Below the pieces are notes generated by a model, which saw nothing but the letters and a program-made list of their open reading frames with translations, made no database searches and was not told the origin of the DNA. DNA of 64,000 nucleotides from an uncultured Anaerolineales bacterium (lineage in GTDB: Bacteria; Planctomycetota; Phycisphaerae; FEN-1346). The stretch lies in the NCBI GenBank assembly GCA_964461715.1, contig CAYWVR010000011.1, positions 11,289 through 75,288 of the forward strand, written 5' to 3'. The position numbers were made by a program, and so were the translations under genes. This document shows, piece after piece, positions 1 to 64,000 of the stretch (positions are counted from its first letter, which is position 1; each line of letters opens with the position of its first letter).

Positions 1-294
1 GTCATCCTCGAGTGCTGCTACCTGACGGACGAGGAGAAGGCCCGCGCCTGCGAGCTGGCCCTCGAGGGCGGGGCCGACTTCGTCAAGACCTCGACCGGCT
101 TCGGCCCCGGAGGAGCCACGGTCCACGACGTGCGTCTCATGAAGGAAACGGTCGGCGACCGGGCCGGGGTCAAGGCCGCCGGGGGCGTCCGCACGTTCCC
201 CCAGGTCTTCGAGCTGATGCAGGCCGGGGCCTCGCGCATCGGCACCAGCGCCGGCGTCGAGATCATCCACGATTTCCAGAACCGCGAGGATTGA
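1..294 (+). CDS. deoC: deoxyribose-phosphate aldolase, C-terminal part (5' end lies outside window)
   Basis: Frame 1 translates to [66 protein letters not shown]...NRED and stops at TGA 292-294. FVKTSTGF and GVKA(A/S)GG(V/I)RT are DeoC C-terminal signatures. The ORF-track entry 12..464 is a different frame with an Arg-rich nonsense translation. Confidence 0.8.
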
Positions 295-327
295 CGGACC
301 CGGCGCTCGCGGCTCAGGCTCGATCGC

Positions 328-1188
328 ATGCCACCACCGGACGCACGAACGCAGTTGGCCTCGTTGGCGCGGCGTCTCAGATTGCGCCTCGAGGACGCGG
401 GGCGCGCCGGCCTCGCGGCCGTGCCGCCCGCGGCGACCGTCGCGCGCGAGGCGGGGCCGCCTGAGGATGAGGCGGCGGAGGCCTTGCCCGAGGAGGCCCC
501 GGTCCCCGAGGATCGCGTGGTCGCGGCCGTCAAGGAGGACCTGGCGGCCCGGGTCGCCGCCCAGGATGCCCTCGACTTCGGAACCCCGGACTTGGAGGAC
601 GGCGTGAGCCGCGAGCAGGCCCTGTCCCGCATTGCCGCCGAGGTCGCCGAGTGCGACCGGTGTCCGGAACTGGTCGCCAACCGCACGCTCACCGTGCCGG
701 GGCAGGGGAACCCGCACGCGCGACTCGTTTTCTGCGGCGAGGGGCCGGGCCAGGAAGAAGATCGGCAAGGCCTGGCGTTCGTCGGTCGGGCGGGCGAACT
801 GCTGACGAAGATGATCGAGTCGATCGACCTGACGCGCGACGAAGTCTTCATCCTGAACATCGTCAAGTGCCGCCCCCCGGACAACCGCAACCCCGCCCCC
901 CTGGAGGCGTCGAACTGCCGGCCGTACCTGGCGCGGCAGCTGGAGGTCCTCCGGCCGCGCGTCATCGTGGCCCTCGGGGGGGTGGCCGCGAAAAACCTTC
1001 TGGAAACCAACGACGGCATCGGGCGGCTGCGCGGGCGGTTCTACCCGTGGCGCGGGGCCCTCTTGATGCCCACCTATCACCCCGCCTATGTCCTGCGCAA
1101 CTACACCCCCGACACCCGCCGCATGGTCTACGAGGACCTCCTGAAGGTGAAGGAGGAGCTGGACCGGTTCGCCCGCGACGGGGCGTAA
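328..1188 (+). CDS. uracil-DNA glycosylase, family 4, with ~95-aa Ala/Glu/Pro-rich N-terminal extension
   Basis: Family-4 UDG motifs are present: CxRC...GEGPGxxEDxxGLAFVGRAGxLL and NIVKCRPPDNRNP. RBS-less ATG at 328; stop at 1188. Confidence 0.85.
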   Translation: MPPPDARTQLASLARRLRLRLEDAGRAGLAAVPPAATVAREAGPPEDEAAEALPEEAPVPEDRVVAAVKEDLAARVAAQDALDFGTPDLEDGVSREQALSRIAAEVAECDRCPELVANRTLTVPGQGNPHARLVFCGEGPGQEEDRQGLAFVGRAGELLTKMIESIDLTRDEVFILNIVKCRPPDNRNPAPLEASNCRPYLARQLEVLRPRVIVALGGVAAKNLLETNDGIGRLRGRFYPWRGALLMPTYHPAYVLRNYTPDTRRMVYEDLLKVKEELDRFARDGA

Positions 1189-1215
1189 GCGGCTTTCTTT
1201 GCGGCAGTTATGCGC

Positions 1216-1259
1216 AAAAAAAGTGGGCGTCGCCACCATGGGGATGAGTAGCGACGCCC
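1216..1259 (-). terminator. intrinsic terminator for the minus-strand lipoprotein gene pair
   Basis: 9-bp perfect stem GGGCGTCGC (1225-1233) / GCGACGCCC (1251-1259) with a 17-nt loop. On the minus strand it is followed by a T7 run (A-run 1216-1222 on plus). It lies ~160 nt downstream of the minus-strand stop at 1422. Confidence 0.6.
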
Positions 1260-1421
1260 CAGGGCCAAAGGGCGGTCCGGGTAGGACCGCTGTGGCCGGG
1301 CAGAAGAGAAGGGGCGGTAGCGCCCAGCCACCATCCACTGAAACGCCGGGGGGGCCGGGGAAGTTCCGAGAAAAAATCCCGACGTTTCCAAAAGGGCTCG
1401 CAGCCCGACACGCCCCGAGCG

Positions 1422-2345
1422 TTACCCCTTCGGCTCCGGTCGACGTTTCGCTGGCTCGCCGAGGGCGGACGGCAGGTCCGCGAGGCCCAGCCGCCGTCGC
1501 ATCTCCGGCTCGCGCGCCCGGGCCTCGCGCATCTCGGAAGCGTAATCGAACCGCTCCGTCAGCGACCCGCCCACCGTCACCCGCGCCGGACCTTTCAGGC
1601 CGTAGACCCGCTCGTTGATGAAGCGGCTCGCCCCCGGCCCGCCCATCAGGTCGTAGCCCTGGCGGACGGCTTCCTCCATGAACGCATCATCGTAGACGAG
1701 CTCGTTCATCGCCTCGAGCATCTTCGGGCCCTCGAAGTCGAGCGTGACGGTCGATCCCTCGCCCCGCGTGAAGTTGTCGAGGTCGCGGACTCGGCCCGGG
1801 AGGTCGAAGGCGAGGTGAATGTCGAGGGCCCGGACCATGCCGCCCGTCAGGCGGAGGCTATCGGTCCACTTCTTGCGCTGGGCCTCGACCAGCGCCTCGA
1901 CGCGGGCCGGGCTCGTGCCGGGGGGCAGGGGGCGGATGATCTTGGACTGGGCGCCGGGTTGGCGCATCTGGAGGGCCATCCCGCCGCGCCCGTCGGGACG
2001 CCACGTGAAAATGCCGCCCTTCATCATGTGGAGCTTGAGCTTCTCGACGTCGGGGTAGTAGGCCGTGCCGCGAAAGAAGATCCGCCCGTCCTGCCGCAGC
2101 TCGTACGCGACGTCCGTCCACGCCTCCACGCCGCGCGATTCCTCCAGAATCTTGAGGATCGCCCGCCGCACGGCGATGTTCGGGTCCTCGGCCGCCGGGC
2201 CGACACCGACCGCCGTGGAGATGAAGACGACCTCGTAGACGACCTTCCCCGATCCGTCCGGGTTGAGGGTGTACGCCTGGTCGGTCTCGAGACAGCCTGC
2301 CGCAATGGCCCAGGCCAGCAAGGGGATGATCGCTCGGATACGCAT
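1422..2345 (-). CDS. lipoprotein, paralog A (unknown family)
   Basis: Internal start MRIRAIIPLLAWAIAAGC gives a signal peptide plus lipobox Cys; CAT at 2343-2345. N-terminal ~110 aa are homologous to the next gene (TLNPDGSGKV..EAWTDV..DGRIFFRGTAYY). The ORF-track N-terminal extension to 2402 is rejected. Confidence 0.6.
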   Translation of the reverse strand: MRIRAIIPLLAWAIAAGCLETDQAYTLNPDGSGKVVYEVVFISTAVGVGPAAEDPNIAVRRAILKILEESRGVEAWTDVAYELRQDGRIFFRGTAYYPDVEKLKLHMMKGGIFTWRPDGRGGMALQMRQPGAQSKIIRPLPPGTSPARVEALVEAQRKKWTDSLRLTGGMVRALDIHLAFDLPGRVRDLDNFTRGEGSTVTLDFEGPKMLEAMNELVYDDAFMEEAVRQGYDLMGGPGASRFINERVYGLKGPARVTVGGSLTERFDYASEMREARAREPEMRRRLGLADLPSALGEPAKRRPEPKG

Positions 2346-2408
2346 ACGGGTTACTTTAGGGCGAGTCGAGGGTGAAGACAAGGCCCGACGGCGAAGCCGC
2401 ACGCGGGG

Positions 2409-4010
2409 TCACTTCCCCGGCCGCTTCGGCAGGGGCACGTTCTCGATCTTCCAGGGCACCTCGTAGCGCTTCAGGTCCTTGTGAAGTTCCAGGACGATGC
2501 GACCCTTCGCGGGGAAGCCCCCCGCGTGCGTCAGGTCGATCGTGACGGTCTCGTTCATGGTCATGCGGCCGGTCTCGTCCGTCTCGATCGGGGTCCCCTT
2601 GGCGTCCTGGAGCCGGACGGCCTTCAGGCCCGCCGGGGCCCGGTCGAGTTTGACGACGAGGGTCTGCTTGCCTTGCTGCCGCTCGCTCGGGCCGATCTCG
2701 ACGATGCTCACGCCGTAGGCGCCGCCGAGGGCGCCGACCTTCAGGTCCACCAGGCCCAGGTCCTCGACCTTGGTTCCGGCGGCAACCTGGTACTCCAGGA
2801 CCCCTTCGACCGCTTGGATGGCCTTCGCGCCCGTGGGCGGCATCGCCAGCTCCGCCTCGAAGGCCACGGTCCGGCCGTCCTCGCCGAGGCGGGGGAAATG
2901 GATTTTGCGATCCCAGTCGCTCTCGGGGAGGAGGCTCTGGCCGGTATCCGTGGTGGCCCTCGTGACGCGGCCCTCCTGAACCTCGAGGATCGACCCCGGC
3001 AGCCGCCCCACGAGGGCCACCGTGAAGCCGGGGTCTTCGCCGAAGGGCCGGACCCGGCCGGTGCCCTTGATCCAGACGAGCCGCAGGCCGCCCACCTCAA
3101 GTCGCTCGAAGCCCTGACCCTTGGCGGGCGGGGCGGGGACGACGTCGGCGAGGCCCGCCTCCCGGAGCATGGTCGGGAAGTTCTTCTTCGCCTCGGCGAC
3201 CTCGGCCTCCCAGTCGAACCGGGGCGCGAGGCCCGTGACGACGGCCCGCACGGGCCCGGCGGTGCCGAAGAGCTTCTCGTAGGCCTCGGGGGGAAAGGTG
3301 CCGCCCGGCTCGCCGCCGCCGGGCTTCTTCTTCGCGAGCACGGCCTTGCGCACGAACGTGTCGTCCTGCATGAGGGCGTCCATGGCCGAGAGGAGCTGCG
3401 CGCCGGTCAGGCCGAGGGTGACCGCGCCGGCTTCGTCGGTCTTCTTGAAGTTGACGACCTCCTCCGCCTTTCCCGGCAGGTGGAACGTGACCGTGTCGCT
3501 GGCGGCCCCCAGGACGACGCCCATCATGGCCTTGGCGGTCTGGAACTGGAGCCGCTCCTTGGCGATGGCGGCCTGGATTTCCTCCTCGGTCATCTCGGGT
3601 TTGTCCCCGGTCGTCTCGGGCGGCTCGGCGGTGGTCAGGATGCCACGCCCGTCCTCGCTCCGAATCCATTCGAACTCCAGGAGCTGCATGTTCTGGAGCT
3701 TCAGACCGTCGAGGCTTCGGAAGTAGGCGGTACCTTGGAAATGGATTTGCCCATCGGGGAGCGTCTCGACCTTCACGTTTTTCCAGGCATCGACGCCCTC
3801 CGATTTCTTGAGGATATCGCGGACGGCGTCGCGGGCGGCCTTCTCGCGCGACGCGGCCTCGCCGAGCCCGAGGTCGGGGACGGTGAGTTTCGAGTCGATG
3901 GTGACCTTGCCGGCGCCGTCGGGGTTGAGGGTGATGTCGCGTTTCGTCTCGAAGCATCCGGCGACGAAGGCGGCGGCCAGGGCGAGGGCGAGGCCGAGGG
4001 CGCGGGGCAT
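2409..4010 (-). CDS. lipoprotein, paralog B (unknown family)
   Basis: Start MPRALGLALALAAAFVAGC (lipobox); CAT 4008-4010 is preceded by AAAGGAG on the minus strand. It shares TLNPDGAGKV..DAWKNV..DGQIHFQGTAYF with paralog A. Confidence 0.6.
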   Translation of the reverse strand: MPRALGLALALAAAFVAGCFETKRDITLNPDGAGKVTIDSKLTVPDLGLGEAASREKAARDAVRDILKKSEGVDAWKNVKVETLPDGQIHFQGTAYFRSLDGLKLQNMQLLEFEWIRSEDGRGILTTAEPPETTGDKPEMTEEEIQAAIAKERLQFQTAKAMMGVVLGAASDTVTFHLPGKAEEVVNFKKTDEAGAVTLGLTGAQLLSAMDALMQDDTFVRKAVLAKKKPGGGEPGGTFPPEAYEKLFGTAGPVRAVVTGLAPRFDWEAEVAEAKKNFPTMLREAGLADVVPAPPAKGQGFERLEVGGLRLVWIKGTGRVRPFGEDPGFTVALVGRLPGSILEVQEGRVTRATTDTGQSLLPESDWDRKIHFPRLGEDGRTVAFEAELAMPPTGAKAIQAVEGVLEYQVAAGTKVEDLGLVDLKVGALGGAYGVSIVEIGPSERQQGKQTLVVKLDRAPAGLKAVRLQDAKGTPIETDETGRMTMNETVTIDLTHAGGFPAKGRIVLELHKDLKRYEVPWKIENVPLPKRPGK

Positions 4011-4620
4011 GGCGTCTCCTTTCCGGGGTTCGGTTCTCCTTACTATTACCGTGGGAGGAGGTCCGGATTCACGAGAAAAGATCGCCAAGACCGGCCGGAC
4101 GCGAAAAAAGAGGCGTCCCGGCGGCTGGGGACGCCGGGACGCGGGTAGGACTCACCGGCCGCCCGGGCGGAGGGGAGAGGGGGGAAACTCCAGCCGGAGG
4201 CGACCGGCGCTGCATCCGTGTTCACTTGTCGGCCCCGCGGGGGGGCGGGCGCGTCGGCCGCCGAGGGGGGGCGACGACCGACGCGCCAAAGGGGGCGAAG
4301 CATGCACGTGAGCCACAGGAGACTATAGAGACGAACGGCCCGGCGCCAAATCGGGGCCCGGGGAAGGATTTCGCGAAGACCCGCGGGTCTCAGGTAAGTG
4401 CTTTTTCTGGAAGGACTTATGACAAGGCCGCTGGCTCTCGGGAGGGTCGCAGGGGAGGCGGCCTCCGGTGCGCGCAGCTCGGCAAACCGCGAGAAAAAGC
4501 TCGCGAGGGTTCCCGGCAGGGCCTGTCAGAACTTTGGAACCGCCTCCCGGCGGGCGGCGTCCAAGACCGAAGAACGCGGACCTGCATCCGCATGGCAGCC
4601 CAGCGCAAAGGAGGCTTCGG

Positions 4621-5814
4621 ATGAACGCGAAACGGACCCCGGGGATCGCGGTCGTGGCGGCCGTCATGGTCGCGACGCTTGCCGCGCCCGCCGCCGCACG
4701 CATCAAGCTGGCCACCCTCCCGGCCCGGGAGCGGGTCGAGATCCAGCTCGACAACGAGAATGCCACCCTCGTCGAGGAGGAGCGGATCGTGACGCTCCTG
4801 AAGGGGACGAACCACATCGACTTTTCGTGGTCGAATACCGAGATCGACAAGTCCACGATCCTCTTCCGGCCCATCGGCGTCGGCGACGCGGTCCGCGTCA
4901 TCCACGTCGCCTATCCGCCCGGCGAGAACGCCCTCGTCTGGCAGGTCTTCGCCGACAAGGCCGGGCCGGTGAAGGTGCGGATCTCGTACCTGATCGGGAA
5001 CCTGCGGCGGACGTTCTCGTACCGGGCCACGGCCGAGCACGACGAGAAGACCCTCACCCTGCGCAACTACATGCGCGTCTGGAACTTCTCCGGCGAGGAG
5101 TTCGGGTCGAACGCAGGCGTCTGGGCGGGCTTCGGCGAGTACTTCCGCAAGGAGATCGGCCTCCAGGAGTCGAAGGAGATGCTCCTGGCGAAGTTCGTCA
5201 GGGTGCCCATCCGGAAGCGGTTCCTCTTCAACTGGCTGACCGCCCCGCCCGTCCCCGACGAGCCCTACCAGAAGTACGTCCGGATGTACTACGTCCTTCA
5301 GAACGATAAGGAGCACGGCCTTGGCGAGTTTCCCCTGCCCTTCGGCAAGGCCCGCATCTTCTTGAAGGACGGACGCGGCGGCGAGGCCTTCATGGGCGAG
5401 GACTGGGGCCCGTTCACCCCCATCGACGACGAGATGAAGCTGTACCTGGGCCTGGCGCGCGACGTCAAGGTCGAGCGGACCGTCAAGAAGAACCAGCGCC
5501 ACAAAGTCCACGGCAACCTCTTCCACCAGGAGGTCATCGTCCAGTACAAGATGCAGAACTTCAAGGACGAGCCCGTCCAGCTCGACATCGAGGAGAACAT
5601 GAACCGGCTCCGCGACGAGTTCTGCGGGGGGCAGAAGAGTCGCGAGGCGCAGTGGGAGCTGGCCGGCGAGACGACCGACAAGGCGGCCGTCGAGCGCTTA
5701 AGCGCCCAGGACGTCGAGGTCCACGTCTCGCTGCCCGCCGCCCCCGAGGCCGCGGACAAGAAGCCCGACGAGGTCACGTTCCTCCTCCACGTCTTCTTCC
5801 GGAACGAATGGTAA
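4621..5814 (+). CDS. secreted ~400-aa protein, tandem paralog 1 (possibly DUF4139/DUF4140, MuiA-like; unverified)
   Basis: ATG 4621 follows AAAGGAGG. Signal peptide MNAKRTPGIAVVAAVMVATLAAPAAA. Shares the motif LATLP.RE.V.L...E...LV.E.R.I....G.N...FSW with the next two genes. Confidence 0.65.
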   Translation: MNAKRTPGIAVVAAVMVATLAAPAAARIKLATLPARERVEIQLDNENATLVEEERIVTLLKGTNHIDFSWSNTEIDKSTILFRPIGVGDAVRVIHVAYPPGENALVWQVFADKAGPVKVRISYLIGNLRRTFSYRATAEHDEKTLTLRNYMRVWNFSGEEFGSNAGVWAGFGEYFRKEIGLQESKEMLLAKFVRVPIRKRFLFNWLTAPPVPDEPYQKYVRMYYVLQNDKEHGLGEFPLPFGKARIFLKDGRGGEAFMGEDWGPFTPIDDEMKLYLGLARDVKVERTVKKNQRHKVHGNLFHQEVIVQYKMQNFKDEPVQLDIEENMNRLRDEFCGGQKSREAQWELAGETTDKAAVERLSAQDVEVHVSLPAAPEAADKKPDEVTFLLHVFFRNEW

Positions 5815-5836
5815 GTCCCTACGAAAGGAGCCGGCC

Positions 5837-7198
5837 ATGACCGTTCGCACGCTCATCGCGACCGTGGCGGGGCTCGTCCTCGCGGGGACCGCCGCCGCCC
5901 GAAACGTCGACCTGGTGACCCTCCCACCCCGGGAAAAGGTGCAGCTGACGATCTACAACTCCGAGGACCTGACGCTCGTCAAGGAAACCCGGTCGATCAC
6001 CTTCAAGAAGGGCGTCAACCGCCTCCAGTTCTCGTGGGCCGGGACGCTGATCGACCCGACGAGCGTCTACTTCCGCCCCCTCGGCGACGCGGCCGATCAG
6101 ATCGAGGTCCTGGACGCGACCTTCCCCCAGGACCGCCCCCGGGTGCTCATCTGGAACATCGAATCGCAGATCGAGGGGCAGGTGAAGGTCGAGGTGTCCT
6201 ACTTCACCTCCGGCATCTCCTGGGCCGCCGATTACGTTATGATCACCGACGCGGCCGAGACCCGGGCCAGCTTCGACGGGCACGTCACCGTCACGAACCA
6301 TTCCGGCGAGGATTATGAGGGGGCCGAGGTGCGGCTCGTGGTGGGGGTGGTGAACCTGGTGGAGAAGATCCGCCGGCTCGCCGGGGGGATGCCCCCCCCG
6401 GCGCCCCGTTTGCCCGGCGGCGAGGCGGTCCACACCCGCGACGACAAGATGCTCGCGGCCCGCGGGGCCATCGACTTAGCCGAGCGGGCCAAGGCCGACC
6501 GTCCCGCCGAGGACCGTCCCGCCGAGGTCGTCAAGGAAGGGCTCAGCGAGTACTTCATCTTCACGGTCGAGGGCACGCAGACCGTCCCGAACGGCTGGTC
6601 GCGGCGGATGGTCTCGTTCAAGGCGGCTCCGGTCCCCTTCGACATCCTCTACCGCTACCGCCCGCACCAGTACGGCGATCGTCCCGTGCGGTTCTTCCTG
6701 CTGGCCAATGACGCCGAGCACAAGATGGGAGAGTCTCCCCTCCCGGACGGCGTCATCCGCGTCTTCCGCCGGGGCGAGCGCGACGGCTTGGCCTACTACA
6801 CCACGCAATCGACGAAGTACATCCCCGTCAAGGAGAAGATCGAGCTCAACGTGGGCACGGACGACCAGATCGTCTATCAGCGGGTCGTGCTGGACGTTGC
6901 CCGCTCGCGGTTCATCTTCGACCACTCCCCGCCGCGCGTCGTCGGTTGGGACGAGCGCCAGACGTGGGAGGAGGAGGTCCGCAACTACCGCGCGGGGCCC
7001 ATCCGGATGGAAATCCGCCACCTCATCGGCGGCCACGTTGAGTTTACCCTGGAGGATTCGCCCAAGCTCTTCGACTTCCACACGGTCGAGTACACCGTGA
7101 CCATCGGCGCCGGCCGGACGCACACGTGGACGAGCGAAGGCCTCTTCCACCACGGCCGCAACAAGAGCCAGGAGCACATCGAGCTCGTCCGCCCGTGA
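5837..7198 (+). CDS. secreted ~450-aa protein, tandem paralog 2
   Basis: ATG 5837 follows GAAAGGAG. Signal peptide MTVRTLIATVAGLVLAGTAAA. N-terminal block NVDLVTLPPREKVQLTIYNSEDLTLVKETRSITFKKG is near-identical to paralog 3. Confidence 0.7.
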   Translation: MTVRTLIATVAGLVLAGTAAARNVDLVTLPPREKVQLTIYNSEDLTLVKETRSITFKKGVNRLQFSWAGTLIDPTSVYFRPLGDAADQIEVLDATFPQDRPRVLIWNIESQIEGQVKVEVSYFTSGISWAADYVMITDAAETRASFDGHVTVTNHSGEDYEGAEVRLVVGVVNLVEKIRRLAGGMPPPAPRLPGGEAVHTRDDKMLAARGAIDLAERAKADRPAEDRPAEVVKEGLSEYFIFTVEGTQTVPNGWSRRMVSFKAAPVPFDILYRYRPHQYGDRPVRFFLLANDAEHKMGESPLPDGVIRVFRRGERDGLAYYTTQSTKYIPVKEKIELNVGTDDQIVYQRVVLDVARSRFIFDHSPPRVVGWDERQTWEEEVRNYRAGPIRMEIRHLIGGHVEFTLEDSPKLFDFHTVEYTVTIGAGRTHTWTSEGLFHHGRNKSQEHIELVRP

Positions 7199-7208
7199 AA
7201 GGATCGCG

Positions 7209-8573
7209 ATGACACGCGCGCTCGCTCTCTTCGTGGTGGTCCTGGCCGCCACCGCCGCCGAGGCCCGGAACGTCGACCTCGTCACCCTCCCGCCCAGGGA
7301 GGCCGTGCAGCTGACGATCTACAACTCCGAGGACCTGACGCTCGTCAAGGAAACCCGGTCGATCACCTTCAAAAAGGGTGCGAACCGCCTCCAGTTCTCC
7401 TGGGACGGGACGCTGATCGACCCGACGAGCGTCCACTTCCGGCCCGTCGGGGACGCCGCCGAGCGGGTCGAGGTCCTCGACACCACGTTCCCCGCCGACC
7501 GCCCGCAGGTCCTCATCTGGAACGTCGAGTCGAAGGTCGAGGGGCAGGTGGAGGTCGAGGTCAGCTACTTTACGAGCGGCATCTCCTGGGCCGCCGACTA
7601 TATCATGATCACCGACGCCGCCGAGACCGAGGCGAGCTTCGACGGCTACGTGACGGTCACGAATCGCTCCGGCGAGGATTACGAGGAGGCCGAGGTGCGG
7701 CTCGTGGTGGGTGTCGTGAACCTCGTCGAGCCCATCGCCCAACTGGCCCGGCCCGAGGACGCTAAGAATCGGGCGGGTCTTGATCGGGGCCGGAAGGAGG
7801 ACATGCTCCGCCGAAAGTGCGAACTGGCCGAGCCCACCCAGGTCTACGGTCTGCCGGAGAGCTTGTTCTGTGAAGCAGACGCCGCGCCGCCGAAGATCGT
7901 CAAGGAAGGGCTCTCCGAATACTTCATCTTCACCGTCGAGGGCACCCAGACCGTTCCCAACGGCTGGTCACAGCGGATGGTCTCGTTCAAGGCGGCTCCG
8001 GTCCCCTTCGACATCCTCTACCGCTACCGCCCGCACCAGTACGGCGACCGGCCCGTCCGGTTCCTCCTCCTCGCCAACGACGAGGAGCACAAGATGGGCG
8101 AGTCTCCCCTTCCGGACGGGGTGATCCGCGTCTTCCGCCAGGGCGAGCGCGACGGCTTGGCGTACTACACCACGCAATCGACGAAGTACATCCCTATCCG
8201 CGAGAAGATCGAGCTGAATGTGGGCACGGACGACCAAATCGTCTACGAGCGGGTCATCCTGGACGTGGCGCGCTCGACGTTCCTCTTCAACGACCAGGCG
8301 CGCGTGCCGCAGGTCATCGGATGGGACGAGCTTCGCACCTGGCGGGAGGAGGTCCGCAACTACCGCGCGGGGCCCATCCGGATGGAAATCCGCCACCTCA
8401 TCGGCGGGGACGTCGAGTTCACCCTCGAGGATTCGCCCACGCTCTTCGACTTCCGGACGGTCGAGTACACGGTGACCGTCGACGCCGGGAAGAGCCGAAC
8501 GTGGACGAGCACGGGCCTCATCCACCACGGGGTGAGCCAGAAGCAGAACCGGGTCCGGCTCGTCGGCCGCTGA
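7209..8573 (+). CDS. secreted ~450-aa protein, tandem paralog 3
   Basis: ATG 7209 follows GAAAGGA. Signal peptide MTRALALFVVVLAATAAEA. Long stretches are ~90% nucleotide-identical to paralog 2 (for example 6607-6680 vs 7977-8050, identical). Confidence 0.7.
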   Translation: MTRALALFVVVLAATAAEARNVDLVTLPPREAVQLTIYNSEDLTLVKETRSITFKKGANRLQFSWDGTLIDPTSVHFRPVGDAAERVEVLDTTFPADRPQVLIWNVESKVEGQVEVEVSYFTSGISWAADYIMITDAAETEASFDGYVTVTNRSGEDYEEAEVRLVVGVVNLVEPIAQLARPEDAKNRAGLDRGRKEDMLRRKCELAEPTQVYGLPESLFCEADAAPPKIVKEGLSEYFIFTVEGTQTVPNGWSQRMVSFKAAPVPFDILYRYRPHQYGDRPVRFLLLANDEEHKMGESPLPDGVIRVFRQGERDGLAYYTTQSTKYIPIREKIELNVGTDDQIVYERVILDVARSTFLFNDQARVPQVIGWDELRTWREEVRNYRAGPIRMEIRHLIGGDVEFTLEDSPTLFDFRTVEYTVTVDAGKSRTWTSTGLIHHGVSQKQNRVRLVGR

Positions 8574-8597
8574 CGCGGCATCCCCGGACTTTCGGCC

Positions 8598-8625
8598 TTG
8601 CACGTTCCCCCTCCCCCGCTATACT
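8598..8625 (+). promoter_or_regulatory. putative sigma70-type promoter of fba
   Basis: TTGCAC (8598-8603), 16-nt spacer, TATACT (8620-8625), ~70 nt upstream of the fba ATG; the ATG is preceded by GAAAGGAG. Confidence 0.4.
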
Positions 8626-8698
8626 GTCTCGGCTCCGGCGGGGCGGGCTCCCGTCCGGGCAACCCGGAACCCGAACAGGACCGAAAGGAGCCGCATCC

Positions 8699-9715
8699 AT
8701 GCCGCTTACGCCCATGCGACAGATCCTCGACGAGGCCCGCGCCGGCGGGTACGGCGTCGGGGCGTACAACGTCAATAACATGGAGCAGATCCAGGCCATC
8801 CTCCAGGCCGCCGCCGAGACCCGCTCGCCCCTGATTATCCAGGCCAGCCGCGGGGCCCTCCAGTACACCAACCTCGTCTACCTCAAGAAGCTCATGGAGG
8901 CCGCCGTCGAGGACAACCCGGACCTGCCCGTCGCTCTCCACCTCGACCATGGGCCGAACCTCGACCTCTGCAAGGAGGCCATCGCCCTCGGCTTCACGAG
9001 CGTCATGATCGACGGCTCCATCGACTACGACACGAAGACCGAGTCCGGCAAGCACCCGGCCCGCAGCCTCGAGGACAACATCCGCGTCACCAAGGAGGTC
9101 GTCGATTACGCCCACGCCCACGGCGTCAGCGTCGAGGGCGAGCTGGGGACCCTGGGCGGCATCGAGGAGGACACCCAGACCGACAAGGTCCTCCTGACCG
9201 AGCCCGACGAGGTCGAGCAGTTCTGCACCGAGACGGGCGTCGACGCCCTGGCCCTGGCCATCGGCACCAGCCACGGGGCCTACAAGTTCAAGCACGAGCC
9301 CGTCCTCGCCCTCGACCTCATCTCCGAGTGCCGCACGCGCATCTCGGACGTCGCCTTCGTCATGCACGGCTCCAGCAGCGTTCCGAAGGAGCTCGTCGAC
9401 GAGGTCAACAACTACGGCGGCGAGTTGCCGGGCGCAATGGGCGTGCCCATCCCGTCGATCCAGGAGGCGATCAAGCGCGGCATCCAGAAGATCAACGTGG
9501 ACACCGACGGCCGCCTCGTCGTCACGGCGGCCATCCGCAAGGTCTTCGTCGAGAAGCCCGGCGAGTTCGACCCGCGCAAGTACCTCGGGCCTGCCCGCGA
9601 GGCCCTCGCCGAGCTCATCGCCTCGAAGATGCGCGACTTCGGCACCGCCGGCCACGCCGGCGACTACACGCCCAAGTCCCTCGAGGACATGAAGAAGGCC
9701 TACGGTACGGCGTGA
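8699..9715 (+). CDS. fba: fructose-bisphosphate aldolase, class II
   Basis: MPLTPMRQILDEARAGGYGVGAYNVNNMEQ...HLDHG...GTSHGAYKF is the class II FBA (FbaA) signature. ATG 8699 follows GAAAGGAG. The ORF-track 5' extension to 8321 is rejected. Confidence 0.9.
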   Translation: MPLTPMRQILDEARAGGYGVGAYNVNNMEQIQAILQAAAETRSPLIIQASRGALQYTNLVYLKKLMEAAVEDNPDLPVALHLDHGPNLDLCKEAIALGFTSVMIDGSIDYDTKTESGKHPARSLEDNIRVTKEVVDYAHAHGVSVEGELGTLGGIEEDTQTDKVLLTEPDEVEQFCTETGVDALALAIGTSHGAYKFKHEPVLALDLISECRTRISDVAFVMHGSSSVPKELVDEVNNYGGELPGAMGVPIPSIQEAIKRGIQKINVDTDGRLVVTAAIRKVFVEKPGEFDPRKYLGPAREALAELIASKMRDFGTAGHAGDYTPKSLEDMKKAYGTA

Positions 9716-9767
9716 GAGGCGTCCTCGGGCCGACGACAAGGCGCGCACGGGCAAGCGAGAGGCGCCC

Positions 9768-11378
9768 ATGACCCCGCGCAAACTCCTCGTCGTCGGCCTC
9801 GCTCTCTTCGCCGCCGGGAGCGTCGTGGGCGCGCTGGCGGCCCGAAGCGGGCGGCAGATCAAGCCGTCGCCCTTCGCCTATGCCGTCACTTTCTTCGCCC
9901 CGCCCGCGGGCTGGGGCCAGGAGCCCGAGGCGCCGGAAGAACCGGCCGAAGAGGCGCCCCCCGAGCCCGAGACGCCCCCCGAGGCCGCGCCGGACGTGAC
10001 TCCCGAGCCCGAGGAAGGGGCCGAGACCGACGCCACCGGCGATGCCGAGGCGGAGCTTCCCCTCGAGCCGCTCGATCTCAAGGAACTCTACGGCATCCTT
10101 ACCCCTGACGACGTCGAGGCCATCGCCCGGGTCGCGGCCCCGGCCGGGCTGCCGCTTGGGCTGATGCAGGTGGTGACCCACGTGCCCGCGTCCTCCTGGG
10201 CCGTGCCCGAGCGGATCGCCGTCGCCCTCGTCGGCGACGGCCAGGCGGACGCGTTCCTCGACCCGCTTGTGGCGCCCGAGGCGCGCGGGGTCGACGTCTA
10301 CCTCGGTTCCCCGGGGTCCCTCGAGGCGATTCTCGCCCCCTATGAGACGTTCCCGCCGGACGCCGCCGCCTCGACGGCAGCCCATCTTCCGCCCTCGGCC
10401 CGGAGCCTGCGGGGGCTGATGCTCGTCCGGGCCTCGGCCGCCGAAGCCTTCGGCCTCGACCCCGGGGGCCCGCGGCCCAACGCCCTCGTCGTGCCGCTCG
10501 ACCCGCAGGGAAGGACTCGCCCGGGAGATGAGTCCCGCTTCCGCCGGCCCAACCTCGAGGAGGTTGTCGCGGCGGCCCTGCCGCTCTACGCCGAGCGCGG
10601 CATCTCGTTTCGGGCCCAGGATCTGCGGCTTACGGCGGCGCGGCCGGAGCGATGGGCAGGAACGGCGGCCCTGGCCCTGATGCTGGCGGGCGGGGCGGCG
10701 ATCGTGGCGGCGGGTCTGGCGCACTTGGCCGCCATGGAGGAGGCCCGGGGACTTATCCTCGAGAGCCTCGTCCGCGGAGCCCGCGTCACCCGCGAGGCAG
10801 GCGCGACGACCCTTGGCGTCCTCGCGGTCCTCTGGGCCGTCACCGTGGCGGGGGCGGCATGGGGCGGGCCGGTCATGCTCGACCTGCTGGTCCGCGCCTC
10901 GCCCAACACCGTCTATCCGACGCTCGATCAGATCGGCCTGCCCGGCAGCGAGCCGACCCTCAGCCCCCTCGTCTCGGCCTTCGTCGCCTCGCTGATGGGA
11001 GTCCTGGTGCTCCGGGCCATCGTGGCGGTGGGCATCCCGAGCCTCGTGCCGGGCCTCGGCCTGGTGACGGCGGCGGCCGTGGCCCTCCTCTGGGGAGCGA
11101 TGCTCGCGCCGGTGGCCCTGACGTCCCTCGACCGGCTGCCCTGGACCGGGGCGGTGGCGGCAATCGAGCTGGCGGTCGTCGCGACCGTGGCGCTCGGGGC
11201 GTGGCACGTGCTGGAAGGGGTCCTTCGACCCGCCGCCTTCGGCCAGGAGACCCGCCGCCAGGGCTACGCCGCCGCCGTCGAGCGTCTCTATATGCTGCTG
11301 CCCCTGGTCGCCGCCCTCGCCCTCGCCGCCGCCCTCCTCAGGACGCTGTTGCTGGCGGGGCTGGGGTGGTTGGGGTAG
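9768..11378 (+). CDS. hypothetical membrane protein with acidic Pro/Glu-rich N-terminal region
   Basis: N-terminal TM/signal segment (LLVVGLALFAAGSVVGALAA), a PE-rich linker, then several hydrophobic helices in the C-terminal half. GC3-biased codon usage. No recognised family. Confidence 0.5.
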   Translation: MTPRKLLVVGLALFAAGSVVGALAARSGRQIKPSPFAYAVTFFAPPAGWGQEPEAPEEPAEEAPPEPETPPEAAPDVTPEPEEGAETDATGDAEAELPLEPLDLKELYGILTPDDVEAIARVAAPAGLPLGLMQVVTHVPASSWAVPERIAVALVGDGQADAFLDPLVAPEARGVDVYLGSPGSLEAILAPYETFPPDAAASTAAHLPPSARSLRGLMLVRASAAEAFGLDPGGPRPNALVVPLDPQGRTRPGDESRFRRPNLEEVVAAALPLYAERGISFRAQDLRLTAARPERWAGTAALALMLAGGAAIVAAGLAHLAAMEEARGLILESLVRGARVTREAGATTLGVLAVLWAVTVAGAAWGGPVMLDLLVRASPNTVYPTLDQIGLPGSEPTLSPLVSAFVASLMGVLVLRAIVAVGIPSLVPGLGLVTAAAVALLWGAMLAPVALTSLDRLPWTGAVAAIELAVVATVALGAWHVLEGVLRPAAFGQETRRQGYAAAVERLYMLLPLVAALALAAALLRTLLLAGLGWLG

Positions 11379-11791
11379 GATAGTGGTCCTGGTCCCCCCC
11401 TTGCCTCCATGTCCGATTTGGCGCGGGTCGAGTCCTTCTCGTTGGAGGGTCTCCGATGCTGGTTCTATTCTTTGGACCCTCCGCCGCCGCATTTCCATGC
11501 GAAGAAGCGGCTGGAATGGCACGCTCTGCGACTTGGCGGCGTTGTATCGCGAGGCGTGGCTCAAGGAACGGGAGACGATGGTGAGATTGACGCCGCCACA
11601 GGTCGGGCGCATCGAACGCGGCGAGTGCCGCGCCACGCATGCGGCCCTTTCGAAGCCGGCGAAGGCTCACGAGACAAGCACGTCCGACTTCATGGCTCGG
11701 CTTGCCGCCTGACTCTCATGCCCCCCCAGCATGAACTCCCGGCGCAGGGTGGCCTGATTCATCATCCGGTTCTACCATAGCCCGCCGCCCC

Positions 11792-12526
11792 TCACTCCAC
11801 GTGATTCGCCCCGCAGCGGGCCACGAGCTGGTTCGCCTCGATCCAGGCATCAATCGATTCGCCCGCGTCGGCCCACCAGCCCTCGATCGTCTCGGCGGTC
11901 ATGGTGCCGGCGTCGACGTAATGGTTGTTGACGTCCGTGATCTCCAGTTCGCCGCGGGCCGAGGGCTCGAGCGTGGGGATGACGTCAAAGACGTCCGGGC
12001 CATACATGTAGACGCCGATGACGGCCAGGTCGGAGGCGGGCTCCCTGGGCTTCTCGATGATGCGAGAGATTCGGTCGTCCTCCATCTCGGCGATGCCGTA
12101 CGCCTCCGGGTTCTCGACGGCCTTGAGGAGGACCTTGGCCCCCTCGCTCTGGCTCTCGAAGGCCTCGGCGGCGCTGCGGATGCACTTTTCGAGGATGTTG
12201 TCGCCGAGGATGACGCAGACCTTCTCGCCCTCGGTGAACTCCTCCGCCAGACCCAGGGCCTCGGCGATGCCACCCTCGCCCTTCTGGTAGGCGTAGTGGA
12301 GCCGCCGCAGGCCGAACTCCTCGCCGTTCTCGAGGAGGCGAATGAAGTCGCCGGCCGAGCTGCCGCCCGTCACGATCATGATGTCCGTGATCCCCGCCTT
12401 CACGAGGCACTCGATGGGGTAGTAGATCATCGGCTTGGAGTACACGGGCAGCAGGTGCTTGTTCGTGATCTTCGTCAGCGGATACAGCCGCGTGCCCAGG
12501 CCGCCTGCCAGCACGACGCCTTTCAT
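11792..12526 (-). CDS. sugar-phosphate nucleotidyltransferase (short RfbA/glucose-1-phosphate thymidylyltransferase-like)
   Basis: MKGVVLAGGLGTRLYPLT...HLLPV is the nucleotidyltransferase G-loop. CAT 12524-12526 is preceded on the minus strand by AGGAGGG. The ORF-track extension to 13084 is rejected. Confidence 0.8.
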   Translation of the reverse strand: MKGVVLAGGLGTRLYPLTKITNKHLLPVYSKPMIYYPIECLVKAGITDIMIVTGGSSAGDFIRLLENGEEFGLRRLHYAYQKGEGGIAEALGLAEEFTEGEKVCVILGDNILEKCIRSAAEAFESQSEGAKVLLKAVENPEAYGIAEMEDDRISRIIEKPREPASDLAVIGVYMYGPDVFDVIPTLEPSARGELEITDVNNHYVDAGTMTAETIEGWWADAGESIDAWIEANQLVARCGANHVE

Positions 12527-12683
12527 GGACGCACCCTCCTTCGACTGCGGGGACGGGAATGGGGCCAATGTAGCGGCTGGACCTCGTCGGGTCAATCGCC
12601 GGATGATAGAATGAGATGAACAGGAGGCCCGGTCGCCCGCCCAAGAGACGGGTCTGCGGCCCGGACCCGAAGGGAGGCCGCCC

Positions 12684-14399
12684 ATGCTCCGTCGCACGTC
12701 TTGCCTCGTCGCCTGCGTCGTTCTCGCCGGAACCCTCGCCGCCTCAACCGCCTCGCCCGAGATCGAGGAGAAGGCCCGGCGCCTGGCCGTCGAGGCCAAG
12801 TTTCTCCTGCGCGAGGATCGTCTCTCGGAAGCCGTCCAGAAGCTGGAGCTGGCCCTGGAGCTGGTCCCCGACCACGCAGCCGCGAAGGCGCTCCTGTCCG
12901 ACGCCCGGTCGCGCCTCGTCCGCGTCGACGATCTCCTGGCCGAGGCCGAGGAACATCGTGCCGCCGCCGCCTGGGACGAGGCCCTCGCCCCCGTCACGGC
13001 CGCCCGCGAGATCTTCCCGAAGCATCCCTCCGCCGCCGCCCTCGAGACCCGTATTCGCCGCGAGGCCGCCGAGGCCGTCGTCAAGGACGCGGCCCTGGCG
13101 GGGGACTGGGACGATCCGGGCCGGGCCGAGGCCCTCTACCGGCGGGCCCTGGAGTTCGACCATGAGTCTGCGCCCGCGCGCGAGGGGCTCTGTGAGGTGT
13201 ACGTGGCACGGGGCGAGGCGGCCCTTGCCGACGGGCGTCCGGGGGCGGCCTTGGCGTGGTTCGAGGCGGCCGCGGACGTTTGGTCCGATGGTCCCGGCCC
13301 CGCGCGGGCTTCGGCCGCCCGCGCGACCGTCGAGGGACGAATCCGATTTAAGCTGGCCCACGACGACTCCGTCGCCCCGGCGACGCGGCCCCTGGTGCTT
13401 GCGGTGCGGGATCGGCTGGTCGCTGCCGCGCCGCGCTTCGTCGACCTCTCGCCGCCCCTGCCGCGCGTCGCCGCCCGCGGGTACGCCTGGCGCGTCGAGA
13501 CCGACGGGGTCCGCCTCGACGACGCCGTCCGCCGCGAGGAGCGCGTCCATACCTATACCGTCGGTCGCGAGGCGCCCAACCCCGAGGTCGACCGCGTCCG
13601 GGCCCTCCTCGACACGGCCCTCGAGCGGCTCCGCATCATGCAGCAGGACTACGACCGGGATTGCCCCTTCTGCCACGGCGACGGGTGGGTCCTGTGTCGC
13701 GTCTGTCGTGGCACGGGCCGCGACCCGGCCCATCCGGCGGACCCGTGTCCGGCGTGCACAGGCGGCCGGCATCTGCGGCCGGGCTTCCGCCGGTGCGGAC
13801 GGTGCCGCGGGACGGGGCGGTACGGCAGCACGTCGCTCCGCGATCTTCGGACCCAGGAGGCCCTCGTCGACCGTCTCCAGGCCCGGCTGGCGGCGACGCC
13901 GCTGACGGTCATCCGCGAGGAGCCCGCCACGTGGCCCTACACGATCGAGCACCACGAGCGGACCGGCCGCCTCCAGGCCTCCGCCGAGGTCCTCGACCTG
14001 GAGACGGGCCGGCGCCGCCCGGCGGGGAGCGCCTCGCCCCGCCTCCGCGAGGCCGACACGGCGGTCCAGCGGTCGAATCCCGGCATCGGCATCCCACCCG
14101 ACTCGCTGGACCTGCCGGCCGCCGAGGAGATGGAGCGAGTTCTCCTGGACCGGGCCGCCGAGACCCTGGCCGAGGCGATCCTGGGCGCGGCCCTCGCCGA
14201 CCGCAAGGCCGCCCTCGACGCCGAGGCCGAGGCGCTGCGGGCCCGGGGCGAGGTGTTCGAAGCCCTCGAGCGTCGGGCCGACGCGGCCCTGCCGGCCCGG
14301 GCCCTCGACCCGCAGGCCGACCCGTTCGAGGCGATCCGGGAGGCGCTCAGGACGGTGGAGGCGTCGGGTCCGGCGCGGGGAGCGTCTCGTCGAAGGTGA
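12684..14399 (+). CDS. secreted TPR-like protein with a DnaJ-type zinc finger (4 x CxxCxGxG)
   Basis: ATG 12684 follows GAAGGGAGG. Signal peptide MLRRTSCLVACVVLAGTLAAS. The central segment CPFCHGDG...CRVCRGTG...CPACTGGR...CGRCRGTG matches the DnaJ cysteine-rich domain pattern. The rest is Ala/Arg/Glu-rich and helical. Confidence 0.55.
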   Translation: MLRRTSCLVACVVLAGTLAASTASPEIEEKARRLAVEAKFLLREDRLSEAVQKLELALELVPDHAAAKALLSDARSRLVRVDDLLAEAEEHRAAAAWDEALAPVTAAREIFPKHPSAAALETRIRREAAEAVVKDAALAGDWDDPGRAEALYRRALEFDHESAPAREGLCEVYVARGEAALADGRPGAALAWFEAAADVWSDGPGPARASAARATVEGRIRFKLAHDDSVAPATRPLVLAVRDRLVAAAPRFVDLSPPLPRVAARGYAWRVETDGVRLDDAVRREERVHTYTVGREAPNPEVDRVRALLDTALERLRIMQQDYDRDCPFCHGDGWVLCRVCRGTGRDPAHPADPCPACTGGRHLRPGFRRCGRCRGTGRYGSTSLRDLRTQEALVDRLQARLAATPLTVIREEPATWPYTIEHHERTGRLQASAEVLDLETGRRRPAGSASPRLREADTAVQRSNPGIGIPPDSLDLPAAEEMERVLLDRAAETLAEAILGAALADRKAALDAEAEALRARGEVFEALERRADAALPARALDPQADPFEAIREALRTVEASGPARGASRRR

Positions 14400-15420
14400 T
14401 GACGACCTTGCCGGTTCGTCCCGCGTCGAAGGTCTCGAAGGCCTCGCGGGCGTCGTCGAGAGTGAACCGGTGCGTGGCGATTGCCTCGGGGTGCAGGTCC
14501 CACCGGACGAGCCGCTCGGCGAGGTCCTCCATCTGCGGGAGGCTCGAGACCCACGAGCCGTAGAGGGCGAGCTGCTTGTGGATGAGCAGGGGGCTCGGCT
14601 CGAACGCCACCGTCCCGCCCTCACCGACGTAGACGACGCGGCCCCACTCCCGCGCTGCTTCCAGGCAAAGGTGCCGCGCGCCGGCGTTGCCGGAGCAGTC
14701 AATCGCCACCTCCACGCCGCGCCCGCCGGTCGCCTCGCGGATCTTCGCCTCCACGTCGCCGGCGGCATCGAGGACGAGGTCGGGGCCGAGCGTCTCGGCG
14801 GCATCGCGGCGCTGCTCGACCGGCTCGACGCCGAGGACGCGGGCCCCGAGGGCCTTCGCGAGCATTACCTGCCCCAGGCCCACCGGCCCGAGCCCCGTCA
14901 CGAGGACCGTGTCCTCGCCCGAGATGCGCGCCCGCCGCGACGCCGCGTAGTTCGTCCCGAAACCGCACGCGATGAGGGCCCCGTCGACGTACGTGAGGTG
15001 GTCGGGCAGGGCCACAAGCGTCCGTTCCTCGACGAGGATGAACTCCGCCAGCCCCCCGTCCCGCTGCCATCCGTACGCCCCGCGCTCGGGCGAGGTGCAC
15101 GAGATCATCCAGCCGCCGCGGCAATCCCGGCATCGGCCGCACCCCGCGATGTGGTAGATGATGACGCGGTCGCCCTCGGCGAAGCGGCGGCACGCCGGGC
15201 CGACCTTCTCGACTTGGCCGCACGGCTCATGCCCGGCGATGACGCCGCGGTAGGCCTCGGGCCCGTGGCCCTGGTCGGTCGGGCGGTAGATGGCCCGCAG
15301 GTCGCTCCCGCACAGGCCGCACGCCTTCATTCGCACGAGCGCCTGTCCCGGTCCCGGCTCCGGGACGGGGAACTCTCGCATCTCGAACTGCCGATTGCCG
15401 GGCAACACCACGCCGCGCAT
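14347..15420 (-). CDS. zinc-binding alcohol dehydrogenase (MDR superfamily)
   Basis: GHEPCGQVEKVG is the catalytic Zn site; CGRCRDCRGG is the structural Zn site; GLGPVGLG is the Rossmann motif. Its 3' end overlaps the convergent upstream gene by ~50 nt. Confidence 0.8.
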   Translation of the reverse strand: MRGVVLPGNRQFEMREFPVPEPGPGQALVRMKACGLCGSDLRAIYRPTDQGHGPEAYRGVIAGHEPCGQVEKVGPACRRFAEGDRVIIYHIAGCGRCRDCRGGWMISCTSPERGAYGWQRDGGLAEFILVEERTLVALPDHLTYVDGALIACGFGTNYAASRRARISGEDTVLVTGLGPVGLGQVMLAKALGARVLGVEPVEQRRDAAETLGPDLVLDAAGDVEAKIREATGGRGVEVAIDCSGNAGARHLCLEAAREWGRVVYVGEGGTVAFEPSPLLIHKQLALYGSWVSSLPQMEDLAERLVRWDLHPEAIATHRFTLDDAREAFETFDAGRTGKVVITFDETLPAPDPTPPPS

Positions 15421-15437
15421 AGCCGACCTCCAGGGAC

Positions 15438-17177
15438 CTACTCGTCCTCGCCGTCCACGAGATGCACCTCATGCTCCTCCGGCGGCCCATGGGTGGCGTG
15501 ATGGTGCTCGACGTCCTTGCCGCGGATGGCGATGGCGATGCACAGGCCCAGCCCGCCGAAGAGGATCACCAGGGCCATCGACGCCAGGATCGCCGCCGGC
15601 AACCCCAGGCCGAACGCCTTCGTGAAAAGGACCGTCGCTATCACGCCGCCCAGCAGGATGCCCAGCAGGTGCCATCGCCGCGACAGGAGGAACGCCACCG
15701 CGAAGAAGGCGATGAAAATGCCCGGCCCGGCCCGCAGCATCCACGGCGGCCAGCCGTCAGCCGTCCCGTAGAGCGGCTCGGCGATCTCCGAGACCAAGGT
15801 CGCCCCGAGGAAGACCGTCAGCGAGAGCGGCGTGATGAGCCGCACGCACAACTCCCACCATCCGCCCAGGTGAATCTCGGAGACGGCGTTGACGTAGTCG
15901 GTCAGCCGACGCGTCCGGTAAAAGTGGCCGACGACGAGGCACTGAATGAGCCCGACGAAGACGAACCCGTAGTTGGCCCAGTGGTCGGCGATGTCGAGCC
16001 ATCCCAGGCCGCCCTTCGTCGCGAAGAAGAAGATGCCCACCCCGAACCCCGTCGTGCACACGAGGGCCGAAGCCAGGGTGTGGCTCATCCACGCGAACCG
16101 GTCCTCCAGGCCCGAGCACACCGCCTCGACGATCGAGAACTCCGAGTCGATGCCCAGCGACAGGAGCGTCAGGAAGAACAGCACCGCCACGATCGGCGGC
16201 CAGTACGTCCCGAGGTCCGCCAGCTTCGAGATGGCCGTCGGATACGTGATGAACGCCAGTCCCAACCCGCCCCGCACCACCTTGTCCACCGGCTGACCCG
16301 TCTTGAAGGCCAGGAACCCGAGGACCGAAAAGACGACAAACCCGGCGAGGAAGCTGGTCGCGCAGTTCGCGAAGCTCGTGATGAAGGCGTTGTTCGTGAT
16401 ATCGCCGCGCCGGCGGTTGTAGCTCGCGTAGGCGATCATGACTCCGAAGCCGACCGAGAGGCTGAAGAAGATCTGACCGTATGCCTCGACCCAGACGCGC
16501 ATGTCCTTAAGCTTCGCAAAATCCGGCGTCAGGTAGTACTTGATGCCCTCGAGGGCCCCGTCGAGCGTCACCCCCCGGATTCCCAGGATCAGCAGGAGCA
16601 GGATGGGCAGGGGCACCGTGATCAGCACGACGCGGCCGACGCGGTGGACGCCCTTGTAGATGATGAGGAACACCAGGGCCCACGTCAGCGCCAAGCCCGC
16701 CACCAGGTGCCACTGGATCTGCCAGAGGCTGGCGTCAGGGTCGTCCTGGCCCAGGACCTGCTCGAAGTAGGCCCCGGCCCCCTCCGCCGACCAGGGGAGC
16801 ACCGTGCGAAACGAGCCGAAAAGGTAGTTCCACGCGTAACCCATGACAATCGCGTAGTAGAACGCGATGACCGCCGCCACTGCCAGGGCGAACCACCCCA
16901 CCCACTCGAAGCTCTTGTTCAGCCGCCGCAGGGCCTTCGGGGCTGAGCCCTGGAACATCTGGCCGATGCCCATCTCGAGGATCATCAACGGGATGCCCGC
17001 CGTCACCAGGGCCACAAGATACGGAATGAAGAACGCCCCGCCGCCCCCTTCGTAGACTTTGGCCGGGAACCGCCAGACGTTGCCGAGTCCGACCGCGCTG
17101 CCGACCGCCGCCATCACGAACGCGAGCCGGCTGTCCCAGCGGTCGCGCGGGCGACGGGGGCCGGGAAGGTCGCTCAT
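15438..17177 (-). CDS. sodium-dependent transporter, SNF (neurotransmitter:sodium symporter) family
   Basis: AAVGSAVGLGNVWRFP is the hallmark NSS motif, followed by ~12 predicted TM segments. CAT 17175-17177 is preceded on the minus strand by GAGGAG. Confidence 0.9.
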   Translation of the reverse strand: MSDLPGPRRPRDRWDSRLAFVMAAVGSAVGLGNVWRFPAKVYEGGGGAFFIPYLVALVTAGIPLMILEMGIGQMFQGSAPKALRRLNKSFEWVGWFALAVAAVIAFYYAIVMGYAWNYLFGSFRTVLPWSAEGAGAYFEQVLGQDDPDASLWQIQWHLVAGLALTWALVFLIIYKGVHRVGRVVLITVPLPILLLLILGIRGVTLDGALEGIKYYLTPDFAKLKDMRVWVEAYGQIFFSLSVGFGVMIAYASYNRRRGDITNNAFITSFANCATSFLAGFVVFSVLGFLAFKTGQPVDKVVRGGLGLAFITYPTAISKLADLGTYWPPIVAVLFFLTLLSLGIDSEFSIVEAVCSGLEDRFAWMSHTLASALVCTTGFGVGIFFFATKGGLGWLDIADHWANYGFVFVGLIQCLVVGHFYRTRRLTDYVNAVSEIHLGGWWELCVRLITPLSLTVFLGATLVSEIAEPLYGTADGWPPWMLRAGPGIFIAFFAVAFLLSRRWHLLGILLGGVIATVLFTKAFGLGLPAAILASMALVILFGGLGLCIAIAIRGKDVEHHHATHGPPEEHEVHLVDGEDE

Positions 17178-17335
17178 GGGCCGATCTCCTCACGGGTCCG
17201 CACGAAGGGGGCCGAAGATGAGCGCGATTCTAGCGCCCGGCCCGCGCCATCGTCAAGCAAAAGCGCGCGGCGCCTTGCCCCCGGCCCCCGGCCTTGCTAC
17301 CGTACCCGGCCCTCACGAACCGGAGACGACCGACC

Positions 17336-18007
17336 ATGCCCACCCGCGCCGTGATCTTTGACATGGACGGCGTCCTGATCGATTCCTACCGGGCCCATTT
17401 CCGGGCTTGGCAGGCCGTCGGCGAACGCCTCGGACGCACCCTCACCGAGGAGGAGTTTGCCGCCACCTTCGGCCGCCGCAACCGCGAAATCTTCCGGACC
17501 CTCTGGGGCGAGGCCATCTCCGACACCGAGGCCGAGAGGCTCGGCGAGTGGAAGGAGAACGTCTACCGCGACCTGCTGCGCGAGGACTTCCCCAAGATGG
17601 ACGGGGCCGAGGACCTCGTGGACGCCCTCGCCGCGGCGGGATTTCGCCTGGCCATCGGCTCCTCCGGGCCGCCCGGGAACATCGAGGTGGCCGTCGAGGG
17701 GCTGGGCCGCCCCGGCGCCTTCGACGCCACCGTCTCCGGGGCCGACGTGACCCACGGCAAGCCGGACCCGGAAGTGTTCCTGACGGCCGCGGAGAAACTG
17801 GGGGTCGAGCCGGCCGCCTGCGCCGTCGTCGAGGACGCCCCCGCCGGCATCGAGGCCGCCCGCCGCGCGGGGATGACGCCCGTCGCCGTCACCGGCACGG
17901 CCCCGCGCAAGGCGCTCGAGGCGGCGGGGGCGGCCCGGGTGGTCGAGTCGCTGCGGGAGCTTTCGCCGGAGGGGCTGGCGGCGCTGATCGATGCGCGGCC
18001 GGCATGA
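17336..18007 (+). CDS. HAD-superfamily hydrolase (beta-phosphoglucomutase-like subfamily IA)
   Basis: AVIFDMDGVLIDS is HAD motif I; GSSG is motif II; HGKPDPEVF is the lysine motif; VEDAPAGIEAARRAG is motif IV. ATG 17336 follows GGAG. Confidence 0.8.
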   Translation: MPTRAVIFDMDGVLIDSYRAHFRAWQAVGERLGRTLTEEEFAATFGRRNREIFRTLWGEAISDTEAERLGEWKENVYRDLLREDFPKMDGAEDLVDALAAAGFRLAIGSSGPPGNIEVAVEGLGRPGAFDATVSGADVTHGKPDPEVFLTAAEKLGVEPAACAVVEDAPAGIEAARRAGMTPVAVTGTAPRKALEAAGAARVVESLRELSPEGLAALIDARPA

Positions 18008-18104
18008 CCCCTCGCCTTGGGTGGGGTGGGTCTCTGGACCCATCGCGGCATCTCGGCAGGTCCGCCGCGCCATCGGTCGGTGTCGGGTTCGCGGCTCGGG
18101 GAAC

Positions 18105-19124
18105 CTACATGACGCGCACCTTCACCCGCCGGCCCGTCCGGCTCGACTGCATCGCCGCGAACACCATCGCCAGGCTCTTGATGTTGTCGTGGCACTCGCA
18201 CTGGGGCATGCGGCCGCGGCGGAGGTAGGCGAGCATCTCGCGCAGGGCCCCGTGCATCCCCCCGCATTTCATCTGAACGGAGGCGAGCTTGACGGACCGC
18301 CGGGGTCGCTCGAACCCTTCGTCCCGGGTGACGACCTCGCCCCAGGGGTCGTGGTCCGACTCGTAGAGGAGGGCCCCGCGGGTGCCCTGGACCCGCCAGT
18401 CGCCGTTCCAACTCGTGCGCGGCCCCTCGGCGCACCACGAGCCGCGGTAGGCGAACCGCACGCCGCCGGTCATCTCGAAGACGGCGTTGGCCGCGACGTC
18501 GCCGGCGTACCACGAGCCCTCCGGGTTGAACTCCTCGCACCAGACGGCCACGGGGTCGACGTCGCCGATCATGCGGGCCATGTCGAAGTGGTGAATGGCC
18601 ATATCCAGAATGAGCGGACTCTCCATTTCCGCCCGGAAGCCCCCGAAGTGGGCCGCGAGGAAGAAGTCGCAGTTCAGCGTCGTCGGCGTCCCGATCGTCC
18701 CGCGCCGCACCGTGCGGGCGAGCGACTCGTGCATCGCGTTCCAGCGGCGACTCTGGCTGACCATGTAGAGGCGGTCGGCCGCCTCGCTCGCCTTGACCAT
18801 CCGCCGCCCCTTGGCCATCGACGAGGCCATCGGCTTCTCGCCGATGACGTGAAGGCCCGCCTTCAGACACGCGCAGGTGACCCGGGCGTGGGCCTCGGGC
18901 GTCGTCAGGTCGACGGCAAAGTCGGCCTCGGCGTCCCGGAGGGTCTTCGCGAGATCCTCCGAGGCGACCGTCCCGGCCAGCTCGTATGTCTCGACGGCCG
19001 CCTCGGCCTTCTCGAGGTCCAGGTCGACGACGGCGGCGATCTCGACCTTCTCCTTCTTCAGCGGCGGGAACCAGGCCCGGCTGATCCCTCCCGCCCCCAC
19101 GACGACGGCGCGCGGCTTGGGCAT
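18105..19124 (-). CDS. Gfo/Idh/MocA-family NAD(P)-dependent oxidoreductase
   Basis: MPKPRAVVVGAGGISRAW is an N-terminal Rossmann motif; EKPMA is the family motif; 339 aa. CAT 19122-19124 is preceded on the minus strand by GGGAGGAAG. The ORF-track extension to 19967 is rejected (Arg/Asp nonsense). Confidence 0.8.
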   Translation of the reverse strand: MPKPRAVVVGAGGISRAWFPPLKKEKVEIAAVVDLDLEKAEAAVETYELAGTVASEDLAKTLRDAEADFAVDLTTPEAHARVTCACLKAGLHVIGEKPMASSMAKGRRMVKASEAADRLYMVSQSRRWNAMHESLARTVRRGTIGTPTTLNCDFFLAAHFGGFRAEMESPLILDMAIHHFDMARMIGDVDPVAVWCEEFNPEGSWYAGDVAANAVFEMTGGVRFAYRGSWCAEGPRTSWNGDWRVQGTRGALLYESDHDPWGEVVTRDEGFERPRRSVKLASVQMKCGGMHGALREMLAYLRRGRMPQCECHDNIKSLAMVFAAMQSSRTGRRVKVRVM

Positions 19125-19241
19125 GCGATCTTCCTCCCTATGGCGAGCAGGCGCCGTGATACGCCCCCCGTGTGGGCCGAGCAAGCTTTTTCGGACCTTT
19201 CGGCTTGTCGGCGGGCCCGGGGCGGGATTAGGATGGGGCCC

Positions 19242-20003
19242 ATGACCGAGACCGCTCAACCCTTCCGGCTCGACGGACGCGTCGCCCTGGTCACCGGGGC
19301 GGGGCGGGGGATCGGGCGAGGCGCGGCCGAGGCGCTCGCGCGGGCGGGGGCCGACGTCGCCCTCGTTGCCCGTACCGAGGCCGAGCTCGAGGAGGTCGCC
19401 GCCGCGCTTCCCACGCGCGGCCTCGTCCTGCCGGCCGACGTCACGGACCTCGCCTGCCACGAAGGGCTCGTCGAGCGGACCGTCCGCGAGCTGGGCGGCC
19501 TGGACGTCGTCGTCGCCTGCGCGGGGACGACCCTGCGCGTCCCGGCCGAAGAGATGACCCCCGAGGACTTCGCGCGCGTGATGGACCTCAACGTCACGGG
19601 CCTCGTGTTCCTGGTGCAGAAGGCCGCCCGGGTGATGCTCGATCGTGGCCGGGGGCGCGTCATCCTCATCGCCAGCCTCCTCTCGGAGATCGGGCGCGGC
19701 GAGAACGCCCCGTACGCGGCGTCGAAGGGGGCCGTCCGGCAGCTCGTCAAGCAGCTCGCGGTCGAATGGTCGCCGCGCGGCGTGACCGTCAACGGCATCG
19801 GCCCGGGGTACATCGACACGCAGCTCGTCGCGCGGCTGCGGGACGACCCCGAGTTCAACCGGTGGCTCATGGACCGCGTCGCCGTCGGCCGCTGGGGCAC
19901 GCCGCACGACGTCGGGGCGGCGGCGGTCTACCTCGCCGGCGACGAGGCCTCGTACGTGACCGGCCACATCCTGTACGTCGATGGGGGGTTCCTGGCGAAG
20001 TAG
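19242..20003 (+). CDS. short-chain dehydrogenase/reductase (SDR, KduD/FabG-like)
   Basis: VALVTGAGRGIGRG is the TGxxxGxG motif; NAPYAASKGAV is the YxxxK motif; PGYIDT is also present. An alternative start at 19233 is possible. Confidence 0.85.
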   Translation: MTETAQPFRLDGRVALVTGAGRGIGRGAAEALARAGADVALVARTEAELEEVAAALPTRGLVLPADVTDLACHEGLVERTVRELGGLDVVVACAGTTLRVPAEEMTPEDFARVMDLNVTGLVFLVQKAARVMLDRGRGRVILIASLLSEIGRGENAPYAASKGAVRQLVKQLAVEWSPRGVTVNGIGPGYIDTQLVARLRDDPEFNRWLMDRVAVGRWGTPHDVGAAAVYLAGDEASYVTGHILYVDGGFLAK

Positions 20004-20084
20004 CTCGTGCGCGTTTTTGGTGGCAGCGCCCGGTCGCGGCGCGTATCATGGCCGGCCCGAAGCGACAGGCGCAAGGAGCGGATC

Positions 20085-20321
20085 ATGGGCATCCCCGGCT
20101 ATGTCGAGTACCCGCGGCGGGAGTACTGCAAGGACATCCGCTGCCCGATCCAGCACCAGCTCGAGAAGCACGCGCCGGGGTCGCAGGAGCACGAGGGGGT
20201 CCGCTCCATCTGCAAGACCGAGTGCATCCACACCACCTACGAGTTCCATCACTGGCTCATCGATCACGGCTACGAGATCGTGCGGCCCGCCGAGACGGCG
20301 CCGGCCGGGCCCGACGCGTAA
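20085..20321 (+). CDS. small (78-aa) cysteine-containing protein, hypothetical
   Basis: ATG 20085 follows AAGGAGCGGATC. GC3-biased codons. Translation MGIPGYVEYPRREYCKDIRCPIQ...ICKTECIHTTYEFHHWLIDHGYEIV has a CxxxxC...CxxxC...HH arrangement. It sits between the SDR and aldolase genes on the same strand. Confidence 0.5.
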   Translation: MGIPGYVEYPRREYCKDIRCPIQHQLEKHAPGSQEHEGVRSICKTECIHTTYEFHHWLIDHGYEIVRPAETAPAGPDA

Positions 20322-20332
20322 AGGAACCCCTC

Positions 20333-21214
20333 ATGCCCGAAGCGAGCGGAAACGAGGGCGCCAAGAACTTCGCCCCCGACGTGCCCCAGACCCAGGACCT
20401 CTTCTTCCTGAAGGGGTCGAACAATCTTGATTGGGGAATGAAGGACCGCCTCGCGCGGATCTTCAACCCGGACTCCGGCCACGCGGTCATGCTCGCCTTC
20501 GACCACGGCTACATCCTCGGGCCCACGTCGGGGCTGGAGCGGATGGACCTGACGATCCGCCCCCTCATCCCCCACGCCGACTGCCTCATGTGCACGCGGG
20601 GGGCCCTGCGGCAGATCGTGCCGGCCACGGCGGGCAAGCCCGTCTCGCTCCGCGTCTCCGCCGGCTCGACGGTGCTGACGGACCTCAACGACGAGATCAT
20701 CATGGACATCGAGGAGGCCGTGCGCCTGAACGCCTCCATCATGGCCGTCATGGTCGCCGTGGGTTCCGTGAAGCACGAGGCGACGACCGTGCGGAACCTG
20801 ACGCGCCTCGTCGACGCCGGCACCCGAGTGGGTATCCCCACGCTCGGCGTGACGGCCGTCGGGAAGGAACTGGTGCGCGACGCCCGGTACCTGGCGATGG
20901 CCTCGCGGGTCTGCGCCGAAAACGGCGCCCACGTCGTCAAGACCTACTTCTGCGAGCCGGGCTTCGAGCAGGTCACCGCCGCGTGCCCCGTGCCCATCGT
21001 CATCGCGGGCGGCAAGAAGGTGCCGGAGAAGGATGCCCTGGGCATCGCCGAGCGGGCCCTGAAGCAGGGGGCCGCCGGCGTCGACATGGGCCGCAATATC
21101 TTCCAGGCCGAGGACCCCGTCGCCATGCTCCGGGCCGTCCGGGCCGTCGTCCACGAGGGACGCTCCGGCGACGAGGCGTTCGAGATGTACCGGGACACCA
21201 AGGGCCGCGCCTAG
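20333..21214 (+). CDS. DhnA-type class I aldolase, LsrF family (DeoC/LacD aldolase superfamily)
   Basis: ATG 20333 follows AAGGAA. Motifs VMLAFDHGY, CLMCTRG, VVKTYF, PVPIVIAGGKK and GVDMGRNIFQ are shared with E. coli LsrF and DhnA-type FBA (identity judged from memory of those sequences). Confidence 0.85.
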   Translation: MPEASGNEGAKNFAPDVPQTQDLFFLKGSNNLDWGMKDRLARIFNPDSGHAVMLAFDHGYILGPTSGLERMDLTIRPLIPHADCLMCTRGALRQIVPATAGKPVSLRVSAGSTVLTDLNDEIIMDIEEAVRLNASIMAVMVAVGSVKHEATTVRNLTRLVDAGTRVGIPTLGVTAVGKELVRDARYLAMASRVCAENGAHVVKTYFCEPGFEQVTAACPVPIVIAGGKKVPEKDALGIAERALKQGAAGVDMGRNIFQAEDPVAMLRAVRAVVHEGRSGDEAFEMYRDTKGRA

Positions 21215-21232
21215 CGCGGCCGCGAGGGACGC

Positions 21233-22288
21233 ATGGCCGCCTCCTTCCCCCTCCCCAAGACCCAGCGGGCCGCCGTCTACTACCGCAACGACGACGTGCG
21301 CATCGAGCACCGCCCCGTTCCCGAGATCGGTCCCGGGGAGGTCCTGGTTCGCATCGGCGCCTCGGGCATCTGCGGCTCGGACGTCCTCGAGTGGTACCGC
21401 ATCAAGAAGGCCCCCATCGTCCTCGGCCATGAGGTGGCGGGGGAGATCGTCCGCGTCGGCGAGGGCGTCACGAAGTTCGCGATCGGCGATCGCGTCGCCG
21501 TCAACCATCACGTCCCGTGCAACACGTGCCGCTACTGCCGGGCGGGCCATCACACGGCCTGCGAGACGCTGCACACGACGGCGTTCGACCCCGGCGGGTT
21601 CTGCGAGTATGTCCGGGTGCCCCCGCTCCAGACGGATCGCGGCGTGTATCCGCTGGCGGCGGGGGTCTCGTTCGAGGAAGGCTCGTTCGCCGAGCCGCTG
21701 GGGTGCGTGCTGCGCGGGCAGCAGAGCGTGGACCGGAAGGCCGGGCAGACGGTGGCGGTGCTCGGGGCGGGGGTCTCGGGCATCCTGCACGTGGCGCTGG
21801 CGAAGGCGCTCGGGGCGGGGCGCATCCTCGCGACGGACATCGACGCGTGGCACCTGGAGCAGGCCCGGCGCTTCGGCGCCGACGAGGCGTTCGACGCGAG
21901 GGAGGGCGACGTGGCGGCGCTTCTTCGGGAGGCCAACGGGGGGCGGGGCCTGGACCTCGTGGTCGTCTGTTGCGGGGCGCTCTCGGCGTTCGAGCAGGGC
22001 CTCGCGGCGGTCGATCGCGGCGGGACGGTCCTATGCTTTGCGACCACCGACCCCGGCGTCGCCCTCGAAGTGCCGCTGAACGATTTCTGGCGAAACGACG
22101 TGACCTTGAAACCGAGCTACGGCAATGCGCCCGCCGACGCCGTCACGGCCCTCGACCTTATCGCCGCCGGCCGCGTCCCCGTCGCCGAGATGATCACCCA
22201 CCGCCTGCCCCTGGAAGAGGCCCGGGAAGGTTTCCGCCTCATGGCCACCCCCGGCGGCCCCTCCCTCAAGGTCGTCCTCGAGCCGTAG
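21233..22288 (+). CDS. zinc-dependent alcohol/polyol dehydrogenase (MDR, threonine/sorbitol dehydrogenase-like)
   Basis: GASGICGSD...GHEVAGEIV is the catalytic Zn site; CNTCRYCRAG is the structural Zn site; VLGAGVSG is the Rossmann motif. Confidence 0.85.
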   Translation: MAASFPLPKTQRAAVYYRNDDVRIEHRPVPEIGPGEVLVRIGASGICGSDVLEWYRIKKAPIVLGHEVAGEIVRVGEGVTKFAIGDRVAVNHHVPCNTCRYCRAGHHTACETLHTTAFDPGGFCEYVRVPPLQTDRGVYPLAAGVSFEEGSFAEPLGCVLRGQQSVDRKAGQTVAVLGAGVSGILHVALAKALGAGRILATDIDAWHLEQARRFGADEAFDAREGDVAALLREANGGRGLDLVVVCCGALSAFEQGLAAVDRGGTVLCFATTDPGVALEVPLNDFWRNDVTLKPSYGNAPADAVTALDLIAAGRVPVAEMITHRLPLEEAREGFRLMATPGGPSLKVVLEP

Positions 22289-22302
22289 CGGCCGTCCAGG
22301 AC

Positions 22303-23358
22303 CTAGAACACCGACTCCCGATACCCGAACTCCTCCGCCACCGCTCGGGTCTCGTCGAGCGTCGTGGCGGCGCCGGTGCAGGTGGGGTCGGAGAGGCAGA
22401 CGGCGGCGGCGGAGACGCCGAGGCGGAGGCTCTCGTCGAGCGGCCACCGCTCGTGGAGGCCGTAGAGGACGCCCGCGCAGAAGGCGTCCCCCGCCCCGGC
22501 CCCGCCGCGGATGTACCCTTCCGGCAGGGCCAGCGACGGTTGCCAGAGCTCCTCTCCGTCGGCCGTCCGGACGTAGCCGCCCTCGGGCAGATGGATGCAG
22601 ACGAGCTTCCCCACGCCCAGGTCCAGCAGGTCCTTCGCCGCGGCGCGGATGGCCGCCGGGTCGGGCTCGTCGCCGGGCTTCAGGTCGCGGCCGGTGGTCT
22701 TGCCGGCCTCGAACTCGTTGAGGATCGCGTAGTCGGCGTGCTTGAGGGCGGGCCGGACGATCTCGGGGAACCGGTCGCTGTCCTCGCTGACGACGTCGAT
22801 GGACGTTTCGATGCCCGCCGCCTGGCATGCCGCCAGCACCCGCGCGGCCACGGTGCCGAACTCGGGGTCGGCCTCGTCGAAGCGGTCCAGGAGCAGGAGG
22901 TACCCGAGGTGGAGGATGCGGGCCCGGATCGTCTCGACGGGCACGTGCTCGGGGCCGAAGCGGGCGTTGGCGCCGCGATTGTGGAAGAAGGTGCGGCGGC
23001 CGGTGGGCTTGGCGACGATGACGAGGGTGTAGCTGGTGGGAGCGTCGGGGTCGGCGCCGAGGGCCGCCCGGTCGATGCGATGGCGGGCGAGGTCGTCGCG
23101 GATGAACTCGCCGTCGGGATCGGCGCCCGTCAGGCCGATGGCCTCGAGGGGCAGGGCCCGGCCCGGCGTGCCGTCGGGCCCCACGGGAGGCCCGAAGCGC
23201 GCCAAGTCCACCAGGCAGTTGTAGGGCGAGCCGCCGGTGCCCCGGCCCTGGTCGAGGATGTTGGCGAGGGTCTCCTCGCGGGGAAAGAGGTCGCAGATGT
23301 AGACGTGGTCGATGATCCAGTTTCCCGCACACGCGATGCCGCGCCGCGTCTTGCTCAT
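22303..23358 (-). CDS. carbohydrate kinase, PfkB/ribokinase family
   Basis: N-terminal GG motif (NILDQGRGTGGSPYN) and C-terminal GAGDAF ATP/anion-hole motif (GGAGAGDAFCAGVLYG); 351 aa. CAT 23356-23358. The ORF-track extension to 23523 is rejected. Confidence 0.8.
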   Translation of the reverse strand: MSKTRRGIACAGNWIIDHVYICDLFPREETLANILDQGRGTGGSPYNCLVDLARFGPPVGPDGTPGRALPLEAIGLTGADPDGEFIRDDLARHRIDRAALGADPDAPTSYTLVIVAKPTGRRTFFHNRGANARFGPEHVPVETIRARILHLGYLLLLDRFDEADPEFGTVAARVLAACQAAGIETSIDVVSEDSDRFPEIVRPALKHADYAILNEFEAGKTTGRDLKPGDEPDPAAIRAAAKDLLDLGVGKLVCIHLPEGGYVRTADGEELWQPSLALPEGYIRGGAGAGDAFCAGVLYGLHERWPLDESLRLGVSAAAVCLSDPTCTGAATTLDETRAVAEEFGYRESVF

Positions 23359-23513
23359 CGGGGGCCCCCTTTCCGGGCTTCGGGCCAAGGTGGGGGCATG
23401 ATAGCGGCCCCGCCGCCGGGCCGCAAGCGGACCTTCGCAGGGGCCTTTTTTCGTTGACAGGTCGCGGCGCGCGGCCGATAGTGGGCCGCCGAGCGGGGCA
23501 CGTGGGCCTATCC

Positions 23514-24752
23514 ATGTCGGCATGGCCGGGTGAAGCGCGGTTCGAGCAGTACCTCCTGGACCACGGTCTCGCGACCGAGGACGAAATCCGGAAGGCCCGG
23601 GAGGCCCTGAAGACCGCCCCCGACGTCGAGGGCCGCCGCCCCACGCTGCCCGAGGCCCTCGTCGTGACCGGGTCGATCACCAAGAGCCAGGCCCGCCGCA
23701 CCCTCAAGGCCATCCAGACCGAGTCCGCCGCGCCCACCGTCCAGGTGCCGGGCATCCAGATCATGGAGCGTCTCGGGCGCGGCAGCCAGGCGGTCGTCTA
23801 CAAGGGCCGCCAAGTCAGCGTCGATCGGATCGTGGCCGTGAAGATCCTCCTGTCGAAGCAGGCTCGCGACCCGGACAACCGACGCCGCTTCATCCAGGAG
23901 GCCAAGGCCGCCGCCAAGCTCAACCATAATAACATTGTCCAGGCCATCGACGCGGGCGAGAGCGAGGGGTACTCGTACTTCATCATGGAATACATCGACG
24001 GGACGACCGTCGAGGATATCCTGAAGAAACAGGTGGGCCCGATCCAGGAGGAAGAGGCCCTCCGCATCATCATCCAGATCGCCGAGGCCCTGGCCCACGC
24101 CCACAAGCGGGGCTTCATCCATCGCGACGTCAAGCCGGCCAACATCATGCTCACCCACGAGGGCGTGGCGAAGCTCGCGGACATGGGCCTCGCGCGCCAG
24201 ACCGCCGACGCCGCCGCCGCTATGGAGGAGGCCGGCAAGGCCTACGGCACGCCCTACTACATCGCCCCGGAGCAGGTGCGCGGCGACCCGAACATCGATT
24301 TCCGGGCCGACATCTACTCCCTCGGGGCCACCTTCTACGAGATGCTGACCGGCCGCCCGCCCTATCAGGCCGCCACCCCCCAAGAGGTCATGCGCAAGCA
24401 CGTCACCGGCACCCTCGCGCCGCCCGACCACGTCAACCCCGACCTCTCGGCGGGCGTCAGCGAGGTGGTCGAGGTCATGATGAGCAAGCGACCAAAGGAC
24501 CGGTACGCCTCGACCGAGGACCTGCTGGTGGACCTGAAGGGCGTCGCTCGCGGCGAGCCGCCCCGCATCGCCCGCGAGAAGGTCGGCATGCAGGACGAGC
24601 TGATGGAGGGCCTGGCGGCAGGAGAGGAACTGGAGGAGGTCGTTCCCCGCGCCGCCGAGCCCGACCCGTTCGCCTTCAACCAGCTCGCCGTCATCCTCGC
24701 CGTCGCGCTCGCGATCTCGATCCTCGTCAACATCCTGCTGGCTATCTTCTGA
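23514..24752 (+). CDS. Ser/Thr protein kinase with C-terminal membrane anchor
   Basis: GRGSQAVVYKG...VAVKIL is the ATP site; HRDVKPANIML is the catalytic loop; DMGLA is the DFG-equivalent; APEQ is also present. C-terminal hydrophobic helix AVILAVALAISILVNILLAIF. Confidence 0.8.
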   Translation: MSAWPGEARFEQYLLDHGLATEDEIRKAREALKTAPDVEGRRPTLPEALVVTGSITKSQARRTLKAIQTESAAPTVQVPGIQIMERLGRGSQAVVYKGRQVSVDRIVAVKILLSKQARDPDNRRRFIQEAKAAAKLNHNNIVQAIDAGESEGYSYFIMEYIDGTTVEDILKKQVGPIQEEEALRIIIQIAEALAHAHKRGFIHRDVKPANIMLTHEGVAKLADMGLARQTADAAAAMEEAGKAYGTPYYIAPEQVRGDPNIDFRADIYSLGATFYEMLTGRPPYQAATPQEVMRKHVTGTLAPPDHVNPDLSAGVSEVVEVMMSKRPKDRYASTEDLLVDLKGVARGEPPRIAREKVGMQDELMEGLAAGEELEEVVPRAAEPDPFAFNQLAVILAVALAISILVNILLAIF

Positions 24753-24938
24753 GGGGGTGGCCCAGAGCGCCCTCGCATGCCACGTTTCGCCGGCCCCGGG
24801 GCCTCGCTGACGCCCAAGGTGTGCCTCACAGCTCCGGCGCCGCGCGCACACGACCGGCCGGCGTCCCGCGTGAGCGGTGGCACCGGCCGGTCGGTTTGAT
24901 AAGGCCGCGGCCCGGGACCGCGGTCCGTGTGCCTATCC

Positions 24939-25127
24939 TTACGCGACGGAACGATGCCGCGCGTGGCCGAAGAGGCCCAGAATCAGCAGCACGACGAAGA
25001 CGACGAGGAAAATCCAGAACAGGACCTCCGCGACGTCTGCCGCGGCCGCCGAGATGCCTCCGAAGCCGAAAAAGCCGGCGATCAGGGCGACTACGAAGAA
25101 GATCAACGCCCACTTGAGCAAGCCCAT
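24939..25127 (-). CDS. DUF1328/UPF0391-family small membrane protein
   Basis: [46 protein letters not shown] matches the UPF0391 consensus (LKWA.IFL.IALIAG.LGFGGIAGAAAGIAKILFFIFLV). Confidence 0.8.
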
Positions 25128-25341
25128 GGTCTGACCTTTCCACGCTCGGATTCGTTTCCAGTTGCGGCCCCCATTCTACGGGCTCCGAGGCGGCGGCGAA
25201 TGAGGGCCGATGCCCGAATCGGCCCCCGACGCTTGCCGGAATTATAATGGGGGCAGGCCCGAGGTCGGGCAGGGGAATGGCCATAAATGCGGGACCGCGG
25301 TGGCGCCACCGCGGCTCATCACCACCGCTCACGGCGCCGGC

Positions 25342-26163
25342 TCACGCGCGCTGCGTCGAGGCCCGGGTCGTGATGCCGGTGGGTGGTAGAAGGATGGGAC
25401 CCTCGGGCGGCGCCTCCCCCGACATCAAGCGGTCCAGCACCGCCGCCCCCTCGTGGCCTACCTCATCGAGCGGCAACGCGACGCTCGAAAGGGTGGGGCG
25501 GGCCATGCGGCAGAGGAGATCGTCGTCGTCGACGCCGAGGATCGCGACGTCCTGCGGCACCTTTGCGCCGATGCGGCGGCAGGCCTCCAGCACGGACACG
25601 GCGCGCGTGTCGTTGCAGGCCATCACGCCGACGGGCCTGGCGAGCCCTTCGAGCCACCGGGCGATGTCCTGCTGCGCCCCGTCCCAGCTCCAGTCGAGTC
25701 GAATTGCCGGGTCCGGCTCGTAGGCGCTCACCTCGAAGCCCGCCTCCTCGACCCGCCCGGCGTAACCCGCGCCCCGCCGGTCCGAAAAGCCGAACCCCGG
25801 GAACCCGCAGTACGCGAACCGCTCCAGGCCCAGATTCAGGAGGTGCTCGGCCCCCAGGCGCCCCGCGGCCCTCGGGTCCGGGATGACCTGCGGCAAGGGA
25901 GCGTCGGCCAGGGTGCCGGAGACGTTCACCGCCGCCACGCCGCGCTCGGCCATGGCCCGGGCGACGCGTTCGCGGCGGACGTTGGCCAGGATGCCGTCGG
26001 GTTCCCAATCGAGAATCTCGGGGAAGTCGACGCCCGGCTGGAACTGCGTGGAGAAGACCCAGGAGGGCTTATCCTCGGCATAGCGGGCCACACCGGCGGC
26101 AATTCCGCGATGATAGCTCTGGTTAACGGGGATGAGCATCGCCACGCGCACAAGATGGGCCAT
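25342..26163 (-). CDS. XylR-type periplasmic-binding-protein-like sugar-sensor domain protein that lacks the AraC HTH (truncated paralog of the next gene)
   Basis: MAHLVRVAMLIP.. aligns along its whole length with residues 1-270 of the downstream XylR-like regulator (VNVS, RFA.CG, VMACND, LEACRR, VLGVD..., PLSSV). It stops where the paralog's AraC-type HTH begins. CAT 26161-26163 is preceded on the minus strand by GGAGGGG. Confidence 0.7.
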   Translation of the reverse strand: MAHLVRVAMLIPVNQSYHRGIAAGVARYAEDKPSWVFSTQFQPGVDFPEILDWEPDGILANVRRERVARAMAERGVAAVNVSGTLADAPLPQVIPDPRAAGRLGAEHLLNLGLERFAYCGFPGFGFSDRRGAGYAGRVEEAGFEVSAYEPDPAIRLDWSWDGAQQDIARWLEGLARPVGVMACNDTRAVSVLEACRRIGAKVPQDVAILGVDDDDLLCRMARPTLSSVALPLDEVGHEGAAVLDRLMSGEAPPEGPILLPPTGITTRASTQRA

Positions 26164-26257
26164 CGTCGCCCCTCCACGGGAGGCACGTTCGTCACGTCTC
26201 CCATTATAGGGCAAACCGGCCCCCGAGGGGGATCGCGCGTCAGGCGACCGCGACGCG

Positions 26258-27412
26258 CTAACAGACCCGGTTCTGCATCCGGAAATCGGTGGGCGTCATG
26301 CCCGTCTCGCGCTTGAAAATCTGAGAGAGGATCTGGGCGCGGCGGAAGCCGGACCGCTCGGCCACCGCGGGCATGGGAAGGTCCGTCTCCACCAGTATCT
26401 GCCGTGCACGCTCCAGGTGAACCCGCCGGATCTCGTCGCGCGGCGATCGCTGGAGCTTCTCGCGGAACCGTCGCTCCAGGCTCCGACGCGACACGCCCGC
26501 GGCCGTCACCACGTCCGGCACGTCGATGGGGTGGCCGGCGTGCTCGCGGATGTAGCGCAGCGCCTCGACGACCGCCTCGTCCTCGACGGCCATGACGTCG
26601 GTCGACGGGCGGGCGATGACCCCCATCGGGGCGAACGTGACCGGCTTCTTCGGGGCGGCCTTGCCCTTCCACAAGCGGGCCAGCATCGCCGCCGCCTCGT
26701 ACCCGATCTTCTCGAGCGGCTGGACCACGCTCGAGAGGGGCGGCAGGGCCAACTCGCACATGACCGGGTCGTTGTCCACGCCGAGCACCGCCACGTCCTC
26801 CGGCACCTGGAGGTCGGCTCGGCGGCAGGCCTCCAGCACGTCGAAGGCCCGCACGTCGTTGCAGGCCATCAGGGCCACCGGCTTCTGGAGCGACCCGAGC
26901 CACGCCACCAGGCTCTCCTGCTCCTTCTCCAGCGTCCAGTCCGTGCCGGGCACGTGCGGCTCGGCGTAGGACTCGACCGTGCAGCCCAGCTCGCGGATGC
27001 GGGCCTCGAAGCCCTGTTGCCGCCCCGCGGACATGCCCAGGCCCTGGTACCCGCAGAACGCGAAGCGCTCGAAGCCGCGGGCCTTGAAATGGTCGGCGCC
27101 GACCCGGCCGATGGCGTGGCCGTCGCTGATGACCCGCGGAAGCCGCCCGTCCGGGGCGGAGGCCGAGACGTTCACCGCCGGGACGCCCTTCTCGATCGCC
27201 GCGTCGACGACCTCGGCGTGGTGCGTCTGGAGGAGGAACCCGTCGGGGTCCCAGTCGCGAATCCAGCCCAGCCGCGGGCGGTACCCGTGGAGCTGAATAG
27301 ACAGGGCCCAGGGCCCGTGGGTCCGGCTGTACTGAGCGATACCTCGCATCAGGCCCCGCCCGTAGGCGTCGCCGGCGGCAATGAACAGGCCCACGCGCTT
27401 CAGGTCAGCCAT
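26258..27412 (-). CDS. XylR-like transcriptional regulator (sugar-binding domain + AraC-family HTH)
   Basis: N-terminal PBP-like domain; C-terminal AraC HTH (YIREHAGHPIDVPDVVTAAGVSRRSLERRF...ERSGFRRAQILSQIFKRETGMTPTDFR). CAT 27410-27412 is preceded on the minus strand by GGAGG. Confidence 0.8.
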   Translation of the reverse strand: MADLKRVGLFIAAGDAYGRGLMRGIAQYSRTHGPWALSIQLHGYRPRLGWIRDWDPDGFLLQTHHAEVVDAAIEKGVPAVNVSASAPDGRLPRVISDGHAIGRVGADHFKARGFERFAFCGYQGLGMSAGRQQGFEARIRELGCTVESYAEPHVPGTDWTLEKEQESLVAWLGSLQKPVALMACNDVRAFDVLEACRRADLQVPEDVAVLGVDNDPVMCELALPPLSSVVQPLEKIGYEAAAMLARLWKGKAAPKKPVTFAPMGVIARPSTDVMAVEDEAVVEALRYIREHAGHPIDVPDVVTAAGVSRRSLERRFREKLQRSPRDEIRRVHLERARQILVETDLPMPAVAERSGFRRAQILSQIFKRETGMTPTDFRMQNRVC

Positions 27413-27757
27413 GATTTGTGCCTCCATCGAGTGCGCAAGGTCGCATCATACCGCGTGACGGTTTTGCCGCAAAAGAAGAAAACTTCTGCGCATAAACTTA
27501 TTGTCCCCGGCCCGCCCGGGCGTCGACAATAGGGTCGCCCCGATCCCAGCAGCGCAAGGGGCGGAGCGGGCGGTCCATGCGGCCGCCCGCTCGCTTTCCC
27601 GGCCTGTCCCGGGAAGGCCGGGCTATGCAGGGCAAGCCATCGCGGCGGCGAAACGGACCCGGGGGCCTGCGGGCGCTCAAGGGGCCGGTCGGCACTTTCA
27701 TGCGCCGCCCCGGTCGGTATAATGGCCGCTTCACCCGACCGGCCGGGGGAGGATGCG

Positions 27758-28489
27758 ATGACCCGACGCCAAGCCGTCCTGATGCTCGTCCTCGGCGGCG
27801 CCCTTGCCGGCGCCCTGGTTCTCGTGTACGTTCTCGCGCTGCCGGCCGAGGTCGCCTGGTCGACGAACCGGGTCCTCCATCACGCCTGGCAGGCCGTCGT
27901 GGCCCTGGCCGGGGCGGGCGGGGCCGTCTGGAGCCTCTGGCCCCGCGCCAAGGCCCGCCGCCGCGACGTCGAACGCGAGCGGACCCGCCGCCGGGCCATT
28001 GCCTTCGCGGGCGTCGTCGTGGCCGCAGTGCTCTTGGTGATCCTCGTCGAGCCGTGGCGCGACTCGTGGACGCGGGACTTCCTCGATCGGACCGCCTCGA
28101 GCGACCTGGTGACCATCGGCGACGCCCTCCGCCGCTACGGGACCGACCACGAGGACGCCGACCCGCCGACGCTGGCGGCCCTCGTGCCGGCGTACCTGGA
28201 GCGGGAGGCCCTGTACTACGCCTATCGCGAGGGACCGTGGGAGGCCCCGCCGCCGCCGCACGACGCCGCGCTTCGCCCGAGCTACGTCCTGGCCCCGGCC
28301 CTGAAACCCGACCGGGGCGACAAGCCCCGCGAGACGCGCATCCTCGTCTACCTCCGTCCCGGGCAGGCCTGGTCGCCCATGACGATCCTCCTGGACCGCG
28401 ACGGCGCAATCCACCTGCGGGGCGAGGATATCGTGGAGGTGTTCGAGGAGCAGTTGGCGGATCAGGAGCAGGACGGGCCGCCAAAATGA
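27758..28489 (+). CDS. hypothetical membrane protein (2-3 TM helices)
   Basis: ATG 27758 follows GGGGGAGG. A candidate -10 TATAAT at 27716-27721 would place the upstream ATG 27722 before the TSS. Hydrophobic helices (AVLMLVLGGALAGALVLVYVLAL; AIAFAGVVVAAVLLVILV). No known family. Confidence 0.4.
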   Translation: MTRRQAVLMLVLGGALAGALVLVYVLALPAEVAWSTNRVLHHAWQAVVALAGAGGAVWSLWPRAKARRRDVERERTRRRAIAFAGVVVAAVLLVILVEPWRDSWTRDFLDRTASSDLVTIGDALRRYGTDHEDADPPTLAALVPAYLEREALYYAYREGPWEAPPPPHDAALRPSYVLAPALKPDRGDKPRETRILVYLRPGQAWSPMTILLDRDGAIHLRGEDIVEVFEEQLADQEQDGPPK

Positions 28490-28512
28490 CGCGGGCCGGG
28501 CCGAAGCGTTCG

Positions 28513-30339
28513 TTATTCGGGCTTCGTCATGGTTTCGTCATTCGGGTTTCGGGCGTTGTCATTCCGGCCTGAGGGCACGTCGCCGCCCGCCTCGTCTCCC
28601 TCGCCCCGCAGCCGCGCGATCGCCTGGCGGGCCTCCTCGGCGGCCTTCGTGTTCGGGTAGACGTTGAGGACGCCCTGGTAGGCGGTGATCTGGTTGAGGA
28701 TGTCGTCGGTCGCCCCCTCGTAGCGGCGGGCCTCCTCGAGCTTGATCTGCGCGTTCTCCTCCATGAGGTCGCGCGGTGACTCGGTCGGCGTCTCGGGGGG
28801 CCTCTGCGTCGGCGTCTCGGGGGGCTTCTGCGTTGGCGTCTCTGGGGGCCTCTGCGTTGGCGTCTCTGGGGGCCTCTGCGTCGGCGTCTCGGCCGGGGTT
28901 TGCGGCGGGGTTTCGATGGGCGTCTCGGGGGGCGTCTCGGGACCATCGCCGGGCGTGACGACGGCGCTCAATCCGCCCTTTGGGGCCAGGACATAGGCCA
29001 CCACCGCCGCCGCCCCCACCAGCGCCAGCGCCGCCGCCACGATCAGCGCCACGAGCCGCCATCCCGAGAGCCATCGTCGCGGCTTCGCGTCTTCCTCGTT
29101 CGCCTTCGCCGAGGCGGCCGTCAGCCGCACCCGCTGGCTCCGCCGCACGGCCCGGCCCAGGGCCCGCGACAGGTGCGACCCGCGGTCCTCCGGGGCGATG
29201 CGCCCGAGCTGCGAGCTCAGGGCCTGCGGCGTCGGGGTGCCCGACTCGTCCGTGGCGCTGAAATCCAGCCGGTCCAGCATCTCGACAAATTCCTCGGCCG
29301 TCACGTACCGGTCCTCCGGCAGCTTGGCCATGGCCTTCTGGAAGAACCGGAAGACGGCCACGGGCAGCGTCGGCACGTGCCTGCGCGGGTCGGGGACGGG
29401 GGCCTGGACGTGCATCCGCATCATCTGCCGGTCGTTCTCGGCGTCGAACGGGGCCCGCCCCGTCAGCAGCACGTAATACGTCGCGGCCAGGGAGTAGAGG
29501 TCGCTGGCGGCGGTGGGCTCCTCGCCGAGGGCCTGCTCGGGGGCCATGTACCGGGGCGTGCCGAGGCTGTGGCCCGGGCCGACGATGTCGTGGCCCTGCA
29601 GGACGTCGCGGGCCAGGCCGAAGTCGCTGACCTTGACCTGCCCGTCGTTGGTCATCATGATGTTGCCGGGCTTGATATCCCGATGGATCACGCCGCGCTT
29701 GTGCGCGTGGGCCAGGCCCTCCGCCGCCACCCGGATGATCCGCGTCGCCTCCGCCGGGCGGAACCGCTTCTGCACGGCCAGGAACTCGTGCAGGGCCCCC
29801 CCGTCGACCAGCTCCATGACGATGTAGAACGTGTCCTCGTAGGGCACGATCTGGTGGATGGTGACGATGTTCGGGTGCGAGAGCTTCGCGGCGCTTCGGG
29901 CCTCCCGCAGGAACCGGTTGATCAGCCGCTCGCCCTCCTTCGCCAGCTTGGGCGGCAGCATCTTCAGGGCGACCGACCGCTCCAGGCTCACGTCGAACGC
30001 CCGGTACACGACGCCGAACCCGCCCGTTCCGATGCGGCTCTGGATGCGAAAGCCGTTGACGTCCGCCCCCACGAGGGGATCGCTGACGTCCTCGCGCGGC
30101 GTGGGGACGGGACGGACGGGGGCGGGGGGACGCTCGGGAGCGGGGGGGGCCTTCGCACCGGCGGGGGGCGAAGGGGCGGCCTGCGCCGGGGACTTCCGAT
30201 CACGCGCCCGGGCCGGCGTCCAGCGGTGCCCACACGAGCGGCACACCACCTCCGTCTCGGCCAGGTCCTTGTGGATCTTGTACCCGACGTGACACTGCGG
30301 GCACGCCAGCAGCAGATAGCCCGTTTGACCTTCCGCCAT
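28513..30339 (-). CDS. Ser/Thr protein kinase with N-terminal zinc ribbon, TM segment, PT-repeat linker and C-terminal TPR-like domain
   Basis: Start MAEGQTGYLLLACPQCH...CRSCGH is a CxxC...CxxC zinc ribbon; CAT 30337-30339. Kinase motifs GTGGFGVVYRA, HRDIKPGNIMM, DFGLA, APEQ. TM helix LVALIVAAALALVGAAAVVAYVLA. (ETPTQRPP)n repeat, then a C-terminal helical region. The ORF-track extension to 30882 is rejected. Confidence 0.85.
   Translation of the reverse strand: MAEGQTGYLLLACPQCHVGYKIHKDLAETEVVCRSCGHRWTPARARDRKSPAQAAPSPPAGAKAPPAPERPPAPVRPVPTPREDVSDPLVGADVNGFRIQSRIGTGGFGVVYRAFDVSLERSVALKMLPPKLAKEGERLINRFLREARSAAKLSHPNIVTIHQIVPYEDTFYIVMELVDGGALHEFLAVQKRFRPAEATRIIRVAAEGLAHAHKRGVIHRDIKPGNIMMTNDGQVKVSDFGLARDVLQGHDIVGPGHSLGTPRYMAPEQALGEEPTAASDLYSLAATYYVLLTGRAPFDAENDRQMMRMHVQAPVPDPRRHVPTLPVAVFRFFQKAMAKLPEDRYVTAEEFVEMLDRLDFSATDESGTPTPQALSSQLGRIAPEDRGSHLSRALGRAVRRSQRVRLTAASAKANEEDAKPRRWLSGWRLVALIVAAALALVGAAAVVAYVLAPKGGLSAVVTPGDGPETPPETPIETPPQTPAETPTQRPPETPTQRPPETPTQKPPETPTQRPPETPTESPRDLMEENAQIKLEEARRYEGATDDILNQITAYQGVLNVYPNTKAAEEARQAIARLRGEGDEAGGDVPSGRNDNARNPNDETMTKPE
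28787..28906 (-). repeat. in-frame 24-bp tandem repeat (x5) encoding the (P)ETPTQRPP linker of the kinase
   Basis: Plus-strand units cggcgtctcggggggcctctgcgt at 28787, 28811, 28835, 28859 and a degenerate copy at 28883. It is coding, not a CRISPR array. Confidence 0.8.
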
Positions 30340-30610
30340 GCGCGTTCGCCTGGACCGGGGTTCCGTGCGGCCGCGATAGGAGTGGTACAAGCTCGCACCA
30401 GCACCGGCCGCCACCCAGCATTCTACGTGCCTTTGGGGTCCGGTCAAACAGAAACGCTCAAGGCACGGTGAATACACGAACCCCGCCCGCGTACCCGACG
30501 ATGACCGAGCCGCGCGAAAAGGTTTGCAGCCGCGCCGATGGGGGACTAGGATTCTGTCAGGCGCGGGCCGCCCCGCGCTCTCCTCGGTCCCGGAGACGGG
30601 AGACGCTGCC

Positions 30611-31264
30611 ATGCTCGAGTGGTGGAACGCCCTGACCACGGCGAACCAGATGTTCTTCGGCATCGCCGCCTTCTTCTCGGTCCTGTTTGTCTGGCAGTTC
30701 ATCATGACGCTGATTGGCCTGGCCGGCCACGAGGCCGACTTCGAGGCCGAGGCCGCCGACGCCGACCTGGCCGCCGACGTCGACGCGGCCGACGCGGCCG
30801 ACGCGGGAGATTTCGATGCCGCCGACACGGCCATGAGCTTCCGGCTCCTCTCGTTCCGCTCGGTCATCACGGGCGGGCTCATGTTCGGCTGGGCCGGGTC
30901 CCTCTACCTTTACAGCGGGGTGCCCCTGGAGCCGGCCCTCCTCTACGCCATCAGCTGGGCCGTCGCCGGGGCCCTGATCATCGCGGTGCTCCTTTACTTC
31001 ATGCGACGGCTCCAGGAGACCGGCACGCCGCGCCTCGCCACCTGTCTCGGCAAGCCCGCCACGGTCTACATGGACATCCCGAAGGACGGGGCGGGCCGCA
31101 TCCGCACCGTCGTCTCGGGGGCCCTGAGTTTCGTGGCGGCCCGGGGGGCGGGCGGCAAGGCGATCCGGGCCGGGACGCCCGTGCGCGTGCGACGGCTCCT
31201 CGATACCCACACGGTCGAGGTCGACACGGTTCCCGACGACACGAAGGAGACCCCCGATGCATGA
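30611..31264 (+). CDS. NfeD-like membrane protein (short form, flotillin-associated)
   Basis: ATG 30611. Two N-terminal TM helices, an acidic linker and a C-terminal OB-fold-like segment (GKPATVYMDIPKDGAGRIRTVVSGALSFVAARGAGGKAIRAGTPVRVRRL). Its stop overlaps the flotillin start. Confidence 0.7.
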   Translation: MLEWWNALTTANQMFFGIAAFFSVLFVWQFIMTLIGLAGHEADFEAEAADADLAADVDAADAADAGDFDAADTAMSFRLLSFRSVITGGLMFGWAGSLYLYSGVPLEPALLYAISWAVAGALIIAVLLYFMRRLQETGTPRLATCLGKPATVYMDIPKDGAGRIRTVVSGALSFVAARGAGGKAIRAGTPVRVRRLLDTHTVEVDTVPDDTKETPDA

Positions 31265-32744
31265 GCTGCCCGCCGCCCTCGCGATGTCCCCGCCCGGAGA
31301 GAACGAGCTTCCCACCGGCCTCATCCTCGCGATTATCCTGGCCGTCGCCGCCCTGGCGCTGCTGCTCTTCATCGCGCGGATCTACCGCCGGTGCCCGTCG
31401 AACAAGATTCTCGTCATCTACGGAAAGACCGGCCGCGGGGCCGCCAAGTGCATCCACGGCGGCGCGGCGCTCGTGTGGCCCTTGATCCAGGCATGCCAGT
31501 ACCTGGACCTCGAGCCGTTCGTCGTGCCGATCGACCTGAAGAGCGCCCTGTCGCAGGAGAACATCCGCGTCTCGGTGCCGACGACCGTGACGGCGGCGAT
31601 CTCGAACGACGCCGCCCTGATGACCAACGCCGCCGTCCGCCTCCTCTCCATGAGCCGCGCCGAGATCGAGCGCCAAGCCGAGGACATCATCCTCGGGCAG
31701 ATGCGCGCCGTCATCGCCACGATGAAGATCGAGGAGATCAACCGGGACCGCCAGGCCTTCATGGCCAAGGTCAACGACGCGGTCTCGACCGAGCTGGAGA
31801 AGATCGGCCTCGCGGTCATCAACGTCAACATCAAGGACATCACCGACGAGTCCGCTTACATCGAGGCCATCGGCAAGAAGGCGGCCTCCGAGGCCGTCAA
31901 CCAGGCCCTCATCGACGTGGCCGAGCAGGACCGCCGCGGCAAGACGGGCGTGGCCGAGCGCGAGCGCGACCAGCGCAAGGCCGTCGCCGCCGCCAACGCC
32001 GACGCCGAGATCGGCGAGGCCACCGCCGCCCGCGATCGCCGCATCCAGGTCGCCAGCCTCGACGCCGAGGCCGTCGAGCAGGAAACCGAAGCCGAGGGCA
32101 AAAAGGCCAGCTACCGGGCCGGCCAGCGCGTGGCCGAGGAAGAGGCCCGCCAGAAGGGCGAGTCCGCCGCCCGCGGGGCCGACGGCGCCATCCGCGTCGC
32201 CGAACAGAACGCCCAGCGCGAGGCCGAGCGGGCCCGCGCCGCCCGCGAGGAGGCCCGCCTCAAGGCCGAGCGCATCGTCCCCGCCGAGGCCGACCGCCAG
32301 CAGGTCGTCATCGAGTCCGAGGCCGAGAAGGCCAAACGCCGACTCGTCGCCGAGGGCGAGGCCGAGGCCATCCTCGTCAAAATGCAGGCCGAGGCCGAAG
32401 GCACTCAGGCCGTCCTCCAGGCCAAGGCCGACGGATACCGGGCCCTCGTCGAAGGCGCCGCCCGCGACCCGCAGGCCGCCGCGGCCTTGCTCCTCATCGA
32501 AAAATTCGAACAGATCGCCCGGGTCCAGGCCCAGGCCATCCAGAACCTGCCGCTGGAGAAGGTCATCGTCTGGGACGGCGGGGGAAAGGGCGGCGACGGA
32601 GGCCTGGCGGGCCTTGGCAAACGCCTCATGGGCGCCCTCCCGCCCATGCACCAGCTCGCCGGCATGGTCGGCCTCGAACTGCCCGACTACCTCGGCAACA
32701 TCCGCGGCCGCAATGCCGACGAGGATCGGCCGAAACCCGAGTAG
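31257..32744 (+). CDS. flotillin-like SPFH/band-7 protein
   Basis: ATG 31257 follows AAGGAG. TM segment, SPFH domain, then a long Ala/Glu/Arg coiled-coil (EAEGKKASYRAGQRVAEEEARQKGE...) typical of FloT/YuaG. Confidence 0.85.
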   Translation: MHELPAALAMSPPGENELPTGLILAIILAVAALALLLFIARIYRRCPSNKILVIYGKTGRGAAKCIHGGAALVWPLIQACQYLDLEPFVVPIDLKSALSQENIRVSVPTTVTAAISNDAALMTNAAVRLLSMSRAEIERQAEDIILGQMRAVIATMKIEEINRDRQAFMAKVNDAVSTELEKIGLAVINVNIKDITDESAYIEAIGKKAASEAVNQALIDVAEQDRRGKTGVAERERDQRKAVAAANADAEIGEATAARDRRIQVASLDAEAVEQETEAEGKKASYRAGQRVAEEEARQKGESAARGADGAIRVAEQNAQREAERARAAREEARLKAERIVPAEADRQQVVIESEAEKAKRRLVAEGEAEAILVKMQAEAEGTQAVLQAKADGYRALVEGAARDPQAAAALLLIEKFEQIARVQAQAIQNLPLEKVIVWDGGGKGGDGGLAGLGKRLMGALPPMHQLAGMVGLELPDYLGNIRGRNADEDRPKPE

Positions 32745-32809
32745 CCGCTCGGCCCTCCGCGCTACTCCCATCTCGATGAAGGGCGTGAAAGATGCGGGTT
32801 CGCGGGCGC

Positions 32810-33406
32810 CTAAAGGATGCCCTTGGTGCTCGGGGGACCGGAGACGCGGGGGTCGCGGGAAACGGCGACGCGAAGGGCCCGCGCGAGGCCTTTGAAGACC
32901 GCCTCGGCGATGTGGTGATCGTTCGTGCCGTACGGCACGTTGACGTGCAGCGTGAGGCGTCCGTGGCTGGCGAGGGCCTGGAGGAACTCCTCGACGAGCT
33001 CCGTCTCGAACTCGCCGACCCGCTCGCCCGGGAACGTGACCCGATACACCAGGTACGGCCGCCCCGAGAGGTCCACCGTCACCTCCGCCAGGGCCTCGTC
33101 CATGGGCACGGCGACCGAGGCGAACCGCGTGACGCCCGCCTTGCCCCCGAGGGCCTTTTCGAGGGCCTGGCCGAGGCAGATGCCCACGTCCTCGACCGTG
33201 TGATGCAGGTCGACCCGGGTGTCGCCTTCGGCCTCCACCGCCAGGTCGAACCCCGCGTGCCGCGCCAGAAGGTCGAGCATGTGATTGAGAAAGCCCACGG
33301 GAGACGTGATCCGGGCCTCTCCGGTCCCGTCCAGGGCCAGGGAGAGGGCGATGCGGGTCTCGGCGGTCTCGCGTCGGATCTCGGCAGTGCGGGGGGCGTT
33401 GCTCAT
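32810..33406 (-). CDS. hisB: imidazoleglycerol-phosphate dehydratase
   Basis: RTAEIRRETAETRI...DLHHTVEDVGI...DHHIAEAVFKGLARAL are IGPD signature motifs. CAT 33404-33406 is preceded on the minus strand by AAGGAG. Confidence 0.9.
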   Translation of the reverse strand: MSNAPRTAEIRRETAETRIALSLALDGTGEARITSPVGFLNHMLDLLARHAGFDLAVEAEGDTRVDLHHTVEDVGICLGQALEKALGGKAGVTRFASVAVPMDEALAEVTVDLSGRPYLVYRVTFPGERVGEFETELVEEFLQALASHGRLTLHVNVPYGTNDHHIAEAVFKGLARALRVAVSRDPRVSGPPSTKGIL

Positions 33407-34467
33407 GGGGCGGTCTCCTTCGCGCACGCGGCCAGGGCCGCCAGGAGGCGGTCGTTCTCCTCTGGGCGGCCGACGGTGATGCGGAGCTTGTCGTCGAGCC
33501 GGGGCTGGTTCCAGTATCGGACGAGCACCCCGGCCGCCTTCACCCGTTCGTACCAGTCCCGCCCGTCGCCGCCGGGCACGGTGGCCAGGAGGAAGTTGGC
33601 CCGGGAGGGGCTCACCTCCAGGCCGAGGTCCTGCAGGGCGCGCGTCAGCCGCTCCCGCTCCGCCACCACCTTCTCGACCGTCTCCCGCGTGTACGGGTAG
33701 TCCTCAAGGGCCGCGGCGGCCACTTCGATAGTCACGGCGTCGATGTTGTAGGAATCCTTGACCTTCGCAAGGCCCCCGATCAGCTCGCGCGTCCCGACGG
33801 CGTACCCCAGCCGCAGACCCGCCAGGCTGTAGGACTTCGAGAGCGTTCGCAGGACGAGGACGTTCGCCATGCCGCGCACCGCCGCAATGGCCGAGGCGGG
33901 GGCGAAATCGGCGTAGGCCTCGTCCACAACCACCAGCCCCTCGAACCGCCGCGCGACGTCCGCGACCGCCCGAGGCTCCAGCCAGACGCCCGTGGGGGCG
34001 TTCGGGTTGCAGAGGAGCAGGACCTTGGCCCCGCTCTCGAGGAGGGCCTCCCGGGGTATGCGGAAACCCTCCGGGCTCGGGATTTCGACCGTCCGGGCCC
34101 GCTGGATGGCCGCGAGGACGGGGTAGAGCGAGTAGGTGGGCGTGGGGTACGCGACGAGGTCGCCCTCGTCGAGGAAGGCCCGGAAGATCATCGTCAGGAG
34201 CTCATCGGAGCCGTTTCCGCAGAGGACCTCGTCTCGATCGGCGTCCCAGAGCCGGGCCGCCGCGTCGCGGACCTTGTTGGCGTAGGGGTCGGGATAGCGG
34301 CGGAGGCGCGCAACCCAATCCGTCTCTCGTAGGGCCGCCAGAGCCTTCGGGGAGGGCGGATAGGGGTTCTCGTTGGTGTTGAGCTTGATGACGGGCGAAT
34401 CAGGGGGGGGCTGCTCGCCCGGCACGTAAGCCGACAGCCGCTCGACGCTTTTGCGGAGGTAGCTCAT
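33403..34467 (-). CDS. hisC: histidinol-phosphate aminotransferase
   Basis: IKLNTNENPYPPSP and LRTLSKSYSLAGLRLGY (PLP lysine motif); 354 aa. It overlaps hisB by 4 nt, consistent with translational coupling. The ORF-track extension to 35226 is rejected. Confidence 0.9.
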   Translation of the reverse strand: MSYLRKSVERLSAYVPGEQPPPDSPVIKLNTNENPYPPSPKALAALRETDWVARLRRYPDPYANKVRDAAARLWDADRDEVLCGNGSDELLTMIFRAFLDEGDLVAYPTPTYSLYPVLAAIQRARTVEIPSPEGFRIPREALLESGAKVLLLCNPNAPTGVWLEPRAVADVARRFEGLVVVDEAYADFAPASAIAAVRGMANVLVLRTLSKSYSLAGLRLGYAVGTRELIGGLAKVKDSYNIDAVTIEVAAAALEDYPYTRETVEKVVAERERLTRALQDLGLEVSPSRANFLLATVPGGDGRDWYERVKAAGVLVRYWNQPRLDDKLRITVGRPEENDRLLAALAACAKETAP

Positions 34468-35789
34468 CGGTCCGTCTCGAGCCGCTTGCGGACGCTCTCG
34501 GCGTGGGCCGTGAGGCCCTCGACCTCCGCGAGGCGCAGGATGTCCGGGGCGTCGGCCTCCAGGGCCTCGGCGTCGTACTCGATGACGCTCATCGTGCGGA
34601 CGAAGTCGTTCGCCGTCAGCCCGCTCGCCCAGCGTGCCGTGCCGCCCGTCGGAAGGGTGTGGCTGGGCCCGGCGACATAATCGCCGACGGCAACGGGCGT
34701 CCAGGTTCCCAGGAAGACGGCCCCCGCGCATCGGATCTCGCGCAGAAGGCCCTCCGGGTCGGCCGTCACGATCTGGAGGTGCTCCGGGGCGAAGGCGTTC
34801 GTCAGGCGGGCCGCCTCGTCCATGTTCCCCGCCACGACCAGGGCACTGTACTTCTCGAGGGCCTCCCGGGTGGCCTCGGCCCGGTCGAGCCGGTCGACCT
34901 GGGCCTTGATCTCCTCGGCGACCGCGTCGGCGAGGGCGGCGTCGGGGGTGATGAGGACCGCGGAACCGGGGTCGTGCTCGGCCTGGGAGAGCATGTCCGC
35001 CGCCACCAGAAGCGGATCGGCCGTCCCGTCCGCCAAAACCACCACCTCGCTGGGCCCGGCGAGGCTGTCGATGTCGCAGATGCCGTAGACGAGCTTCTTG
35101 GCCAAGGTGACGTAGAGGTTCCCGGGTCCCGCCACCTTGTCGACGGGCCGGACCGTCTCCGTGCCGTAGGCGAACGCCGCGATGCTGGGCGTCCCTCCCA
35201 TGCGATAGACCTCCTCGACGCCGCACACGCGGCAGACGGCGAGGATGCCGGGGTGGATGTCACCGTCGGCCGAGGGGAGCGAGGCCACGGCCACCTCCGG
35301 CACGCCCGCCGCCAGGGCGGGCACAACCGTCATGAGCATTGAGGAGGGGTAGAAGGCCTTCCATCCGGGCGCCCGGCAGCCCACGCGGGCCAGCGGCCGG
35401 ACCACCTGCCGGAGCCGGCGCCCGTCGCACAGGAGCGGCTCGGTGTCGCGGACCAGAATCCGCCGCTGGAACTCCCGGATACGGTCGCGGACCCGCGTGA
35501 CGGTCTCGATGAACTCGGGCGGCTGGTCGCGGTAGGCGGCCTCGATGGTCTCCGGCGGCACCCGGAGGCCCTCGGGCGTCAGATCGGACCCGTCGAAGCG
35601 GTTGGTCCACTCGCAGACCGCGGCGTCGCCTCGCTCGCGGACGTCGTCGAGGACGCGGCGGACGTCGTCCTCGGCGTCGGCGACGCGGCCACCGCCCGAG
35701 ACCATGCCCTGCTCGGCCCCCAAGGCCGCACGCAGAGCCTCCCAGGCCCGGCGGCCGGCGTCGGTGCGAGTGTCGATGCGGCGGATCAT
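34464..35789 (-). CDS. hisD: histidinol dehydrogenase
   Basis: SQAEHD, the GPSHTLPTGGTARW region and other HisD hallmarks. Start MIRRIDTR at CAT 35787-35789. Overlaps hisC by 4 nt. Confidence 0.9.
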   Translation of the reverse strand: MIRRIDTRTDAGRRAWEALRAALGAEQGMVSGGGRVADAEDDVRRVLDDVRERGDAAVCEWTNRFDGSDLTPEGLRVPPETIEAAYRDQPPEFIETVTRVRDRIREFQRRILVRDTEPLLCDGRRLRQVVRPLARVGCRAPGWKAFYPSSMLMTVVPALAAGVPEVAVASLPSADGDIHPGILAVCRVCGVEEVYRMGGTPSIAAFAYGTETVRPVDKVAGPGNLYVTLAKKLVYGICDIDSLAGPSEVVVLADGTADPLLVAADMLSQAEHDPGSAVLITPDAALADAVAEEIKAQVDRLDRAEATREALEKYSALVVAGNMDEAARLTNAFAPEHLQIVTADPEGLLREIRCAGAVFLGTWTPVAVGDYVAGPSHTLPTGGTARWASGLTANDFVRTMSVIEYDAEALEADAPDILRLAEVEGLTAHAESVRKRLETDR

Positions 35790-35869
35790 GGGCCTGTCCC
35801 CGTGCGGCGCATTCCAAGGGGGGATTATAGGCGGGCCGGGGGGCGATGCAACCGGATTCGAGCGGTCGT

Positions 35870-36340
35870 CTAGACGCACTCGCCCGTCGAGAAATCGTAC
35901 CGCCAGGGCCAGTCCGCCGGGCGCCACTCGTGAAGCTCCGCCGGCTCGAAGAAGAGGCCGATCTCGTGCTCGGCCGTCTCGGGCGAATCCGACCCGTGGA
36001 CCAGGTTGAAACGCTTCGAGACGCCGAAATCGCCGCGGATCGTGCCGGGGGCGGCATCGGGGCCGAAGGTGGCCCCCATCATCGTGCGGGTGACGGCGAC
36101 GGCCCCCCTGCCCTCCAGGACTATCAGGATCACGGGGCTGGCGGTCATGAACCGAAGGAGCGGCTCGTAGAAGTCCTTGCCCTTATGCGGGGCGTAGTGC
36201 CGCTCGGCCAGTTCCCGGGCCACGGTGGTCATCTTCAGGGCCACCAGCTTCAGGCCCTTGTCCTCGAACCGGGCCAGGATGCGGCCGACGAGCCCCCGCT
36301 GGACGGCGTCCGGCTTCAGGATCACGAGCGTACGTTCCAC
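35870..36340 (-). CDS. ndk: nucleoside diphosphate kinase
   Basis: MERTLVILKPDAVQRGLVGRI...NLVHGSDS (active-site His). Confidence 0.9.
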   Translation of the reverse strand: MERTLVILKPDAVQRGLVGRILARFEDKGLKLVALKMTTVARELAERHYAPHKGKDFYEPLLRFMTASPVILIVLEGRGAVAVTRTMMGATFGPDAAPGTIRGDFGVSKRFNLVHGSDSPETAEHEIGLFFEPAELHEWRPADWPWRYDFSTGECV

Positions 36341-36355
36341 GAGGCTTCCTTCTCC

Positions 36356-37342
36356 TTAAGGCTCGGCGTCGTATCCCCAGCCGGGATGCTCCCGCTTCCG
36401 CCAGTTGTCGAGGGCCCCGTAGACGGCCTGGAGGTGCTCCTCGGGGGCGTCACAGGGGAAGCTGCACCCCGGGGCCACGATGAAGGGGTGATCGCCGGCC
36501 CGGGCGGCGGCATCGTCGATCTCGGCCCGGATGGCCTCCGCGTCGCCCTCCACGATGGTCCCCACGTGATCCATCCCGGCCATCAGGACCTTGCCCGTCC
36601 GGCTTCGCACCTCGGCGATGGGCGGGCCGTCGGTCCGGTCGGCCCAGTTGACGGCCACGACGGGGTACCGGAGAAACCCGTCGAAATCGGCCGCCCGGTC
36701 GTGGACGTGGACCACGTTGAAGGGCGCGGCCCGGACGCGCTCGAAGATCGTCAGATCATGGGGCCGGCAGAGACGGGCGTAGGTCCCGGGCCCGAGAGCC
36801 TCCTCGACGGCCCGGTCGGAGCAGCTCATGAAGATGCCCGCCGCCCCCGCCGTAATGCACGCGTCGGCGAACTCGGCCAGCGTCTGAGCGATGACGGACA
36901 GGGCGGTATCGGCCGCGTCCTCGTCCTCGGCCAACATCTCGACGGCCCGGCCGCCGGTCAGCTTTCCGAGGACCGAGAGGGGGTTGAAGAGGGTGGTGAT
37001 GAAGAGGGTCTCGTCGCCGAGCTCCGAGGAGATGATTTCGAGGGCGTCGAGCTGGGCCCGGAATTCGGGTTCCTCGGGTCCCTTGACGCGGATCTTCTCC
37101 AGCTCGCCCACGAGGCTCACGCCGCCCTCGGGCCGCGGATACCCGTTATCGTTCATCACCTTCAGGAAGTCGAGATGGTGCCGCCGGTAGTGCTCCAGGT
37201 GGGCCCGGGCGCAGGGCTCCCCCGCAACCTGGTCGTCGGGGAAATGGTACCAGAAGGAGAAGGGGGGCCGGTCGACCCAGATGCCCGCCAAGGCCGCCTG
37301 GACGCGGTCCCGCTTGTCCATTTCGCCGCCCAAATCGGTCAT
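36356..37342 (-). CDS. uroporphyrinogen-decarboxylase (URO-D) family protein (MtaA/CmuA-like methyltransferase fold)
   Basis: Overall URO-D/MtaA-like pattern (GMDHVGTIVEGDAEAIRAEIDDAAARAGDHPFIVAPGCSFP). Family level only. Confidence 0.65.
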   Translation of the reverse strand: MTDLGGEMDKRDRVQAALAGIWVDRPPFSFWYHFPDDQVAGEPCARAHLEHYRRHHLDFLKVMNDNGYPRPEGGVSLVGELEKIRVKGPEEPEFRAQLDALEIISSELGDETLFITTLFNPLSVLGKLTGGRAVEMLAEDEDAADTALSVIAQTLAEFADACITAGAAGIFMSCSDRAVEEALGPGTYARLCRPHDLTIFERVRAAPFNVVHVHDRAADFDGFLRYPVVAVNWADRTDGPPIAEVRSRTGKVLMAGMDHVGTIVEGDAEAIRAEIDDAAARAGDHPFIVAPGCSFPCDAPEEHLQAVYGALDNWRKREHPGWGYDAEP

Positions 37343-37397
37343 GGGAATCCTTCATGGCTGAGCCGCGAGAAGCCGCAAGGGGCGTTGGGCCAAGAGG

Positions 37398-38324
37398 TTA
37401 CAGGCCCTCAAAGAGCCGCGTGCTGATGTATCGCTCCGCGGGGCTGGGGATGATGACGACGAGGGTTTTTCCGGCCATGCCTTCGCGTGCGGCGACCTTC
37501 GCCGCCGCCGCCAGCGCCGCCCCGCTCGAGATGCCGACCATGAGGCCCTCCTCGCATGCGGCGCGGCGGGCCCACTCGAAGGCGGGGTCGTCCTCGACCT
37601 TGGCGACCTCGTCGATGAGTTGGGTGTCGAGGATCGGAGGGATAAACCCCGCCCCGATGCCCTGAATGCCGTGCGGGCCCGGCTCGCCGCCCGAGAGGAC
37701 GGGGCTGGACGCCGGCTCCACGGCGATGGCCTTGAACTCCGGCTTCCGGGCCTTGATCACCCCCGCCACGCCCGTAATCGTGCCGCCCGTCCCCACCCCG
37801 GCCACGAGGACGTCGACCCGCCCGTCGGTATCCCACCAGATTTCCTCGGCGGTCGTGCGGCGGTGGATGTCGACGTTGGCGGGGTTGGCGAACTGGTTGG
37901 GCACCCAGACGTGGTCGGACTCGGCGTCCATCTCGTCGGCCTTCTCGATGGCCCCCTTCATGCCCTGGTCGGCGGGCGTCAGGACCAACTCCGCCCCCAG
38001 GAGCTTCAGGAGCCGCCTCCGCTCCACGCTCATGCTCTCCGGCATCGTCAGGCACAGCCGGTACCCCTTGGCCGCGCACACGAACGCCAGGGCCACGCCC
38101 GTGTTGCCGCTGGTGGGCTCGACGATGAGGGTGTCGGGCTGGATGCGTCCGTCGCGCTCGGCGGCCTCGATCATGGCGACGCCGATGCGGTCCTTGACCG
38201 TATTGGCGGGATTGAAGAACTCGAGCTTCGCCAGCACCTCGGCCTCGGATTGGATGATCCGGTTGATCCGCACCAGGGGGGTGCGGCCGATGGCCCGACT
38301 GGCCGTCTCGAACACCTTCGCCAT
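37398..38324 (-). CDS. cysK: cysteine synthase A (O-acetylserine sulfhydrylase)
   Basis: [28 protein letters not shown] and [10 protein letters not shown] are PLP fold-II CysK motifs. Start MAKVFE at CAT 38322-38324. Confidence 0.85.
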
Positions 38325-38502
38325 GGGTTTTCTCTCGCCTGCGGGACGGAAAGGCAACAGGGGCCAGTCTAGGCGGTGCCCCGGGGCAAGTCAAGCGGCG
38401 GCGCAGATGGCCCCTTGACTTCCTTTCCCGCCCTTCCCGGCTACAGCCGGGGGGCCAATCCGGTCGATAGACCGCGGGAACGCACGCTGAGGTGACGGAA
38501 CC

Positions 38503-38859
38503 ATGATCGACAAACTCGAAGGCTACACGCGTCACCTGGTGGGCAATCGCCGCAACGACCCTCGCCGGCGGGTCCGACTCGAGGCCATCGTCCGGGACGA
38601 GGGCAGCAACCAGATCGTCTTCCGCGGACGCACGCGCGACCTCTCGACGGGCGGCTGCCGCATCCTGGGCCTGCCCGTCGGGCTGGGCGTCACGTTCGGC
38701 CAGCGGGTGCATGTGGAGCTGGTGATTCCGCCGAAAAGCGACTCGGGGCTGACGCGCAAACCCACCCTCAGCGGCTTCATTTGCCGCGTTATCGACGACG
38801 ATGCCGAGTATTTCATCAGCGTGGCGTTCGACGCGAAGCAGAGGGCGCGGAGCAACTGA
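38503..38859 (+). CDS. PilZ-domain protein (putative c-di-GMP receptor)
   Basis: RRRVRLEAIVR is the RxxxR motif; TRDLSTGGCRI is the DxSxGG motif. ATG 38503 follows GAGGTG. Confidence 0.6.
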   Translation: MIDKLEGYTRHLVGNRRNDPRRRVRLEAIVRDEGSNQIVFRGRTRDLSTGGCRILGLPVGLGVTFGQRVHVELVIPPKSDSGLTRKPTLSGFICRVIDDDAEYFISVAFDAKQRARSN

Positions 38860-39040
38860 CGGACCGATCCCCGGCGCCTCCTGCCCGATTCGGGCGCCGG
38901 ACCCATGGGCGTGCGGGCCGCCCCCTGTCCGCACGCCCTTCCTTTTTGCGCCCACCCGGACCACGGTGCGTCTTGAACGGAATCCCGAGGCGGCGTAGAA
39001 TGGCCGAAGAAGGACACCGAGTATCGGGAGACGCCGCGCT

Positions 39041-39898
39041 ATGTGGGATTACACCGAGAAGGTCCGCGATCATTTCCTGAACCCCCGTCACGTGGGCGAA
39101 ATCGCGGACCCCGACCTCGACGCCACCGTCGGCAATATCACCTGCGGCGACGCCCTCCGCCTCATGCTGAAGCTCGACGACGAGGGCCGCATCGCCGACG
39201 CCCGATTCCAGACCTTCGGCTGCGCCTCCGCCATCGCCTCCTCGGACGCCCTCGCCGAGATTCTCGTCGGAAAGACCCTCGACCAGGCCGCCGCCCTCAC
39301 CGACGATGACATCGCCGAGTACCTCGGCGGCCTGCCCGAGGAGAAGATGCACTGCTCCGTCATGGGCATGGAGGCCCTCCAGAAGGCCCTCGCGAACTAT
39401 CGCGGCGAGCCCTTCGAGCTCGAGGAAGAGGGCCGCATCGTCTGCCGATGCTTCGGCGTCACCGACAAGGTCATCGAGCGGGTCGTCCGCGAGCACAACC
39501 TCACAACCGTCGACGAGGTCACCCATTACACGAAGGCGGGAGGCGGGTGCCACGGCTGCGTCCCCGAGATCGAGGCCATCATCCGCAGCGTCCACGGCGG
39601 AAAGGACGAATCCGCCGCCGAACGGGCCCCGGCGCGCCCGATGACCAACCTCCAACGCATCAACCGCATCCAGGAGGTCATCGAGCAGGAAGTCCGCCCC
39701 ATGGTCCAGCAGGACGGCGGCGACGTCGAGCTGATCGACGTCGACGGAAAGCACGTACAGGTGGCCTTCCTGGGCCATTGTGCGTGGTGCCCGGTCAGCG
39801 ACGTCACCCTTAAGGGGGCCGTCGAGGGCAAGCTCCGCGAGCTGGTGGACCCGGACATCGTTGTCGAGGACGTCGGACCCCGCATTCGTAACACGTGA
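39041..39898 (+). CDS. nifU: NifU-type Fe-S cluster scaffold (three-domain: IscU-like, central 2Fe-2S, C-terminal Nfu)
   Basis: GNITCGDALRL...FQTFGCASAIASSDA...HCSVMG is the IscU domain; CRCFGVTD...GGCHGC is the central domain; the C-terminal CAWCPVSDVTLKGAVE is the Nfu CxxC. Confidence 0.85.
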   Translation: MWDYTEKVRDHFLNPRHVGEIADPDLDATVGNITCGDALRLMLKLDDEGRIADARFQTFGCASAIASSDALAEILVGKTLDQAAALTDDDIAEYLGGLPEEKMHCSVMGMEALQKALANYRGEPFELEEEGRIVCRCFGVTDKVIERVVREHNLTTVDEVTHYTKAGGGCHGCVPEIEAIIRSVHGGKDESAAERAPARPMTNLQRINRIQEVIEQEVRPMVQQDGGDVELIDVDGKHVQVAFLGHCAWCPVSDVTLKGAVEGKLRELVDPDIVVEDVGPRIRNT

Positions 39899-39917
39899 TC
39901 CCCGGGGGAGTTCGCAC

Positions 39918-41123
39918 ATGAGCCAGGCCATCTACCTCGACAACAACGCCACCACCGCCGTTGCCCCCGAGGTCCGCGAGGCCATGATGCCCTTCCTCGG
40001 CGAGCTCTACGGCAACCCCTCCTCCATGCACACCTTCGGGGGTCAGGTCGGACGCTACGTCGAGGAAGCCCGCGAGCGGGTCGCCGAACTCCTTGGGGCC
40101 CATCCGACGGAGGTCATTTTCACCTCCTGCGGCACCGAGAGCGACAATACGGCCATCCGCAGCGCCCTGATGACCTATGCCGACCGGCGGCACGTGGTCA
40201 CCAGCCGCGTCGAGCACCCCGCCGTCCTGACCCTGTGCCAGGCCCTCGCCAAGGCCCCCGCGGGCCAGCCGCGGTACCGTGTCTCGGAGCTGGGTGTCGA
40301 CGCCGACGGACGCCTCGACCGCAAGGCCGTCGAGGACGCCCTCGACGACGATACCGCCATCGTCTCCATCATGTGGGCCAACAACGAAACCGGCGTGCTC
40401 TTGCCCGTCGAGGCCATCGGAGAGGCTTGCCGCGAGCGCGGCATCCTCTTCCACACCGACGCGGTCCAGGCCGTGGGCAAGATGCCCATGCGCGTGGCCG
40501 ACCTGCCCATCGACATGCTCAGCCTCTCCGGCCACAAACTCCACGCGCCCAAGGGCGTCGGGGCCCTCTACGTCCGCCGCGGGACCCGTTTCTCGCCTCT
40601 GCTGGTGGGCGGCCACCAGGAACGAAACCGGCGAGGCGGGACGGAGGCCGTGCCGCTTATCGTCGCCCTCGGAAGGGCCGCGGCGCTGGCCCTGGAGCGG
40701 ATGGACGAGGAGAATACGCGGGTGCGGGCGCTGCGGGACCGACTCGAAAAGGGCCTGCTGGAGGCCTGTCCGGGGGCCCGCCTGAACGGCCATCCCACCG
40801 AGCGCCTGCCCAACACCTCAAACATCAGCTTCGAGTTCGTCGAGGGCGAGAGCATCCTGCTGATGCTCGATCAGTACGGGATTTGTGCCTCCAGCGGCTC
40901 GGCATGCACGTCCGGCAGCCTCGAGCCCAGCCACGTGATGCGGGCCATGGGGGTGCCCTACACCGCCGCCCACGGCTCCGTCCGCTTCAGCCTGAGCGTC
41001 TACAATACCGAGGAGGAGATCGACCGCGTCGTCGAGGTCCTGCCGCCCATCATCCGGCGGCTCCGCGAGATCTCGCCGTTCGGACGCGATCAGATCGCCG
41101 AAACCCCCGTTAAACGAACCTGA
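39918..41123 (+). CDS. nifS: cysteine desulfurase
   Basis: MSQAIYLDNNATT..., SGHKLHAPKGVGALY (PLP lysine) and SSGSACTSG (active-site Cys loop). ATG 39918 follows GGGGGAG. Confidence 0.9.
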   Translation: MSQAIYLDNNATTAVAPEVREAMMPFLGELYGNPSSMHTFGGQVGRYVEEARERVAELLGAHPTEVIFTSCGTESDNTAIRSALMTYADRRHVVTSRVEHPAVLTLCQALAKAPAGQPRYRVSELGVDADGRLDRKAVEDALDDDTAIVSIMWANNETGVLLPVEAIGEACRERGILFHTDAVQAVGKMPMRVADLPIDMLSLSGHKLHAPKGVGALYVRRGTRFSPLLVGGHQERNRRGGTEAVPLIVALGRAAALALERMDEENTRVRALRDRLEKGLLEACPGARLNGHPTERLPNTSNISFEFVEGESILLMLDQYGICASSGSACTSGSLEPSHVMRAMGVPYTAAHGSVRFSLSVYNTEEEIDRVVEVLPPIIRRLREISPFGRDQIAETPVKRT

Positions 41124-41172
41124 AGGCCCCAGGAAGGCCGATTTCAACCGTTCCCCGAAAGGAGTCCATCGC

Positions 41173-41679
41173 ATGAGCAAGAAGTTCTTCAACGAGGTCG
41201 AAGCCCTCAAGATCGCTCAGAACATGGAGCGCCATGGCATCGCCTTCTACGAAAAAGCCGCCGCCGCCTCCCCCGATGAAAGCACCCGGAAGGTCCTTCT
41301 GGAGCTCGCCGAGGACGAAAAGAAGCACCTCGCGCGTTTCGAGGAGATCGAGGAGAAGTTCCAGGCCCATCGCCGAGACGGAGGCGGATATGCCGACGAT
41401 GAGGACCTCCGGGCCTACATCGACCGCCTCATCGGGACCCAGGTCTTCGCCGACGAGGGCGATGTGGCACGGCTTGCGGAACAAACCGATTCCGACTACG
41501 AGGCCTTGGGGGTGGGCATGCGGGCCGAACGCGATTCGATCGTCTTCTATCAGGAGATGATCGATTTCGTCGATTCGCCCGAGGCCAAGGAGGCGTTCGG
41601 CCAGATCCTCAACGAGGAACGCCGCCACCTCCAAATCCTCGGCGAACGCTCCGAGCACTGCGAAAACTACGAGGCCTAG
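41173..41679 (+). CDS. ferritin-like diiron protein (rubrerythrin family, no rubredoxin domain)
   Basis: Two ExxH motifs in helical context (LAEDEKKHLARF, LNEERRHLQIL) plus E..Y pairs. ATG 41173 follows AAAGGAG. Confidence 0.65.
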   Translation: MSKKFFNEVEALKIAQNMERHGIAFYEKAAAASPDESTRKVLLELAEDEKKHLARFEEIEEKFQAHRRDGGGYADDEDLRAYIDRLIGTQVFADEGDVARLAEQTDSDYEALGVGMRAERDSIVFYQEMIDFVDSPEAKEAFGQILNEERRHLQILGERSEHCENYEA

Positions 41680-42836
41680 GGCCCCGCGGGCGTTTCATCC
41701 CCAACATCCAGGGCCTCGCGGACCTGCCGCAGGGCTTGCGTTGCGGCGGCCCGGGTGCTCCGCGGATACCCCGGCCGCGCGTGCTTCAGGCGGATCGTGC
41801 TCGTCTCCCGGAGCCGCGCCAGGAGCTCGAGGGCAGGCTTTGCGTCTGCCCGCATCCGTCCGAGAACAAGGACTGCCTCAATCGCCGCAGGGCTGCCGGC
41901 GGCCTCCTGATCCTCGATTTCGGCGGTCACGAGGCCCAGCGTCTCCTCGGCCTGGCCGGTGATCCTGTACATGGCCCAGGCGGCCGCGAGACGCGCATGG
42001 GGGGCCCGGTACAGGGGGCCCTCTTCCTCGTCGGGCTGTGGCCGCCGTGCCGCCTTGCGGAGGCCATCGAGGGCCGGTTCGGCGGCCTTGCCCATGCGTC
42101 CGAGGGCCACGGCGGCGGCCCACCGGCGGGTGACACGAGGGCTCGAAAGGGCCGTTTCCAGGGACGCAAGGGCCGGCCTTGCGTCCGGCCCCATGAGGCC
42201 CAGGGCCCAGACGGCCGCGTCCGCGAGATCTTCGTCCGCTTCCGCCAGCGCCTCCAGAAGGGCCGCGACGCTCGCCTCCTCGACCGGCCGCGCGATCCCG
42301 AGCATCGAGGCGGCAACCTGCCTCAAATCGGCGTTCTTCACAGCGCCAAGCGTGTTTCGAAGGGCCCTCGACGCCTCCGGACCGCCGATCTCGCCGAGCG
42401 CCGTCAGAATCTCGGCCGCCACCTGCGGTTGGGCCCCGTCCAGCCTCTCCACGAGAGGCGGCACGGCCTCCCGGGCGGCCGGACCGATCTTGCCGAGGGC
42501 CCGGGCGGCATCCCCGACCGGAAGCCGACCGGCCTTCATGGCCTCCAGAAGGGGCTTTACGGCCGTTTCGGCGGCCGGGCCGACGGCCGCGAGGGCCCGG
42601 GCGGCGAGGCAGGCGACGGCCGGGTCGGAGAGGGCCTTCGCGAGGGCCCCCACGGCTGGGGCGGCAGCCTTTCCGAGGGTCGAGAGCTCCAGGGCAGCGC
42701 GCCTCCGGACGAGAACCTCCGCGCTCCCTAAGTCCTTTACCAGAAAGGAGATACCTTCCGGGCCCACGTCCCGCGGTCCGGCCGCCCGGGCCGTCGAGGA
42801 AAGGATCAGCGCCGTCGCCAAGGCCGCCCACCGCAT
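41676..42836 (-). CDS. secreted HEAT/PBS-lyase-repeat protein
   Basis: Start MRWAALATALILSSTARAAG (signal peptide); CAT 42834-42836 is preceded on the minus strand by GGGAGGA. Repeated A..ALG.IG...A...L...L.D units. Confidence 0.65.
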   Translation of the reverse strand: MRWAALATALILSSTARAAGPRDVGPEGISFLVKDLGSAEVLVRRRAALELSTLGKAAAPAVGALAKALSDPAVACLAARALAAVGPAAETAVKPLLEAMKAGRLPVGDAARALGKIGPAAREAVPPLVERLDGAQPQVAAEILTALGEIGGPEASRALRNTLGAVKNADLRQVAASMLGIARPVEEASVAALLEALAEADEDLADAAVWALGLMGPDARPALASLETALSSPRVTRRWAAAVALGRMGKAAEPALDGLRKAARRPQPDEEEGPLYRAPHARLAAAWAMYRITGQAEETLGLVTAEIEDQEAAGSPAAIEAVLVLGRMRADAKPALELLARLRETSTIRLKHARPGYPRSTRAAATQALRQVREALDVGDETPAGP

Positions 42837-43020
42837 TCGCGTATCCTCCCGTTGCCCGCTCTTGGACGTCCGGCGCCCCCCGCCGGTTCGCGCTCTTGCC
42901 GGCCCGCGCATCGTCAACACAATCGCCTTCGCGCCCCTCATTGATCGAATGAGAACCCGGACCATCCACCCCCAAGAGGTCGGGGGCCCGTCGGTCGGTC
43001 ACGGCCTCGGCGAGCCGGGC

Positions 43021-44775
43021 CTATGGGTTCAATTCGCACTTGGTGGGGCGGGCGAGGTTGAGGAACGCTTCGACGGCCAAGGCGAGGGCGAGGACCAGGG
43101 TGACGGCGTTGACGACGACGAGGGTCCATTTCTGGGTGGCGGAGAAGGCGTCGGTGACCTCGCGCGTCGCGAAGTCGATCTCGTTGGCGACCATGGCCCA
43201 CACGGTCAGGACGAGCATGAAGAGACACGGGCCGAGGGTCAGCAGGTACCCCCACGTCCCCCGCCGCCTCAGGTACACGCTGATCAGCAGGAGGGCCAGG
43301 GCCGCGAGGAGCTGGTTGACCGCTCCGAACAGGGGCCAGAGGGTCAGCGCCCCCGTGCCGCTCGCCCCCGTGGCGAAGGCCAGGGCCCCGGCCGTCCCCA
43401 CGGCGATGGCCGTGGCGACCCAGCGGTTCGCCAGGACCGGCGCCCGGACGTGCCCTGCGAGCTCGGCGATGACGTATCGCTGGATGCGGGTGGCGGTGTC
43501 GAGGGTCGTGCCGGCGAAGCTGGCGATGAAGACGCCCATGATGATCATGCCGATGGCCTTGGGCACGCCGACGGTGGCCAGCATGTTGGCCGAGCCGTTG
43601 ACGACGGCGGCGACCTTGGACGCGAGGCCCCCGGCGGCGTCCCACGACGCGTAGTGATACCTCCAGGCGGCGAGGCCCGTCAGCTCCGTCCCGTCCGCCG
43701 CCGTGTAGGCCATGCCGATGCCGGCGGCCACCGCGACGACGACCATCACCGCCAGGGCGCCCTCCAGGAGCATCGACCCGTACCCGACGAACTGCGCGTC
43801 CGTCTCCCGCTCGACCTGCTTCGAGGTCGTGCCGCCCGAGACGAGGCAGTGAAACCCGCTGATCGCGCCGCAGGCGATGACGACGCCGAGGAAGGGCCAC
43901 AGGGGCGGGGCGCCCTCGGGGTCCAGGTTCACGGCCGGGGCGACGATCTCCAGGCCACCCCATCCCGCCGAGGCCACCATCCCCACAATCAATAGACCCA
44001 TCGCGATAAAAAGCTGCCATGCGTTGATGTAGTCGCGCGGCTGAAGGAGCGTCGTCACCGGTAGCGTCGAGGCGACGAACGCGTACACCAGCAGCACCAG
44101 TACCCACGCACCCGTCAGCGGCAGCGGGCCCACCTGCCGGGGCAGGTCGGGATGGACCCAGTGCCCGAGCACCACGGTCCCGTACATCGCCAGCACCGCC
44201 GCGGCCGTCGCCGGGACCACGGGGAACTTGAACTTGTAGATCGCCAGGCCGAGCCCCACCGCGATGGGCACCTCGCACCAGATCGGCAGCACCGATTGCG
44301 GGTACATCTTGAAGATCGCCCCGATCACCACGCCGAAGATGGCGATCACGATCAGGAGCTCCAGAAAGACGACCAGAAAAAAGAGCACCCGGGCCCGCGG
44401 GCCGACGTACCGGGCGGCGACCTCCGAAAGGCTCTTCCCCTCGTGCCGCATCGAGACCACCAGGGCCCCGAAATCGTGGACCGCGCCCATGACGATCGAG
44501 CCGACGAGAATCCACACCAACGCCGGCACCCATCCCCAAATGATGCCAATGGCCGGGCCCACGATGGGGCCCGTCCCGGCAATCGATGTATAATGATGCC
44601 CGAAGATGATGCCCCGACGCGTGGGCACGTAGTCCGTGCCGTCGGCCAGGGTTATCGAGGGCGGCCGGGCCTCCGGGTCGAGCTTGAAGATCTTGCGGGC
44701 GAGGAACCGCCCGTACGTGTGGTACGCGACCAGATAGCCGACGAACGAGCCCAGGGCAATCAGAAGGGCGTCCAT
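43021..44775 (-). CDS. cstA: carbon starvation protein A (peptide/pyruvate transporter family)
   Basis: RRGIIFGHHYTSIAGTGPIVGPA, multiple TM segments and conserved CstA blocks. Start MDALLIALG at CAT 44773-44775, preceded on the minus strand by GGAGGAGG. Confidence 0.9.
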   Translation of the reverse strand: MDALLIALGSFVGYLVAYHTYGRFLARKIFKLDPEARPPSITLADGTDYVPTRRGIIFGHHYTSIAGTGPIVGPAIGIIWGWVPALVWILVGSIVMGAVHDFGALVVSMRHEGKSLSEVAARYVGPRARVLFFLVVFLELLIVIAIFGVVIGAIFKMYPQSVLPIWCEVPIAVGLGLAIYKFKFPVVPATAAAVLAMYGTVVLGHWVHPDLPRQVGPLPLTGAWVLVLLVYAFVASTLPVTTLLQPRDYINAWQLFIAMGLLIVGMVASAGWGGLEIVAPAVNLDPEGAPPLWPFLGVVIACGAISGFHCLVSGGTTSKQVERETDAQFVGYGSMLLEGALAVMVVVAVAAGIGMAYTAADGTELTGLAAWRYHYASWDAAGGLASKVAAVVNGSANMLATVGVPKAIGMIIMGVFIASFAGTTLDTATRIQRYVIAELAGHVRAPVLANRWVATAIAVGTAGALAFATGASGTGALTLWPLFGAVNQLLAALALLLISVYLRRRGTWGYLLTLGPCLFMLVLTVWAMVANEIDFATREVTDAFSATQKWTLVVVNAVTLVLALALAVEAFLNLARPTKCELNP

Positions 44776-44909
44776 ACGCCTCCTCCGGCGTCGGCCGGCC
44801 GACCTTCGATTTGGCTGGCACTCGAGCGCCGCCTCGCATACTATCATCCCTGCCGGCGAACGCAAGCGCCGCGGGTACGCGTTCGCCGCCCGCGCACGAA
44901 AGGCCGCCC

Positions 44910-45488
44910 ATGCCCCGGGTCATCCTCATCGGCGATTCCATCCGCATGGCCTACGAGCCCGGCGTCCGCGACCGGCTCGCGGCCCGGGCGGAGGTGTGGG
45001 GGCCGGACGAGAACGGCGGCGACAGCGCGAACGTGCTCGCGAACCTCGACGAGTGGGCGATCGACCGCGACGCCGACGTCCTCCACCTCAACTGCGGCCT
45101 CCACGATATCAAGCGGCCCTTCGGCTCGGACGAGCGCCGGGTGCCCCTCGAGGCGTACCGGGCGAACCTGCGGACGATCTTCCGTCGCCTCGCCGAGGAG
45201 ACCTCCGCGCGGCTCATCTGGGCCGCCACGACGCCCGTCGACCACGAGCGCCACCATCGCAGGAAGGACTTCGACCGGTTCGAGGAGGACGTCGCGGCGG
45301 TCAACGCCGCCTCCCTCGCGCTCGCCGCCGAGTACGGCCTGACGATCAACGACCTGCACGGGGCCGTCGCCCGTGCCGGGCCCGATCGGCTGCTCGCCGA
45401 GGACGGGGTGCACTTTACGGCCGAGGGCGTCGAGGTCCTGGCGGCCGCCGTCGCGGAGAAGATCGCTGACGCGCTAAATCAATCATGA
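44910..45488 (+). CDS. SGNH/GDSL-family hydrolase
   Basis: VILIGDSIR is block I (Ser); LNCGLHD is the GxND-like block III; DGVHFTAEG is block V (DxxH). Confidence 0.7.
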   Translation: MPRVILIGDSIRMAYEPGVRDRLAARAEVWGPDENGGDSANVLANLDEWAIDRDADVLHLNCGLHDIKRPFGSDERRVPLEAYRANLRTIFRRLAEETSARLIWAATTPVDHERHHRRKDFDRFEEDVAAVNAASLALAAEYGLTINDLHGAVARAGPDRLLAEDGVHFTAEGVEVLAAAVAEKIADALNQS

Positions 45489-45574
45489 CCCGTGCGCCAA
45501 TCCCGCGTTAGCCGCGAGCCGAGGGCGAGCGCCTTTCTGTCTCGATGACCGGGGGCGCCGTCCCGGAGGGTCCC

Positions 45575-46360
45575 ATGAAATTCATCGTCGCCACCGATTG
45601 CGACGGGTGTGCCTGCGTCGTCGGGGCGCCGGGGATGACCCTGAGCGATGCCCCGGACTACCGCTTCTCGTGCGCCCAGGCGACGCGAGAGTCGGGGGCG
45701 GCGGTCCGGGCCCTGTTCGACGCCGGGGCCGAGGGGGTCCGGGTGTGGGACAATCACGGCCTCGGGGCGAACCTCGAGTTCGACCGCCTCGACCGCCGAT
45801 GCGAGGTCGCCCTCGGGGCGGGCTTCGGCCGACGCTGGCCCGGCCTCGACGAGACGTTCGCCGGCGTCCTGATGATCGGCTACCACGCCCGCGAGGGCAC
45901 GCCGGGCGGCGTGCTGGCCCACACGTACAGCCCCGACGCGTATCGATGGATCAAGGTCAACGGGCGAGAGGTCGGCGAGATGACCCTCGACGCGGCCGTG
46001 GCCGGCGCCCTGGGCGTGCCCGTCATCTTCGTCTCCAGCGACGCCGCCGGCGTCGAGGAGGCCCGGGCCGAAATGCCCTGGATCGAGACCGTCGTGACGA
46101 AGGAGGGTCACGGGCGCACCTGTGCCCTGGGCCCGCACCCCGCCGTCGCCGCCGACGCCATCTACGACGGGGTCCGCCGAGCGGTCGAGCGGCTCGGCCA
46201 GATGAAGCCGCTGAATCTCGGGCGGGACCTGGAGGTCGAAATCCGCTTCAAACACGTCCTCGGGGCGTGGAAGGCCCGCCTGGGACGCCGGGGCTGGCAC
46301 ATGGCGGGCCTGCGCTCGATCCGCCGCCGCCTCGCAAGCGCCGCCGAATGGAGCGCGTGA
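45575..46360 (+). CDS. DppA-like D-aminopeptidase (peptidase M55 family)
   Basis: MKFIVATDCDG...IGYHAREGTPGGVLAHTYS matches M55. ATG 45575 follows GGAGGG. Confidence 0.65.
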   Translation: MKFIVATDCDGCACVVGAPGMTLSDAPDYRFSCAQATRESGAAVRALFDAGAEGVRVWDNHGLGANLEFDRLDRRCEVALGAGFGRRWPGLDETFAGVLMIGYHAREGTPGGVLAHTYSPDAYRWIKVNGREVGEMTLDAAVAGALGVPVIFVSSDAAGVEEARAEMPWIETVVTKEGHGRTCALGPHPAVAADAIYDGVRRAVERLGQMKPLNLGRDLEVEIRFKHVLGAWKARLGRRGWHMAGLRSIRRRLASAAEWSA

Positions 46361-46547
46361 CCTCCTTCGATGAGCCACGGTCATGGCCGTTGCCCGGCGC
46401 CCGATGCCGGGCGTTTCTGAATGCCTCCCCCGTCTTGCCCGTCCATCCTTCGAGAGACGCTTTTGGCTGGAACCGCGGCCCGCGTGCCGCTACCCTACCG
46501 GCCGTGGCGCACCGTTCCGCCAGCCCTCGCCAAGGAGGTCGAGACCC

Positions 46548-47675
46548 GTGAGGACGCGATTCACGATCGCTTTCGTTGCCGCACTCGCCGCGGCGTCCGT
46601 CTGCCGGGCCGCCGCGCCCGTTCTGCCCCTGCCCGCCGCCCCCGAGGCCGAGCCCGCGCCGGCGGAGCCGGCCGCCCCCGAGGACCCGTTCGAGGCGCAC
46701 TTGGCGTCGGGCAACGAGGCGGCCGAGGCCAAGGACTTTGCGAGGGCCGCCGGTGAGTTCCGCGCCGCGGCCCAGCTCGCCGCCGACGCCGAGGAGCCCC
46801 GCCGCTACGTCGCGGCCATGACGTCGCTGGCCCGGGCGCGGGAGGCGCAGGGCCGTCGCGACGACGCCCAAACCGCCGCCGCCGCCGCCCTCGACGCCGC
46901 CGAGGCCACCTACGGCCGGAACCATCGCGAGGTCGTCCGGTTGCTCGAGCACCTCGGCCGCCTTTCCCGGTCGATGCGGCGGTACGAGGAGGCCCGGGCC
47001 TACTTCGAGCGGGCCCGCCAGGCGATCCTGCGGACGCTCGGGCCCGGCTCGGCCCGCAACGCCGCCCTCCTCTACGAGCTCGCCCGCACCTACCAGCTCG
47101 CCGGGAAGCTGAACACGGCGGACCTTCTGGCGCGGCGGGCGCTGGCCCTCGTGGAGAACAACCGGGTCGCCGACGACCCGGAGGTGGGGCGTGCGGCCAG
47201 CCTCGTTGCCTCCGTCGCCTTGGATATGGAGAAATATGAGGAGGCCGAGGCGTACAACAAGCGGGCCCTCGAGATCGCCGAAAAGGCCTTCGGCGCCGAG
47301 CACGTCAACGTGGCGGTCGTCCTCAACAACCTCGCCAACACCTACCGCGCTCGGGGCCGCCACGACGATGCCGCCCCCCTCTACGAGCGGGCCCTCGCGA
47401 TCCTCGAAGCCGAGTTCGGAAAGGACCACCCGCAGCTCATCCTTGCCCTGGGGAACCTCGCCGCCAACCGCATCGGCCAGGGCCGCCCTGACCAGGCCCG
47501 GGCCCGCCTCGACCGCCTCCTTGCCATCTACGAGGCTCACGCCGCCGAATCCGACGCCGTCGCCGACGTCCTGGACCAGTGCGCCGCCGCTTGGCGCAAG
47601 GCCGGCGAGGAGGCCAAGGCCAAGGCCCTCGAAACGAAGGCGAAGGCGATTCGAGAGGCAGAAGAACAGAAGTAG
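46548..47675 (+). CDS. secreted tetratricopeptide-repeat protein (TPR_10/12-like)
   Basis: Putative GTG start 46548 is preceded by AAGGAGG at 10-nt spacing. Signal peptide RTRFTIAFVAALAAASVCRAAA. Repeated A..Y..AL.I.E...G..HP.VA..LNNLA units. Confidence 0.7.
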   Translation: MRTRFTIAFVAALAAASVCRAAAPVLPLPAAPEAEPAPAEPAAPEDPFEAHLASGNEAAEAKDFARAAGEFRAAAQLAADAEEPRRYVAAMTSLARAREAQGRRDDAQTAAAAALDAAEATYGRNHREVVRLLEHLGRLSRSMRRYEEARAYFERARQAILRTLGPGSARNAALLYELARTYQLAGKLNTADLLARRALALVENNRVADDPEVGRAASLVASVALDMEKYEEAEAYNKRALEIAEKAFGAEHVNVAVVLNNLANTYRARGRHDDAAPLYERALAILEAEFGKDHPQLILALGNLAANRIGQGRPDQARARLDRLLAIYEAHAAESDAVADVLDQCAAAWRKAGEEAKAKALETKAKAIREAEEQK

Positions 47676-47805
47676 GAAACCAGGGGACGGGGGAACCCCC
47701 TGACCGGGTGGCCGGCGAAAGCAGAGGCGCGGCCCGGCCGGCGCGTCGCCTTCGTTGTTTCTTGGCCTGGCCCCTTGGTCCGGTGGTTATCCCCTCCCCG
47801 TGCGT

Positions 47806-49305
47806 TCACCATCTCCGATCCTCCGTCTTCCCATGCCCGAGCAGCAGCCCCGTCACGAGGTACCGGAGCGCATCGATCGGGTGGTCCGAACCGTCCTTGG
47901 CGGGCTTCTCGGACACCTCGCCGCCCCTCCGCCGCCGCCACCGGTACGCCTGCATGGCCCGCACCAGGTGGCGGCACGATGGGTCGATCACGAGGCCCGG
48001 GCCGCCCGGCCGGTCCTTCAGCAGCCTCCGCACGAGCTCGATGCCCTCGTGCACCCCGGACCGCGGCGAGCGGACCCGCATGCCCATCCGCGCGAGCTCC
48101 TGGCACGGGCCGGTGCCCGTCACGTCCGACCGTTGCCACCCCGCCGGGTCGCCGAAGGTGGCGGTCACGGGTCCCGGGTCGAGGGCCTGCATGGCCCGGG
48201 CGTGCTCGGCGATGCGGCGCTCGCGGGCGACGTACTCGGCCAGGACCCGCACCTGGACGTTCGAGAGGTCGGCGTCGACGCCCGTCCCGCCGGGCCGGCC
48301 CTGGACCTGGACCCAGAGGCAGACGAACGGATTGGCATATCCGAAATCGAGGGCCCGGTAGAGCGGCCACTCCGCCTCCCACGCCGCCGGCCCCACGTGC
48401 CGCGCGGGGTCGAACTCCGAGAACACCGCCGCTTCGGTCCGCGGCCGCAGGCACAGCATCTCCGTCTCCCATGCCGCGCGGCTGGCGCGGGCCTGCTGGG
48501 CAAGGGCGTCGTCGATGGGGAGGTACCCGGCGGCCTCGCGGGCCCGCCCGCCGCAGTCCGTCCAGAGCGGACACCGGCTGCACGCCCGGTCCGGCCCGCA
48601 CCGCTCGATGACCTCCCAGAGGCACCACGTGAGCAGCCGCGGCCCGTTTGCCTCGGGCGGCCCGCCGCGGCCGATCCGATCGACGAGCGCGGCCATGGGG
48701 CCGAAGGGGCGGTGCATCGTCGAGAAGGCCTCGATATGGGCCGGGAGCCATTCGCCCTCCGACCCCGGCCCGGACTGCGTCACGAACTGGGCCGCCTGCC
48801 ATACCTCGGGCGTGAACTCGTCCACCTCGTCGCACCGCAGCCGATGGACCCGCACGCCGCGCACCGAGCGCGGCGACTGCGTGAGGACCTCGATTTCCGA
48901 CCCGTTCGCCAGCACCGTCCGCCGGGCCGTGGGCGGTCGTGCCAGGTGCGCCCCCAAGCGCCCCTGCCACTTCCGCCCGAGGGACGCGTACATCTTCCGC
49001 GACTGCTCCAGGCTCCCGCCGAGAATCCGGGTGCGACAGCCCGGGCGGAACATCGAATCGAGATGCGTCGCCACGGAGCCGAGCTCCGTCTTCGCGCCGC
49101 CGCGACACGCCCAGACCACCACGTCGCGCCCCGGAAAAAAGAACGAACGGGCCAGGTACTCCAGCGGCGCCGCGTGCCCCTCGCACACCGCCCGGTCCGG
49201 CACATCCAGCCCGTAGACCGCCCGCACGAACGCCCGGAGCGTGTTCCTGGAGCGCGGCGGGGTCCGAAGGATCGCGTCGACGAGCGGGGTCCAATCGCGG
49301 GTCAT
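47806..49305 (-). CDS. phage terminase large subunit-like protein
   Basis: Walker A-like VWACRGGAKTE; Walker B RLRCDEVDEF; C-terminal RNase-H-like nuclease motifs (ALDFGY..., DHPIDALRY). Start MTRDWTPL at CAT 49303-49305, preceded on the minus strand by AAGGAG. Confidence 0.7.
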   Translation of the reverse strand: MTRDWTPLVDAILRTPPRSRNTLRAFVRAVYGLDVPDRAVCEGHAAPLEYLARSFFFPGRDVVVWACRGGAKTELGSVATHLDSMFRPGCRTRILGGSLEQSRKMYASLGRKWQGRLGAHLARPPTARRTVLANGSEIEVLTQSPRSVRGVRVHRLRCDEVDEFTPEVWQAAQFVTQSGPGSEGEWLPAHIEAFSTMHRPFGPMAALVDRIGRGGPPEANGPRLLTWCLWEVIERCGPDRACSRCPLWTDCGGRAREAAGYLPIDDALAQQARASRAAWETEMLCLRPRTEAAVFSEFDPARHVGPAAWEAEWPLYRALDFGYANPFVCLWVQVQGRPGGTGVDADLSNVQVRVLAEYVARERRIAEHARAMQALDPGPVTATFGDPAGWQRSDVTGTGPCQELARMGMRVRSPRSGVHEGIELVRRLLKDRPGGPGLVIDPSCRHLVRAMQAYRWRRRRGGEVSEKPAKDGSDHPIDALRYLVTGLLLGHGKTEDRRW

Positions 49306-49395
49306 GGCAGGGCTCCTTACCCCGGGGGCTTCTCCTCGGGCATGGAAGGCAACCAGGGGACCGAACAAGCCGGTTGCCGGGTCCCCCTTTTGTCC

Positions 49396-50010
49396 TCACT
49401 CTCTCCCACACGCCTCCAGATACCAGCACGCCAACCGCTCCAGCCGTTCGGCCCGGTCGGGCCGGGTACTCATGGCGGCGCGGGCGATGGCGGCCAGGGC
49501 CTCGGTGACGGCGGCATGCTGCTCGGGCCGCAGGAAGAACGTCATCGGCCGAAACGGCGGCGCGGCATCGGCAGGCGGGCGCAGGTCGGGGGGCGGTTGG
49601 GCGAGGGCCAGCAGACGCTCGATTCCGTCCGGCGGCTCGGGAAGGAACCGGGCCAGGTCCCGCGGGCTTCGCCCTTCCGCCAGCCGGGCCACCAGGGCCG
49701 CGCGCCGAGTCGGGTCGTCGCGTCCCTCCAGCCGGTTCAGCGTCGCGAGCAGGAGCCGGGCTTCCTCGTCCTCGACCTCCCACACGTCGCACCGGGCCTG
49801 CGTGTGGCCGAGGTCCCTGAGGACCCGCGCCCGGTGGTGCCCGTTCAGAATCTGGTACCGCCCGCCGCACGCTGGTCGCACGGTCAGCGGCTCGTATCGC
49901 CCGGTCCGCGCGACGTGCCGTCGAAGCACCTCGAGCGCCCGCGGCGCCATGCGGTTGGCGTTCTCCGGATGGGCGTCGAGCGCGGCGAGGGGGAGGGTTC
50001 GGAGGGTCAT
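49396..50010 (-). CDS. ParB-like nuclease domain protein
   Basis: LDAHPENANRM...YQILNGHHRARVLRDLG is ParB N-terminal (ParB/Srx) domain motif. CAT 50008-50010 is preceded on the minus strand by AAGGAGAAG. Confidence 0.65.
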   Translation of the reverse strand: MTLRTLPLAALDAHPENANRMAPRALEVLRRHVARTGRYEPLTVRPACGGRYQILNGHHRARVLRDLGHTQARCDVWEVEDEEARLLLATLNRLEGRDDPTRRAALVARLAEGRSPRDLARFLPEPPDGIERLLALAQPPPDLRPPADAAPPFRPMTFFLRPEQHAAVTEALAAIARAAMSTRPDRAERLERLACWYLEACGRE

Positions 50011-50127
50011 GGCGTCTTCTCCTTCTGGGCAGAGGAACGGGCCAACAAGGTGACGCGGGGACCAAGCGACCGGGGACGGCAACGACCGCACCGTCGTTTT
50101 CGTCGGTCCCCCGGTCTGCCCGGTCGG

Positions 50128-50559
50128 TTAGTCACCCGCCTTCCCGATGATCTCCAGCATCCGCCCCACGGCCTCGTCGGGGAGCGCGGCCAGGCGTTTC
50201 GCGAGGGGGTCGTCCTCGGGCGTCGTCTTCGGTTCGGGCGGCGGGGCGGGGACGAGCGGCTCGACGCCCAGGCGCAGGACCTCCCGGGCCGCCTGACGCG
50301 CCTCCGACGCCGACTCCGACTCCAGCTCCGCAATGAGCCGCGCCGCGGCCGCCGGCGCCCAGAGCCGAAGCGCCGCCCGGGCCTGGGCCAGCGGCTCCCG
50401 CAGCTTCTCCTCCACCAGGGCCCGGAAGGCGGGGGCCTCCAGCCACCGGCGGAGCGTCTCCGGGCGGACCCCCACCGCCCGGGCCGCCTCGTCCACGCGA
50501 AACGTGTGCCTCATGAGCGACTCGGCGGCCTTGTGATGGCGACAGGTGATCTTCTTCAT
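50128..50559 (-). CDS. HTH DNA-binding protein (possible terminase small subunit)
   Basis: 143 aa with a MerR/excisionase-like HTH (FRVDEAARAVGVRPETLRRWL). CAT 50557-50559 is preceded on the minus strand by GGGAGAC. Position is upstream of the ParB-like and terminase genes. Confidence 0.45.
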   Translation of the reverse strand: MKKITCRHHKAAESLMRHTFRVDEAARAVGVRPETLRRWLEAPAFRALVEEKLREPLAQARAALRLWAPAAAARLIAELESESASEARQAAREVLRLGVEPLVPAPPPEPKTTPEDDPLAKRLAALPDEAVGRMLEIIGKAGD

Positions 50560-51320
50560 GGCGAGGTCTCCCATTCGGGGGGCGTCTCGGGCCGCCGCCA
50601 CAGGTAGTAGACCGGGGCGGCCCCGAGGTGGCGGGCCACGAGGTCCAGCAGCCGGGCGTGCGGCGGGCGCTGGGTCTGATGGTTCTTCGCGCCGAGATAC
50701 GAGCGGGCCCACCGTGCCAGCTCCCGATCGACAAATCGCCGCATCGCGGGCGAAAGGGTCTCGAGCGCCTCGGCCATTGCCGCGGGGCGATGCGCGACGG
50801 AAAGGTCGAGACCGGCGGCGTCCAGGGCGCTTCGCAATCGTTCGGCCTGCGGCGGCGCCGACGGCGGATAGGCCGTCATCCCCGCCCGCTCGAAGAAGGG
50901 ATGGACGCGGCCCATGGCGGCGAGGGCCTCGACGTACGGCGTCCCGACCGCCGGCAGCGTCTCGCGCACCAGCCGCGCCGCCAGGCCCAGCCCCCGCCAG
51001 TTCGGCGCGACGACGACGCGGCTGACGATGCGCAGCTCCCGGTTCACGAGGTCCGCCAGGGCCACGCGCCCCAGCCGCCCGAGCCGGTACCGCCCGCCCG
51101 TCGCGCGGTTCCGGGCGGCCAGGCTCAGCGGGCTGCGGCTGTAGACGAGGACGCCCACCCGGGTCGGCCGGCCGCCGGCCCCGTGGCGCATCGCGAAGAC
51201 GTCCGTGATCGCCCCGGCCCCGTGGCCGCGGTAATGAAGCGGCGCGAGCGCCCGCCAGGCGGCGCGCGTCCCGCGCTCGATCCGGACCTCTTCGGTCAGC
51301 GTGCATGGGCGGCGGGTCAT
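50556..51320 (-). CDS. hypothetical protein, weak GNAT-acetyltransferase-like motif
   Basis: 254 aa; VVVAPNWRGLGLAARLVRE resembles GNAT motif A (R/Q-x-x-G-x-G/A). 4-nt overlap with both neighbours on the minus strand. Confidence 0.4.
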   Translation of the reverse strand: MTRRPCTLTEEVRIERGTRAAWRALAPLHYRGHGAGAITDVFAMRHGAGGRPTRVGVLVYSRSPLSLAARNRATGGRYRLGRLGRVALADLVNRELRIVSRVVVAPNWRGLGLAARLVRETLPAVGTPYVEALAAMGRVHPFFERAGMTAYPPSAPPQAERLRSALDAAGLDLSVAHRPAAMAEALETLSPAMRRFVDRELARWARSYLGAKNHQTQRPPHARLLDLVARHLGAAPVYYLWRRPETPPEWETSP

Positions 51321-52054
51321 CGGGCGCGCTCCCGGCCCGTCTCTCGGTCCGGGTCGGCGTAGTAGACGTCGGCGGCAGTTCCGGCGGCCTTGACGACGAG
51401 GACGTCCGGGGCGAGGTCGTCGAGGATGTCGTCGTGGGCGCAGGCGGCCAGGATCGTCAGGTTCCGCCGGTCCGCCAGCCGCCGCAGCCGATACGCCACC
51501 GCCCGGGCGCAGAGCCGGTCGAGCGTCGAGGCCAGCTCGTCCGCCACCAGAACCCGCCACGCCTCGGGCGGGGCCGCGTCGGCCTCCACGTCCGCCAGGC
51601 CCAGGGCCGCCAGCGCGTGCGCCAGCCGCAGCCGCCACCGCTGCCCCTCGCTCAGCTCCCCCGGCCGCCTCAGCAACACGAACGCGTCCGCCAGCCCGGC
51701 CGTGCTCGCCAGGTACAGCGTCTCGTCGAGCGGCAGGCCGAACCCGTCGACGACGCGCTTGCGCGGCGGGGGCTCGATGTCCGCCAGATTCACGATCCGG
51801 GCCCGCGCCTCCGCCGCCCGCAGGCTCGCGACGAGCCGCCGCAGGCCCGCGCTCTTGCCGCACCCGGACGGGCCCGTCAGGAAGACGACGTCGCCCGGCC
51901 GCACGTCCACCGCGAGCCCGTCGTAGAGGCGGACCTCGTCGCGCTCGTCCAGGCCGAGGCCGAACATCTCGGCCACCGCCTCGACCCGCCGGCTCGGGCG
52001 CCCCCGCGCCCGGCCGCGGGCGGAGAACTTTTCGTTGATCGTATGCAGCGCCAT
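51317..52054 (-). CDS. standalone ABC-type ATPase (nucleotide-binding domain only)
   Basis: GPSGCGKS is Walker A; LSEGQRWRL is the signature; LVADE is Walker B; LAS is the D-loop; AAHD is the H-loop. No adjacent permease. CAT 52052-52054 is preceded on the minus strand by AAGGAG. Confidence 0.65.
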   Translation of the reverse strand: MALHTINEKFSARGRARGRPSRRVEAVAEMFGLGLDERDEVRLYDGLAVDVRPGDVVFLTGPSGCGKSAGLRRLVASLRAAEARARIVNLADIEPPPRKRVVDGFGLPLDETLYLASTAGLADAFVLLRRPGELSEGQRWRLRLAHALAALGLADVEADAAPPEAWRVLVADELASTLDRLCARAVAYRLRRLADRRNLTILAACAHDDILDDLAPDVLVVKAAGTAADVYYADPDRETGRERAR

Positions 52055-52069
52055 CGTTAGTCTCCTTGC

Positions 52070-52372
52070 ATGATCCTGTTGAAGAAGAAGTTCCTGGAGG
52101 CGGTCCGCTCGGGGGCCAAGCGGCAGACGATCCGCGTGTGGCCGAAGCGGCGTCTGAAGGCGGGGCAGGGGGAGTTCATCCCCGGCCTCGGACGCATCCG
52201 CATCACCGCCTTCGAGCCCGTGCGACCGGAGGACCTGACTGAGCAGGACGCGCGCCTGGACGGGTTCGCGTCCCGCGAGGCGCTGCTCGCCGAGCTTCGT
52301 GCCCTGTACGGCGCCGACCTCGCCACCGTCCCGTGCTTCCGCATCCGCTTCGTATGGCCGGCCGAGCCGTAG
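52070..52372 (+). CDS. ASCH-domain protein
   Basis: KKKFLEAVRSGAKRQTIRVW is the ASCH N-terminal motif. Its start is only 15 bp from the divergent ATPase start and has no SD, so the start is uncertain. Confidence 0.55.
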   Translation: MILLKKKFLEAVRSGAKRQTIRVWPKRRLKAGQGEFIPGLGRIRITAFEPVRPEDLTEQDARLDGFASREALLAELRALYGADLATVPCFRIRFVWPAEP

Positions 52373-52384
52373 CGGCGTCCGATC

Positions 52385-52789
52385 TTACTCGTCCCCATCG
52401 CCGCCCCCCTTCCGTCGTTTCCGCCTCGCCTCGGCCCGGGCGACCTTGCGTTCGATGCGATGGATGCGGCGGCGGAGGGCCGTGGCGGAGAGGGCCCGGC
52501 CGTCCTCGGCATAGAGCTCTCGCCGGGCGATCTCCCGTAGCGACACCCGCCCGAGGATGTGGAGCCGCGCGAGCCGCCGCTCCTCGCCCGAGAGGGCCGT
52601 CCAGTTCCGGACCGTCGCGACGAGCCGCGGATCGGTGGCCCGGCGTCGGGCCCGGCGGACGATCTGTCGCACGGCGTCCCGCGTCACCCCGCACGCCGCC
52701 GCCAACTGCCGGTACGACGCCCCGCGAACGTGATAGAGCTCCAGCAGGGCCCGTTCGCGGGGCGTCAGGGTCCGCAAGGCGGCCTTCAT
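52385..52789 (-). CDS. small protein with two tandem sigma-70 region-4-like HTH motifs
   Basis: LTPRERALLELYHVRGASYRQLAAACGVTRDAVRQIVRRARRR and LSGEERRLARLHILGRVSLREIARRE both fit the region-4 pattern (ER.vl.L....G.s..EIA). Start MKAALRTL at CAT 52787-52789. Confidence 0.5.
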   Translation of the reverse strand: MKAALRTLTPRERALLELYHVRGASYRQLAAACGVTRDAVRQIVRRARRRATDPRLVATVRNWTALSGEERRLARLHILGRVSLREIARRELYAEDGRALSATALRRRIHRIERKVARAEARRKRRKGGGDGDE

Positions 52790-52891
52790 GGTGGCGTGAG
52801 GGGCGATCTGACGGGCGTTTTGGTCGGGGCCGGGGCTTGCGTCCTCCGGAGACACGGCGACTCCCTTCCGGGCTCGGGTGTTCGCTAGCAA

Positions 52892-53036
52892 TCGTACTCA
52901 CAGTATAGCTTGTGTTTGCTGGAAGTCAACCCGCAGTTTGAAAAAGCCCCTATTTTTTGTTGACGCGGATTCGCACACGAGTAAACTTCAGGCGACAACG
53001 AGGGGTAAGCGGCCCCATCAAGCCGGGGAGGCAACG
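52892..53036. promoter_or_regulatory. AT-rich divergent promoter/operator region between the region-4 HTH gene and the CI/LexA-like repressor
   Basis: Lowest-GC stretch in the window. TTGACG...TAAACT is a -35/-10 candidate for the repressor. Imperfect palindrome CACAGTATAGCTTGTG. Confidence 0.4.
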
Positions 53037-53936
53037 ATGGGTCTCAAGGACAACCTGAAGGAGTTGGCCCGTCTCCGTCGTGAGCTCGGCATGCTCCGCG
53101 ACACGGACGCCTTCCGCCAGCGCGTGCGCCGGGCCCGCAAGGGGCGCGGCATGACGCTCGAGGAGTTGGCCTCCGCCACGGGTATGGCCAAGAGCTACCT
53201 GTCGCAGATCGAGACCGGCGCCGCCAGCCCGCCCCGCGACGACAAGGTCCGCCGCATCGCCGCCGCCCTCGGCCTCGACGAGGTCGAGCTCGTGAGCCTG
53301 GCCCGCCACGCCCAGTTGCCCGACGAGATGCGCGAGCGGATGGCCCGCCTCGCGACGATCTTCGACATGACCGAGGAGCGGATTCAGAACCTCCTCGAGG
53401 TCCAGGCCCTGCGCGAATCCGCCGACGCCGCCCCCGTCGACCTCGACGCCCTCCACCGAAGCGGCCTCCTGGAGAAGCTCGCCGCCTGGGGCGAACCCGC
53501 CCCGCCCGCCCGCCTCCGGCGCGTCCCCATCATCAACAAGGTCTCCGCCGGGTACTCCGTCGAGTTCACGGACCTCGACTACCCCGTGGGCGTGGCCGAC
53601 GAGTACATCGCCGTGCCCGTCGACCTCGGCGACCCGCATGCCTTTGCCGTCCGCGTCGTCGGCGACTCCATGGAGCCGCGGTACCACGAGGGCGACGTCG
53701 TGATCCTCAGCCCCGCCGAGACCATTCAGAGCGGCGACGACTGCTTCGTCCGCTTCGCCCCGGAGGTGCGCCGGAAGGGCAACGAGGCCACGTTCAAGCG
53801 CGTCTTCTTCGACGCCGAAGACGCTGTGCGGCTCCAGCCGTTGAACGAGAGCTACCCGCCCGACGTCGTGGGGCCCGCGGAGATCGCCGGCATCTACCGG
53901 GCCGTCGCCCGCTACGAGAAGCTCGAGCGCAAGTGA
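53037..53936 (+). CDS. CI/LexA-like repressor (XRE-family HTH + S24 peptidase domain)
   Basis: ATG 53037 follows GGGAGG. HTH LEELASATGMAKSYLSQIETG. C-terminal S24 domain with GDSMEP (Ser nucleophile) and a downstream basic residue region (FKRV). Confidence 0.8.
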   Translation: MGLKDNLKELARLRRELGMLRDTDAFRQRVRRARKGRGMTLEELASATGMAKSYLSQIETGAASPPRDDKVRRIAAALGLDEVELVSLARHAQLPDEMRERMARLATIFDMTEERIQNLLEVQALRESADAAPVDLDALHRSGLLEKLAAWGEPAPPARLRRVPIINKVSAGYSVEFTDLDYPVGVADEYIAVPVDLGDPHAFAVRVVGDSMEPRYHEGDVVILSPAETIQSGDDCFVRFAPEVRRKGNEATFKRVFFDAEDAVRLQPLNESYPPDVVGPAEIAGIYRAVARYEKLERK

Positions 53937-53944
53937 GGCTCGCC

Positions 53945-54970
53945 ATGGACGACGACGTCATCCTGATGGCCGACGGCGGGGGCGGCGAGCGGATGCTGGA
54001 GCTCATCCGGCGCGAGATTCTCGCCCGCTTCGCACCGGGCGGCCGGGGGCAACTCGCGCGCCTCTTTGACGCGGCCGTCCTCGATCCCGGCCCCGGCCCG
54101 ATCGCCTTTACGACCGACAGCTACGTCGTGCGGCCGCTCGAGTTTCCGGGCGGCAACATCGGCCGCCTTGCCGTCGCGGGCACCGTCAACGACCTGGCGT
54201 GCGCCGGGGCGCGGCCGGTGGCCCTGTCGCTGGCGCTGATTCTGGAGGAGGGCCTGCCGCTCGCCACCCTTCGGCGGGTGCTCGACGCCGCGGCCAAGGC
54301 GGCCCGCGAGACGGGGGCGGCGGTGGTGTGCGGCGACACGAAGGTCGTCGAGCATGGAAGCGCCGACGGGATGTACATCAATACCGCCGGCATCGGACGC
54401 ATCGAGACCGCCCGGGCCCTGGGACCCGAGACGATCCGCCCCGGCGACCGCGTCCTCGTCTCCGGCACCCTCGGCGACCACGGCGTGGCCGTGATGAGCC
54501 GCCGCGAGGGCCTCGAATTCGAGGCGGCGGTCGCAAGCGACGCCGCCCCCCTCTGGCCCCTCGCCGAGGCGCTCATGAACGCATGTCCGAACCTTCGGGC
54601 CCTCAAGGACCCGACGCGCGGCGGGCTGGCGGCGGCGGTGAACGAGATGGCCGAGGCGGCCGGCGTCGGCATCGAGATCGAGGAAGCCGCCGTCCCCGTG
54701 CGCCCGGCGGTGGCCGGGGCCTGTGAGGCCCTGGGGCTCGACGTCCTCACGGTCGCGAACGAGGGAAAGTTCGTCGTCGTCGCCCCGCCCGACGAAGCCG
54801 AGGCCGCCCTGGCCGCCATGCACGCCCACCCCCTCGGCCGCGCCGCCCGCTCCATCGGCGCCGTCCACGACGCAGGCCCCCCCGGCCCCCGCGTCACGTT
54901 GATCACCTCGATCGGCGGTCGCCGCGTCCTCGAAATGCCCTACGGCGAAGATCTGCCGCGCATCTGCTGA
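53945..54970 (+). CDS. hypE: [NiFe] hydrogenase maturation protein HypE (carbamoyl dehydratase)
   Basis: Near-complete collinear similarity to E. coli HypE, including FTTDSYVV.PLFFPGGNIG.LA..GT.ND.A..GA.P, VSGTLGDHG and the C-terminal PRIC. Begins 9 nt after the repressor stop. Confidence 0.9.
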   Translation: MDDDVILMADGGGGERMLELIRREILARFAPGGRGQLARLFDAAVLDPGPGPIAFTTDSYVVRPLEFPGGNIGRLAVAGTVNDLACAGARPVALSLALILEEGLPLATLRRVLDAAAKAARETGAAVVCGDTKVVEHGSADGMYINTAGIGRIETARALGPETIRPGDRVLVSGTLGDHGVAVMSRREGLEFEAAVASDAAPLWPLAEALMNACPNLRALKDPTRGGLAAAVNEMAEAAGVGIEIEEAAVPVRPAVAGACEALGLDVLTVANEGKFVVVAPPDEAEAALAAMHAHPLGRAARSIGAVHDAGPPGPRVTLITSIGGRRVLEMPYGEDLPRIC

Positions 54971-55861
54971 ACGGCAAGGCGCCGGGCATCGGGCGACGGC
55001 AAACGGCGAACGTGACCTCCGGACGGGTGGGGATGCCGGCATAGGTAAGGCTTCGAGATTGCCAAGAGCGTCAACGTTCAGTCCGTTCGCGACGAAGTTC
55101 AGGGCGGCGCTTCCCTTGGGGCGGCCGTGGACGGGCCCGGGTCCTGTCTGACGAATCGGATCGGGCTTCGAGCGGCCGCATTCGCCCCTGGCGGCGTCTG
55201 CCTGGAAACTCATGCACACGTCTGAGGCGCGCGGGTTTCGCTCCGCGCCGCGCGCTCGATGCCTTGGCCCCGGGGCCGGCATACGACGCATGGCCACGTG
55301 TGGCCGTGTATTCCGCGGTCCGCGTTCCGAGCTCCGCGTTCAGTCCCCGCCCCTGCCGCAAAAACGCAAATGCCCACATTTTTGCGTCAGGTTCTCCGGG
55401 GCAATGGCCAAGGCCGGCGGGGGGGCGGCAAGAAGGGGTCAACTTCGTGCAAAAAGGGGGGCAAAAGGGGCGAGTTCCCCCCGGGTACCCCCCGAAAAGG
55501 TGCGAAAAGTGTGTCGCGGAGGGATAAATCGTTTCACGAATCCCGCCAAACGGGGGTTGGGGGCTGCGCGGCTTGCCCAGCTTGCGCAGGTTGCCATCGG
55601 GGCAAATGATTAGGGCCGGATTGGGGGTCGGGGCGGTCGCCTGGCGGAGGACGGGAGGGCCGGAGTGTTGCGGCGAATCAGCGATGGGCGGACGGATGAC
55701 GATGGACGCGGAGGCAGGGAGTCGGGGGGAGAAAGAGCGTGGGGTGGATCGGGCGGGGAAGGGGGTTGCATCGGGATGGGGGAGGGGTATAATACGACTC
55801 TTTGACGCCCGGTCCAAACGGGCCGGGAAGGCCGAATTCGCAAGAATACGGGGCAAGGGCC
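54971..55861. other. ~890-bp non-coding region with a purine/G-run-rich tract and the rpmE promoter
   Basis: No ORF with a credible translation. Strong G>>C skew on the plus strand from ~55400 to 55790, with many GGGG runs. Inverted repeat ACGCAAATG..CATTTTTGCGT near 55365-55395. Confidence 0.5.
55764..55793 (+). promoter_or_regulatory. putative sigma70 promoter of rpmE
   Basis: TTGCAT, 16-nt spacer, TATAAT, ~70 nt upstream of ATG 55862. Confidence 0.45.
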
Positions 55862-56452
55862 ATGAAAAGCGACATCCATCCCGAGTACGTCGAGTGCAAG
55901 GTGACCTGCGGGTGCGGCAACAGCTTCACGACGCGGGCCACGGTGGGGGAGCTGGCGGTCGAGGTCTGTTCGGCCTGCCACCCCTTCTACACGGGCCAGC
56001 AGCGGTTTGTGGACACGGCGGGACGGGTCGAGAAGTTCCAGAAGAAGTTCAAATGGAACGCCGCCCAGGCGGTCCAGGAGGCCGATGAGGCGGCCAAGAA
56101 GGCCCGCGAAAAGGCCGCGAAGAAGAAGGCGGCCGAGGCCCCGAAGAAGGCCCCCGCGAAGGCGAAATCCGCGGAGGGCAAGAAGCCCGAAAAGGCCGCC
56201 GGCGAGGCCAAGAAGGCCGATGAGGCGAAGGCCGAGTCGAAAAAGCCGGACGAGGCGAAGGCGGGCGCGGGGGGCAAGTCGACGGCGCCCGGGGTGGGGG
56301 AGGAATCGAAGCGGAAGCGTAACCCCCCGTCGAAGGCCAAGAAGGAGTCTCTGACGCCCAAAACGGGCAGCGCGCCCGCCCCGGAGGCCCCCGGCCAGCC
56401 GGCGGCGGCCGCGGACGAGGAGAAGGGGTCGCAGGGGGCGTCAGAGGGCTGA
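55862..56452 (+). CDS. rpmE: ribosomal protein L31 (zinc-ribbon type) fused to a ~125-aa Lys/Ala-rich histone-H1-like C-terminal tail
   Basis: [63 protein letters not shown] is full-length L31 with a CxC...CxxC motif. It continues in frame as [26 protein letters not shown]... to the stop at 56452. Confidence 0.8.
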
Positions 56453-56527
56453 ATTCGGCGATTTGAACGCACGACGGAGCCGGTCGGCCGGAGCGGTCGG
56501 CCGGCTTCTCTATTGGGCCCGGACCCC

Positions 56528-57193
56528 CTACGGATAGTACCAGTAGCCGTACCCGTACCCCATCCGCCAGTATCCGCCGGGCCCGTAGTGGTAGGGGTGT
56601 CGGTAGCGGTAGGGGCTGTAGGCGTAGGGGGGGTAATAGGGGTCGTAGTAGTAGGGGCTCTGGTAGACGACTTCCTCGACCTTGATGAACTTGGTTTCGA
56701 GCGTATGGGCTTTCTCGCCCACTCGATAGGGCCAAACGAGGCGAAAGGAGCCGAGGGTGTCGAAGCGGATTTCGGGGGGCAGCTTGAAAATCAGGTCGGC
56801 GTCGATTTTTCCCTCGGGGGGCACGACGACGGCATCGGTGGTGACATTCTCTCCGGCGAAGTTGGGTTCGGTGACGGTGCGGCCCTCGTCGTCGACGATG
56901 TGGGCCTGGTCGGCCTGAAGCGTAAACGCTTGTGGGGACGTGTTTTGGATCTCGAAGCGGACGCGGATCCGCTGGAGGTCGATCTGGTCCTCACGCTCGG
57001 TGATGGTTCCGCGCGCGGCGACCTCGACGGTGATATTCTGCTCGGGGTCGGGGAGGGCGTATTGGGCCTTGGCGCCCCATCCGCCACCGGCGGCGCGGGG
57101 GGCCTGGGCGGGTCGGAAGTAGACGTCGCTCTTAGCGCAACCCGAGGCGACAGCCAGGGTTACGAGGCCCACAAGGATTACGGTGCGTGTCAT
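56528..57193 (-). CDS. lipoprotein with extreme Tyr/Pro/Gly-rich C-terminal tail
   Basis: Signal plus lipobox MTRTVILVGLVTLAVASGC. CAT 57191-57193 is preceded on the minus strand by GGAGAGGAG. C-terminal YQSPYYYDPYYPPYAYSPYRYRHPYHYGPGGYWRMGYGYGYWYYP. Confidence 0.6.
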   Translation of the reverse strand: MTRTVILVGLVTLAVASGCAKSDVYFRPAQAPRAAGGGWGAKAQYALPDPEQNITVEVAARGTITEREDQIDLQRIRVRFEIQNTSPQAFTLQADQAHIVDDEGRTVTEPNFAGENVTTDAVVVPPEGKIDADLIFKLPPEIRFDTLGSFRLVWPYRVGEKAHTLETKFIKVEEVVYQSPYYYDPYYPPYAYSPYRYRHPYHYGPGGYWRMGYGYGYWYYP

Positions 57194-57356
57194 GGTTTGT
57201 CTCCTCTCCTAGACTATTGTACGGGCGCGGGGGCCGCGGTCCAAGCATCTCGGAAGTCAAGAATTCGCGGGGGTTGGTCGGCGGGTCGGCTGGGGCATTG
57301 AATTGGGGCGGCGGGGGGCGTACACTCGGCACTCTAACTCCAGGCGGAGCGGGGCT

Positions 57357-58526
57357 TTGGCGAACGTTGCCATCCTGGGATCGACCGGATCCATCGGCCG
57401 CATGACCCTCGAGGTGCTCGCCTCGCTCGGTGAGCCGTATCGGGCGGTGTCGCTGGCGGCCGAGACGCAGACGGACCGGCTGGCTGCGCAGGTCGCCGCG
57501 ACGGGCGTCAGCCGGGTGTCGGTGGGGAGTGAAAAGGCCGCTCGGAGCCTCCGGGAGGCGCTTCCGAGGGCGAGTGAGGTCGAGATTCTCGTGGGTCCGG
57601 CGGGCCTCGAGGCGCTGGCCTCGGACCCGGAAGCGGACATCGTCCTCTCGGCGGTGGTGGGCGGAGCGGGCCTGCCGGCGGCCCTGGCGGCGGTCCGGGC
57701 CGGGAAGCGGCTGGCCCTGGCGAACAAGGAAAGCCTGGTCATGGCCGGGGCCCTGGTGATGGGCGCCGCGGCCGAGTCGGGGGCCGAGGTCGTGCCGGTC
57801 GACAGCGAGCACTCGGCCATCTTCCAGGCGATGGCGTGCGGGCGGCGCCAGGAGGTCCGAACGGTCGTTCTGACGGCCTCCGGGGGGCCGTTTTACCGGA
57901 AGACGCCGGACGCGCTGGAGAGCGTGACTGCCGCCGATGCGCTTAACCATCCGACGTGGTCGATGGGCCCGAAGATCACGATCGACTCGGCTACGCTCAT
58001 GAACAAGGCCCTGGAGGTGATCGAGGCCCATCACCTGTTCGGTGTGGCGGCGGGCGAGATTCGGGTGCTGGTGCATCCACAATCGACGGTCCATTCGCTG
58101 GTGGAGTTCGTGGACGGGTCGGTGATGGCCCAGCTCGGGCCGCCCGACATGCGGATGCCCATTCAGTACGCCCTGACGTACCCCCGGCGCCGCGGGGCCC
58201 CGTGGCCGCGCCTGGACCTGGCGTCGCTGGGGACGCTGGAGTTCGAGACACCGGATACGGCCCGTTTCCCGGCCCTGGATCTCGGATTCGAGGTCGTGAG
58301 GCGGGGCGGGACGATGGGGGCCGCCCTGGTGGGGGCCGACGAGACGGTCGTCGAGGCGTTTCTCGAGGGCCGCATCCGGTTTACGGACATGGTGCCGCTG
58401 GTGCGACAGGTGGTCGAGGCCCACGCGTTCCGGGCCGACCCGTCGCCGGACGAGATTCGGGACGTGGATCGCTGGGCCAGGAAGGAAGCCGCGCGTTGCC
58501 TAACCTCCTCTACATCTTCGAGATAG
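57357..58526 (+). CDS. dxr: 1-deoxy-D-xylulose 5-phosphate reductoisomerase
   Basis: VAILGSTGSIGR (NADPH motif), LANKESLV, DSEHSAIFQ and NHPTWSMG are Dxr signatures. Start inferred as TTG 57357 (L-A-N-V-A-I-L-G) after GGAG. The ATG/TTG at 57303 is a less likely alternative. Confidence 0.8.
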   Translation: MANVAILGSTGSIGRMTLEVLASLGEPYRAVSLAAETQTDRLAAQVAATGVSRVSVGSEKAARSLREALPRASEVEILVGPAGLEALASDPEADIVLSAVVGGAGLPAALAAVRAGKRLALANKESLVMAGALVMGAAAESGAEVVPVDSEHSAIFQAMACGRRQEVRTVVLTASGGPFYRKTPDALESVTAADALNHPTWSMGPKITIDSATLMNKALEVIEAHHLFGVAAGEIRVLVHPQSTVHSLVEFVDGSVMAQLGPPDMRMPIQYALTYPRRRGAPWPRLDLASLGTLEFETPDTARFPALDLGFEVVRRGGTMGAALVGADETVVEAFLEGRIRFTDMVPLVRQVVEAHAFRADPSPDEIRDVDRWARKEAARCLTSSTSSR

Positions 58527-60406
58527 CGATCGCCTTCGGCGTGGTGATTTTCGTCCACGAGCTGGGCCATTTCTGGGCGGCGAAGCACTTCGGCGCCCGG
58601 GTCCGCAAGTTCGCCATCGGCATGGGCCCGGCCATCGTGTCATGGACGCGGGGCGAGACGGAGTATTCGCTCCGGTGGCTTCCCCTGGGCGGGTTCGTGG
58701 ACATCGTCGGCGAGCACCCCGGGGCCGAAGGCGGCGACGAGGCGCGGGCCCTGTGCAACATGGCGGCGTGGAAACGCATCGTCGTGTTTGCGGCCGGGGT
58801 GACGATGAACGCCCTGCTGGCGATCGCGCTCTTTACGGCGGCCTCGCTGGTGGGGTTCAAGGCCCCCTCGCCGGTCGTCGGCCGCGTGACCCCCCATCTG
58901 GCCGCCGATTATGCCGTCGCGACGGTCGACGGGACCGAGTACGAGATCGAGCCGGGCGACCGCATCCTGGCCGTCGGGCACGGGCGCGTCGATCCCGCCA
59001 CGGACGAGGTGACCGAGACCGACTGGGAGAAGGTTGAATCGTTCGAGGACGTGATGAGCGTCATCTCGGGCGAGGACAGCGGCACCCGGTTCGCCCTGCG
59101 GATGGCGAAGGACGTCCCGGGCCGCGAGGAGCCGCTGGAGCTGGTGTTCGAGGGCCTGGAGAGCCGCAAGGAGGCGGGGGACCTTTTTCCGCGGCTGGGT
59201 CTGGAGCCTGCCTCGGCCCCCGTGCTGGACAAGATCATCCCGGGAAGCCCCGAGGATCAGGCGGGCTTGAAGGCCGGCGACCGCATCCTCGCGGTCGGGG
59301 AGACGCCCATTGAGCGCTGGTGGCAACTGGCCCGCGTCCTCCAGGAGGGCCCCAAGGGGCCCGTGGCGCTCGCGATCGAGCGCGACGGCGAGCGTCAGAC
59401 CCTCGAGATCGAGCCCTCCAAGATCTCCGAAGTCGAACTGGGCATGAGCCCGCCCGTCGGCATCCAGCGGGTCATGCCCGAGAGCCCGGCCGAGGAGGCG
59501 GGTCTTGAGGCGGGAGACATTGTTCGCCGCATGGGCGACGTGACGTGGCCCGACCTCGAGCAGGTCCAGGAGACCGTCCGGGGGGCGGCAGGGGGGACGG
59601 TCGAGATCGAGGTTCTCCGCGACGACAAGGTCAAGACCCTGGCCGCCCGCGTGCCGCCCCCCGAGGGCCCGACCCCGCCGCGCATCGGCATTGCCATGGG
59701 GCTGGGCTTCGCGCGGCCCGTCCGGGTGGGCGAGGTGGAGCCGGGCGGGCCGGCGGATGCCGCAGGCCTTCAGCCCGGGGACCTCGTCCTTGAAGTCGGG
59801 GAGGGGGACGACGCCGTCACGCCGGGGGCTTGGACGGATATCCTGGCCGTGGCGGGCAAGAACCTGGGGGAGCCCATCCGGCTGCTGATCGAGCGGGACG
59901 ACCAGAGGGTCGAGCTTCGGCTCCATCCGGACACCGAGCCGATGGAGCGATTCGTCCTGGGCGGGAGCCGGCCCTCCGGGCCGCTCTACGAGCCGATGCC
60001 CCGCATCTACAACCCGCTCAAGGCGACGGCCCGGGGCCTGAAGCGGACGTGGACGTGGCTCCAGCGGGTCTACGCGACGATCATCCAGCTCATCAAGGGG
60101 CAGGTCAGCACGGAGGCCCTGGGGGGACCGGTCCTCATCTTCAGCGCCAGCTACAAAGTGGCCAGCTACGGTCTGGGCACGTTCATCGACTTCTGGGCCA
60201 AGCTGGCGGTGATGCTGGCGGTGCTGAACTTCCTGCCCATCCCCCCGTTCGACGGCGGCCATGCGGTGTTCGTGCTGATCGAGAAGGTCAAGGGCGGGCC
60301 GGTGGGCCTGAAGGTCCGCACGTGGATCTGGCTCGCCGCCTGGATTCTGGTCGGCGTGTTCTTCCTTTTCATCCTCTGGCAGGACATCATGCGGCTGGTC
60401 GGGTGA
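58496..60406 (+). CDS. rseP: RIP metalloprotease RseP (site-2 protease, M50 family, multiple PDZ domains)
   Basis: FVHELGHFWAAK is the HExxH motif; the C-terminal LNFLPIPPFDGGH is the LDG motif; several PDZ-like segments lie between them. Start inferred as TTG 58496 (no in-frame ATG upstream of HExxH). Overlaps the dxr 3' end. Confidence 0.8.
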   Translation: MPNLLYIFEIAIAFGVVIFVHELGHFWAAKHFGARVRKFAIGMGPAIVSWTRGETEYSLRWLPLGGFVDIVGEHPGAEGGDEARALCNMAAWKRIVVFAAGVTMNALLAIALFTAASLVGFKAPSPVVGRVTPHLAADYAVATVDGTEYEIEPGDRILAVGHGRVDPATDEVTETDWEKVESFEDVMSVISGEDSGTRFALRMAKDVPGREEPLELVFEGLESRKEAGDLFPRLGLEPASAPVLDKIIPGSPEDQAGLKAGDRILAVGETPIERWWQLARVLQEGPKGPVALAIERDGERQTLEIEPSKISEVELGMSPPVGIQRVMPESPAEEAGLEAGDIVRRMGDVTWPDLEQVQETVRGAAGGTVEIEVLRDDKVKTLAARVPPPEGPTPPRIGIAMGLGFARPVRVGEVEPGGPADAAGLQPGDLVLEVGEGDDAVTPGAWTDILAVAGKNLGEPIRLLIERDDQRVELRLHPDTEPMERFVLGGSRPSGPLYEPMPRIYNPLKATARGLKRTWTWLQRVYATIIQLIKGQVSTEALGGPVLIFSASYKVASYGLGTFIDFWAKLAVMLAVLNFLPIPPFDGGHAVFVLIEKVKGGPVGLKVRTWIWLAAWILVGVFFLFILWQDIMRLVG

Positions 60407-60493
60407 CGTTACCCGTGGAGCCGCCGTCGGGAGACGGCAATTCCGCTCGAAGAGGCTCGCGTGCCCGCCGCCTGCGCGTTTTCCCGGCTCATG

Positions 60494-60529
60494 TGCAAAA
60501 AGAAACGCGGCGGGTCGGGGACCCGCCGC
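60494..60529 (-). terminator. intrinsic terminator (bidirectional candidate) between rseP and the hydrogenase operon
   Basis: 10-bp stem GCGGCGGGTC (60507-60516) / GACCCGCCGC (60520-60529) with a 3-nt loop. On the minus strand it is followed by GTTTCTTTTTG; on the plus strand by GCTAAGAGTTTT. Confidence 0.55.
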
Positions 60530-60553
60530 GCTAAGAGTTTTCACACGCCCTGC

Positions 60554-61864
60554 TTATAGCTCCTCCAGCTCCACCAGGTGGGCCGAGCAGGAGATGCAGG
60601 GGTCGTAGGCCCGGACGAGCATCTCGAGCTGGAACCGGATCTCTTCCTGCGTCTTGCCCTCGCTCATCAGCTGCGGGACGTAGGCCCGGAAGTCGGCGTC
60701 GATGTTCGCGAGGTTCTGGTTCGTCGGGATCACCAGGTTCGCGTTCTGGACGATGCCCTCGGCGTCGTACTCGTAGGCGTGCACCAGGGTGCCGCGCGGC
60801 ACCTCGACGACGCCGACGCCCCATCCCTCGGCGCCGTTCCATTCCATGGGCGGGGTCTCGTCCTGGATGCCGTTTTCGATCAGCTCATCCAGGAGCCGCA
60901 GCACCTCGTAGAAGCAGTGGACGCCCTCGACGACCTGAGCCGTGTTGTTGTGGAACGGGTTGGTGCAGGGAGCGGCGAGGCCGAGCTTCTCGGCGGCGGC
61001 CTTGCCCTCGGCGTTCAGTTGGGTGTGGTTGTTGTTGAAGCGGGCCAGGGCCCCGACCATGAGGCTCTCGCGGCGGTTCTTCACGTGCTTGGCGGAGGAG
61101 TGCCGAACGACCTCCTCGTGGATGATCTCTTTGTATTCGTGGTAATCGACCTTGTCGCCGTCGGTGGTGACGAGGTCGCCCTTGTAGAAGGCGTACTCCT
61201 CGGGACAGGTGATGGCCTCGTACTCGGTCTCCCGCTCGAACTGCGGGACGTCGAGGCCGGCAAAGAGGTCGACCGAATCCTGCGTGTCCTTCTCGTGCTT
61301 CGCGACGTGGTTCCGCAGCTCCTTCAGCTTTCGGACGGTCGGGAGCTGCATGTAGCCGCCCGGCACCATGGAGACCGGGTGCACGTGCCGCCCCACGAGG
61401 ACGCGACAGATGTGGTTCGCGAGGCCCTTCAATCGCATGGCGCGCAGGACCACGTCCGTGTGGGTCTTGGCCATGGGAATGACGCTCGGGGCGCCGAAGA
61501 AGTCGGGAGCGACGAGGAAGTAGGTGTGGAGCCAGTGGCTCTCGAGCTGCTCGGCATGGAGGACGATGCGGCGGAGGCGCTCCGTCTGCTCGGAGAGCTC
61601 CAGGCCCATGGCGTCCTCGGTGGCGTTCAGACTCGCCGTCCCGTGCCCGCACGCGCAGATGCCGCAGATGCGGGTCGTGAGGAACATCGCGTCGGTCCAG
61701 GACCGTCCGCGGAGCATCGCTTCGAAGAAGCGGGGGCTCTCGGTGATCTCGAGCTTCGTCTCGACCAGCTCGCCGTCGCGGACCTTGGCGACGATGTTGC
61801 CGTGGCCCTCGACGCGCGTGACGTAATCGACCCGGACGTCCAGGTTCTTCGTGGCTTCAGCCAT
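60554..61864 (-). CDS. [NiFe] hydrogenase large (alpha) subunit, group 3 (sulfhydrogenase/bidirectional type)
   Basis: N-terminal RICGICACGH (L1 Ni-binding motif) and C-terminal DPCISCSAH (L2 motif); only 7 residues follow the terminal His. CAT 61862-61864. Confidence 0.9.
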   Translation of the reverse strand: MAEATKNLDVRVDYVTRVEGHGNIVAKVRDGELVETKLEITESPRFFEAMLRGRSWTDAMFLTTRICGICACGHGTASLNATEDAMGLELSEQTERLRRIVLHAEQLESHWLHTYFLVAPDFFGAPSVIPMAKTHTDVVLRAMRLKGLANHICRVLVGRHVHPVSMVPGGYMQLPTVRKLKELRNHVAKHEKDTQDSVDLFAGLDVPQFERETEYEAITCPEEYAFYKGDLVTTDGDKVDYHEYKEIIHEEVVRHSSAKHVKNRRESLMVGALARFNNNHTQLNAEGKAAAEKLGLAAPCTNPFHNNTAQVVEGVHCFYEVLRLLDELIENGIQDETPPMEWNGAEGWGVGVVEVPRGTLVHAYEYDAEGIVQNANLVIPTNQNLANIDADFRAYVPQLMSEGKTQEEIRFQLEMLVRAYDPCISCSAHLVELEEL

Positions 61865-61937
61865 GGTCTATCCTGCTCCCGTCTCTTGGGATTGCCCCAT
61901 CGCGCCGGGTCGGAAACCCGCCGCGCCCATCGCTCGT

Positions 61938-62693
61938 TCAGACCTCTTCGGCGACTTCCTTGTAGTAGCCCTGCATCAGGCGGAACTCGCGGAGGATATC
62001 GTCCACGGTCAGGCCGAACTCGGCCATGACCTCTTTGGCGGCGTCGGTGTTGGGATTGTCGACGAGGCCGCGGCAGCCGATGCACTTGTGCCCGGCGCTC
62101 GGGCACAGGTACGGGCGGCATCCGGCCCGCGTCACCACCCCCAGGCACGGCACGCCCTTGTGCCACAGGCACACGTTGCCGGCCAGCTTGCAATCGACGC
62201 ACACGGGGTAATTGGGGGCCTTGTAGGGCTTGCCCATGAGGACGCACTTGGCCGCCTCCAGGAACTCCTCCGGATTCAGCGGACAGCCCCGCAGCTCCAG
62301 TTCTACCGGCACCTCGGCCTTCAGCGGCCGGGCCGCGATGTGCGGGAACCAGTCCTTCTTGTCCCCGTACACGTACTCGGCCACGTCGTCCGGATCCTGG
62401 AAGTTCTTGATCATGTTAACGCTGCCGGAGGCGGCACACTCGCCGAGGGCGACGAGGACGTCGGTCTTGGCGCGGATCTCCTGGATCCGCTCGATGTCGT
62501 GGGCGGTGACGATGGACCCCTCGACGAAGGTGATGTCGTAGTGGTCGGCGTCGCCGGTGTGGGCCTCGCGGAACCGGACGATGTCGGCCCGCTCCAGGAT
62601 CGGCAGCAGCCGGTCCTCGCAGTTCAGGACCTGGAGCTGGCAGCCTTCGCAGCAGGCCAGCGAGAAGAAGGCGAGCTTGGGTTTCTCGGCCAT
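61938..62693 (-). CDS. [NiFe] hydrogenase small (delta) subunit, group 3
   Basis: FFSLACCEGCQ is the proximal cluster motif; further Cys clusters (CPLNPEEF, CVDCKLAGNVC, CLGVVTRAGC, CPSAGHKCIGC). CAT 62691-62693 is preceded on the minus strand by GAAGGA. Confidence 0.9.
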   Translation of the reverse strand: MAEKPKLAFFSLACCEGCQLQVLNCEDRLLPILERADIVRFREAHTGDADHYDITFVEGSIVTAHDIERIQEIRAKTDVLVALGECAASGSVNMIKNFQDPDDVAEYVYGDKKDWFPHIAARPLKAEVPVELELRGCPLNPEEFLEAAKCVLMGKPYKAPNYPVCVDCKLAGNVCLWHKGVPCLGVVTRAGCRPYLCPSAGHKCIGCRGLVDNPNTDAAKEVMAEFGLTVDDILREFRLMQGYYKEVAEEV

Positions 62694-62732
62694 GGGTTGT
62701 CCTTCAGTAACCTCGGATCGCGTCGCGCGTGC

Positions 62733-63587
62733 TTAAATGCCCTCACGCAGGTGCTTGACCTGTTCGTAGGTGAAGACCGGTCCCTCGCGGCAGACGTAAA
62801 TGCCGCGAATCTGGCAGTGGCCGCACTTGCCGATGCCGCACTTCATGTGCCGCTCCAGCGAGCACAGGATGCGGTGCTCCGGCACGCCCTCGGCCAGGGC
62901 CTCCAGGACCGTGAACTTGAACATGACGGGCGGCCCGACGATGACGGCCCAGGTCTTGGCGGCGTCCATCTCGATCTCGCGGAAGAGGCGTGTGATGACG
63001 CCCGTCTTGCCCTTCCAGCTCTTGTCGGGCCGGTCGACGGTGACGAGGGCCTCGACGTCGTCACGGTCCTGCCAGGCGGCCAGCTCGTCGGTAAAGAGCA
63101 GCAGGTTCGGCTCGCGGGCCCCGACGAGGATGGTGACTTTGCCGTAGTCCTGGCGCTTGTCCAGGACGTAGTTAATGAGGCTCCGCGTGGGCGCAAGACC
63201 CAGCCCGCCCGCGACGAAAAGCATGTCCGCGCCCTTCGTCTCCTCGTACGGGAAATGGTTCCCGAAGGGGCCGCGGACGCCCAGGCGGTCGCCCTCGCCG
63301 TAGCCCTTGAGGGCGTCCGTGACGGTGCCGACGCTTCGGACCGTCAGCTCGAACGCCTCGCCCTGGGTCGGGCTGGAGCAGATGGAGATGGGCGCCTCGC
63401 CCAGCCCGAAGACCGTGACGCCGACGAACTGGCCGGGCTCGTAGACGAGCGGCTCGTCCTCCATCTCGAGGCGGAAGAACCGCTCCGTCTCGGTCATCTG
63501 CTCGGCGTGGGTGATGCGCGCCATGCGCGGCACATAGGGGCTCGCGGCCCGGGCGCCCTTCTGGAGACTCGCGTCGGTCTGGGTCAC
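62733..63587 (-). CDS. hydrogenase gamma subunit (FAD/NAD(P)-binding oxidoreductase with C-terminal 2Fe-2S)
   Basis: FNR-like fold (GQFVGVTVFG...PISICSSP; MLFVAGGLGLAP) and C-terminal CGIGKCGHCQ...C. GTG start at 63585-63587, two nt after the beta-subunit stop; an alternative ATG at 63524 would make it shorter. Confidence 0.75.
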   Translation of the reverse strand: MTQTDASLQKGARAASPYVPRMARITHAEQMTETERFFRLEMEDEPLVYEPGQFVGVTVFGLGEAPISICSSPTQGEAFELTVRSVGTVTDALKGYGEGDRLGVRGPFGNHFPYEETKGADMLFVAGGLGLAPTRSLINYVLDKRQDYGKVTILVGAREPNLLLFTDELAAWQDRDDVEALVTVDRPDKSWKGKTGVITRLFREIEMDAAKTWAVIVGPPVMFKFTVLEALAEGVPEHRILCSLERHMKCGIGKCGHCQIRGIYVCREGPVFTYEQVKHLREGI

Positions 63588-63589
63588 GG

Positions 63590-64000
63590 TTATCGGCTCC
63601 CTGCGATCTGAATGTAGGTATCGCGAATGCTGATGTTGGCGATGCACGCCCGTTCGCACCGGCCGCACCCCACGCAGCCGACCTGGCCGGTCCGTTCGAG
63701 GATGAACTTGCCCTTGCGGAACATGCGGTGGCGGAGGCGGCTCCAGCGCTCCTCGCGGAAGTTCTCGCCCCCCGCGACCTCGGCGAACGGGTCGAGCTGG
63801 CACGAATCGTACCGCCGCACCCGCGTCCCGCCCGAGAGGTCGTCGGCGATCTCGTCGACCACGTCGAAGCAGTAGCACGTGGGGCAGGTCGTGTTGCACG
63901 AGCCGCACGAGAAGCAGCGGCGGGCGATGGCCTCCCACACGAGGCTGTCGTAGGAGGCGTCCAGCACCTCCGGCAGGTACTTGAGCTCGAAGGGCAGCTT
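63590..64000 (-). CDS. hydrogenase beta subunit (4Fe-4S protein; anaerobic sulfite reductase subunit A-like), 3' part, 5' end outside window
   Basis: CFSCGSCNTTCPTCYCF and CVGCGRCERAC ferredoxin-type motifs. The reading frame stays open to the window edge (KLPFELKYLPEVLDASYD...). Confidence 0.8.
   Translation of the reverse strand, partial: KLPFELKYLPEVLDASYDSLVWEAIARRCFSCGSCNTTCPTCYCFDVVDEIADDLSGGTRVRRYDSCQLDPFAEVAGGENFREERWSRLRHRMFRKGKFILERTGQVGCVGCGRCERACIANISIRDTYIQIAGSR

Follow-up and report, generated by a model that had tools for sequence, protein, structure and literature searches.

A chromosomal phage-type terminase operon of the Phycisphaerae that is very probably domesticated and locally repressed

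What does a phage-type large terminase subunit (TerL) do in a bacterial chromosome when no capsid gene lies near it? This question is raised by eight ORFs at positions 47806-53936 of a 64-kb window (the whole stretch of DNA that was analysed), all of which are present at the coordinates reported in an initial annotation made from the sequence alone. That annotation also noted that capsid, portal, tail, integrase and lysis genes are missing from the 64 kb, which holds at the sensitivity of Pfam searches (a few ORFs lack a match); the same genes were not found within 10 kb of TerL at the related loci examined. We judge that the locus is very probably an anciently domesticated, vertically inherited and locally repressed phage operon of the class Phycisphaerae. 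More tentatively, and with somewhat more doubt than confidence, we propose that its role is capsid-independent DNA processing. We consider the case for the two proposals taken together to be evenly balanced, as a compromise between our confidence in the first and our hesitation about the second. No prior description of this operon was found.

The TerL-like ATPase-nuclease (499 amino acids; 47806-49305, minus strand) has no Pfam match of its own, and its identification relies on phrog_2 (3e-14) and on its predicted fold. A Foldseek search with the predicted model, whose middle third is of low confidence, matched only phage large terminases (all of the top 33); D6E scored 4e-13, and the nuclease domain gave TM values of 0.67-0.72. 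The Walker A (RGGAKT) and Walker B (CDEVDE) motifs, D320, D386 and the KDGxDHxxDALRY motif are each unchanged in 82-83 of the 83 loci compared, and no TerL among these loci contains an internal stop. A five-cysteine insert that is specific to this clade (Cys5; C228, C236, C242, C245 and C251) has its motif preserved at all 83 cellular loci and is absent from the two viral relatives that align through that region.

Relatives of this TerL are encoded in 364 stretches from species-representative genomes, and the best 80 of the 364 mostly bear Planctomycetota or Phycisphaerae labels, the remainder being ‘uncultured’ TPA labels. In at least ten other Phycisphaerae species genomes (tier 1; TerL 60-73% identical), the eight-gene cluster and hypE occur in unchanged order, and contigs of 464 kb and 310 kb carry the full cluster and hypE in matching order. 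A Sig4-ABC-GNAT-ParB-HTH...TerL core (tier 2; TerL 44-47% identical) is found in many more genomes of Phycisphaerae and other Planctomycetota, always among housekeeping genes and in one case on a complete chromosome. This core forms a contiguous operon at seven tier-2 loci. Given that in other tier-2 copies inserted housekeeping genes separate TerL from the HTH gene, the module tolerates dispersal. The ASCH gene is missing in tier 2, and the GNAT and ParB genes are missing in a tier at 50% identity, and therefore the components found throughout are only the ABC ATPase, TerL and a small helical protein. Among the species-level genomes compared, HypE is on average ~76% identical, and pairs of genomes with more similar HypE also have more similar TerL (Spearman 0.63, p = 4e-5, for pairwise identities).

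These patterns bear directly on the explanations that had been offered at the outset, among which a ‘domesticated module’ proves to be the best. The locus is not mobile or strain-variable: its universal conservation without variability argues against a defence role of that type, an argument that the initial annotation had itself set out, and the word ‘island’ does not suit a cluster whose content, order and position beside hypE are kept across species-level genomes. A prophage remnant in decay, with packaging and repressor genes retained by chance, would explain why every gene has phage homologues and why the regulator is CI-like. However, the intact ORFs, the catalytic residues invariant across 83 loci and the synteny kept in genomes ~25% diverged in HypE contradict it, and none of the relatives at the loci examined proved to lie inside a prophage; we therefore consider it very improbable. 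More remote still is an integrated mobile element, whether a PICI-like phage satellite or one of another type, that takes over the capsids of a helper. The locus superficially resembles packaging-redirecting satellites in combining TerS-like and TerL genes with an SOS-type repressor and no capsid genes, but this candidate was rejected on the basis of the fixed hypE-adjacent position, the vertical co-divergence and the housekeeping genes that interrupt tier-2 copies, and a search of the locus found no integrase, primase/replication module, tRNA context or att-like repeats.

Phage derivation of the genes is borne out by PHROG matches and phage homologues of TerL’s neighbours. The ParB/Srx-fold protein (204 amino acids; 49396-50010, minus strand) carries an NGHHR variant of box II and matches phrog_723 (ParB-like) at 2e-14; its Pfam ParB_N score of 23.6 bits (5e-5) is under the 26.3 cut-off. 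Its HPxN, YEPL and GHHR motifs are conserved among 45 orthologues. Published work describes fusions of the ParB fold with acetyltransferase, ASCH and methyltransferase domains, and its role in activating phage enzymes that modify DNA. The small HTH protein (143 amino acids; 50128-50559, minus strand) is small-terminase-like on the basis of weak matches (4e-6 to 9e-4) to phrog_7344, phrog_4044 and phrog_2538 (terminase small subunit), and in contiguous tier-2 loci its gene lies directly upstream of TerL, an analogous place to that in phages.

A stand-alone ABC-type ATPase (245 amino acids; 51317-52054, minus strand; PF00005; phrog_293, 5e-22) has a legible Walker A motif, LSEGQ signature, Walker B motif and H-loop. 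Its gene overlaps by 4 nt that of an acyltransferase-like protein (254 amino acids; 50556-51320, minus strand) that has a GNAT fold and, at the C terminus, a helical domain. Fused ABC-GNAT proteins occur in other organisms, which supports the prediction that the ATPase is the functional partner of the GNAT protein. Overlaps of 4 nt had been described across the whole operon, and they exist at the ABC/GNAT and GNAT/HTH junctions, but gaps of 117 nt and 90 nt separate HTH from ParB and ParB from TerL, respectively. The YqfB-type ASCH protein (100 amino acids; 52070-52372, plus strand; PF04266, 2e-9) starts 15 nt from the ABC start, and its gene runs antisense to what is presumed to be the operon transcript. 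Among full-length PDB matches its profile fits YqfB/N4-acetylcytidine amidohydrolase best, if weakly (E = 0.006). Residues K17, T20, R22 and D64 are invariant and align to YqfB K21, T24, R26 and E74, with Asp taking the place of Glu74. ASCH proteins are described in a preprint as ac4C erasers.

The first gene of the operon encodes a protein of 156 amino acids with sigma-70 region-4-like HTHs (Sig4; 52385-52855). It had been placed divergent from the operon, but it lies on the minus strand, with a GTG start at 52855 preceded by the Shine-Dalgarno sequence AAGGGAG, and in tier-2 loci it is found directly upstream of ABC. Pfam detects one of the two region-4 domains (PF04545, 7e-11) in the protein of the window; the other can be made out by eye and was detected in the orthologue of locus L079. 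Weak Phage_antitermQ matches were also obtained, and we regard Sig4 as a candidate activator or antiterminator. Divergently encoded is a CI/LexA-type repressor (299 amino acids; 53037-53936, plus strand, 53037 being the most likely start) that joins an XRE HTH to an S24 self-cleaving peptidase (HTH_3, 6e-13; Peptidase_S24, 2e-18; phrog_4, 2e-36). The Ala-Gly site (VSAGY), the Ser (GDSMEP) and the Lys (FKRV) are all legible. Its gene adjoins the cluster in tier-1 loci, with ~1.4 kb between it and Sig4 at locus L007.

Between these two genes lie the operon promoter P(Sig4) (TTGACT-16-TATACT; 52902-52929, minus strand; 10/12 consensus positions) and the repressor-gene promoter P(S24) (TTGACG-16-TAAACT; 52960-52987, plus strand). 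For P(Sig4), a TTGAC-(16-19 nt)-TATAAT-type match recurs in nine of ten tier-1 intergenic regions compared. Candidate operators of the type GTTYG-N8-CRAAY, O3 (52880-52897) and O2 (52914-52931), lie over the P(Sig4) start site and its -35/spacer, and candidate operator O1 (52969-52986) overlaps P(S24), where a GTTTA-N8-CRAAY element in the spacer/-10 is kept in all ten tier-1 regions compared. The copies in the window are degenerate, with one or two mismatches, and the best match in the 64 kb is O2 itself (one mismatch); exact matches cluster in the corresponding intergenic region of nine tier-1 loci. The repressor features and conserved operators support the CI/LexA-type control that had been suggested, and the operon is probably under SOS-type control. 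An HTH_3 + Peptidase_M78 regulator is present at 17 tier-2 loci and directly follows TerL at 16 of them, such that a damage-type regulator is linked to the cluster in both tiers.

The control region resembles lambda-like immunity regions with self-cleaving repressors of the CI/LexA type. Both have an HTH-S24 repressor that bears an Ala-Gly site as well as a Ser/Lys dyad, and two or three palindromic operators over divergent sigma-70-type promoters. The differences are that the repressor here would guard a chromosomal operon without lysogeny or lysis genes, that LexA has a winged-helix N-terminal domain whereas this one is XRE-type, and that tier-2 genomes instead hold an HTH-ImmA/IrrE fusion beside TerL.

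The gene set and, nearly, its order match the late or packaging-proximal module of SSU5-like phage-plasmids, Nickievirus (Pseudomonas phage nickie) and Rhizobium RHEph10/RHph_X66-like siphoviruses, which shares with the locus a ParB(-like) protein, an ABC ATPase, a GNAT-like ‘MK0520’ protein, a small DNA-binding protein and TerL. The ABC ATPases are 35-38% identical and the GNAT-like proteins 23-28%. However, the TerLs of these phages are not close (~20%), the phages lack the Cys5 insert, ASCH, region-4 protein and S24 repressor at the corresponding position, and they have portal and major capsid genes directly after TerL, which is never so here. The nearest TerLs in IMG/VR are 25-35% identical, with no ABC, GNAT or ParB alongside, and no clade member was found there. 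We judge that the operon derives from the pre-portal part of such a siphovirus module (ParB, ABC ATPase, GNAT, small DNA-binding protein and TerL).

Both catalytic activities of TerL are strictly conserved by motif, and to our knowledge every characterised TerL motor acts on a portal. In known systems this implies a portal-docked motor, and an ATPase conserved in full yet lacking any known ring partner therefore speaks for a gene transfer agent (GTA), in which an SOS-type repressor and a region-4 activator would turn on late genes dispersed elsewhere in the chromosome (head, tail and lysis), and TerS-like and TerL proteins would pack host DNA into capsids. Class-wide vertical conservation at 45-75% identity recalls that of RcGTA-type TerLs, and the small Sig4 protein at the operon head, with its weak antiterminator-Q similarity, brings GafA/GafYZ-type GTA activators to mind. 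Like the RcGTA type, the locus is phage-derived, vertical over a large clade and under purifying selection, with cellular or SOS-type control and a small sigma-region-4-like regulator, and its tolerance of dispersal also fits. Nevertheless, in known GTAs the portal and capsid genes adjoin the terminase gene, whereas head, tail and lysis genes are missing at or near this locus in the genomes examined. Clade members would be expected in IMG/VR if phage-like structural genes were adjacent, and our literature search found no report of a GTA in Planctomycetota. We consider a GTA unlikely, and a capsid-independent, damage- or infection-induced role in DNA processing seems likelier, because no phage structural gene lies beside TerL at the related loci examined.

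The ABC ATPase and TerL nuclease that are common to all three tiers also invite comparison with ‘ABC ATPase + nuclease’ machines (SbcCD/Rad50-Mre11, OLD, PARIS, Gabija, Septu and Lamassu). In a core-genome anti-phage immune system of this kind, invading or concatemeric DNA would be sensed by the ATPase together with ParB and then cleaved by TerL, and GNAT and ASCH, as writer and eraser/reader, might provide a mark that tells self from non-self, much as restriction-modification does. Phage-type regulators answer infection as well as damage, and the ATPase weakly matches PADLOC mad3, mad8 and LmuB. However, PADLOC matched no system or nuclease component at the locus, no defence genes lie nearby, and fixed class-wide position, order and content are atypical of defence systems, which are usually patchy and in variable islands. 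Self-cleaving repressor control would be unusual for a constitutive restriction-modification-like system. The named machines use TOPRIM, HNH or Mre11 nucleases rather than a terminase (ASCE motor and RNase H-like domain), and the ABC ATPase here has no coiled coil. Immunity is thus, in our estimation, improbable.

With capsid-independent DNA processing as the preferred reading, we propose the following operation. In uninduced cells, the local XRE-S24 repressor would occupy the operators over both divergent promoters, and DNA damage or infection would free P(Sig4) through RecA-stimulated repressor self-cleavage. A single transcript, suggested by the gene spacing, would then run from the region-4 gene, antisense over ASCH, through ABC-GNAT-HTH-ParB-TerL. 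Selection and loading of DNA may fall to the small HTH protein together with an NTP switch of the ParB fold, and TerL, with its intact ATPase and nuclease and a putative added Cys5 metal site, would cut and translocate the DNA. ABC-GNAT may form a single acyl-transferase unit that depends on ATP and works on a polyanionic substrate, probably nucleic acid, whose N-acyl marks would be stripped by ASCH when the operon is off. The likeness of this scheme to TmcA/NAT10 ATP-dependent cytidine acetyltransferases paired with ASCH/YqfB deacetylases is one of logic only. In the ASCH protein here, the catalytic Lys, Thr and Arg of YqfB are all preserved, together with an acidic residue, but TmcA/NAT10 use a RecD-like helicase ATPase rather than an ABC nucleotide-binding domain, the GNAT protein has no specific similarity to either, and the ASCH partner is absent from tier-2 loci. 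A nearer parallel for the unit itself is offered by COG2401-type proteins, wherein an ABC-type ATPase is fused to a predicted acetyltransferase; the same coupling is translational here.

The eight ORFs that the initial annotation placed between 47806 and 53936 are all present, and each of the family calls is backed by searches. The TerL-like protein (47806-49305, minus strand) has no Pfam match and is recognized by the PHROG family for terminase large subunits (phrog_2, 3e-14), the ParB-like protein (49396-50010, minus strand) matches a ParB-like PHROG (2e-14) and lies just under the cut-off for Pfam ParB_N, and the 143-aa helix-turn-helix (HTH) protein has weak matches to small-terminase PHROGs (4e-6). 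The 254-aa GNAT protein gives a marginal Pfam GNAT match together with a clear match to phrog_886, and clear Pfam matches were obtained for the ABC ATPase, ASCH, the region-4 protein (Sig4) and the HTH_3 + Peptidase_S24 repressor (S24), whose start is probably at 53037. Two details required correction. The region-4 gene, described as divergent from the operon, is actually on the minus strand (52385-52855) and heads it, and the 4-nt overlaps assigned to the minus-strand operon exist at two of its four junctions and are absent from the other two.

Our Pfam survey of the 64 kb agrees that no capsid, portal, tail, integrase or lysis family is encoded there. The rest of the window carries housekeeping genes and a few unknowns, with families including UDG, dehydrogenases, kinases, HisD, NifU/NifS, CstA, HypE, L31, Dxr, RseP and NiFe hydrogenase. 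Scans of the same 64 kb for tRNAs and Rfam families returned neither.

The TerL-like protein has the two enzymatic parts of a large terminase. Its N-terminal ASCE ATPase includes a Walker A sequence (RGGAKT) and a Walker B sequence (CDEVDE), within which R68, K72, T73, D159 and E160 are invariant in 83 of 83 loci, and the five acidic residues of the C-terminal RNase H-like nuclease (D320, D386, D471, D474 and D478) are likewise invariant across the 83 loci. Thus, the motifs whose disruption would have undermined the terminase call are intact. Further signatures are a conserved ST motif and the nuclease sequences DFGYANPF, DPAG and KDGxDHxxDALRY, and PF17289 is present on TerL relatives. A sequence search of the PDB yielded marginal terminase matches only, and ETV6 matches from the same search were rejected as spurious. 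With the AlphaFold model, which is moderately confident (pLDDT 64; good in the nuclease domain and poor at residues 144-291), the 33 best PDB matches in the fold search are all large terminases. The full-length Foldseek matches are the D6E, T4, Sf6 and T7 terminases, D6E at 4e-13, and the nuclease domain aligns with those of P22, G20c and P74-26 at TM 0.67-0.72. Judged on sequence and predicted fold, TerL is a protein of terminase fold and chemistry without the viral context.

Between the two domains lies a motif, W-C-x-W-E-x-I-E-x-C-x(3,5)-C-S-x-C-x-L-x3-C-x-G-[KR]-A-[KR], whose five cysteines are present in 83 of 83 cellular loci and absent from the two viral relatives that align through this region. 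The motif looks like a metal site gained during or after domestication. The final four of the cysteines (C-X5-C-X2-C-X5-C) are similar to the Fe-S cluster loop of EndoIII/MutY, a resemblance we offer as a lead only.

More than 1,800 relatives of TerL were found in the protein collection. Among the top 120 of these, identity ranges from 41 to 100% and is almost always at least 50%, and where named they come from Phycisphaerae or Planctomycetota metagenome-assembled genomes. The complete cluster recurs on two long contigs (464 kb and 310 kb, TerL approximately 60% identical) with gene order and orientation matching the window, namely S24, region-4, ASCH, ABC, GNAT, HTH, ParB and TerL, where it again adjoins a hypE-like gene and has other neighbours that are housekeeping genes. 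Between the window and the 464-kb contig, the proteins are 61% (TerL), 55% (ParB), 42% (HTH), 65% (GNAT), 55% (ABC), 75% (ASCH), 39% (Sig4) and 56% (S24) identical, compared with 72% for the neighbouring HypE. A scan of one genome per species uncovered 364 stretches encoding a TerL relative, and the best 80 of these are labelled mostly Planctomycetota or Phycisphaerae. Other labels among them, from third-party assemblies (TPA), are ‘uncultured Pirellulales’, ‘Anaerolineales’ and ‘Kuenenia’, which we suspect are unreliable.

We sorted the related loci into three tiers by TerL identity to the window: tier 1 (at least 60%), an intermediate tier (approximately 50%) and tier 2 (44-47%). Tier 1 loci have the full cluster beside hypE. 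The intermediate loci (L003, L020 and L025) have ASCH divergent from ABC, followed by an acidic, helical protein of 160-210 aa and then by TerL and a membrane protein of the bPH_2 family; they lack GNAT and ParB, and therefore the minimal conserved set is ABC, a small protein and TerL. The 209-aa protein of L003 was considered as a possible GNAT and rejected. Tier 2, which comprises Sedimentisphaerales and Phycisphaerales and includes a complete chromosome (CP070806), has Sig4-ABC-GNAT-ParB-HTH and then TerL, directly after HTH in seven loci and elsewhere beyond up to approximately 9 kb of inserted DNA. At one such locus (L079:4860-9775), a sulfatase and a 1,100-aa FAD_oxidored (PF12831) protein separate the HTH gene from TerL. 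Equivalent inserts occur in about 20 tier-2 loci, and in most of them only 16-180 nt separate the end of the gene for the large protein from the TerL gene downstream; this is an old, stable insertion into a former operon. Downstream of TerL on the complete chromosome are ankyrin, pectate lyase, ThiF, sulfite reductase, CysK and MnmA genes.

The initial annotation had considered a decayed prophage remnant, which relatives embedded in a complete prophage would have supported. No phage structural gene occurs among the annotated neighbours of the related loci, where the only shared gene families are those of the cluster itself and housekeeping families, and neither the window nor the 10 kb around TerL in the relatives examined yielded a portal or capsid gene. 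L003, the most divergent relative on a long contig, was searched for prophage context with PHROGs and Pfam, and no structural matches were obtained. In tier 1, the more similar two TerL proteins are, the more similar the corresponding HypE proteins tend to be (Spearman 0.63, p = 4e-5), as vertical co-divergence predicts. The compared pairs are no more than 78% identical in protein, and thus synonymous sites are saturated. There are no internal stops in TerL across the 83 loci, every catalytic residue checked is invariant and synteny is kept. Given this conservation, co-divergence and integrity of TerL, a decaying remnant is effectively excluded. A phage satellite (PICI-like) or other integrated mobile element can effectively be set aside as well, because there is no integrase or primase match in Pfam and no tRNA in the 64 kb, no flanking repeats above chance were found, and the position beside hypE is fixed. 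Indeed, the initial annotation had itself noted that conservation without variability would count against a mobile or defence island, and such conservation is what the related loci exhibit. From these sequence comparisons, we consider it established that the cluster is a domesticated, vertically inherited operon with enzymes that are predicted to be intact.

The operon appears to be under the control of a local CI/LexA-type repressor, a proposal that draws on sequence features and on conserved candidate operators. The GDSMEP motif of the S24 protein is intact as originally reported, with its nucleophilic Ser, and an Ala-Gly site (VSAGY) and the Lys (FKRV) can also be read in the translation, alongside the HTH_3 and Peptidase_S24 domains detected by Pfam. 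A consensus promoter scan of 47.4-55.9 kb returned three promoter-like sites where 0.4 would be expected, and two of the three form a divergent pair in the Sig4/S24 intergenic region: P(Sig4), TTGACT-16-TATACT, and P(S24), TTGACG-16-TAAACT. When tier-1 intergenic regions were compared, the P(S24) match was present in 10 of 10 and the P(Sig4) match in 9 of 10. Copies of a palindrome, GTTYG-N8-CRAAY, lie across the −35 and spacer of P(Sig4), shortly after the −10 of that promoter, and across the spacer and −10 of P(S24). When the fetched loci were searched for exact copies, these were concentrated between Sig4 and S24 in nine tier-1 loci. The copies in the window are degenerate, the best in 64 kb being a site with one mismatch at 52914-52931, and the remaining matches with two mismatches are at chance level. 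No further good operator site was found in the rest of the window, nor any sign of a wider regulon within the 64 kb, and therefore the S24 repressor looks dedicated to its own locus.

Tier 2 lacks the S24 protein. Of its 17 loci that carry a protein combining HTH_3 with Peptidase_M78 (ImmA/IrrE), 16 have it directly after TerL, and thus a damage-responsive type of phage regulator is linked to the genes in both tiers. This fusion is located at L046:11580-12680 and in 15 further tier-2 loci, lies farther downstream in L033, and is followed in tier 2 by a conserved 175-aa protein that has no family match.

The start codons of the ABC and ASCH genes diverge and are only 15 nt apart (52054-52070), and this spacer contains the strong Shine-Dalgarno sequence of ABC. 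No promoter was found in the spacer, and therefore the operon would most simply be transcribed from P(Sig4), with a transcript running antisense through ASCH. In turn, ASCH may be expressed as a near-leaderless mRNA from a candidate promoter inside the ABC gene (TTGATC-17-TAGTCT, 52034-52072, plus strand). This antisense arrangement suggests mutual transcriptional interference. On the other side of the cluster, the stop codon of S24 and the GTG with which the hypE-like AIRS gene begins overlap (GTGA, 53933-53936), which suggests co-transcription. In the related locus L002, an ion-channel gene separates the two, indicating that this coupling is not universal.

The 254-aa protein is predicted to fold as a GNAT domain with a confident helical C-terminal domain, and its invariant positions include motif A (NWRGLGLA), the pyrophosphate loop of GNAT enzymes, motif B (HPFFERAGM) and numerous arginines. 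A GNAT profile search of 1.84 billion representatives recovered 1,445 relatives, and approximately 25 of the best 150 are proteins of 450-580 aa in which the GNAT part is C-terminal. In the two fused proteins examined (P0242 and P0257), the N-terminal portion is an ABC ATPase 43% identical to that of the window, where the separate ABC and GNAT genes overlap by 4 nt. These fusions and the overlap provide good evidence that ABC and GNAT would act as a single functional unit. In its fold, motifs and coupling to an ABC ATPase, the protein fits the ABC-linked, COG2401-type GNAT acyl-CoA transferases.

The ParB-like protein, by its PHROG match (2e-14), is a member of the ParB fold family and is not of the partition type. 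It fails the partition-ParB model TIGR00180 (19.7 bits against a cut-off of 58), its box II reads NGHHRARV rather than GERRxRA, and there is no parA near its gene. Recent work (PMC12704722, PMC13229309) shows that proteins with this fold bind CTP, ATP or GTP, form fusions with acetyltransferase, ASCH and methyltransferase domains, and are able to activate DNA-modifying enzymes of phages; the nucleotide specificity of the present protein is not predictable from its sequence. For ASCH, a search of the PDB with the single sequence found nothing and a profile was required. The best full-length solved relative is E. coli YqfB, an N4-acetylcytidine amidohydrolase, with a weak match (E = 0.006). ASCH residues K17, T20, R22 and D64 are invariant in 10 of 10 aligned orthologues and align with YqfB K21, T24, R26 and E74, the first three of which are essential in YqfB and the last its acid (PMC6972931); the final position is Asp in our protein, not Glu. 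In YqfB-type enzymes the Lys, Thr and Glu make up the catalytic triad and the Arg serves the oxyanion. Diverse ASCH proteins are reported to strip ac4C from tRNA (2026 preprint).

Homologues of the ABC (35-38% identity) and GNAT-like (23-28%) proteins were found in a single group of phages, 84-122 kb in size and for the most part classified no further than Caudoviricetes, whose members include SSU5-like phage-plasmids, Nickievirus, Rhizobium phages of the RHEph10/RHph_X66 type, and Stenotrophomonas and Xanthomonas phages. In the SSU5-like, Nickievirus and Rhizobium phages the genes are ordered ParB, (ParB-nuclease or methyltransferase), ABC, ‘MK0520 ABC-type ATPase fused to acetyltransferase’, DNA-binding protein, TerL, portal and major capsid protein. 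Given this matching order, the Phycisphaerae operon corresponds to the pre-portal part of such a phage late module. However, the phage portal gene is immediately downstream of TerL, whereas no structural gene is found there in the related Phycisphaerae loci examined. An IMG/VR scan with TerL returned distant relatives only, the nearest being 25-35% identical over partial alignments and having no ABC, GNAT or ParB relatives alongside, and a scan with the GNAT profile, whose patterns are too clade-specific, gave no relatives. No description of the function of the phage ParB-ABC-GNAT module was found in the literature searched.

This absence of structural genes beside TerL, unlike in the phage analogue, and the invariant core across tiers of an ABC ATPase plus a nuclease-motor lead us to favour a capsid-independent DNA-processing role that would be induced by damage or infection. 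The combination of ABC ATPase and nuclease follows a logic common to SbcCD, OLD, PARIS, Gabija and similar systems. Every characterized TerL motor acts on a portal ring, and the strict conservation of the TerL ATPase could accordingly also reflect the motor of a gene transfer agent (GTA) whose genes are dispersed. The first gene of the operon, encoding the region-4 protein, resembles GTA and late-gene activators, and, as expected of such an agent, a large clade shows vertical inheritance of the operon and purifying selection on it. Nevertheless, capsid, portal and tail genes are absent locally, both within 10 kb of TerL in the related loci that were examined and in the window, and we judge a dispersed GTA to be unlikely. 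An anti-phage defence system residing in the core genome likewise seems improbable to us. Its conservation pattern would be atypical, and a comparison with PADLOC-DB v2 matched no described system, the only hits being weak single-protein matches (mad3 and mad8 at 1e-9 to 1e-10, LmuB at 0.007, and capH/control-protein to HTH) and nothing at all for TerL, ParB, GNAT, ASCH or Sig4.

A more elaborate version of the capsid-independent role, to which we attach little credence, is that of a phage terminase made into a cellular enzyme by a bacterial class: a DNA motor-nuclease that would be induced by the SOS response and bear an extra Fe-S or Zn cluster. Its partners would be ABC-GNAT, as an ATP-driven ‘writer’ of acyl groups on nucleic acids that the ParB-fold switch loads, and ASCH as the ‘eraser’. 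If true, this would imply a new DNA or RNA N-acyl mark, such as N4-acetylcytosine, coupled to DNA cutting and translocation, and the transcripts of the writer/motor operon and of the eraser gene would be antisense to each other. The pairing of ABC-GNAT with ASCH is a concrete, testable candidate for a new writer/eraser pair in nucleic-acid acylation.

Phage genes are known to have been domesticated as whole particles (GTAs, tailocins) and as single enzymes; what appears new is a case centred on a terminase without capsid genes. To our knowledge, there is no description of a terminase-centred operon long kept by a whole bacterial class without adjoining capsid genes, and literature searches on terminase clusters of Phycisphaerae, on COG2401, on the SSU5 module and on planctomycete GTAs returned nothing relevant. 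If the operon drives a dispersed GTA, no earlier GTA-like system would be known from Planctomycetota, and if it acts without capsids, the strongest DNA motor-nuclease known would have acquired a new role in the cell. The operon also offers a handle on the uncharacterized ParB-ABC-GNAT module that precedes the terminase genes of SSU5-like phage-plasmids, carriers of antimicrobial resistance that are of clinical relevance.

Several minor features of these loci were also recorded. An ORF6N gene (KilA-N-like, of antirepressor type) adjoins hypE in L002 (2505-3035) and on the 310-kb JGI contig. The window has no detectable copy, and rpmE, dxr, rseP and NiFe hydrogenase genes lie there between hypE and a Fer4_22 gene (63593-64000). 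The 890 bp between hypE and rpmE (54971-55860) include no convincing ORF and coincide with the cumulative GC skew minimum, the skew changing from about −0.05 to +0.17 near 55 kb; DnaA boxes, Rfam families and tRNAs were sought at this switch and none was found. A family of 36-nt direct repeats (D1, 67-72% identical) occupies three non-coding gaps, after TerL (47674-47709), before TerL (49347-49382) and before ParB (50040-50075), and these are probably due to chance in DNA of 70% GC, though their placement is suggestive. Far from the cluster, two tandem paralogous DUF4139 genes of approximately 490 aa each (5702-8573) are preceded by three ORFs of 330-580 aa that have no Pfam match (1422-5814).

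Follow-up and report, generated by a model that had tools for sequence, protein, structure and literature searches.

The window analysed here is a stretch of 64,000 nucleotides with a GC content of 70%. It contains an 891-bp spacer (54971-55861) between two plus-strand genes, hypE and rpmE. The upstream neighbour, hypE (53945-54970), is matched by the NCBIfam model TIGR02124 with 395 bits (cut-off 251.6), and an identical HypE protein with the same start at 53945 is present in the records. The rpmE gene (55862-56452, ATG at 55862) encodes ribosomal protein L31 (196 residues; Pfam PF01197, E = 5e-32) and is followed by a minus-strand lipoprotein-like gene and then by dxr. The L31 protein consists of a 65-residue Zn-ribbon-type domain (CxC...CxxC) and a tail of about 130 residues rich in Lys, Ala, and Glu. 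The L31 proteins of related Phycisphaerae are likewise long (108–257 residues). The nearest L31 proteins are 83–85% identical in the conserved domain and come from metagenome bins of Phycisphaerae and other Planctomycetota. The records contain an identical L31 protein only in four short-read assemblies and in an NCBI contig of 95.6 kb, and no close relative of the source genome was found by the L31 protein search.

The hypE gene is isolated, with no other hyp genes nearby (47806-54970). It is preceded by an XRE-HTH/peptidase-S24 (LexA-like) regulator, and farther upstream are an ECF sigma factor, ASCH-domain, ABC-ATPase-like, and ParB_N-domain proteins, and several proteins of unknown function. 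This block (47806-54970) is not syntenic with the closest relative (L001). Its GC content is 0.73–0.755, compared with 0.65–0.71 to the right of the spacer.

A reading made previously from the sequence alone (hereafter the sequence-only reading) had found no credible ORF in these roughly 890 bp, and our analysis agrees. The codon-position GC spread in the spacer does not exceed 0.20, compared with 0.30–0.48 in the flanking genes. Two long ORFs cross the spacer (261 residues on the minus strand and 133 on the plus strand). Neither has a Pfam match, and no genes with these products were found in the records. A decayed gene was rejected because the spacer has neither codon periodicity nor a Pfam match, and tblastx and tblastn searches against the upstream genes of relatives gave noise or out-of-frame matches. 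The left part of the spacer (54971-55355), downstream of hypE, is unskewed non-coding DNA with a GC content of 0.67–0.72 and no recognisable feature. These 385 bp have no periodicity, repeats, or Rfam match, and they resemble no sequence of the relatives or of plasmids or phages. According to a gene map based on periodicity, the hypE–rpmE spacer is the longest in the 64-kb window. The other spacers had been said to be shorter than 350 bp; however, the same map includes spacers of 610 (4011-4620), 552 (41124-41675), and 413 bp.

The right end of the spacer carries a sigma70-type promoter on the plus strand (55766-55793), composed of a −35 element TTGCAT (55766-55771), a 16-nt spacer, and a −10 element TATAAT (55788-55793). 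This promoter had already been assigned to rpmE, and the assignment is strengthened by related loci from three other Phycisphaerae lineages. The motif (G/C)TTGCAT-N16-TATAAT is kept before rpmE in L001 and in L002/L089/L090, and it appears in L091 with TTGCGT as the −35 element; in all of these loci it lies at an equal distance from rpmE, between diverged flanks. The site combines a hexamer separation within the 16–18 bp of sigma70 promoters and a near-consensus −10 element with conservation at the orthologous position. A generic promoter scan made no call here because the −35 element fits the E. coli consensus TTGACA at only three of six positions. We consider the prediction that this end of the spacer is a conserved housekeeping promoter of rpmE, TTGCAT-N16-TATAAT, with a short leader to be well supported.

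The window contains TATAAT seven times, 13-fold more often than expected (0.53). Sites elsewhere are located at 35824-35829 (minus strand), 25241-25248, 26203, 27718, and 44589. The site at 25241-25248 is a textbook bidirectional promoter, in which a perfect TATAAT on one strand overlaps one on the other. The minus-strand site at 35824 belongs to a second GTTGCAT-N16-TATAAT, upstream of a gene ending at 35789. This recurrence suggests that the motif is a strong-promoter consensus of the lineage.

Transcription of rpmE would start near 55800, and the predicted 5′ leader is about 61 nt long (55800-55861). It contains a hairpin (CCCGGUCC-AAAC-GGGCCGGG) at 55808-55827, whose fold has a z of −1.3; the window 55740-55839 has a z of −3.3. 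No covariation or conserved structure was found for this hairpin among the relatives. In E. coli, two promoter regions serve rpmE, and a hairpin in the rpmE leader is an autogenous operator (PMC7297116). The present locus is similar in that a stable hairpin is placed in a short leader before the start codon. However, the lack of covariation, the lack of a matching Rfam family, and the lack of an AU-rich enhancer or a clear Shine-Dalgarno element distinguish it from the E. coli leader.

The only promoter-like match returned by the consensus promoter scan lies on the minus strand (55789-55816) and consists of TGGACC (55816->55811), a 16-nt spacer, and TATTAT (55794->55789). Its −10 element is shared with the rpmE promoter. 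The heptamer TATAATA (55788-55794) is nearly symmetric, so that RNA polymerase may also start leftward, near 55782. In the passage of PMC10268837 that cites Warman et al. 2021, bidirectional promoters are described as having starts 18 bp apart and reciprocal −7T and −11A. Both features are found in the geometry of TATAATA, which presents −11A and −7T reciprocally on the two strands and places the two predicted starts 18 bp apart. As in those promoters, transcription in the divergent direction would yield a non-coding RNA. In contrast to them, the predicted divergent transcript would meet dedicated-looking terminators 290–420 nt on. The weak points of the leftward promoter are its −35 element, which matches at four of six positions, and its predicted start base, which is a pyrimidine.

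An intrinsic-terminator-like hairpin is located on the minus strand at 55451-55493. Its stem, which is followed by TTTTTGCACG, is built of a helix in which G6 (the complement of 55488-55493) is paired to C6 and of an inner G4:C4 helix. This GC-rich stem-loop has a ΔG of −25.6 kcal/mol directly before T5 and belongs to the top four or five sites of this type in the window. In a scan for hairpins followed by T-runs, it equaled the intrinsic terminators 1262->1216 and 60536->60497, which lie behind real genes. T4+ runs number only 32 in the 64 kb, and on the plus strand no T-run lies behind the 55451-55493 stem. A generic terminator scan, with 0.9 calls expected per 1.2 kb, called none here; it missed the site because the stem has an internal loop.

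Farther to the left, the sequence-only reading had pointed to an inverted repeat, and ACGCAAATG/CCCA/CATTTTTGCGT at 55364-55387 can indeed pair, with a 2-nt bulge. The resulting AT-rich hairpin (arms 55364-55372 and 55377-55387, loop CCCA) is a weak terminator-like feature of the minus strand (55360-55387), where it is followed by TTTT(T)GC; the T4-5 run follows on this strand only. The minus-strand folding window 55300-55399 has a z of −2.9, and the hairpin failed a filter of ΔG ≤ −12. It may act as a back-up terminator. Both hairpins are flanked by A4+/T4+ tracts that form the densest such cluster of the window (55323-55522; six in 200 bp, compared with a mean of 0.27).

The plus strand at 55400-55790 is a G- and purine-rich tract that stands out in G runs, GC skew, and G4Hunter score. 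The G-richness noticed previously is evident from the base composition (G 46.5%, C 20%, and A 20%, with only two C-runs). GGGG runs are abundant, as described, but their number in this range is exactly 15 and not more than 15. The G-run density of the 64 kb peaks here, at 16 per 391 bp compared with a mean of 2.66 (sd 2.1). GC skew (0.559) and purine content (0.72) both reach their maximum over 200-bp windows at 55598-55797, each about 5 sd out. Dinucleotide-preserving shuffles of the tract gave 12.9 ± 1.9 runs, compared with the 15 seen. The run count thus matches the local dinucleotide composition; therefore, the anomaly lies in the composition of the strand and not in its arrangement into runs. 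This is a caution for GC-rich genomes, in which G-run counts track composition. In a minus-strand transcript of the tract, the ratio of C to G would be about 2.3 over the whole length and 3.5 within 55598-55797. The cumulative GC skew of the window has its minimum at about 55000, to the right of which the plus-strand skew is +0.1 to +0.18 for about 4 kb and then falls to about 0 within 9 kb. This minimum reflects only the local sequence and is no sign of an origin.

Two other spacers are also rich in G-runs. The 610-bp spacer 4011-4620, between divergent genes, has ten plus-strand G-runs and one C-run, together with a minus-strand terminator-like site of a hairpin and T6 (4139->4104), and it has no sequence in common with the rpmE spacer. 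The third is short and lies upstream of dxr (57194-57356). A genome-wide habit of placing G-rich DNA before genes was not found, as the other spacers of the window have no consistent direction of skew.

The plus-strand G-quadruplex potential proposed by the sequence-only reading was upheld and is highest at the rpmE −35 element. The G4Hunter maxima of the window for 25-, 100-, and 200-nt windows all fall in the tract, and the best 25-nt segment, with a score of 2.52, is 55741-55765, adjoining the rpmE −35 element. This segment is the canonical plus-strand motif GGGGTGGATCGGGCGGGGAAGGGGG. However, it is the only canonical G3+N1-7 motif in the spacer, and the 64-kb window has 21. The motif has four G3+ runs with loops of 1–7 nt and lies no more than 50 bp upstream of an AT-rich element. 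A 23-nt tandem duplication (55741-55787, plus strand, 2.1 copies, TRF score 57) extends across the −35 region. In GC-rich bacteria, a G-quadruplex motif commonly precedes the AT-rich promoter element, the architecture described for G4PromFinder (PMC5801747). The rpmE promoter resembles this architecture, as its perfect TATAAT is preceded within 50 bp, on the same strand, by a motif of four G3+ runs that adjoins the −35 element. It departs from it in that the G-rich DNA reaches about 350 bp farther than required, relatives with the same rpmE promoter have no G-rich tract, and the quadruplex itself is a prediction from sequence. In the Planctomycetota bin L016 (1830-1885), five G4+ runs lie within 60 bp before a −35-like element of rpmE (GGGGGCGGGGGATTCCGGGGGTTCCGGGAATTCCGGGGGGGTTGAGCA). 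Promoter-proximal G-runs may therefore recur sporadically at rpmE.

The suggestion that the spacer hosts a small RNA or a structured regulatory leader was not supported: no Rfam family is present, the folding equals that of shuffled sequence, the predicted leader is short, and the related loci have no similar sequence. A structural DNA element, the further option of the sequence-only reading, is conceivable. Rfam includes families of L31 ribosomal-protein leaders. In a search of the whole 64 kb with Rfam 15, nothing reached the gathering level, and at E ≤ 10 the region 54800-56000 gave only chance-level matches (best score 20.9 bits, cut-off 70). No tRNA or tmRNA was found by ARAGORN. A folding scan of 174 windows on both strands had a mean z of −0.01 and a minimum of −3.3, and only local hairpins stand out. 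Long folds of the spacer have z values of −0.45 and −0.35, equal to those of shuffled sequence. A sponge RNA of the CsrB/RsmZ type was rejected on its motif counts (GGA 17, expected 15.3 ± 2.3; ANGGA 4, expected 2.8).

The comparison with relatives that the sequence-only reading had called for was carried out on 142 rpmE loci from genomes and metagenomes, and none of them has nucleotide similarity to the spacer. The rpmE spacers of the relatives are short (about 120–420 bp) and unskewed. In L001, the downstream order of rpmE, the lipoprotein gene, dxr, and the next gene is kept, and nothing is in common upstream. The upstream gene of L001 has its stop codon about 5 nt before the −35 element, so that its whole spacer is only about 120 bp long; those of the other relatives are roughly 180–420 bp. 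At −300 to −60, the mean skew across 124 rpmE loci is 0.08, compared with 0.46 at the window locus. The 44 high-GC rpmE loci average −0.008 ± 0.075 and do not exceed 0.18, which places the window locus about 6 sd out. The relatives have neither the extra DNA nor the skew; therefore, both are lineage-specific, and they are located exactly at the synteny break. A dispersed repeat or mobile element was rejected because self-BLAST and a repeat finder gave no other copy in the window and none exists in the 142 loci. A plasmid or phage origin was rejected because plasmids and phages gave no match. The 23-nt duplication at the promoter was the sole repeat that self-BLAST, the repeat finder, and TRF detected within the spacer.

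Our preferred, though tentative, interpretation is that the spacer is a promoter region and insulator particular to this lineage of Phycisphaerae and holds no RNA gene. RNA polymerase would also start leftward at the nearly symmetric −10 element and produce a transcript of about 330 nt that is unstructured, very C-rich, and poor in G. Rho loads preferentially on C-rich, G-poor, unstructured RNA, and the predicted transcript has such a composition. It would be ended by Rho, by the two hairpins, or by both before it becomes antisense to hypE. The GC stem and T5 of 55493->55451 and the C/G ratio of 2.3–3.5 in the minus-strand RNA resemble known intrinsic terminators and Rho sites. However, no annotated gene ends at this hairpin, its stem has an internal loop, and the role of Rho here is a proposed one. 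The extra DNA probably came with the rearrangement that set the hypE block beside rpmE. The quadruplex motif at the −35 element would fit the pattern of such motifs before AT-rich elements in GC-rich bacteria (PMC5801747). Points against this interpretation, besides the weak −35 element and the pyrimidine start of the leftward promoter, are that chance terminator-like hairpins are no rarity in GC-rich DNA, that an insulator would need far less skewed DNA than these roughly 400 bp, and that no role is assigned to the left 385 bp.

The insulator function is dispensed with if the spacer is a neutral leftover, without function except in its last 100 bp or so, of a rearrangement or insertion by which the hypE block came to lie beside rpmE. 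In that case, the hairpins would be due to chance, and the G skew would have arisen by accident of composition or as a by-product of mutation. The lack of conservation and of similarity to any locus is consistent with this explanation, as are the 120–420 bp that suffice in the relatives, the synteny break exactly at the spacer, the G-run count accounted for by composition, and the absence of a folding signal. However, a skew of 0.56 with 72% purine over 200 bp, about 5 sd out in the window and about 6 sd out against the 44 loci, is hard to reach by drift alone. Moreover, a G6/C6 hairpin with T5 has the quality of a real terminator, in a genome with 70% GC. We therefore regard a neutral leftover as somewhat doubtful. 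A functional tract of another kind is unlikely on the sequence features at hand, whether as a C-rich regulatory RNA of about 330 nt, divergent from the rpmE promoter and ending at 55451, or as a G-quadruplex or R-loop switch coupling rpmE to supercoiling or to hypE transcription. For the RNA, a lineage-specific sRNA running on the minus strand from about 55782 to the 55451 terminator and acting in trans, for example on G-rich leaders or Shine-Dalgarno sequences, a promoter-like site and a good terminator are present in the correct order and orientation. C-rich unstructured RNAs aimed at G-rich sites occur in other bacteria and provide a precedent. However, the predicted RNA belongs to no Rfam family and has no stable structure except the terminator. 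No homologue was found in rpmE loci, plasmids, or phages, nor a second copy in the window, and its C-rich, G-poor composition makes it a prime Rho target that would probably be short-lived. Such an sRNA is quite improbable.

A switch of non-B DNA, in which the plus-strand tract, chiefly 55741-55787, folds upon unwinding and tunes rpmE or blocks read-through from hypE, appears similarly improbable. It draws on the G4Hunter scores, the highest in the window, on the canonical motif adjoining the −35 element, and on the occurrence of such motifs before AT-rich promoter elements in GC-rich bacteria (PMC5801747); the G-runs right before the rpmE −35 element of L016 also agree with it. However, canonical motifs are frequent here (21 in 64 kb), relatives carry the same promoter without the tract, and the other GTTGCAT-N16-TATAAT promoter of the window has no upstream G-runs. 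A plus-strand RNA from a promoter farther upstream, either a long structured rpmE leader or riboswitch or a CsrB-like sponge sRNA, would agree with the richness of the tract in G and A and with the two promoter regions and operator hairpin of E. coli rpmE (PMC7297116). This possibility is very unlikely and largely refuted, as there is no upstream promoter-like site and no terminator on the plus strand, no match to the L31 leaders or other Rfam families, a folding z of about 0, no conserved leader structure, and GGA motifs only at the expected level. The cumulative skew minimum at about 55000 could suggest a replication origin or a site of chromosome structure, but this idea is scarcely tenable. 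DnaA boxes form no cluster (two one-mismatch matches in the spacer; 13 in the window, 8.7 expected), the GC content never falls below 0.62 to give an AT-rich unwinding region, the positive skew drops to about 0 within 9 kb, and neither dnaA nor dnaN is nearby. An oriC was accordingly rejected, as it would lack both DnaA boxes and an unwinding element.

The spacer is real but ordinary, with no evidence that it contains a new RNA or represents an element of a new kind. If the promoter-plus-insulator interpretation is correct, the locus provides an example, in a little-studied phylum, of how the strong promoter of a ribosomal-protein gene, with its symmetric −10 element, is buffered against its own divergent transcription. 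TTGCAT-N16-TATAAT would then be the promoter consensus of the lineage, and a rearrangement could leave a long spacer of extreme composition. The practical value lies in the annotation of the promoter and the terminator, and no new question is raised.

An assembly break lies inside the spacer and is common to all four of the independent short-read assemblies (SRR7048218, SRR7048224, SRR7048225, and SRR7048227). The left contigs end at 55549 and the right contigs start at 55526, leaving a 24-nt overlap (55526-55549) across which the hypE-side and rpmE-side contigs are both exact to the window. Elsewhere, the same contigs differ from the window by 0–10 substitutions over 2.4–7.6 kb. Possible causes of the break are two nearby polymorphic sites (55525 and 55550), the collapse of a variant, and a failure of sequencing or coverage beside the G-runs. 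The rpmE contig of SRR7048227 (L081) diverges within dxr after window position 57833, from its own position 2309, with 1681 ungapped mismatches; this is probably due to an indel or a strain variant.

Follow-up and report, generated by a model that had tools for sequence, protein, structure and literature searches.

A zinc-type ribosomal protein bL31 with a long, clade-typical disordered extension and a possible tethering role at the 30S head

Introduction

Ribosomal protein bL31 physically joins the small-subunit head to the large subunit and has an effect on how the subunits associate, on initiation and on fidelity. The canonical zinc-type (type A) protein, RpmE, is short, with 70 aa in E. 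coli and 71 aa in T. thermophilus. The rpmE gene described here, which lies in a 64-kb stretch of DNA (the window), encodes 196 aa, and the locus raises the question of whether so long an L31 is one genuine gene product, how its extra residues arose and what they might do on the ribosome.

Identity of the L31 core

The rpmE open reading frame runs on the forward strand from an ATG at 55862 to a TGA at 56450-56452, and its product has a mass of 20.4 kDa and a pI of 9.4, with the core alone accounting for 7.2 kDa. While the list of open reading frames places the start at a TTG at 55802, we place it at ATG 55862 because the N-terminus MK.DIHP is common to all homologues. The gene is divided as follows:

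55862..56053, + strand: rpmE core, residues 1-64, a complete zinc-type (type A) bL31 by its match to Pfam PF01197
56054..56128, + strand: W65 and a clade-conserved helix, residues 65-89, delimited by the alignment of relatives, AF2 and the family-tail profile
56129..56371, + strand: Lys/Ala/Glu/Pro-rich spacer, residues 90-170, net charge +10, pI 9.9, predicted to be disordered
56372..56449, + strand: acidic Pro/Ala/Gly/Ser-rich end, residues 171-196, net charge -4, pI 4.05, ending in ..KGSQGASEG
56450..56452, + strand: TGA stop codon of rpmE

Residues 1-64 match the Pfam family Ribosomal_L31 (PF01197) over the whole model (positions 1-65 of 65), with a score of 110.3 bits against a curated cut-off of 27 bits and E=5e-32. 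The NCBIfam equivalogs for L31 are also passed, TIGR00105 with 106.8 bits (cut-off 38.35) and NF000612 with 107.4 bits (cut-off 70), and bL31 chains of the PDB match the product with E values down to 8e-26. The zinc ligands C16, C18, C36 and C39, arranged as CxC...CxxC, are all present and are invariant among the aligned relatives. Type B bL31 (C-, YtiA/YkgM-like) is recognized by a model score above the cut-off, replaced cysteines and an inserted loop of ~15 aa; here the type B model NF002462 reaches 56.4 bits, below its cut-off of 86 and over residues 31-64 only, and the cysteines that type B requires to be replaced are in place. Judged by its sequence, the rpmE product belongs fully to the bL31 type A family, and the initial annotation was right in describing a complete L31 that continues in frame into a tail.

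The extension as coding sequence

The DNA of the locus is ~70% GC, and since high GC keeps several frames open by chance, an open frame alone is weak evidence of coding; other frames overlapping the tail are indeed open for 115-228 codons. GC content at the three codon positions is 0.69/0.57/0.92 in the tail, as compared to 0.52/0.45/0.91 in the L31 domain and 0.71/0.53/0.87 in the neighbouring dxr gene. Lysine is encoded by AAG (28 codons) and AAA (5 codons), and alanine by GCC or GCG only. The tail contains 21% Lys and 2% Arg, while the other predicted proteins of the window contain 3.0% Lys and 9.7% Arg, a difference that we read as selection for lysine, and no second open reading frame in the window carries such a Lys-rich segment. 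Logan contigs from three separate runs, SRR7048218, SRR7048224 and SRR7048225, agree with the window at 100% identity over 2.3-2.5 kb from 55526, and one from a fourth run, SRR7048227, is identical up to ~57833, beyond all of rpmE.

A sequencing or assembly frameshift, or a read-through, that joined L31 to unrelated sequence would be in keeping with frames open by chance in high-GC DNA and with a stop in an alternative forward frame at 56086-56088 (ORF 55573..56088), where a normal L31 of ~75 aa would end, but the chance of such an artefact is negligible, as the whole gene is identical in four separately assembled runs, the conserved in-frame helix extends to residue 89 (nt 56128) and so past the alternative-frame stop, more than 100 homologues have L31 tails in frame, and GC3 in the tail frame is that of a coding sequence. 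L31 and its tail are one genuine, uninterrupted gene product, and the absence of a frameshift between two genes, which had been raised as a point to verify, is supported by the identical assemblies and by orthologues that continue in frame. For annotation, this means that the long rpmE open reading frame is correct and should not be "repaired".

Composition and anatomy of the extension

The 131-132 aa that follow the core in frame include 35 Ala, 27 Lys, 17 Glu, 12 Pro and 12 Gly. Over 131 aa, 30 Lys/Arg are set against 21 Asp/Glu, giving a net charge of +9, or ~+0.07 per residue, and with acidic residues making up 16% of its length the tail is a polyampholyte. The tail had initially been described as Lys/Ala-rich and as made of AKK/KKA/EAK repeats. 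Its last 26 aa, however, are acidic and rich in Pro, Gly and Ser instead of Lys and Ala, and the apparent repeats are compositional. In the tail DNA, the best array found by TRF repeats 2.8 times at a period of 24 nt with 61% matches, and a repeat search returns degenerate internal repeats of 24-30 nt with copies 63-75% identical. A true tandem-repeat protein was considered and rejected, the periodicity being weak and degenerate, with no regular head-to-tail units.

When aligned with its relatives, the tail follows a common order. Directly after the core comes the segment W[DN]AxQAV..AE.AAKK, in which W65 is invariant, and this is followed in many relatives by KPKRKP. Then follows a spacer that varies between Lys/Ala/Pro-rich and Gly/Arg-rich forms, and after it a loosely conserved segment that is basic and contains PP, before a Pro/Glu/Ala-rich end. 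With this alignment as input, the AF2 prediction has the L31 core and a helix at residues 67-89, with a pLDDT of 72-78 for the block, and gives a pLDDT below 50 across most of residues 98-196, so that disorder is predicted from about residue 98.

How far this order is conserved by position was measured against a profile built from 57 family tails, with the rpmE tail left out and 500 shuffles for each segment. The first 25 residues of the tail score 18.9 bits, where the shuffle maximum is 8.7 and none of the 500 shuffles reach the real score. The remaining 107 residues score 0.1 bits (shuffles, mean -10.4 +- 4.1), a value reached by 10 of 500 shuffles, and the part of the tail past its residue 45 scores -1.8 bits, reached by 67 of 500. 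The proximal Trp-helix is kept by position, while the distal tail evolves fast and is kept only in its length class, its composition class and its mild positive charge. Searched by itself, the tail matches no Pfam family and no PDB chain at E<=10, and residues 72-196 find nothing but themselves at E<=1e-3 among 5.8 billion proteins.

Relatives and distribution

With the full-length protein as query, 2,570 proteins match at E<=1e-5. PF01197 is present in each of the best 120, whose lengths are 108-257 aa, and those among them that are named are entries for 50S ribosomal protein L31 of a "Phycisphaerae bacterium" or "Planctomycetes bacterium". W65 and a tail of 84-187 aa are shared by at least 58 related L31s, which are from Phycisphaerae or Planctomycetes wherever they carry a name, and every one of the tails has a net positive charge (+0.01 to +0.17 per residue). 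These long-tailed proteins from metagenome-assembled genomes (MAGs) of Phycisphaerae and Planctomycetota, such as MFO8012774.1 (221 aa, annotated as 50S ribosomal protein L31), have in common with the rpmE product the helix W[DN]AxQAV..AE..KK, and in some of them the synteny with dxr and rseP is found as well. Many carry the KPKRKP motif, Gly/Arg-rich (RGG-like) spacers and an S-T-E-R motif, where the rpmE product has Lys, Ala, Glu and Pro instead.

In a collection with one genome per species, the lengths of L31 are:

L001: 187 aa
L002: 166 aa
L003: 174 aa
Six Phycisphaeraceae genomes: 74-76 aa, an ordinary L31
Another Planctomycetota genome: 81 aa

L001 shares the gene order of the window, with rpmE followed by a small convergent ORF, dxr (73% identity) and rseP. 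A further genome, L086, encodes a 194-aa L31 with a Gly/Arg-rich (RGG-type) tail, also with dxr and rseP downstream, and a 136-aa form on a 7.87-Mb contig lies in the context tig-clpP-clpX-rpmE-prfA-prmC. The tail of the rpmE product and that of its syntenic orthologue P0004 give no BLASTP alignment at E<=100. For the neighbouring dxr, the best named matches are MAGs of Phycisphaerae and Planctomycetota at 63-73% identity, with Pirellulaceae at 55%. By these matches, the window belongs to an uncultured lineage of Phycisphaerae. In a search with the L31 domain only, 24 of the 142 parsed representatives (clustered at 50% identity) had tails of at least 60 aa, a set that is biased to odd lengths and mis-called starts and is not usable for frequencies.

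The initial annotation had proposed looking for the extension in related L31 orthologues, where it is indeed found, and had offered a lineage-specific ribosome decoration as one reading; this agrees with a tail that recurs in a Phycisphaerae/Planctomycetota clade, syntenic orthologues included, next to Phycisphaeraceae whose L31 is of ordinary length. That the locus holds a real rpmE with a clade-typical disordered extension is, in our judgement, virtually certain.

Gene context and origin

The rpmE gene does not lie beside prfA but between a HypE-like gene of the AIR-synthase family (53933-54970) and a small ORF, dxr and rseP. The ~890 nt between the HypE-like gene and rpmE hold no convincing ORF and have no blastn similarity to L001-L007. 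Two candidate signals flank the gene:

55766..55793, + strand: candidate promoter, TTGCAT, 16 nt, TATAAT, read from the sequence
56482..56506, + strand: terminator-like hairpin (10 pairs, 7 of them GC) followed by TCTCTATT, a consensus match only

The candidate promoter has a perfect -10 element at 55788-55793 and would leave a putative 5' UTR of ~60 nt; a consensus promoter scan omitted it, the -35 element matching at only 3 of 6 positions. The hairpin, which is the one terminator-like hairpin found where shuffled sequences give an expected 2.2, lies between rpmE and a convergent ORF of 221 aa (56528..57193, - strand), beyond which are dxr, rseP and NiFe-hydrogenase genes. Because of the promoter-like site, the terminator-like hairpin and the convergent ORF downstream, rpmE is probably monocistronic. 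Of a known RNA leader or other ncRNA near rpmE there is no sign: at gathering thresholds nothing in the window matches Rfam, and a local search at E<=5 gave no more than noise.

With regard to origin, a fusion with a neighbouring gene was tried and rejected: among relatives with a short L31 (the Phycisphaeraceae genomes L006, L007, L011, L015, L016 and L020 and the Planctomycetota genome L004), none has a Lys/Ala-rich ORF in the 1.5 kb downstream. Most likely, the tail arose in place, through loss of the ancestral stop codon and low-complexity expansion.

Comparison with known L31 proteins and basic tails

The rpmE product has the full L31 domain and the CxC...CxxC ligands of canonical type A bL31, and also its C-terminal segment K-K-F-x-hydrophobic, which in E. 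coli forms bridges B1b/B1c on the 30S head. It differs in having ~126 extra C-terminal residues (20.4 kDa, as compared to ~7-8 kDa), and the NCBIfam L31 model ends at its residue 68. Extensions of ribosomal proteins are common across bacteria, are mostly predicted to be disordered and have largely elusive functions (Xue et al., 2022, PMC9534751). By the definition used in that survey, an extension is a stretch of more than 20 aa past the E. coli terminus that is predicted to be disordered, and the ~126 aa found here fall well within it. Among 4,396 representative bacteria, 138 (3%) have an L31 extension of more than 20 aa, and 81% of these extensions are mostly disordered (Xue et al., 2022, PMC9534751). 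Eleven ribosomal proteins of M. pneumoniae carry extensions, L31 with 25 aa among them (Xue et al., 2022, PMC9534751). The Mycoplasma pneumoniae L31 (97 aa; PDB 7OOD) resembles the rpmE product in being extended at its C-terminus relative to E. coli, but the tail described here is about five times as long as the Mycoplasma one and has no sequence similarity to it, and it comes from a separate clade that has a conserved Trp-helix of its own. The rpmE product is a new, unusually long case within the known class of disordered ribosomal protein extensions.

Among the solved structures that match, the 97-aa M. pneumoniae chain is the longest native bacterial bL31, and the PDB search found no bL31 chain above 97 aa with a matching extension. 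Matching PDB entries of 125-148 aa (5mmi, 4v61, 7nbu and 7p48) do so through the L31 domain only, at an offset, and the list of entries in this length range also includes 28jw_Y. The chloroplast bL31c of spinach (PDB 5MMI, a 130-aa chain) is likewise a bL31 above the bacterial norm in a solved ribosome; only its L31 domain matches, however (query residues 2-64 against chain residues 38-102), and its extra length is mostly N-terminal and has no Lys/Ala tail. In the literature searched, we found no description of a long-tailed planctomycete L31.

An architectural parallel is found in Coriobacteriia (Collinsella, Olsenella, Eggerthellaceae), where L31 proteins of 135-178 aa also consist of an L31 core and a long Ala/Glu/Lys-rich tail. 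Here the junction differs, reading DKFGG... and lacking W65, and the tails look helical, with those inspected by eye appearing net acidic. To judge from these sequences, the Coriobacteriia tails are probably of independent origin. Because they seem to include clearly acidic ones, a basic tether to RNA would not be a general property of L31 extensions.

A possible role on the ribosome

Structures of other ribosomes place the N-terminal domain of bL31 on uL5 and 5S rRNA at the central protuberance, while its C-terminal part contacts uS13, a hydrophobic surface of uS14/uS19 and, via R63, helix h42 of 16S rRNA (Aseev et al., 2020, PMC7297116; Khusainov et al., 2016, PMC5137454). Together the two parts make up the intersubunit bridges B1b/B1c, with the C-terminal segment on the 30S head, and the protein, which is loosely bound, has a part in the association of the subunits and in the dynamics of the ribosome (Aseev et al., 2020, PMC7297116; Khusainov et al., 2016, PMC5137454). 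Aligned by hand with E. coli GRVDRFNKRFNI, the residues K62, F63 and W65 of the rpmE product correspond to R63, F64 and I66. As this segment matches the E. coli residues that contact the 30S head, the extension would start on the 30S head, and from the conservation of the segment and the published structures we infer that the rpmE product takes part in bridges B1b/B1c.

On this geometry, taken from other ribosomes, the extension would exit the protein at the 30S head, where the conserved helix may enlarge the head-side contact. The disordered Lys-rich part could then touch rRNA in its vicinity, or else tRNA or mRNA, through "fuzzy" electrostatic contacts that are non-specific, while the acidic tip would remain in solvent. 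In this manner the tail may keep the loosely bound L31 from leaving the ribosome and may strengthen or tune the bridge. Taken as a whole, the statement that a genuine rpmE with a clade-typical extension uses its tail as a fuzzy RNA-binding tether on the 30S-head end of B1b/B1c has, in our estimate, about an even chance of being right.

The Coriobacteriia tails apart, two observations speak against a tether. The distal tail lacks positional conservation even between syntenic orthologues, a pattern that neutral low-complexity drift gives likewise. In addition, a net charge of +9 is trivial beside the charge of rRNA, so any effect of the tail must be local.

Alternative readings of the tail

A serious alternative, although one that we consider rather unlikely, is that the tail is a neutral low-complexity appendage, created when the ancestral stop codon was lost and slippage-prone GC-rich DNA expanded, tolerated since the bL31 C-terminus points into solvent, and without a function of its own. 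The distal 107 aa, which show no conservation by position, the failure of BLASTP to align the tails of syntenic orthologues, the lack of any homologue of the tail in 5.8 billion proteins and the degenerate 24-30 nt repeats in its DNA are all as such an origin would have them, and disordered extensions of ribosomal proteins are common in bacteria, with functions mostly unassigned (Xue et al., 2022, PMC9534751). What argues against a neutral appendage is that diverged cluster representatives, at least 58 of them, keep a tail of 84-187 aa whose net charge is always positive, that the tail has about seven times the background content of Lys in a GC-rich genome that disfavours Lys codons, that W65 and the helix are conserved and that the tail keeps coding-type GC3.

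If the tail is functional, its role might also go beyond the mechanics of translation. It would then be a ribosome-anchored disordered module specific to a Phycisphaerae clade, in which Lys/Ala-rich and Arg/Gly-rich (GAR/RGG-like) chemistry can be swapped while length and mild positive charge are kept, and which might serve the clustering or condensation of ribosomes with RNA, attachment of ribosomes to the nucleoid or to internal membranes of planctomycete cells, or storage and hibernation. We consider this joint reading improbable; if true, it would place the tail, as a bacterial counterpart, beside the eukaryote-like tails that ribosomal and nucleolar proteins carry.

The initial annotation had also raised a nucleoid-associated, histone-H1/Hc1-like tail. 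A tail of this kind would bind DNA and tether ribosomes or free L31 to the nucleoid. Proteins of the H1/Hc1 type are dense polycations with few acidic residues, and the C-terminal domains of H1 and the tails of mycobacterial HU have a Lys/Ala/Pro-rich composition that the rpmE tail resembles. This likeness to H1, chlamydial Hc1 and actinobacterial HU tails is confined to about residues 79-110, which are locally Lys/Ala/Pro-rich with a net charge of ~+7 over 30 aa, and it comes with no detectable homology: the tail has no Pfam match, hence none to Linker_histone or Hc1, and no homologue in the PDB or among the 5.8 billion proteins. With its acidic fraction of 16%, it is also of far lower charge density than a dense polycation, and membership in the H1/Hc1 family was rejected on both counts. 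The tail is, moreover, attached to a bridge protein that is anchored at the ribosomal subunit interface, and some syntenic orthologues have Gly/Arg-rich spacers in its place. Gly/Arg-rich (RGG) chemistry is typical of RNA binders, and because of these orthologues an RNA-directed role fits better than a DNA-directed one. We accordingly set the histone-like reading aside as very improbable.

No more favourable is our view of a tether with a terminal docking motif, in which the disordered spacer would present the short motif ..PK..GQ[AG] to a partner such as another ribosome, a factor or a membrane component. Of the 58 family tails, 27 have a GQ or QG within their last 9 aa, as compared to 3.3+-1.7 in 2000 shuffles, a test that overstates significance because the family sequences are related, and the rpmE product, too, ends in ..KGSQGASEG. 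Against the family C-terminal profile, however, its last 30 aa do not score significantly, their score being reached by 40 of 500 and 25 of 500 shuffles, and internal windows of the product outscore its C-terminal end. We regard a docking motif as a weak alternative.

Significance

That ribosomal proteins of bacteria, L31 among them, generally can carry disordered extensions is already on record, and nothing is therefore overturned by the gene described here, which will not surprise a specialist. The host class is poorly studied and mostly uncultured, and because the PDB copy searched holds no ribosome structure in which bL31 carries such a tail, the clade offers a concrete target for comparative ribosome structural biology, and a sensible one within Planctomycetota. 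In these organisms, a flexible charged tail triples the size of bL31 at an intersubunit bridge, which could alter the dynamics, stability or localisation of the ribosome.

Genomic surroundings of rpmE

The rpmE-dxr-rseP cluster is flanked by NiFe-hydrogenase subunit genes and by a HypE-like maturation gene, and this arrangement suggests hydrogen metabolism in the Phycisphaerae lineage of the window. The features around rpmE are as follows.

53933-54970 (+), HypE-like maturation gene
54971-55861, stretch of ~890 nt that separates the HypE-like gene from rpmE
56528-57193 (-), ORF of 221 aa, convergent with rpmE
60554-62732 (-), NiFe-hydrogenase large and small subunit genes

None of the ORFs in the stretch upstream of rpmE passes the codon-position GC test, and the one at 55071..55856 (-) has no Pfam match. 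Rfam gives no match to the stretch, and its nucleotide sequence is not similar to the relatives' upstream regions. The + strand here is rich in G, the GC skew reaching a maximum of +0.56 at 55600-55800, and window position 55526 is the exact start of all four (4/4) Logan contigs that carry the window's rpmE. One of these separately assembled contigs, from SRR7048227 (L081), matches the window without differences as far as ~57833; beyond that point, inside dxr, identity falls to ~88% with many small indels (L081:2300-2869 versus window 57833-58394); this break is either a related-strain junction or a chimeric unitig.

The convergent ORF belongs to no Pfam family. Its N-terminus is lipoprotein-like (..LAVASGC..), its C-terminus is unusual in being Tyr/Pro/Gly-rich (..YYYDPYYPPYAYSPYRYRHPYHYGPGGYWRMGYGYGYWYYP), and a conserved counterpart (35% identity over 176 aa) lies next to rpmE in the syntenic locus L001. 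This locus (CAZGKW010000008.1) shares with the window the order rpmE, small ORF, dxr and rseP, with dxr 73% identical, and is labeled 'uncultured Anaerolineales bacterium'; the remaining best matches of the window are all from Phycisphaerae or Planctomycetota, and the taxonomic label of the L001 bin looks wrong.

Extended and tandem-domain L31 proteins

Long L31 proteins of 135-178 aa are also found in a Coriobacteriia-type group (Collinsella, Olsenella, Eggerthellaceae; loci L017, L026, L049, L050, L055, L058, L071 and L075, with the match at ~4001 in most), where a DKFGG/DRFG junction is followed by an Ala/Glu/Lys-rich tail that, judged by eye, is helical-looking and net acidic-looking. L31 appears to have expanded independently in this group. 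L017 is labeled Phocaeicola dorei and is probably a mislabeled bin. A different architecture occurs in P0002, an L31-related protein of 166 aa on an 872-nt ENA contig, in which a single ORF encodes two complete tandem L31 domains joined by an Arg-rich linker; either two neighboring rpmE paralogues may have been joined by fusion or a frameshift, or the duplicated form may be real.

In orthologous L31s from other Phycisphaerae, long Gly/Arg-rich (RGG/GAR-like) runs take the place of the Lys/Ala spacer (L086:5001-5585, encoding P0019, and proteins P0006-P0008, P0011, P0030, P0043 and P0058), and the motifs KPKRKP, LHTT and S(T/S)ER recur on the flanks of these runs. An RGG-type disordered region is unusual for a bacterial ribosomal protein and may merit separate study.
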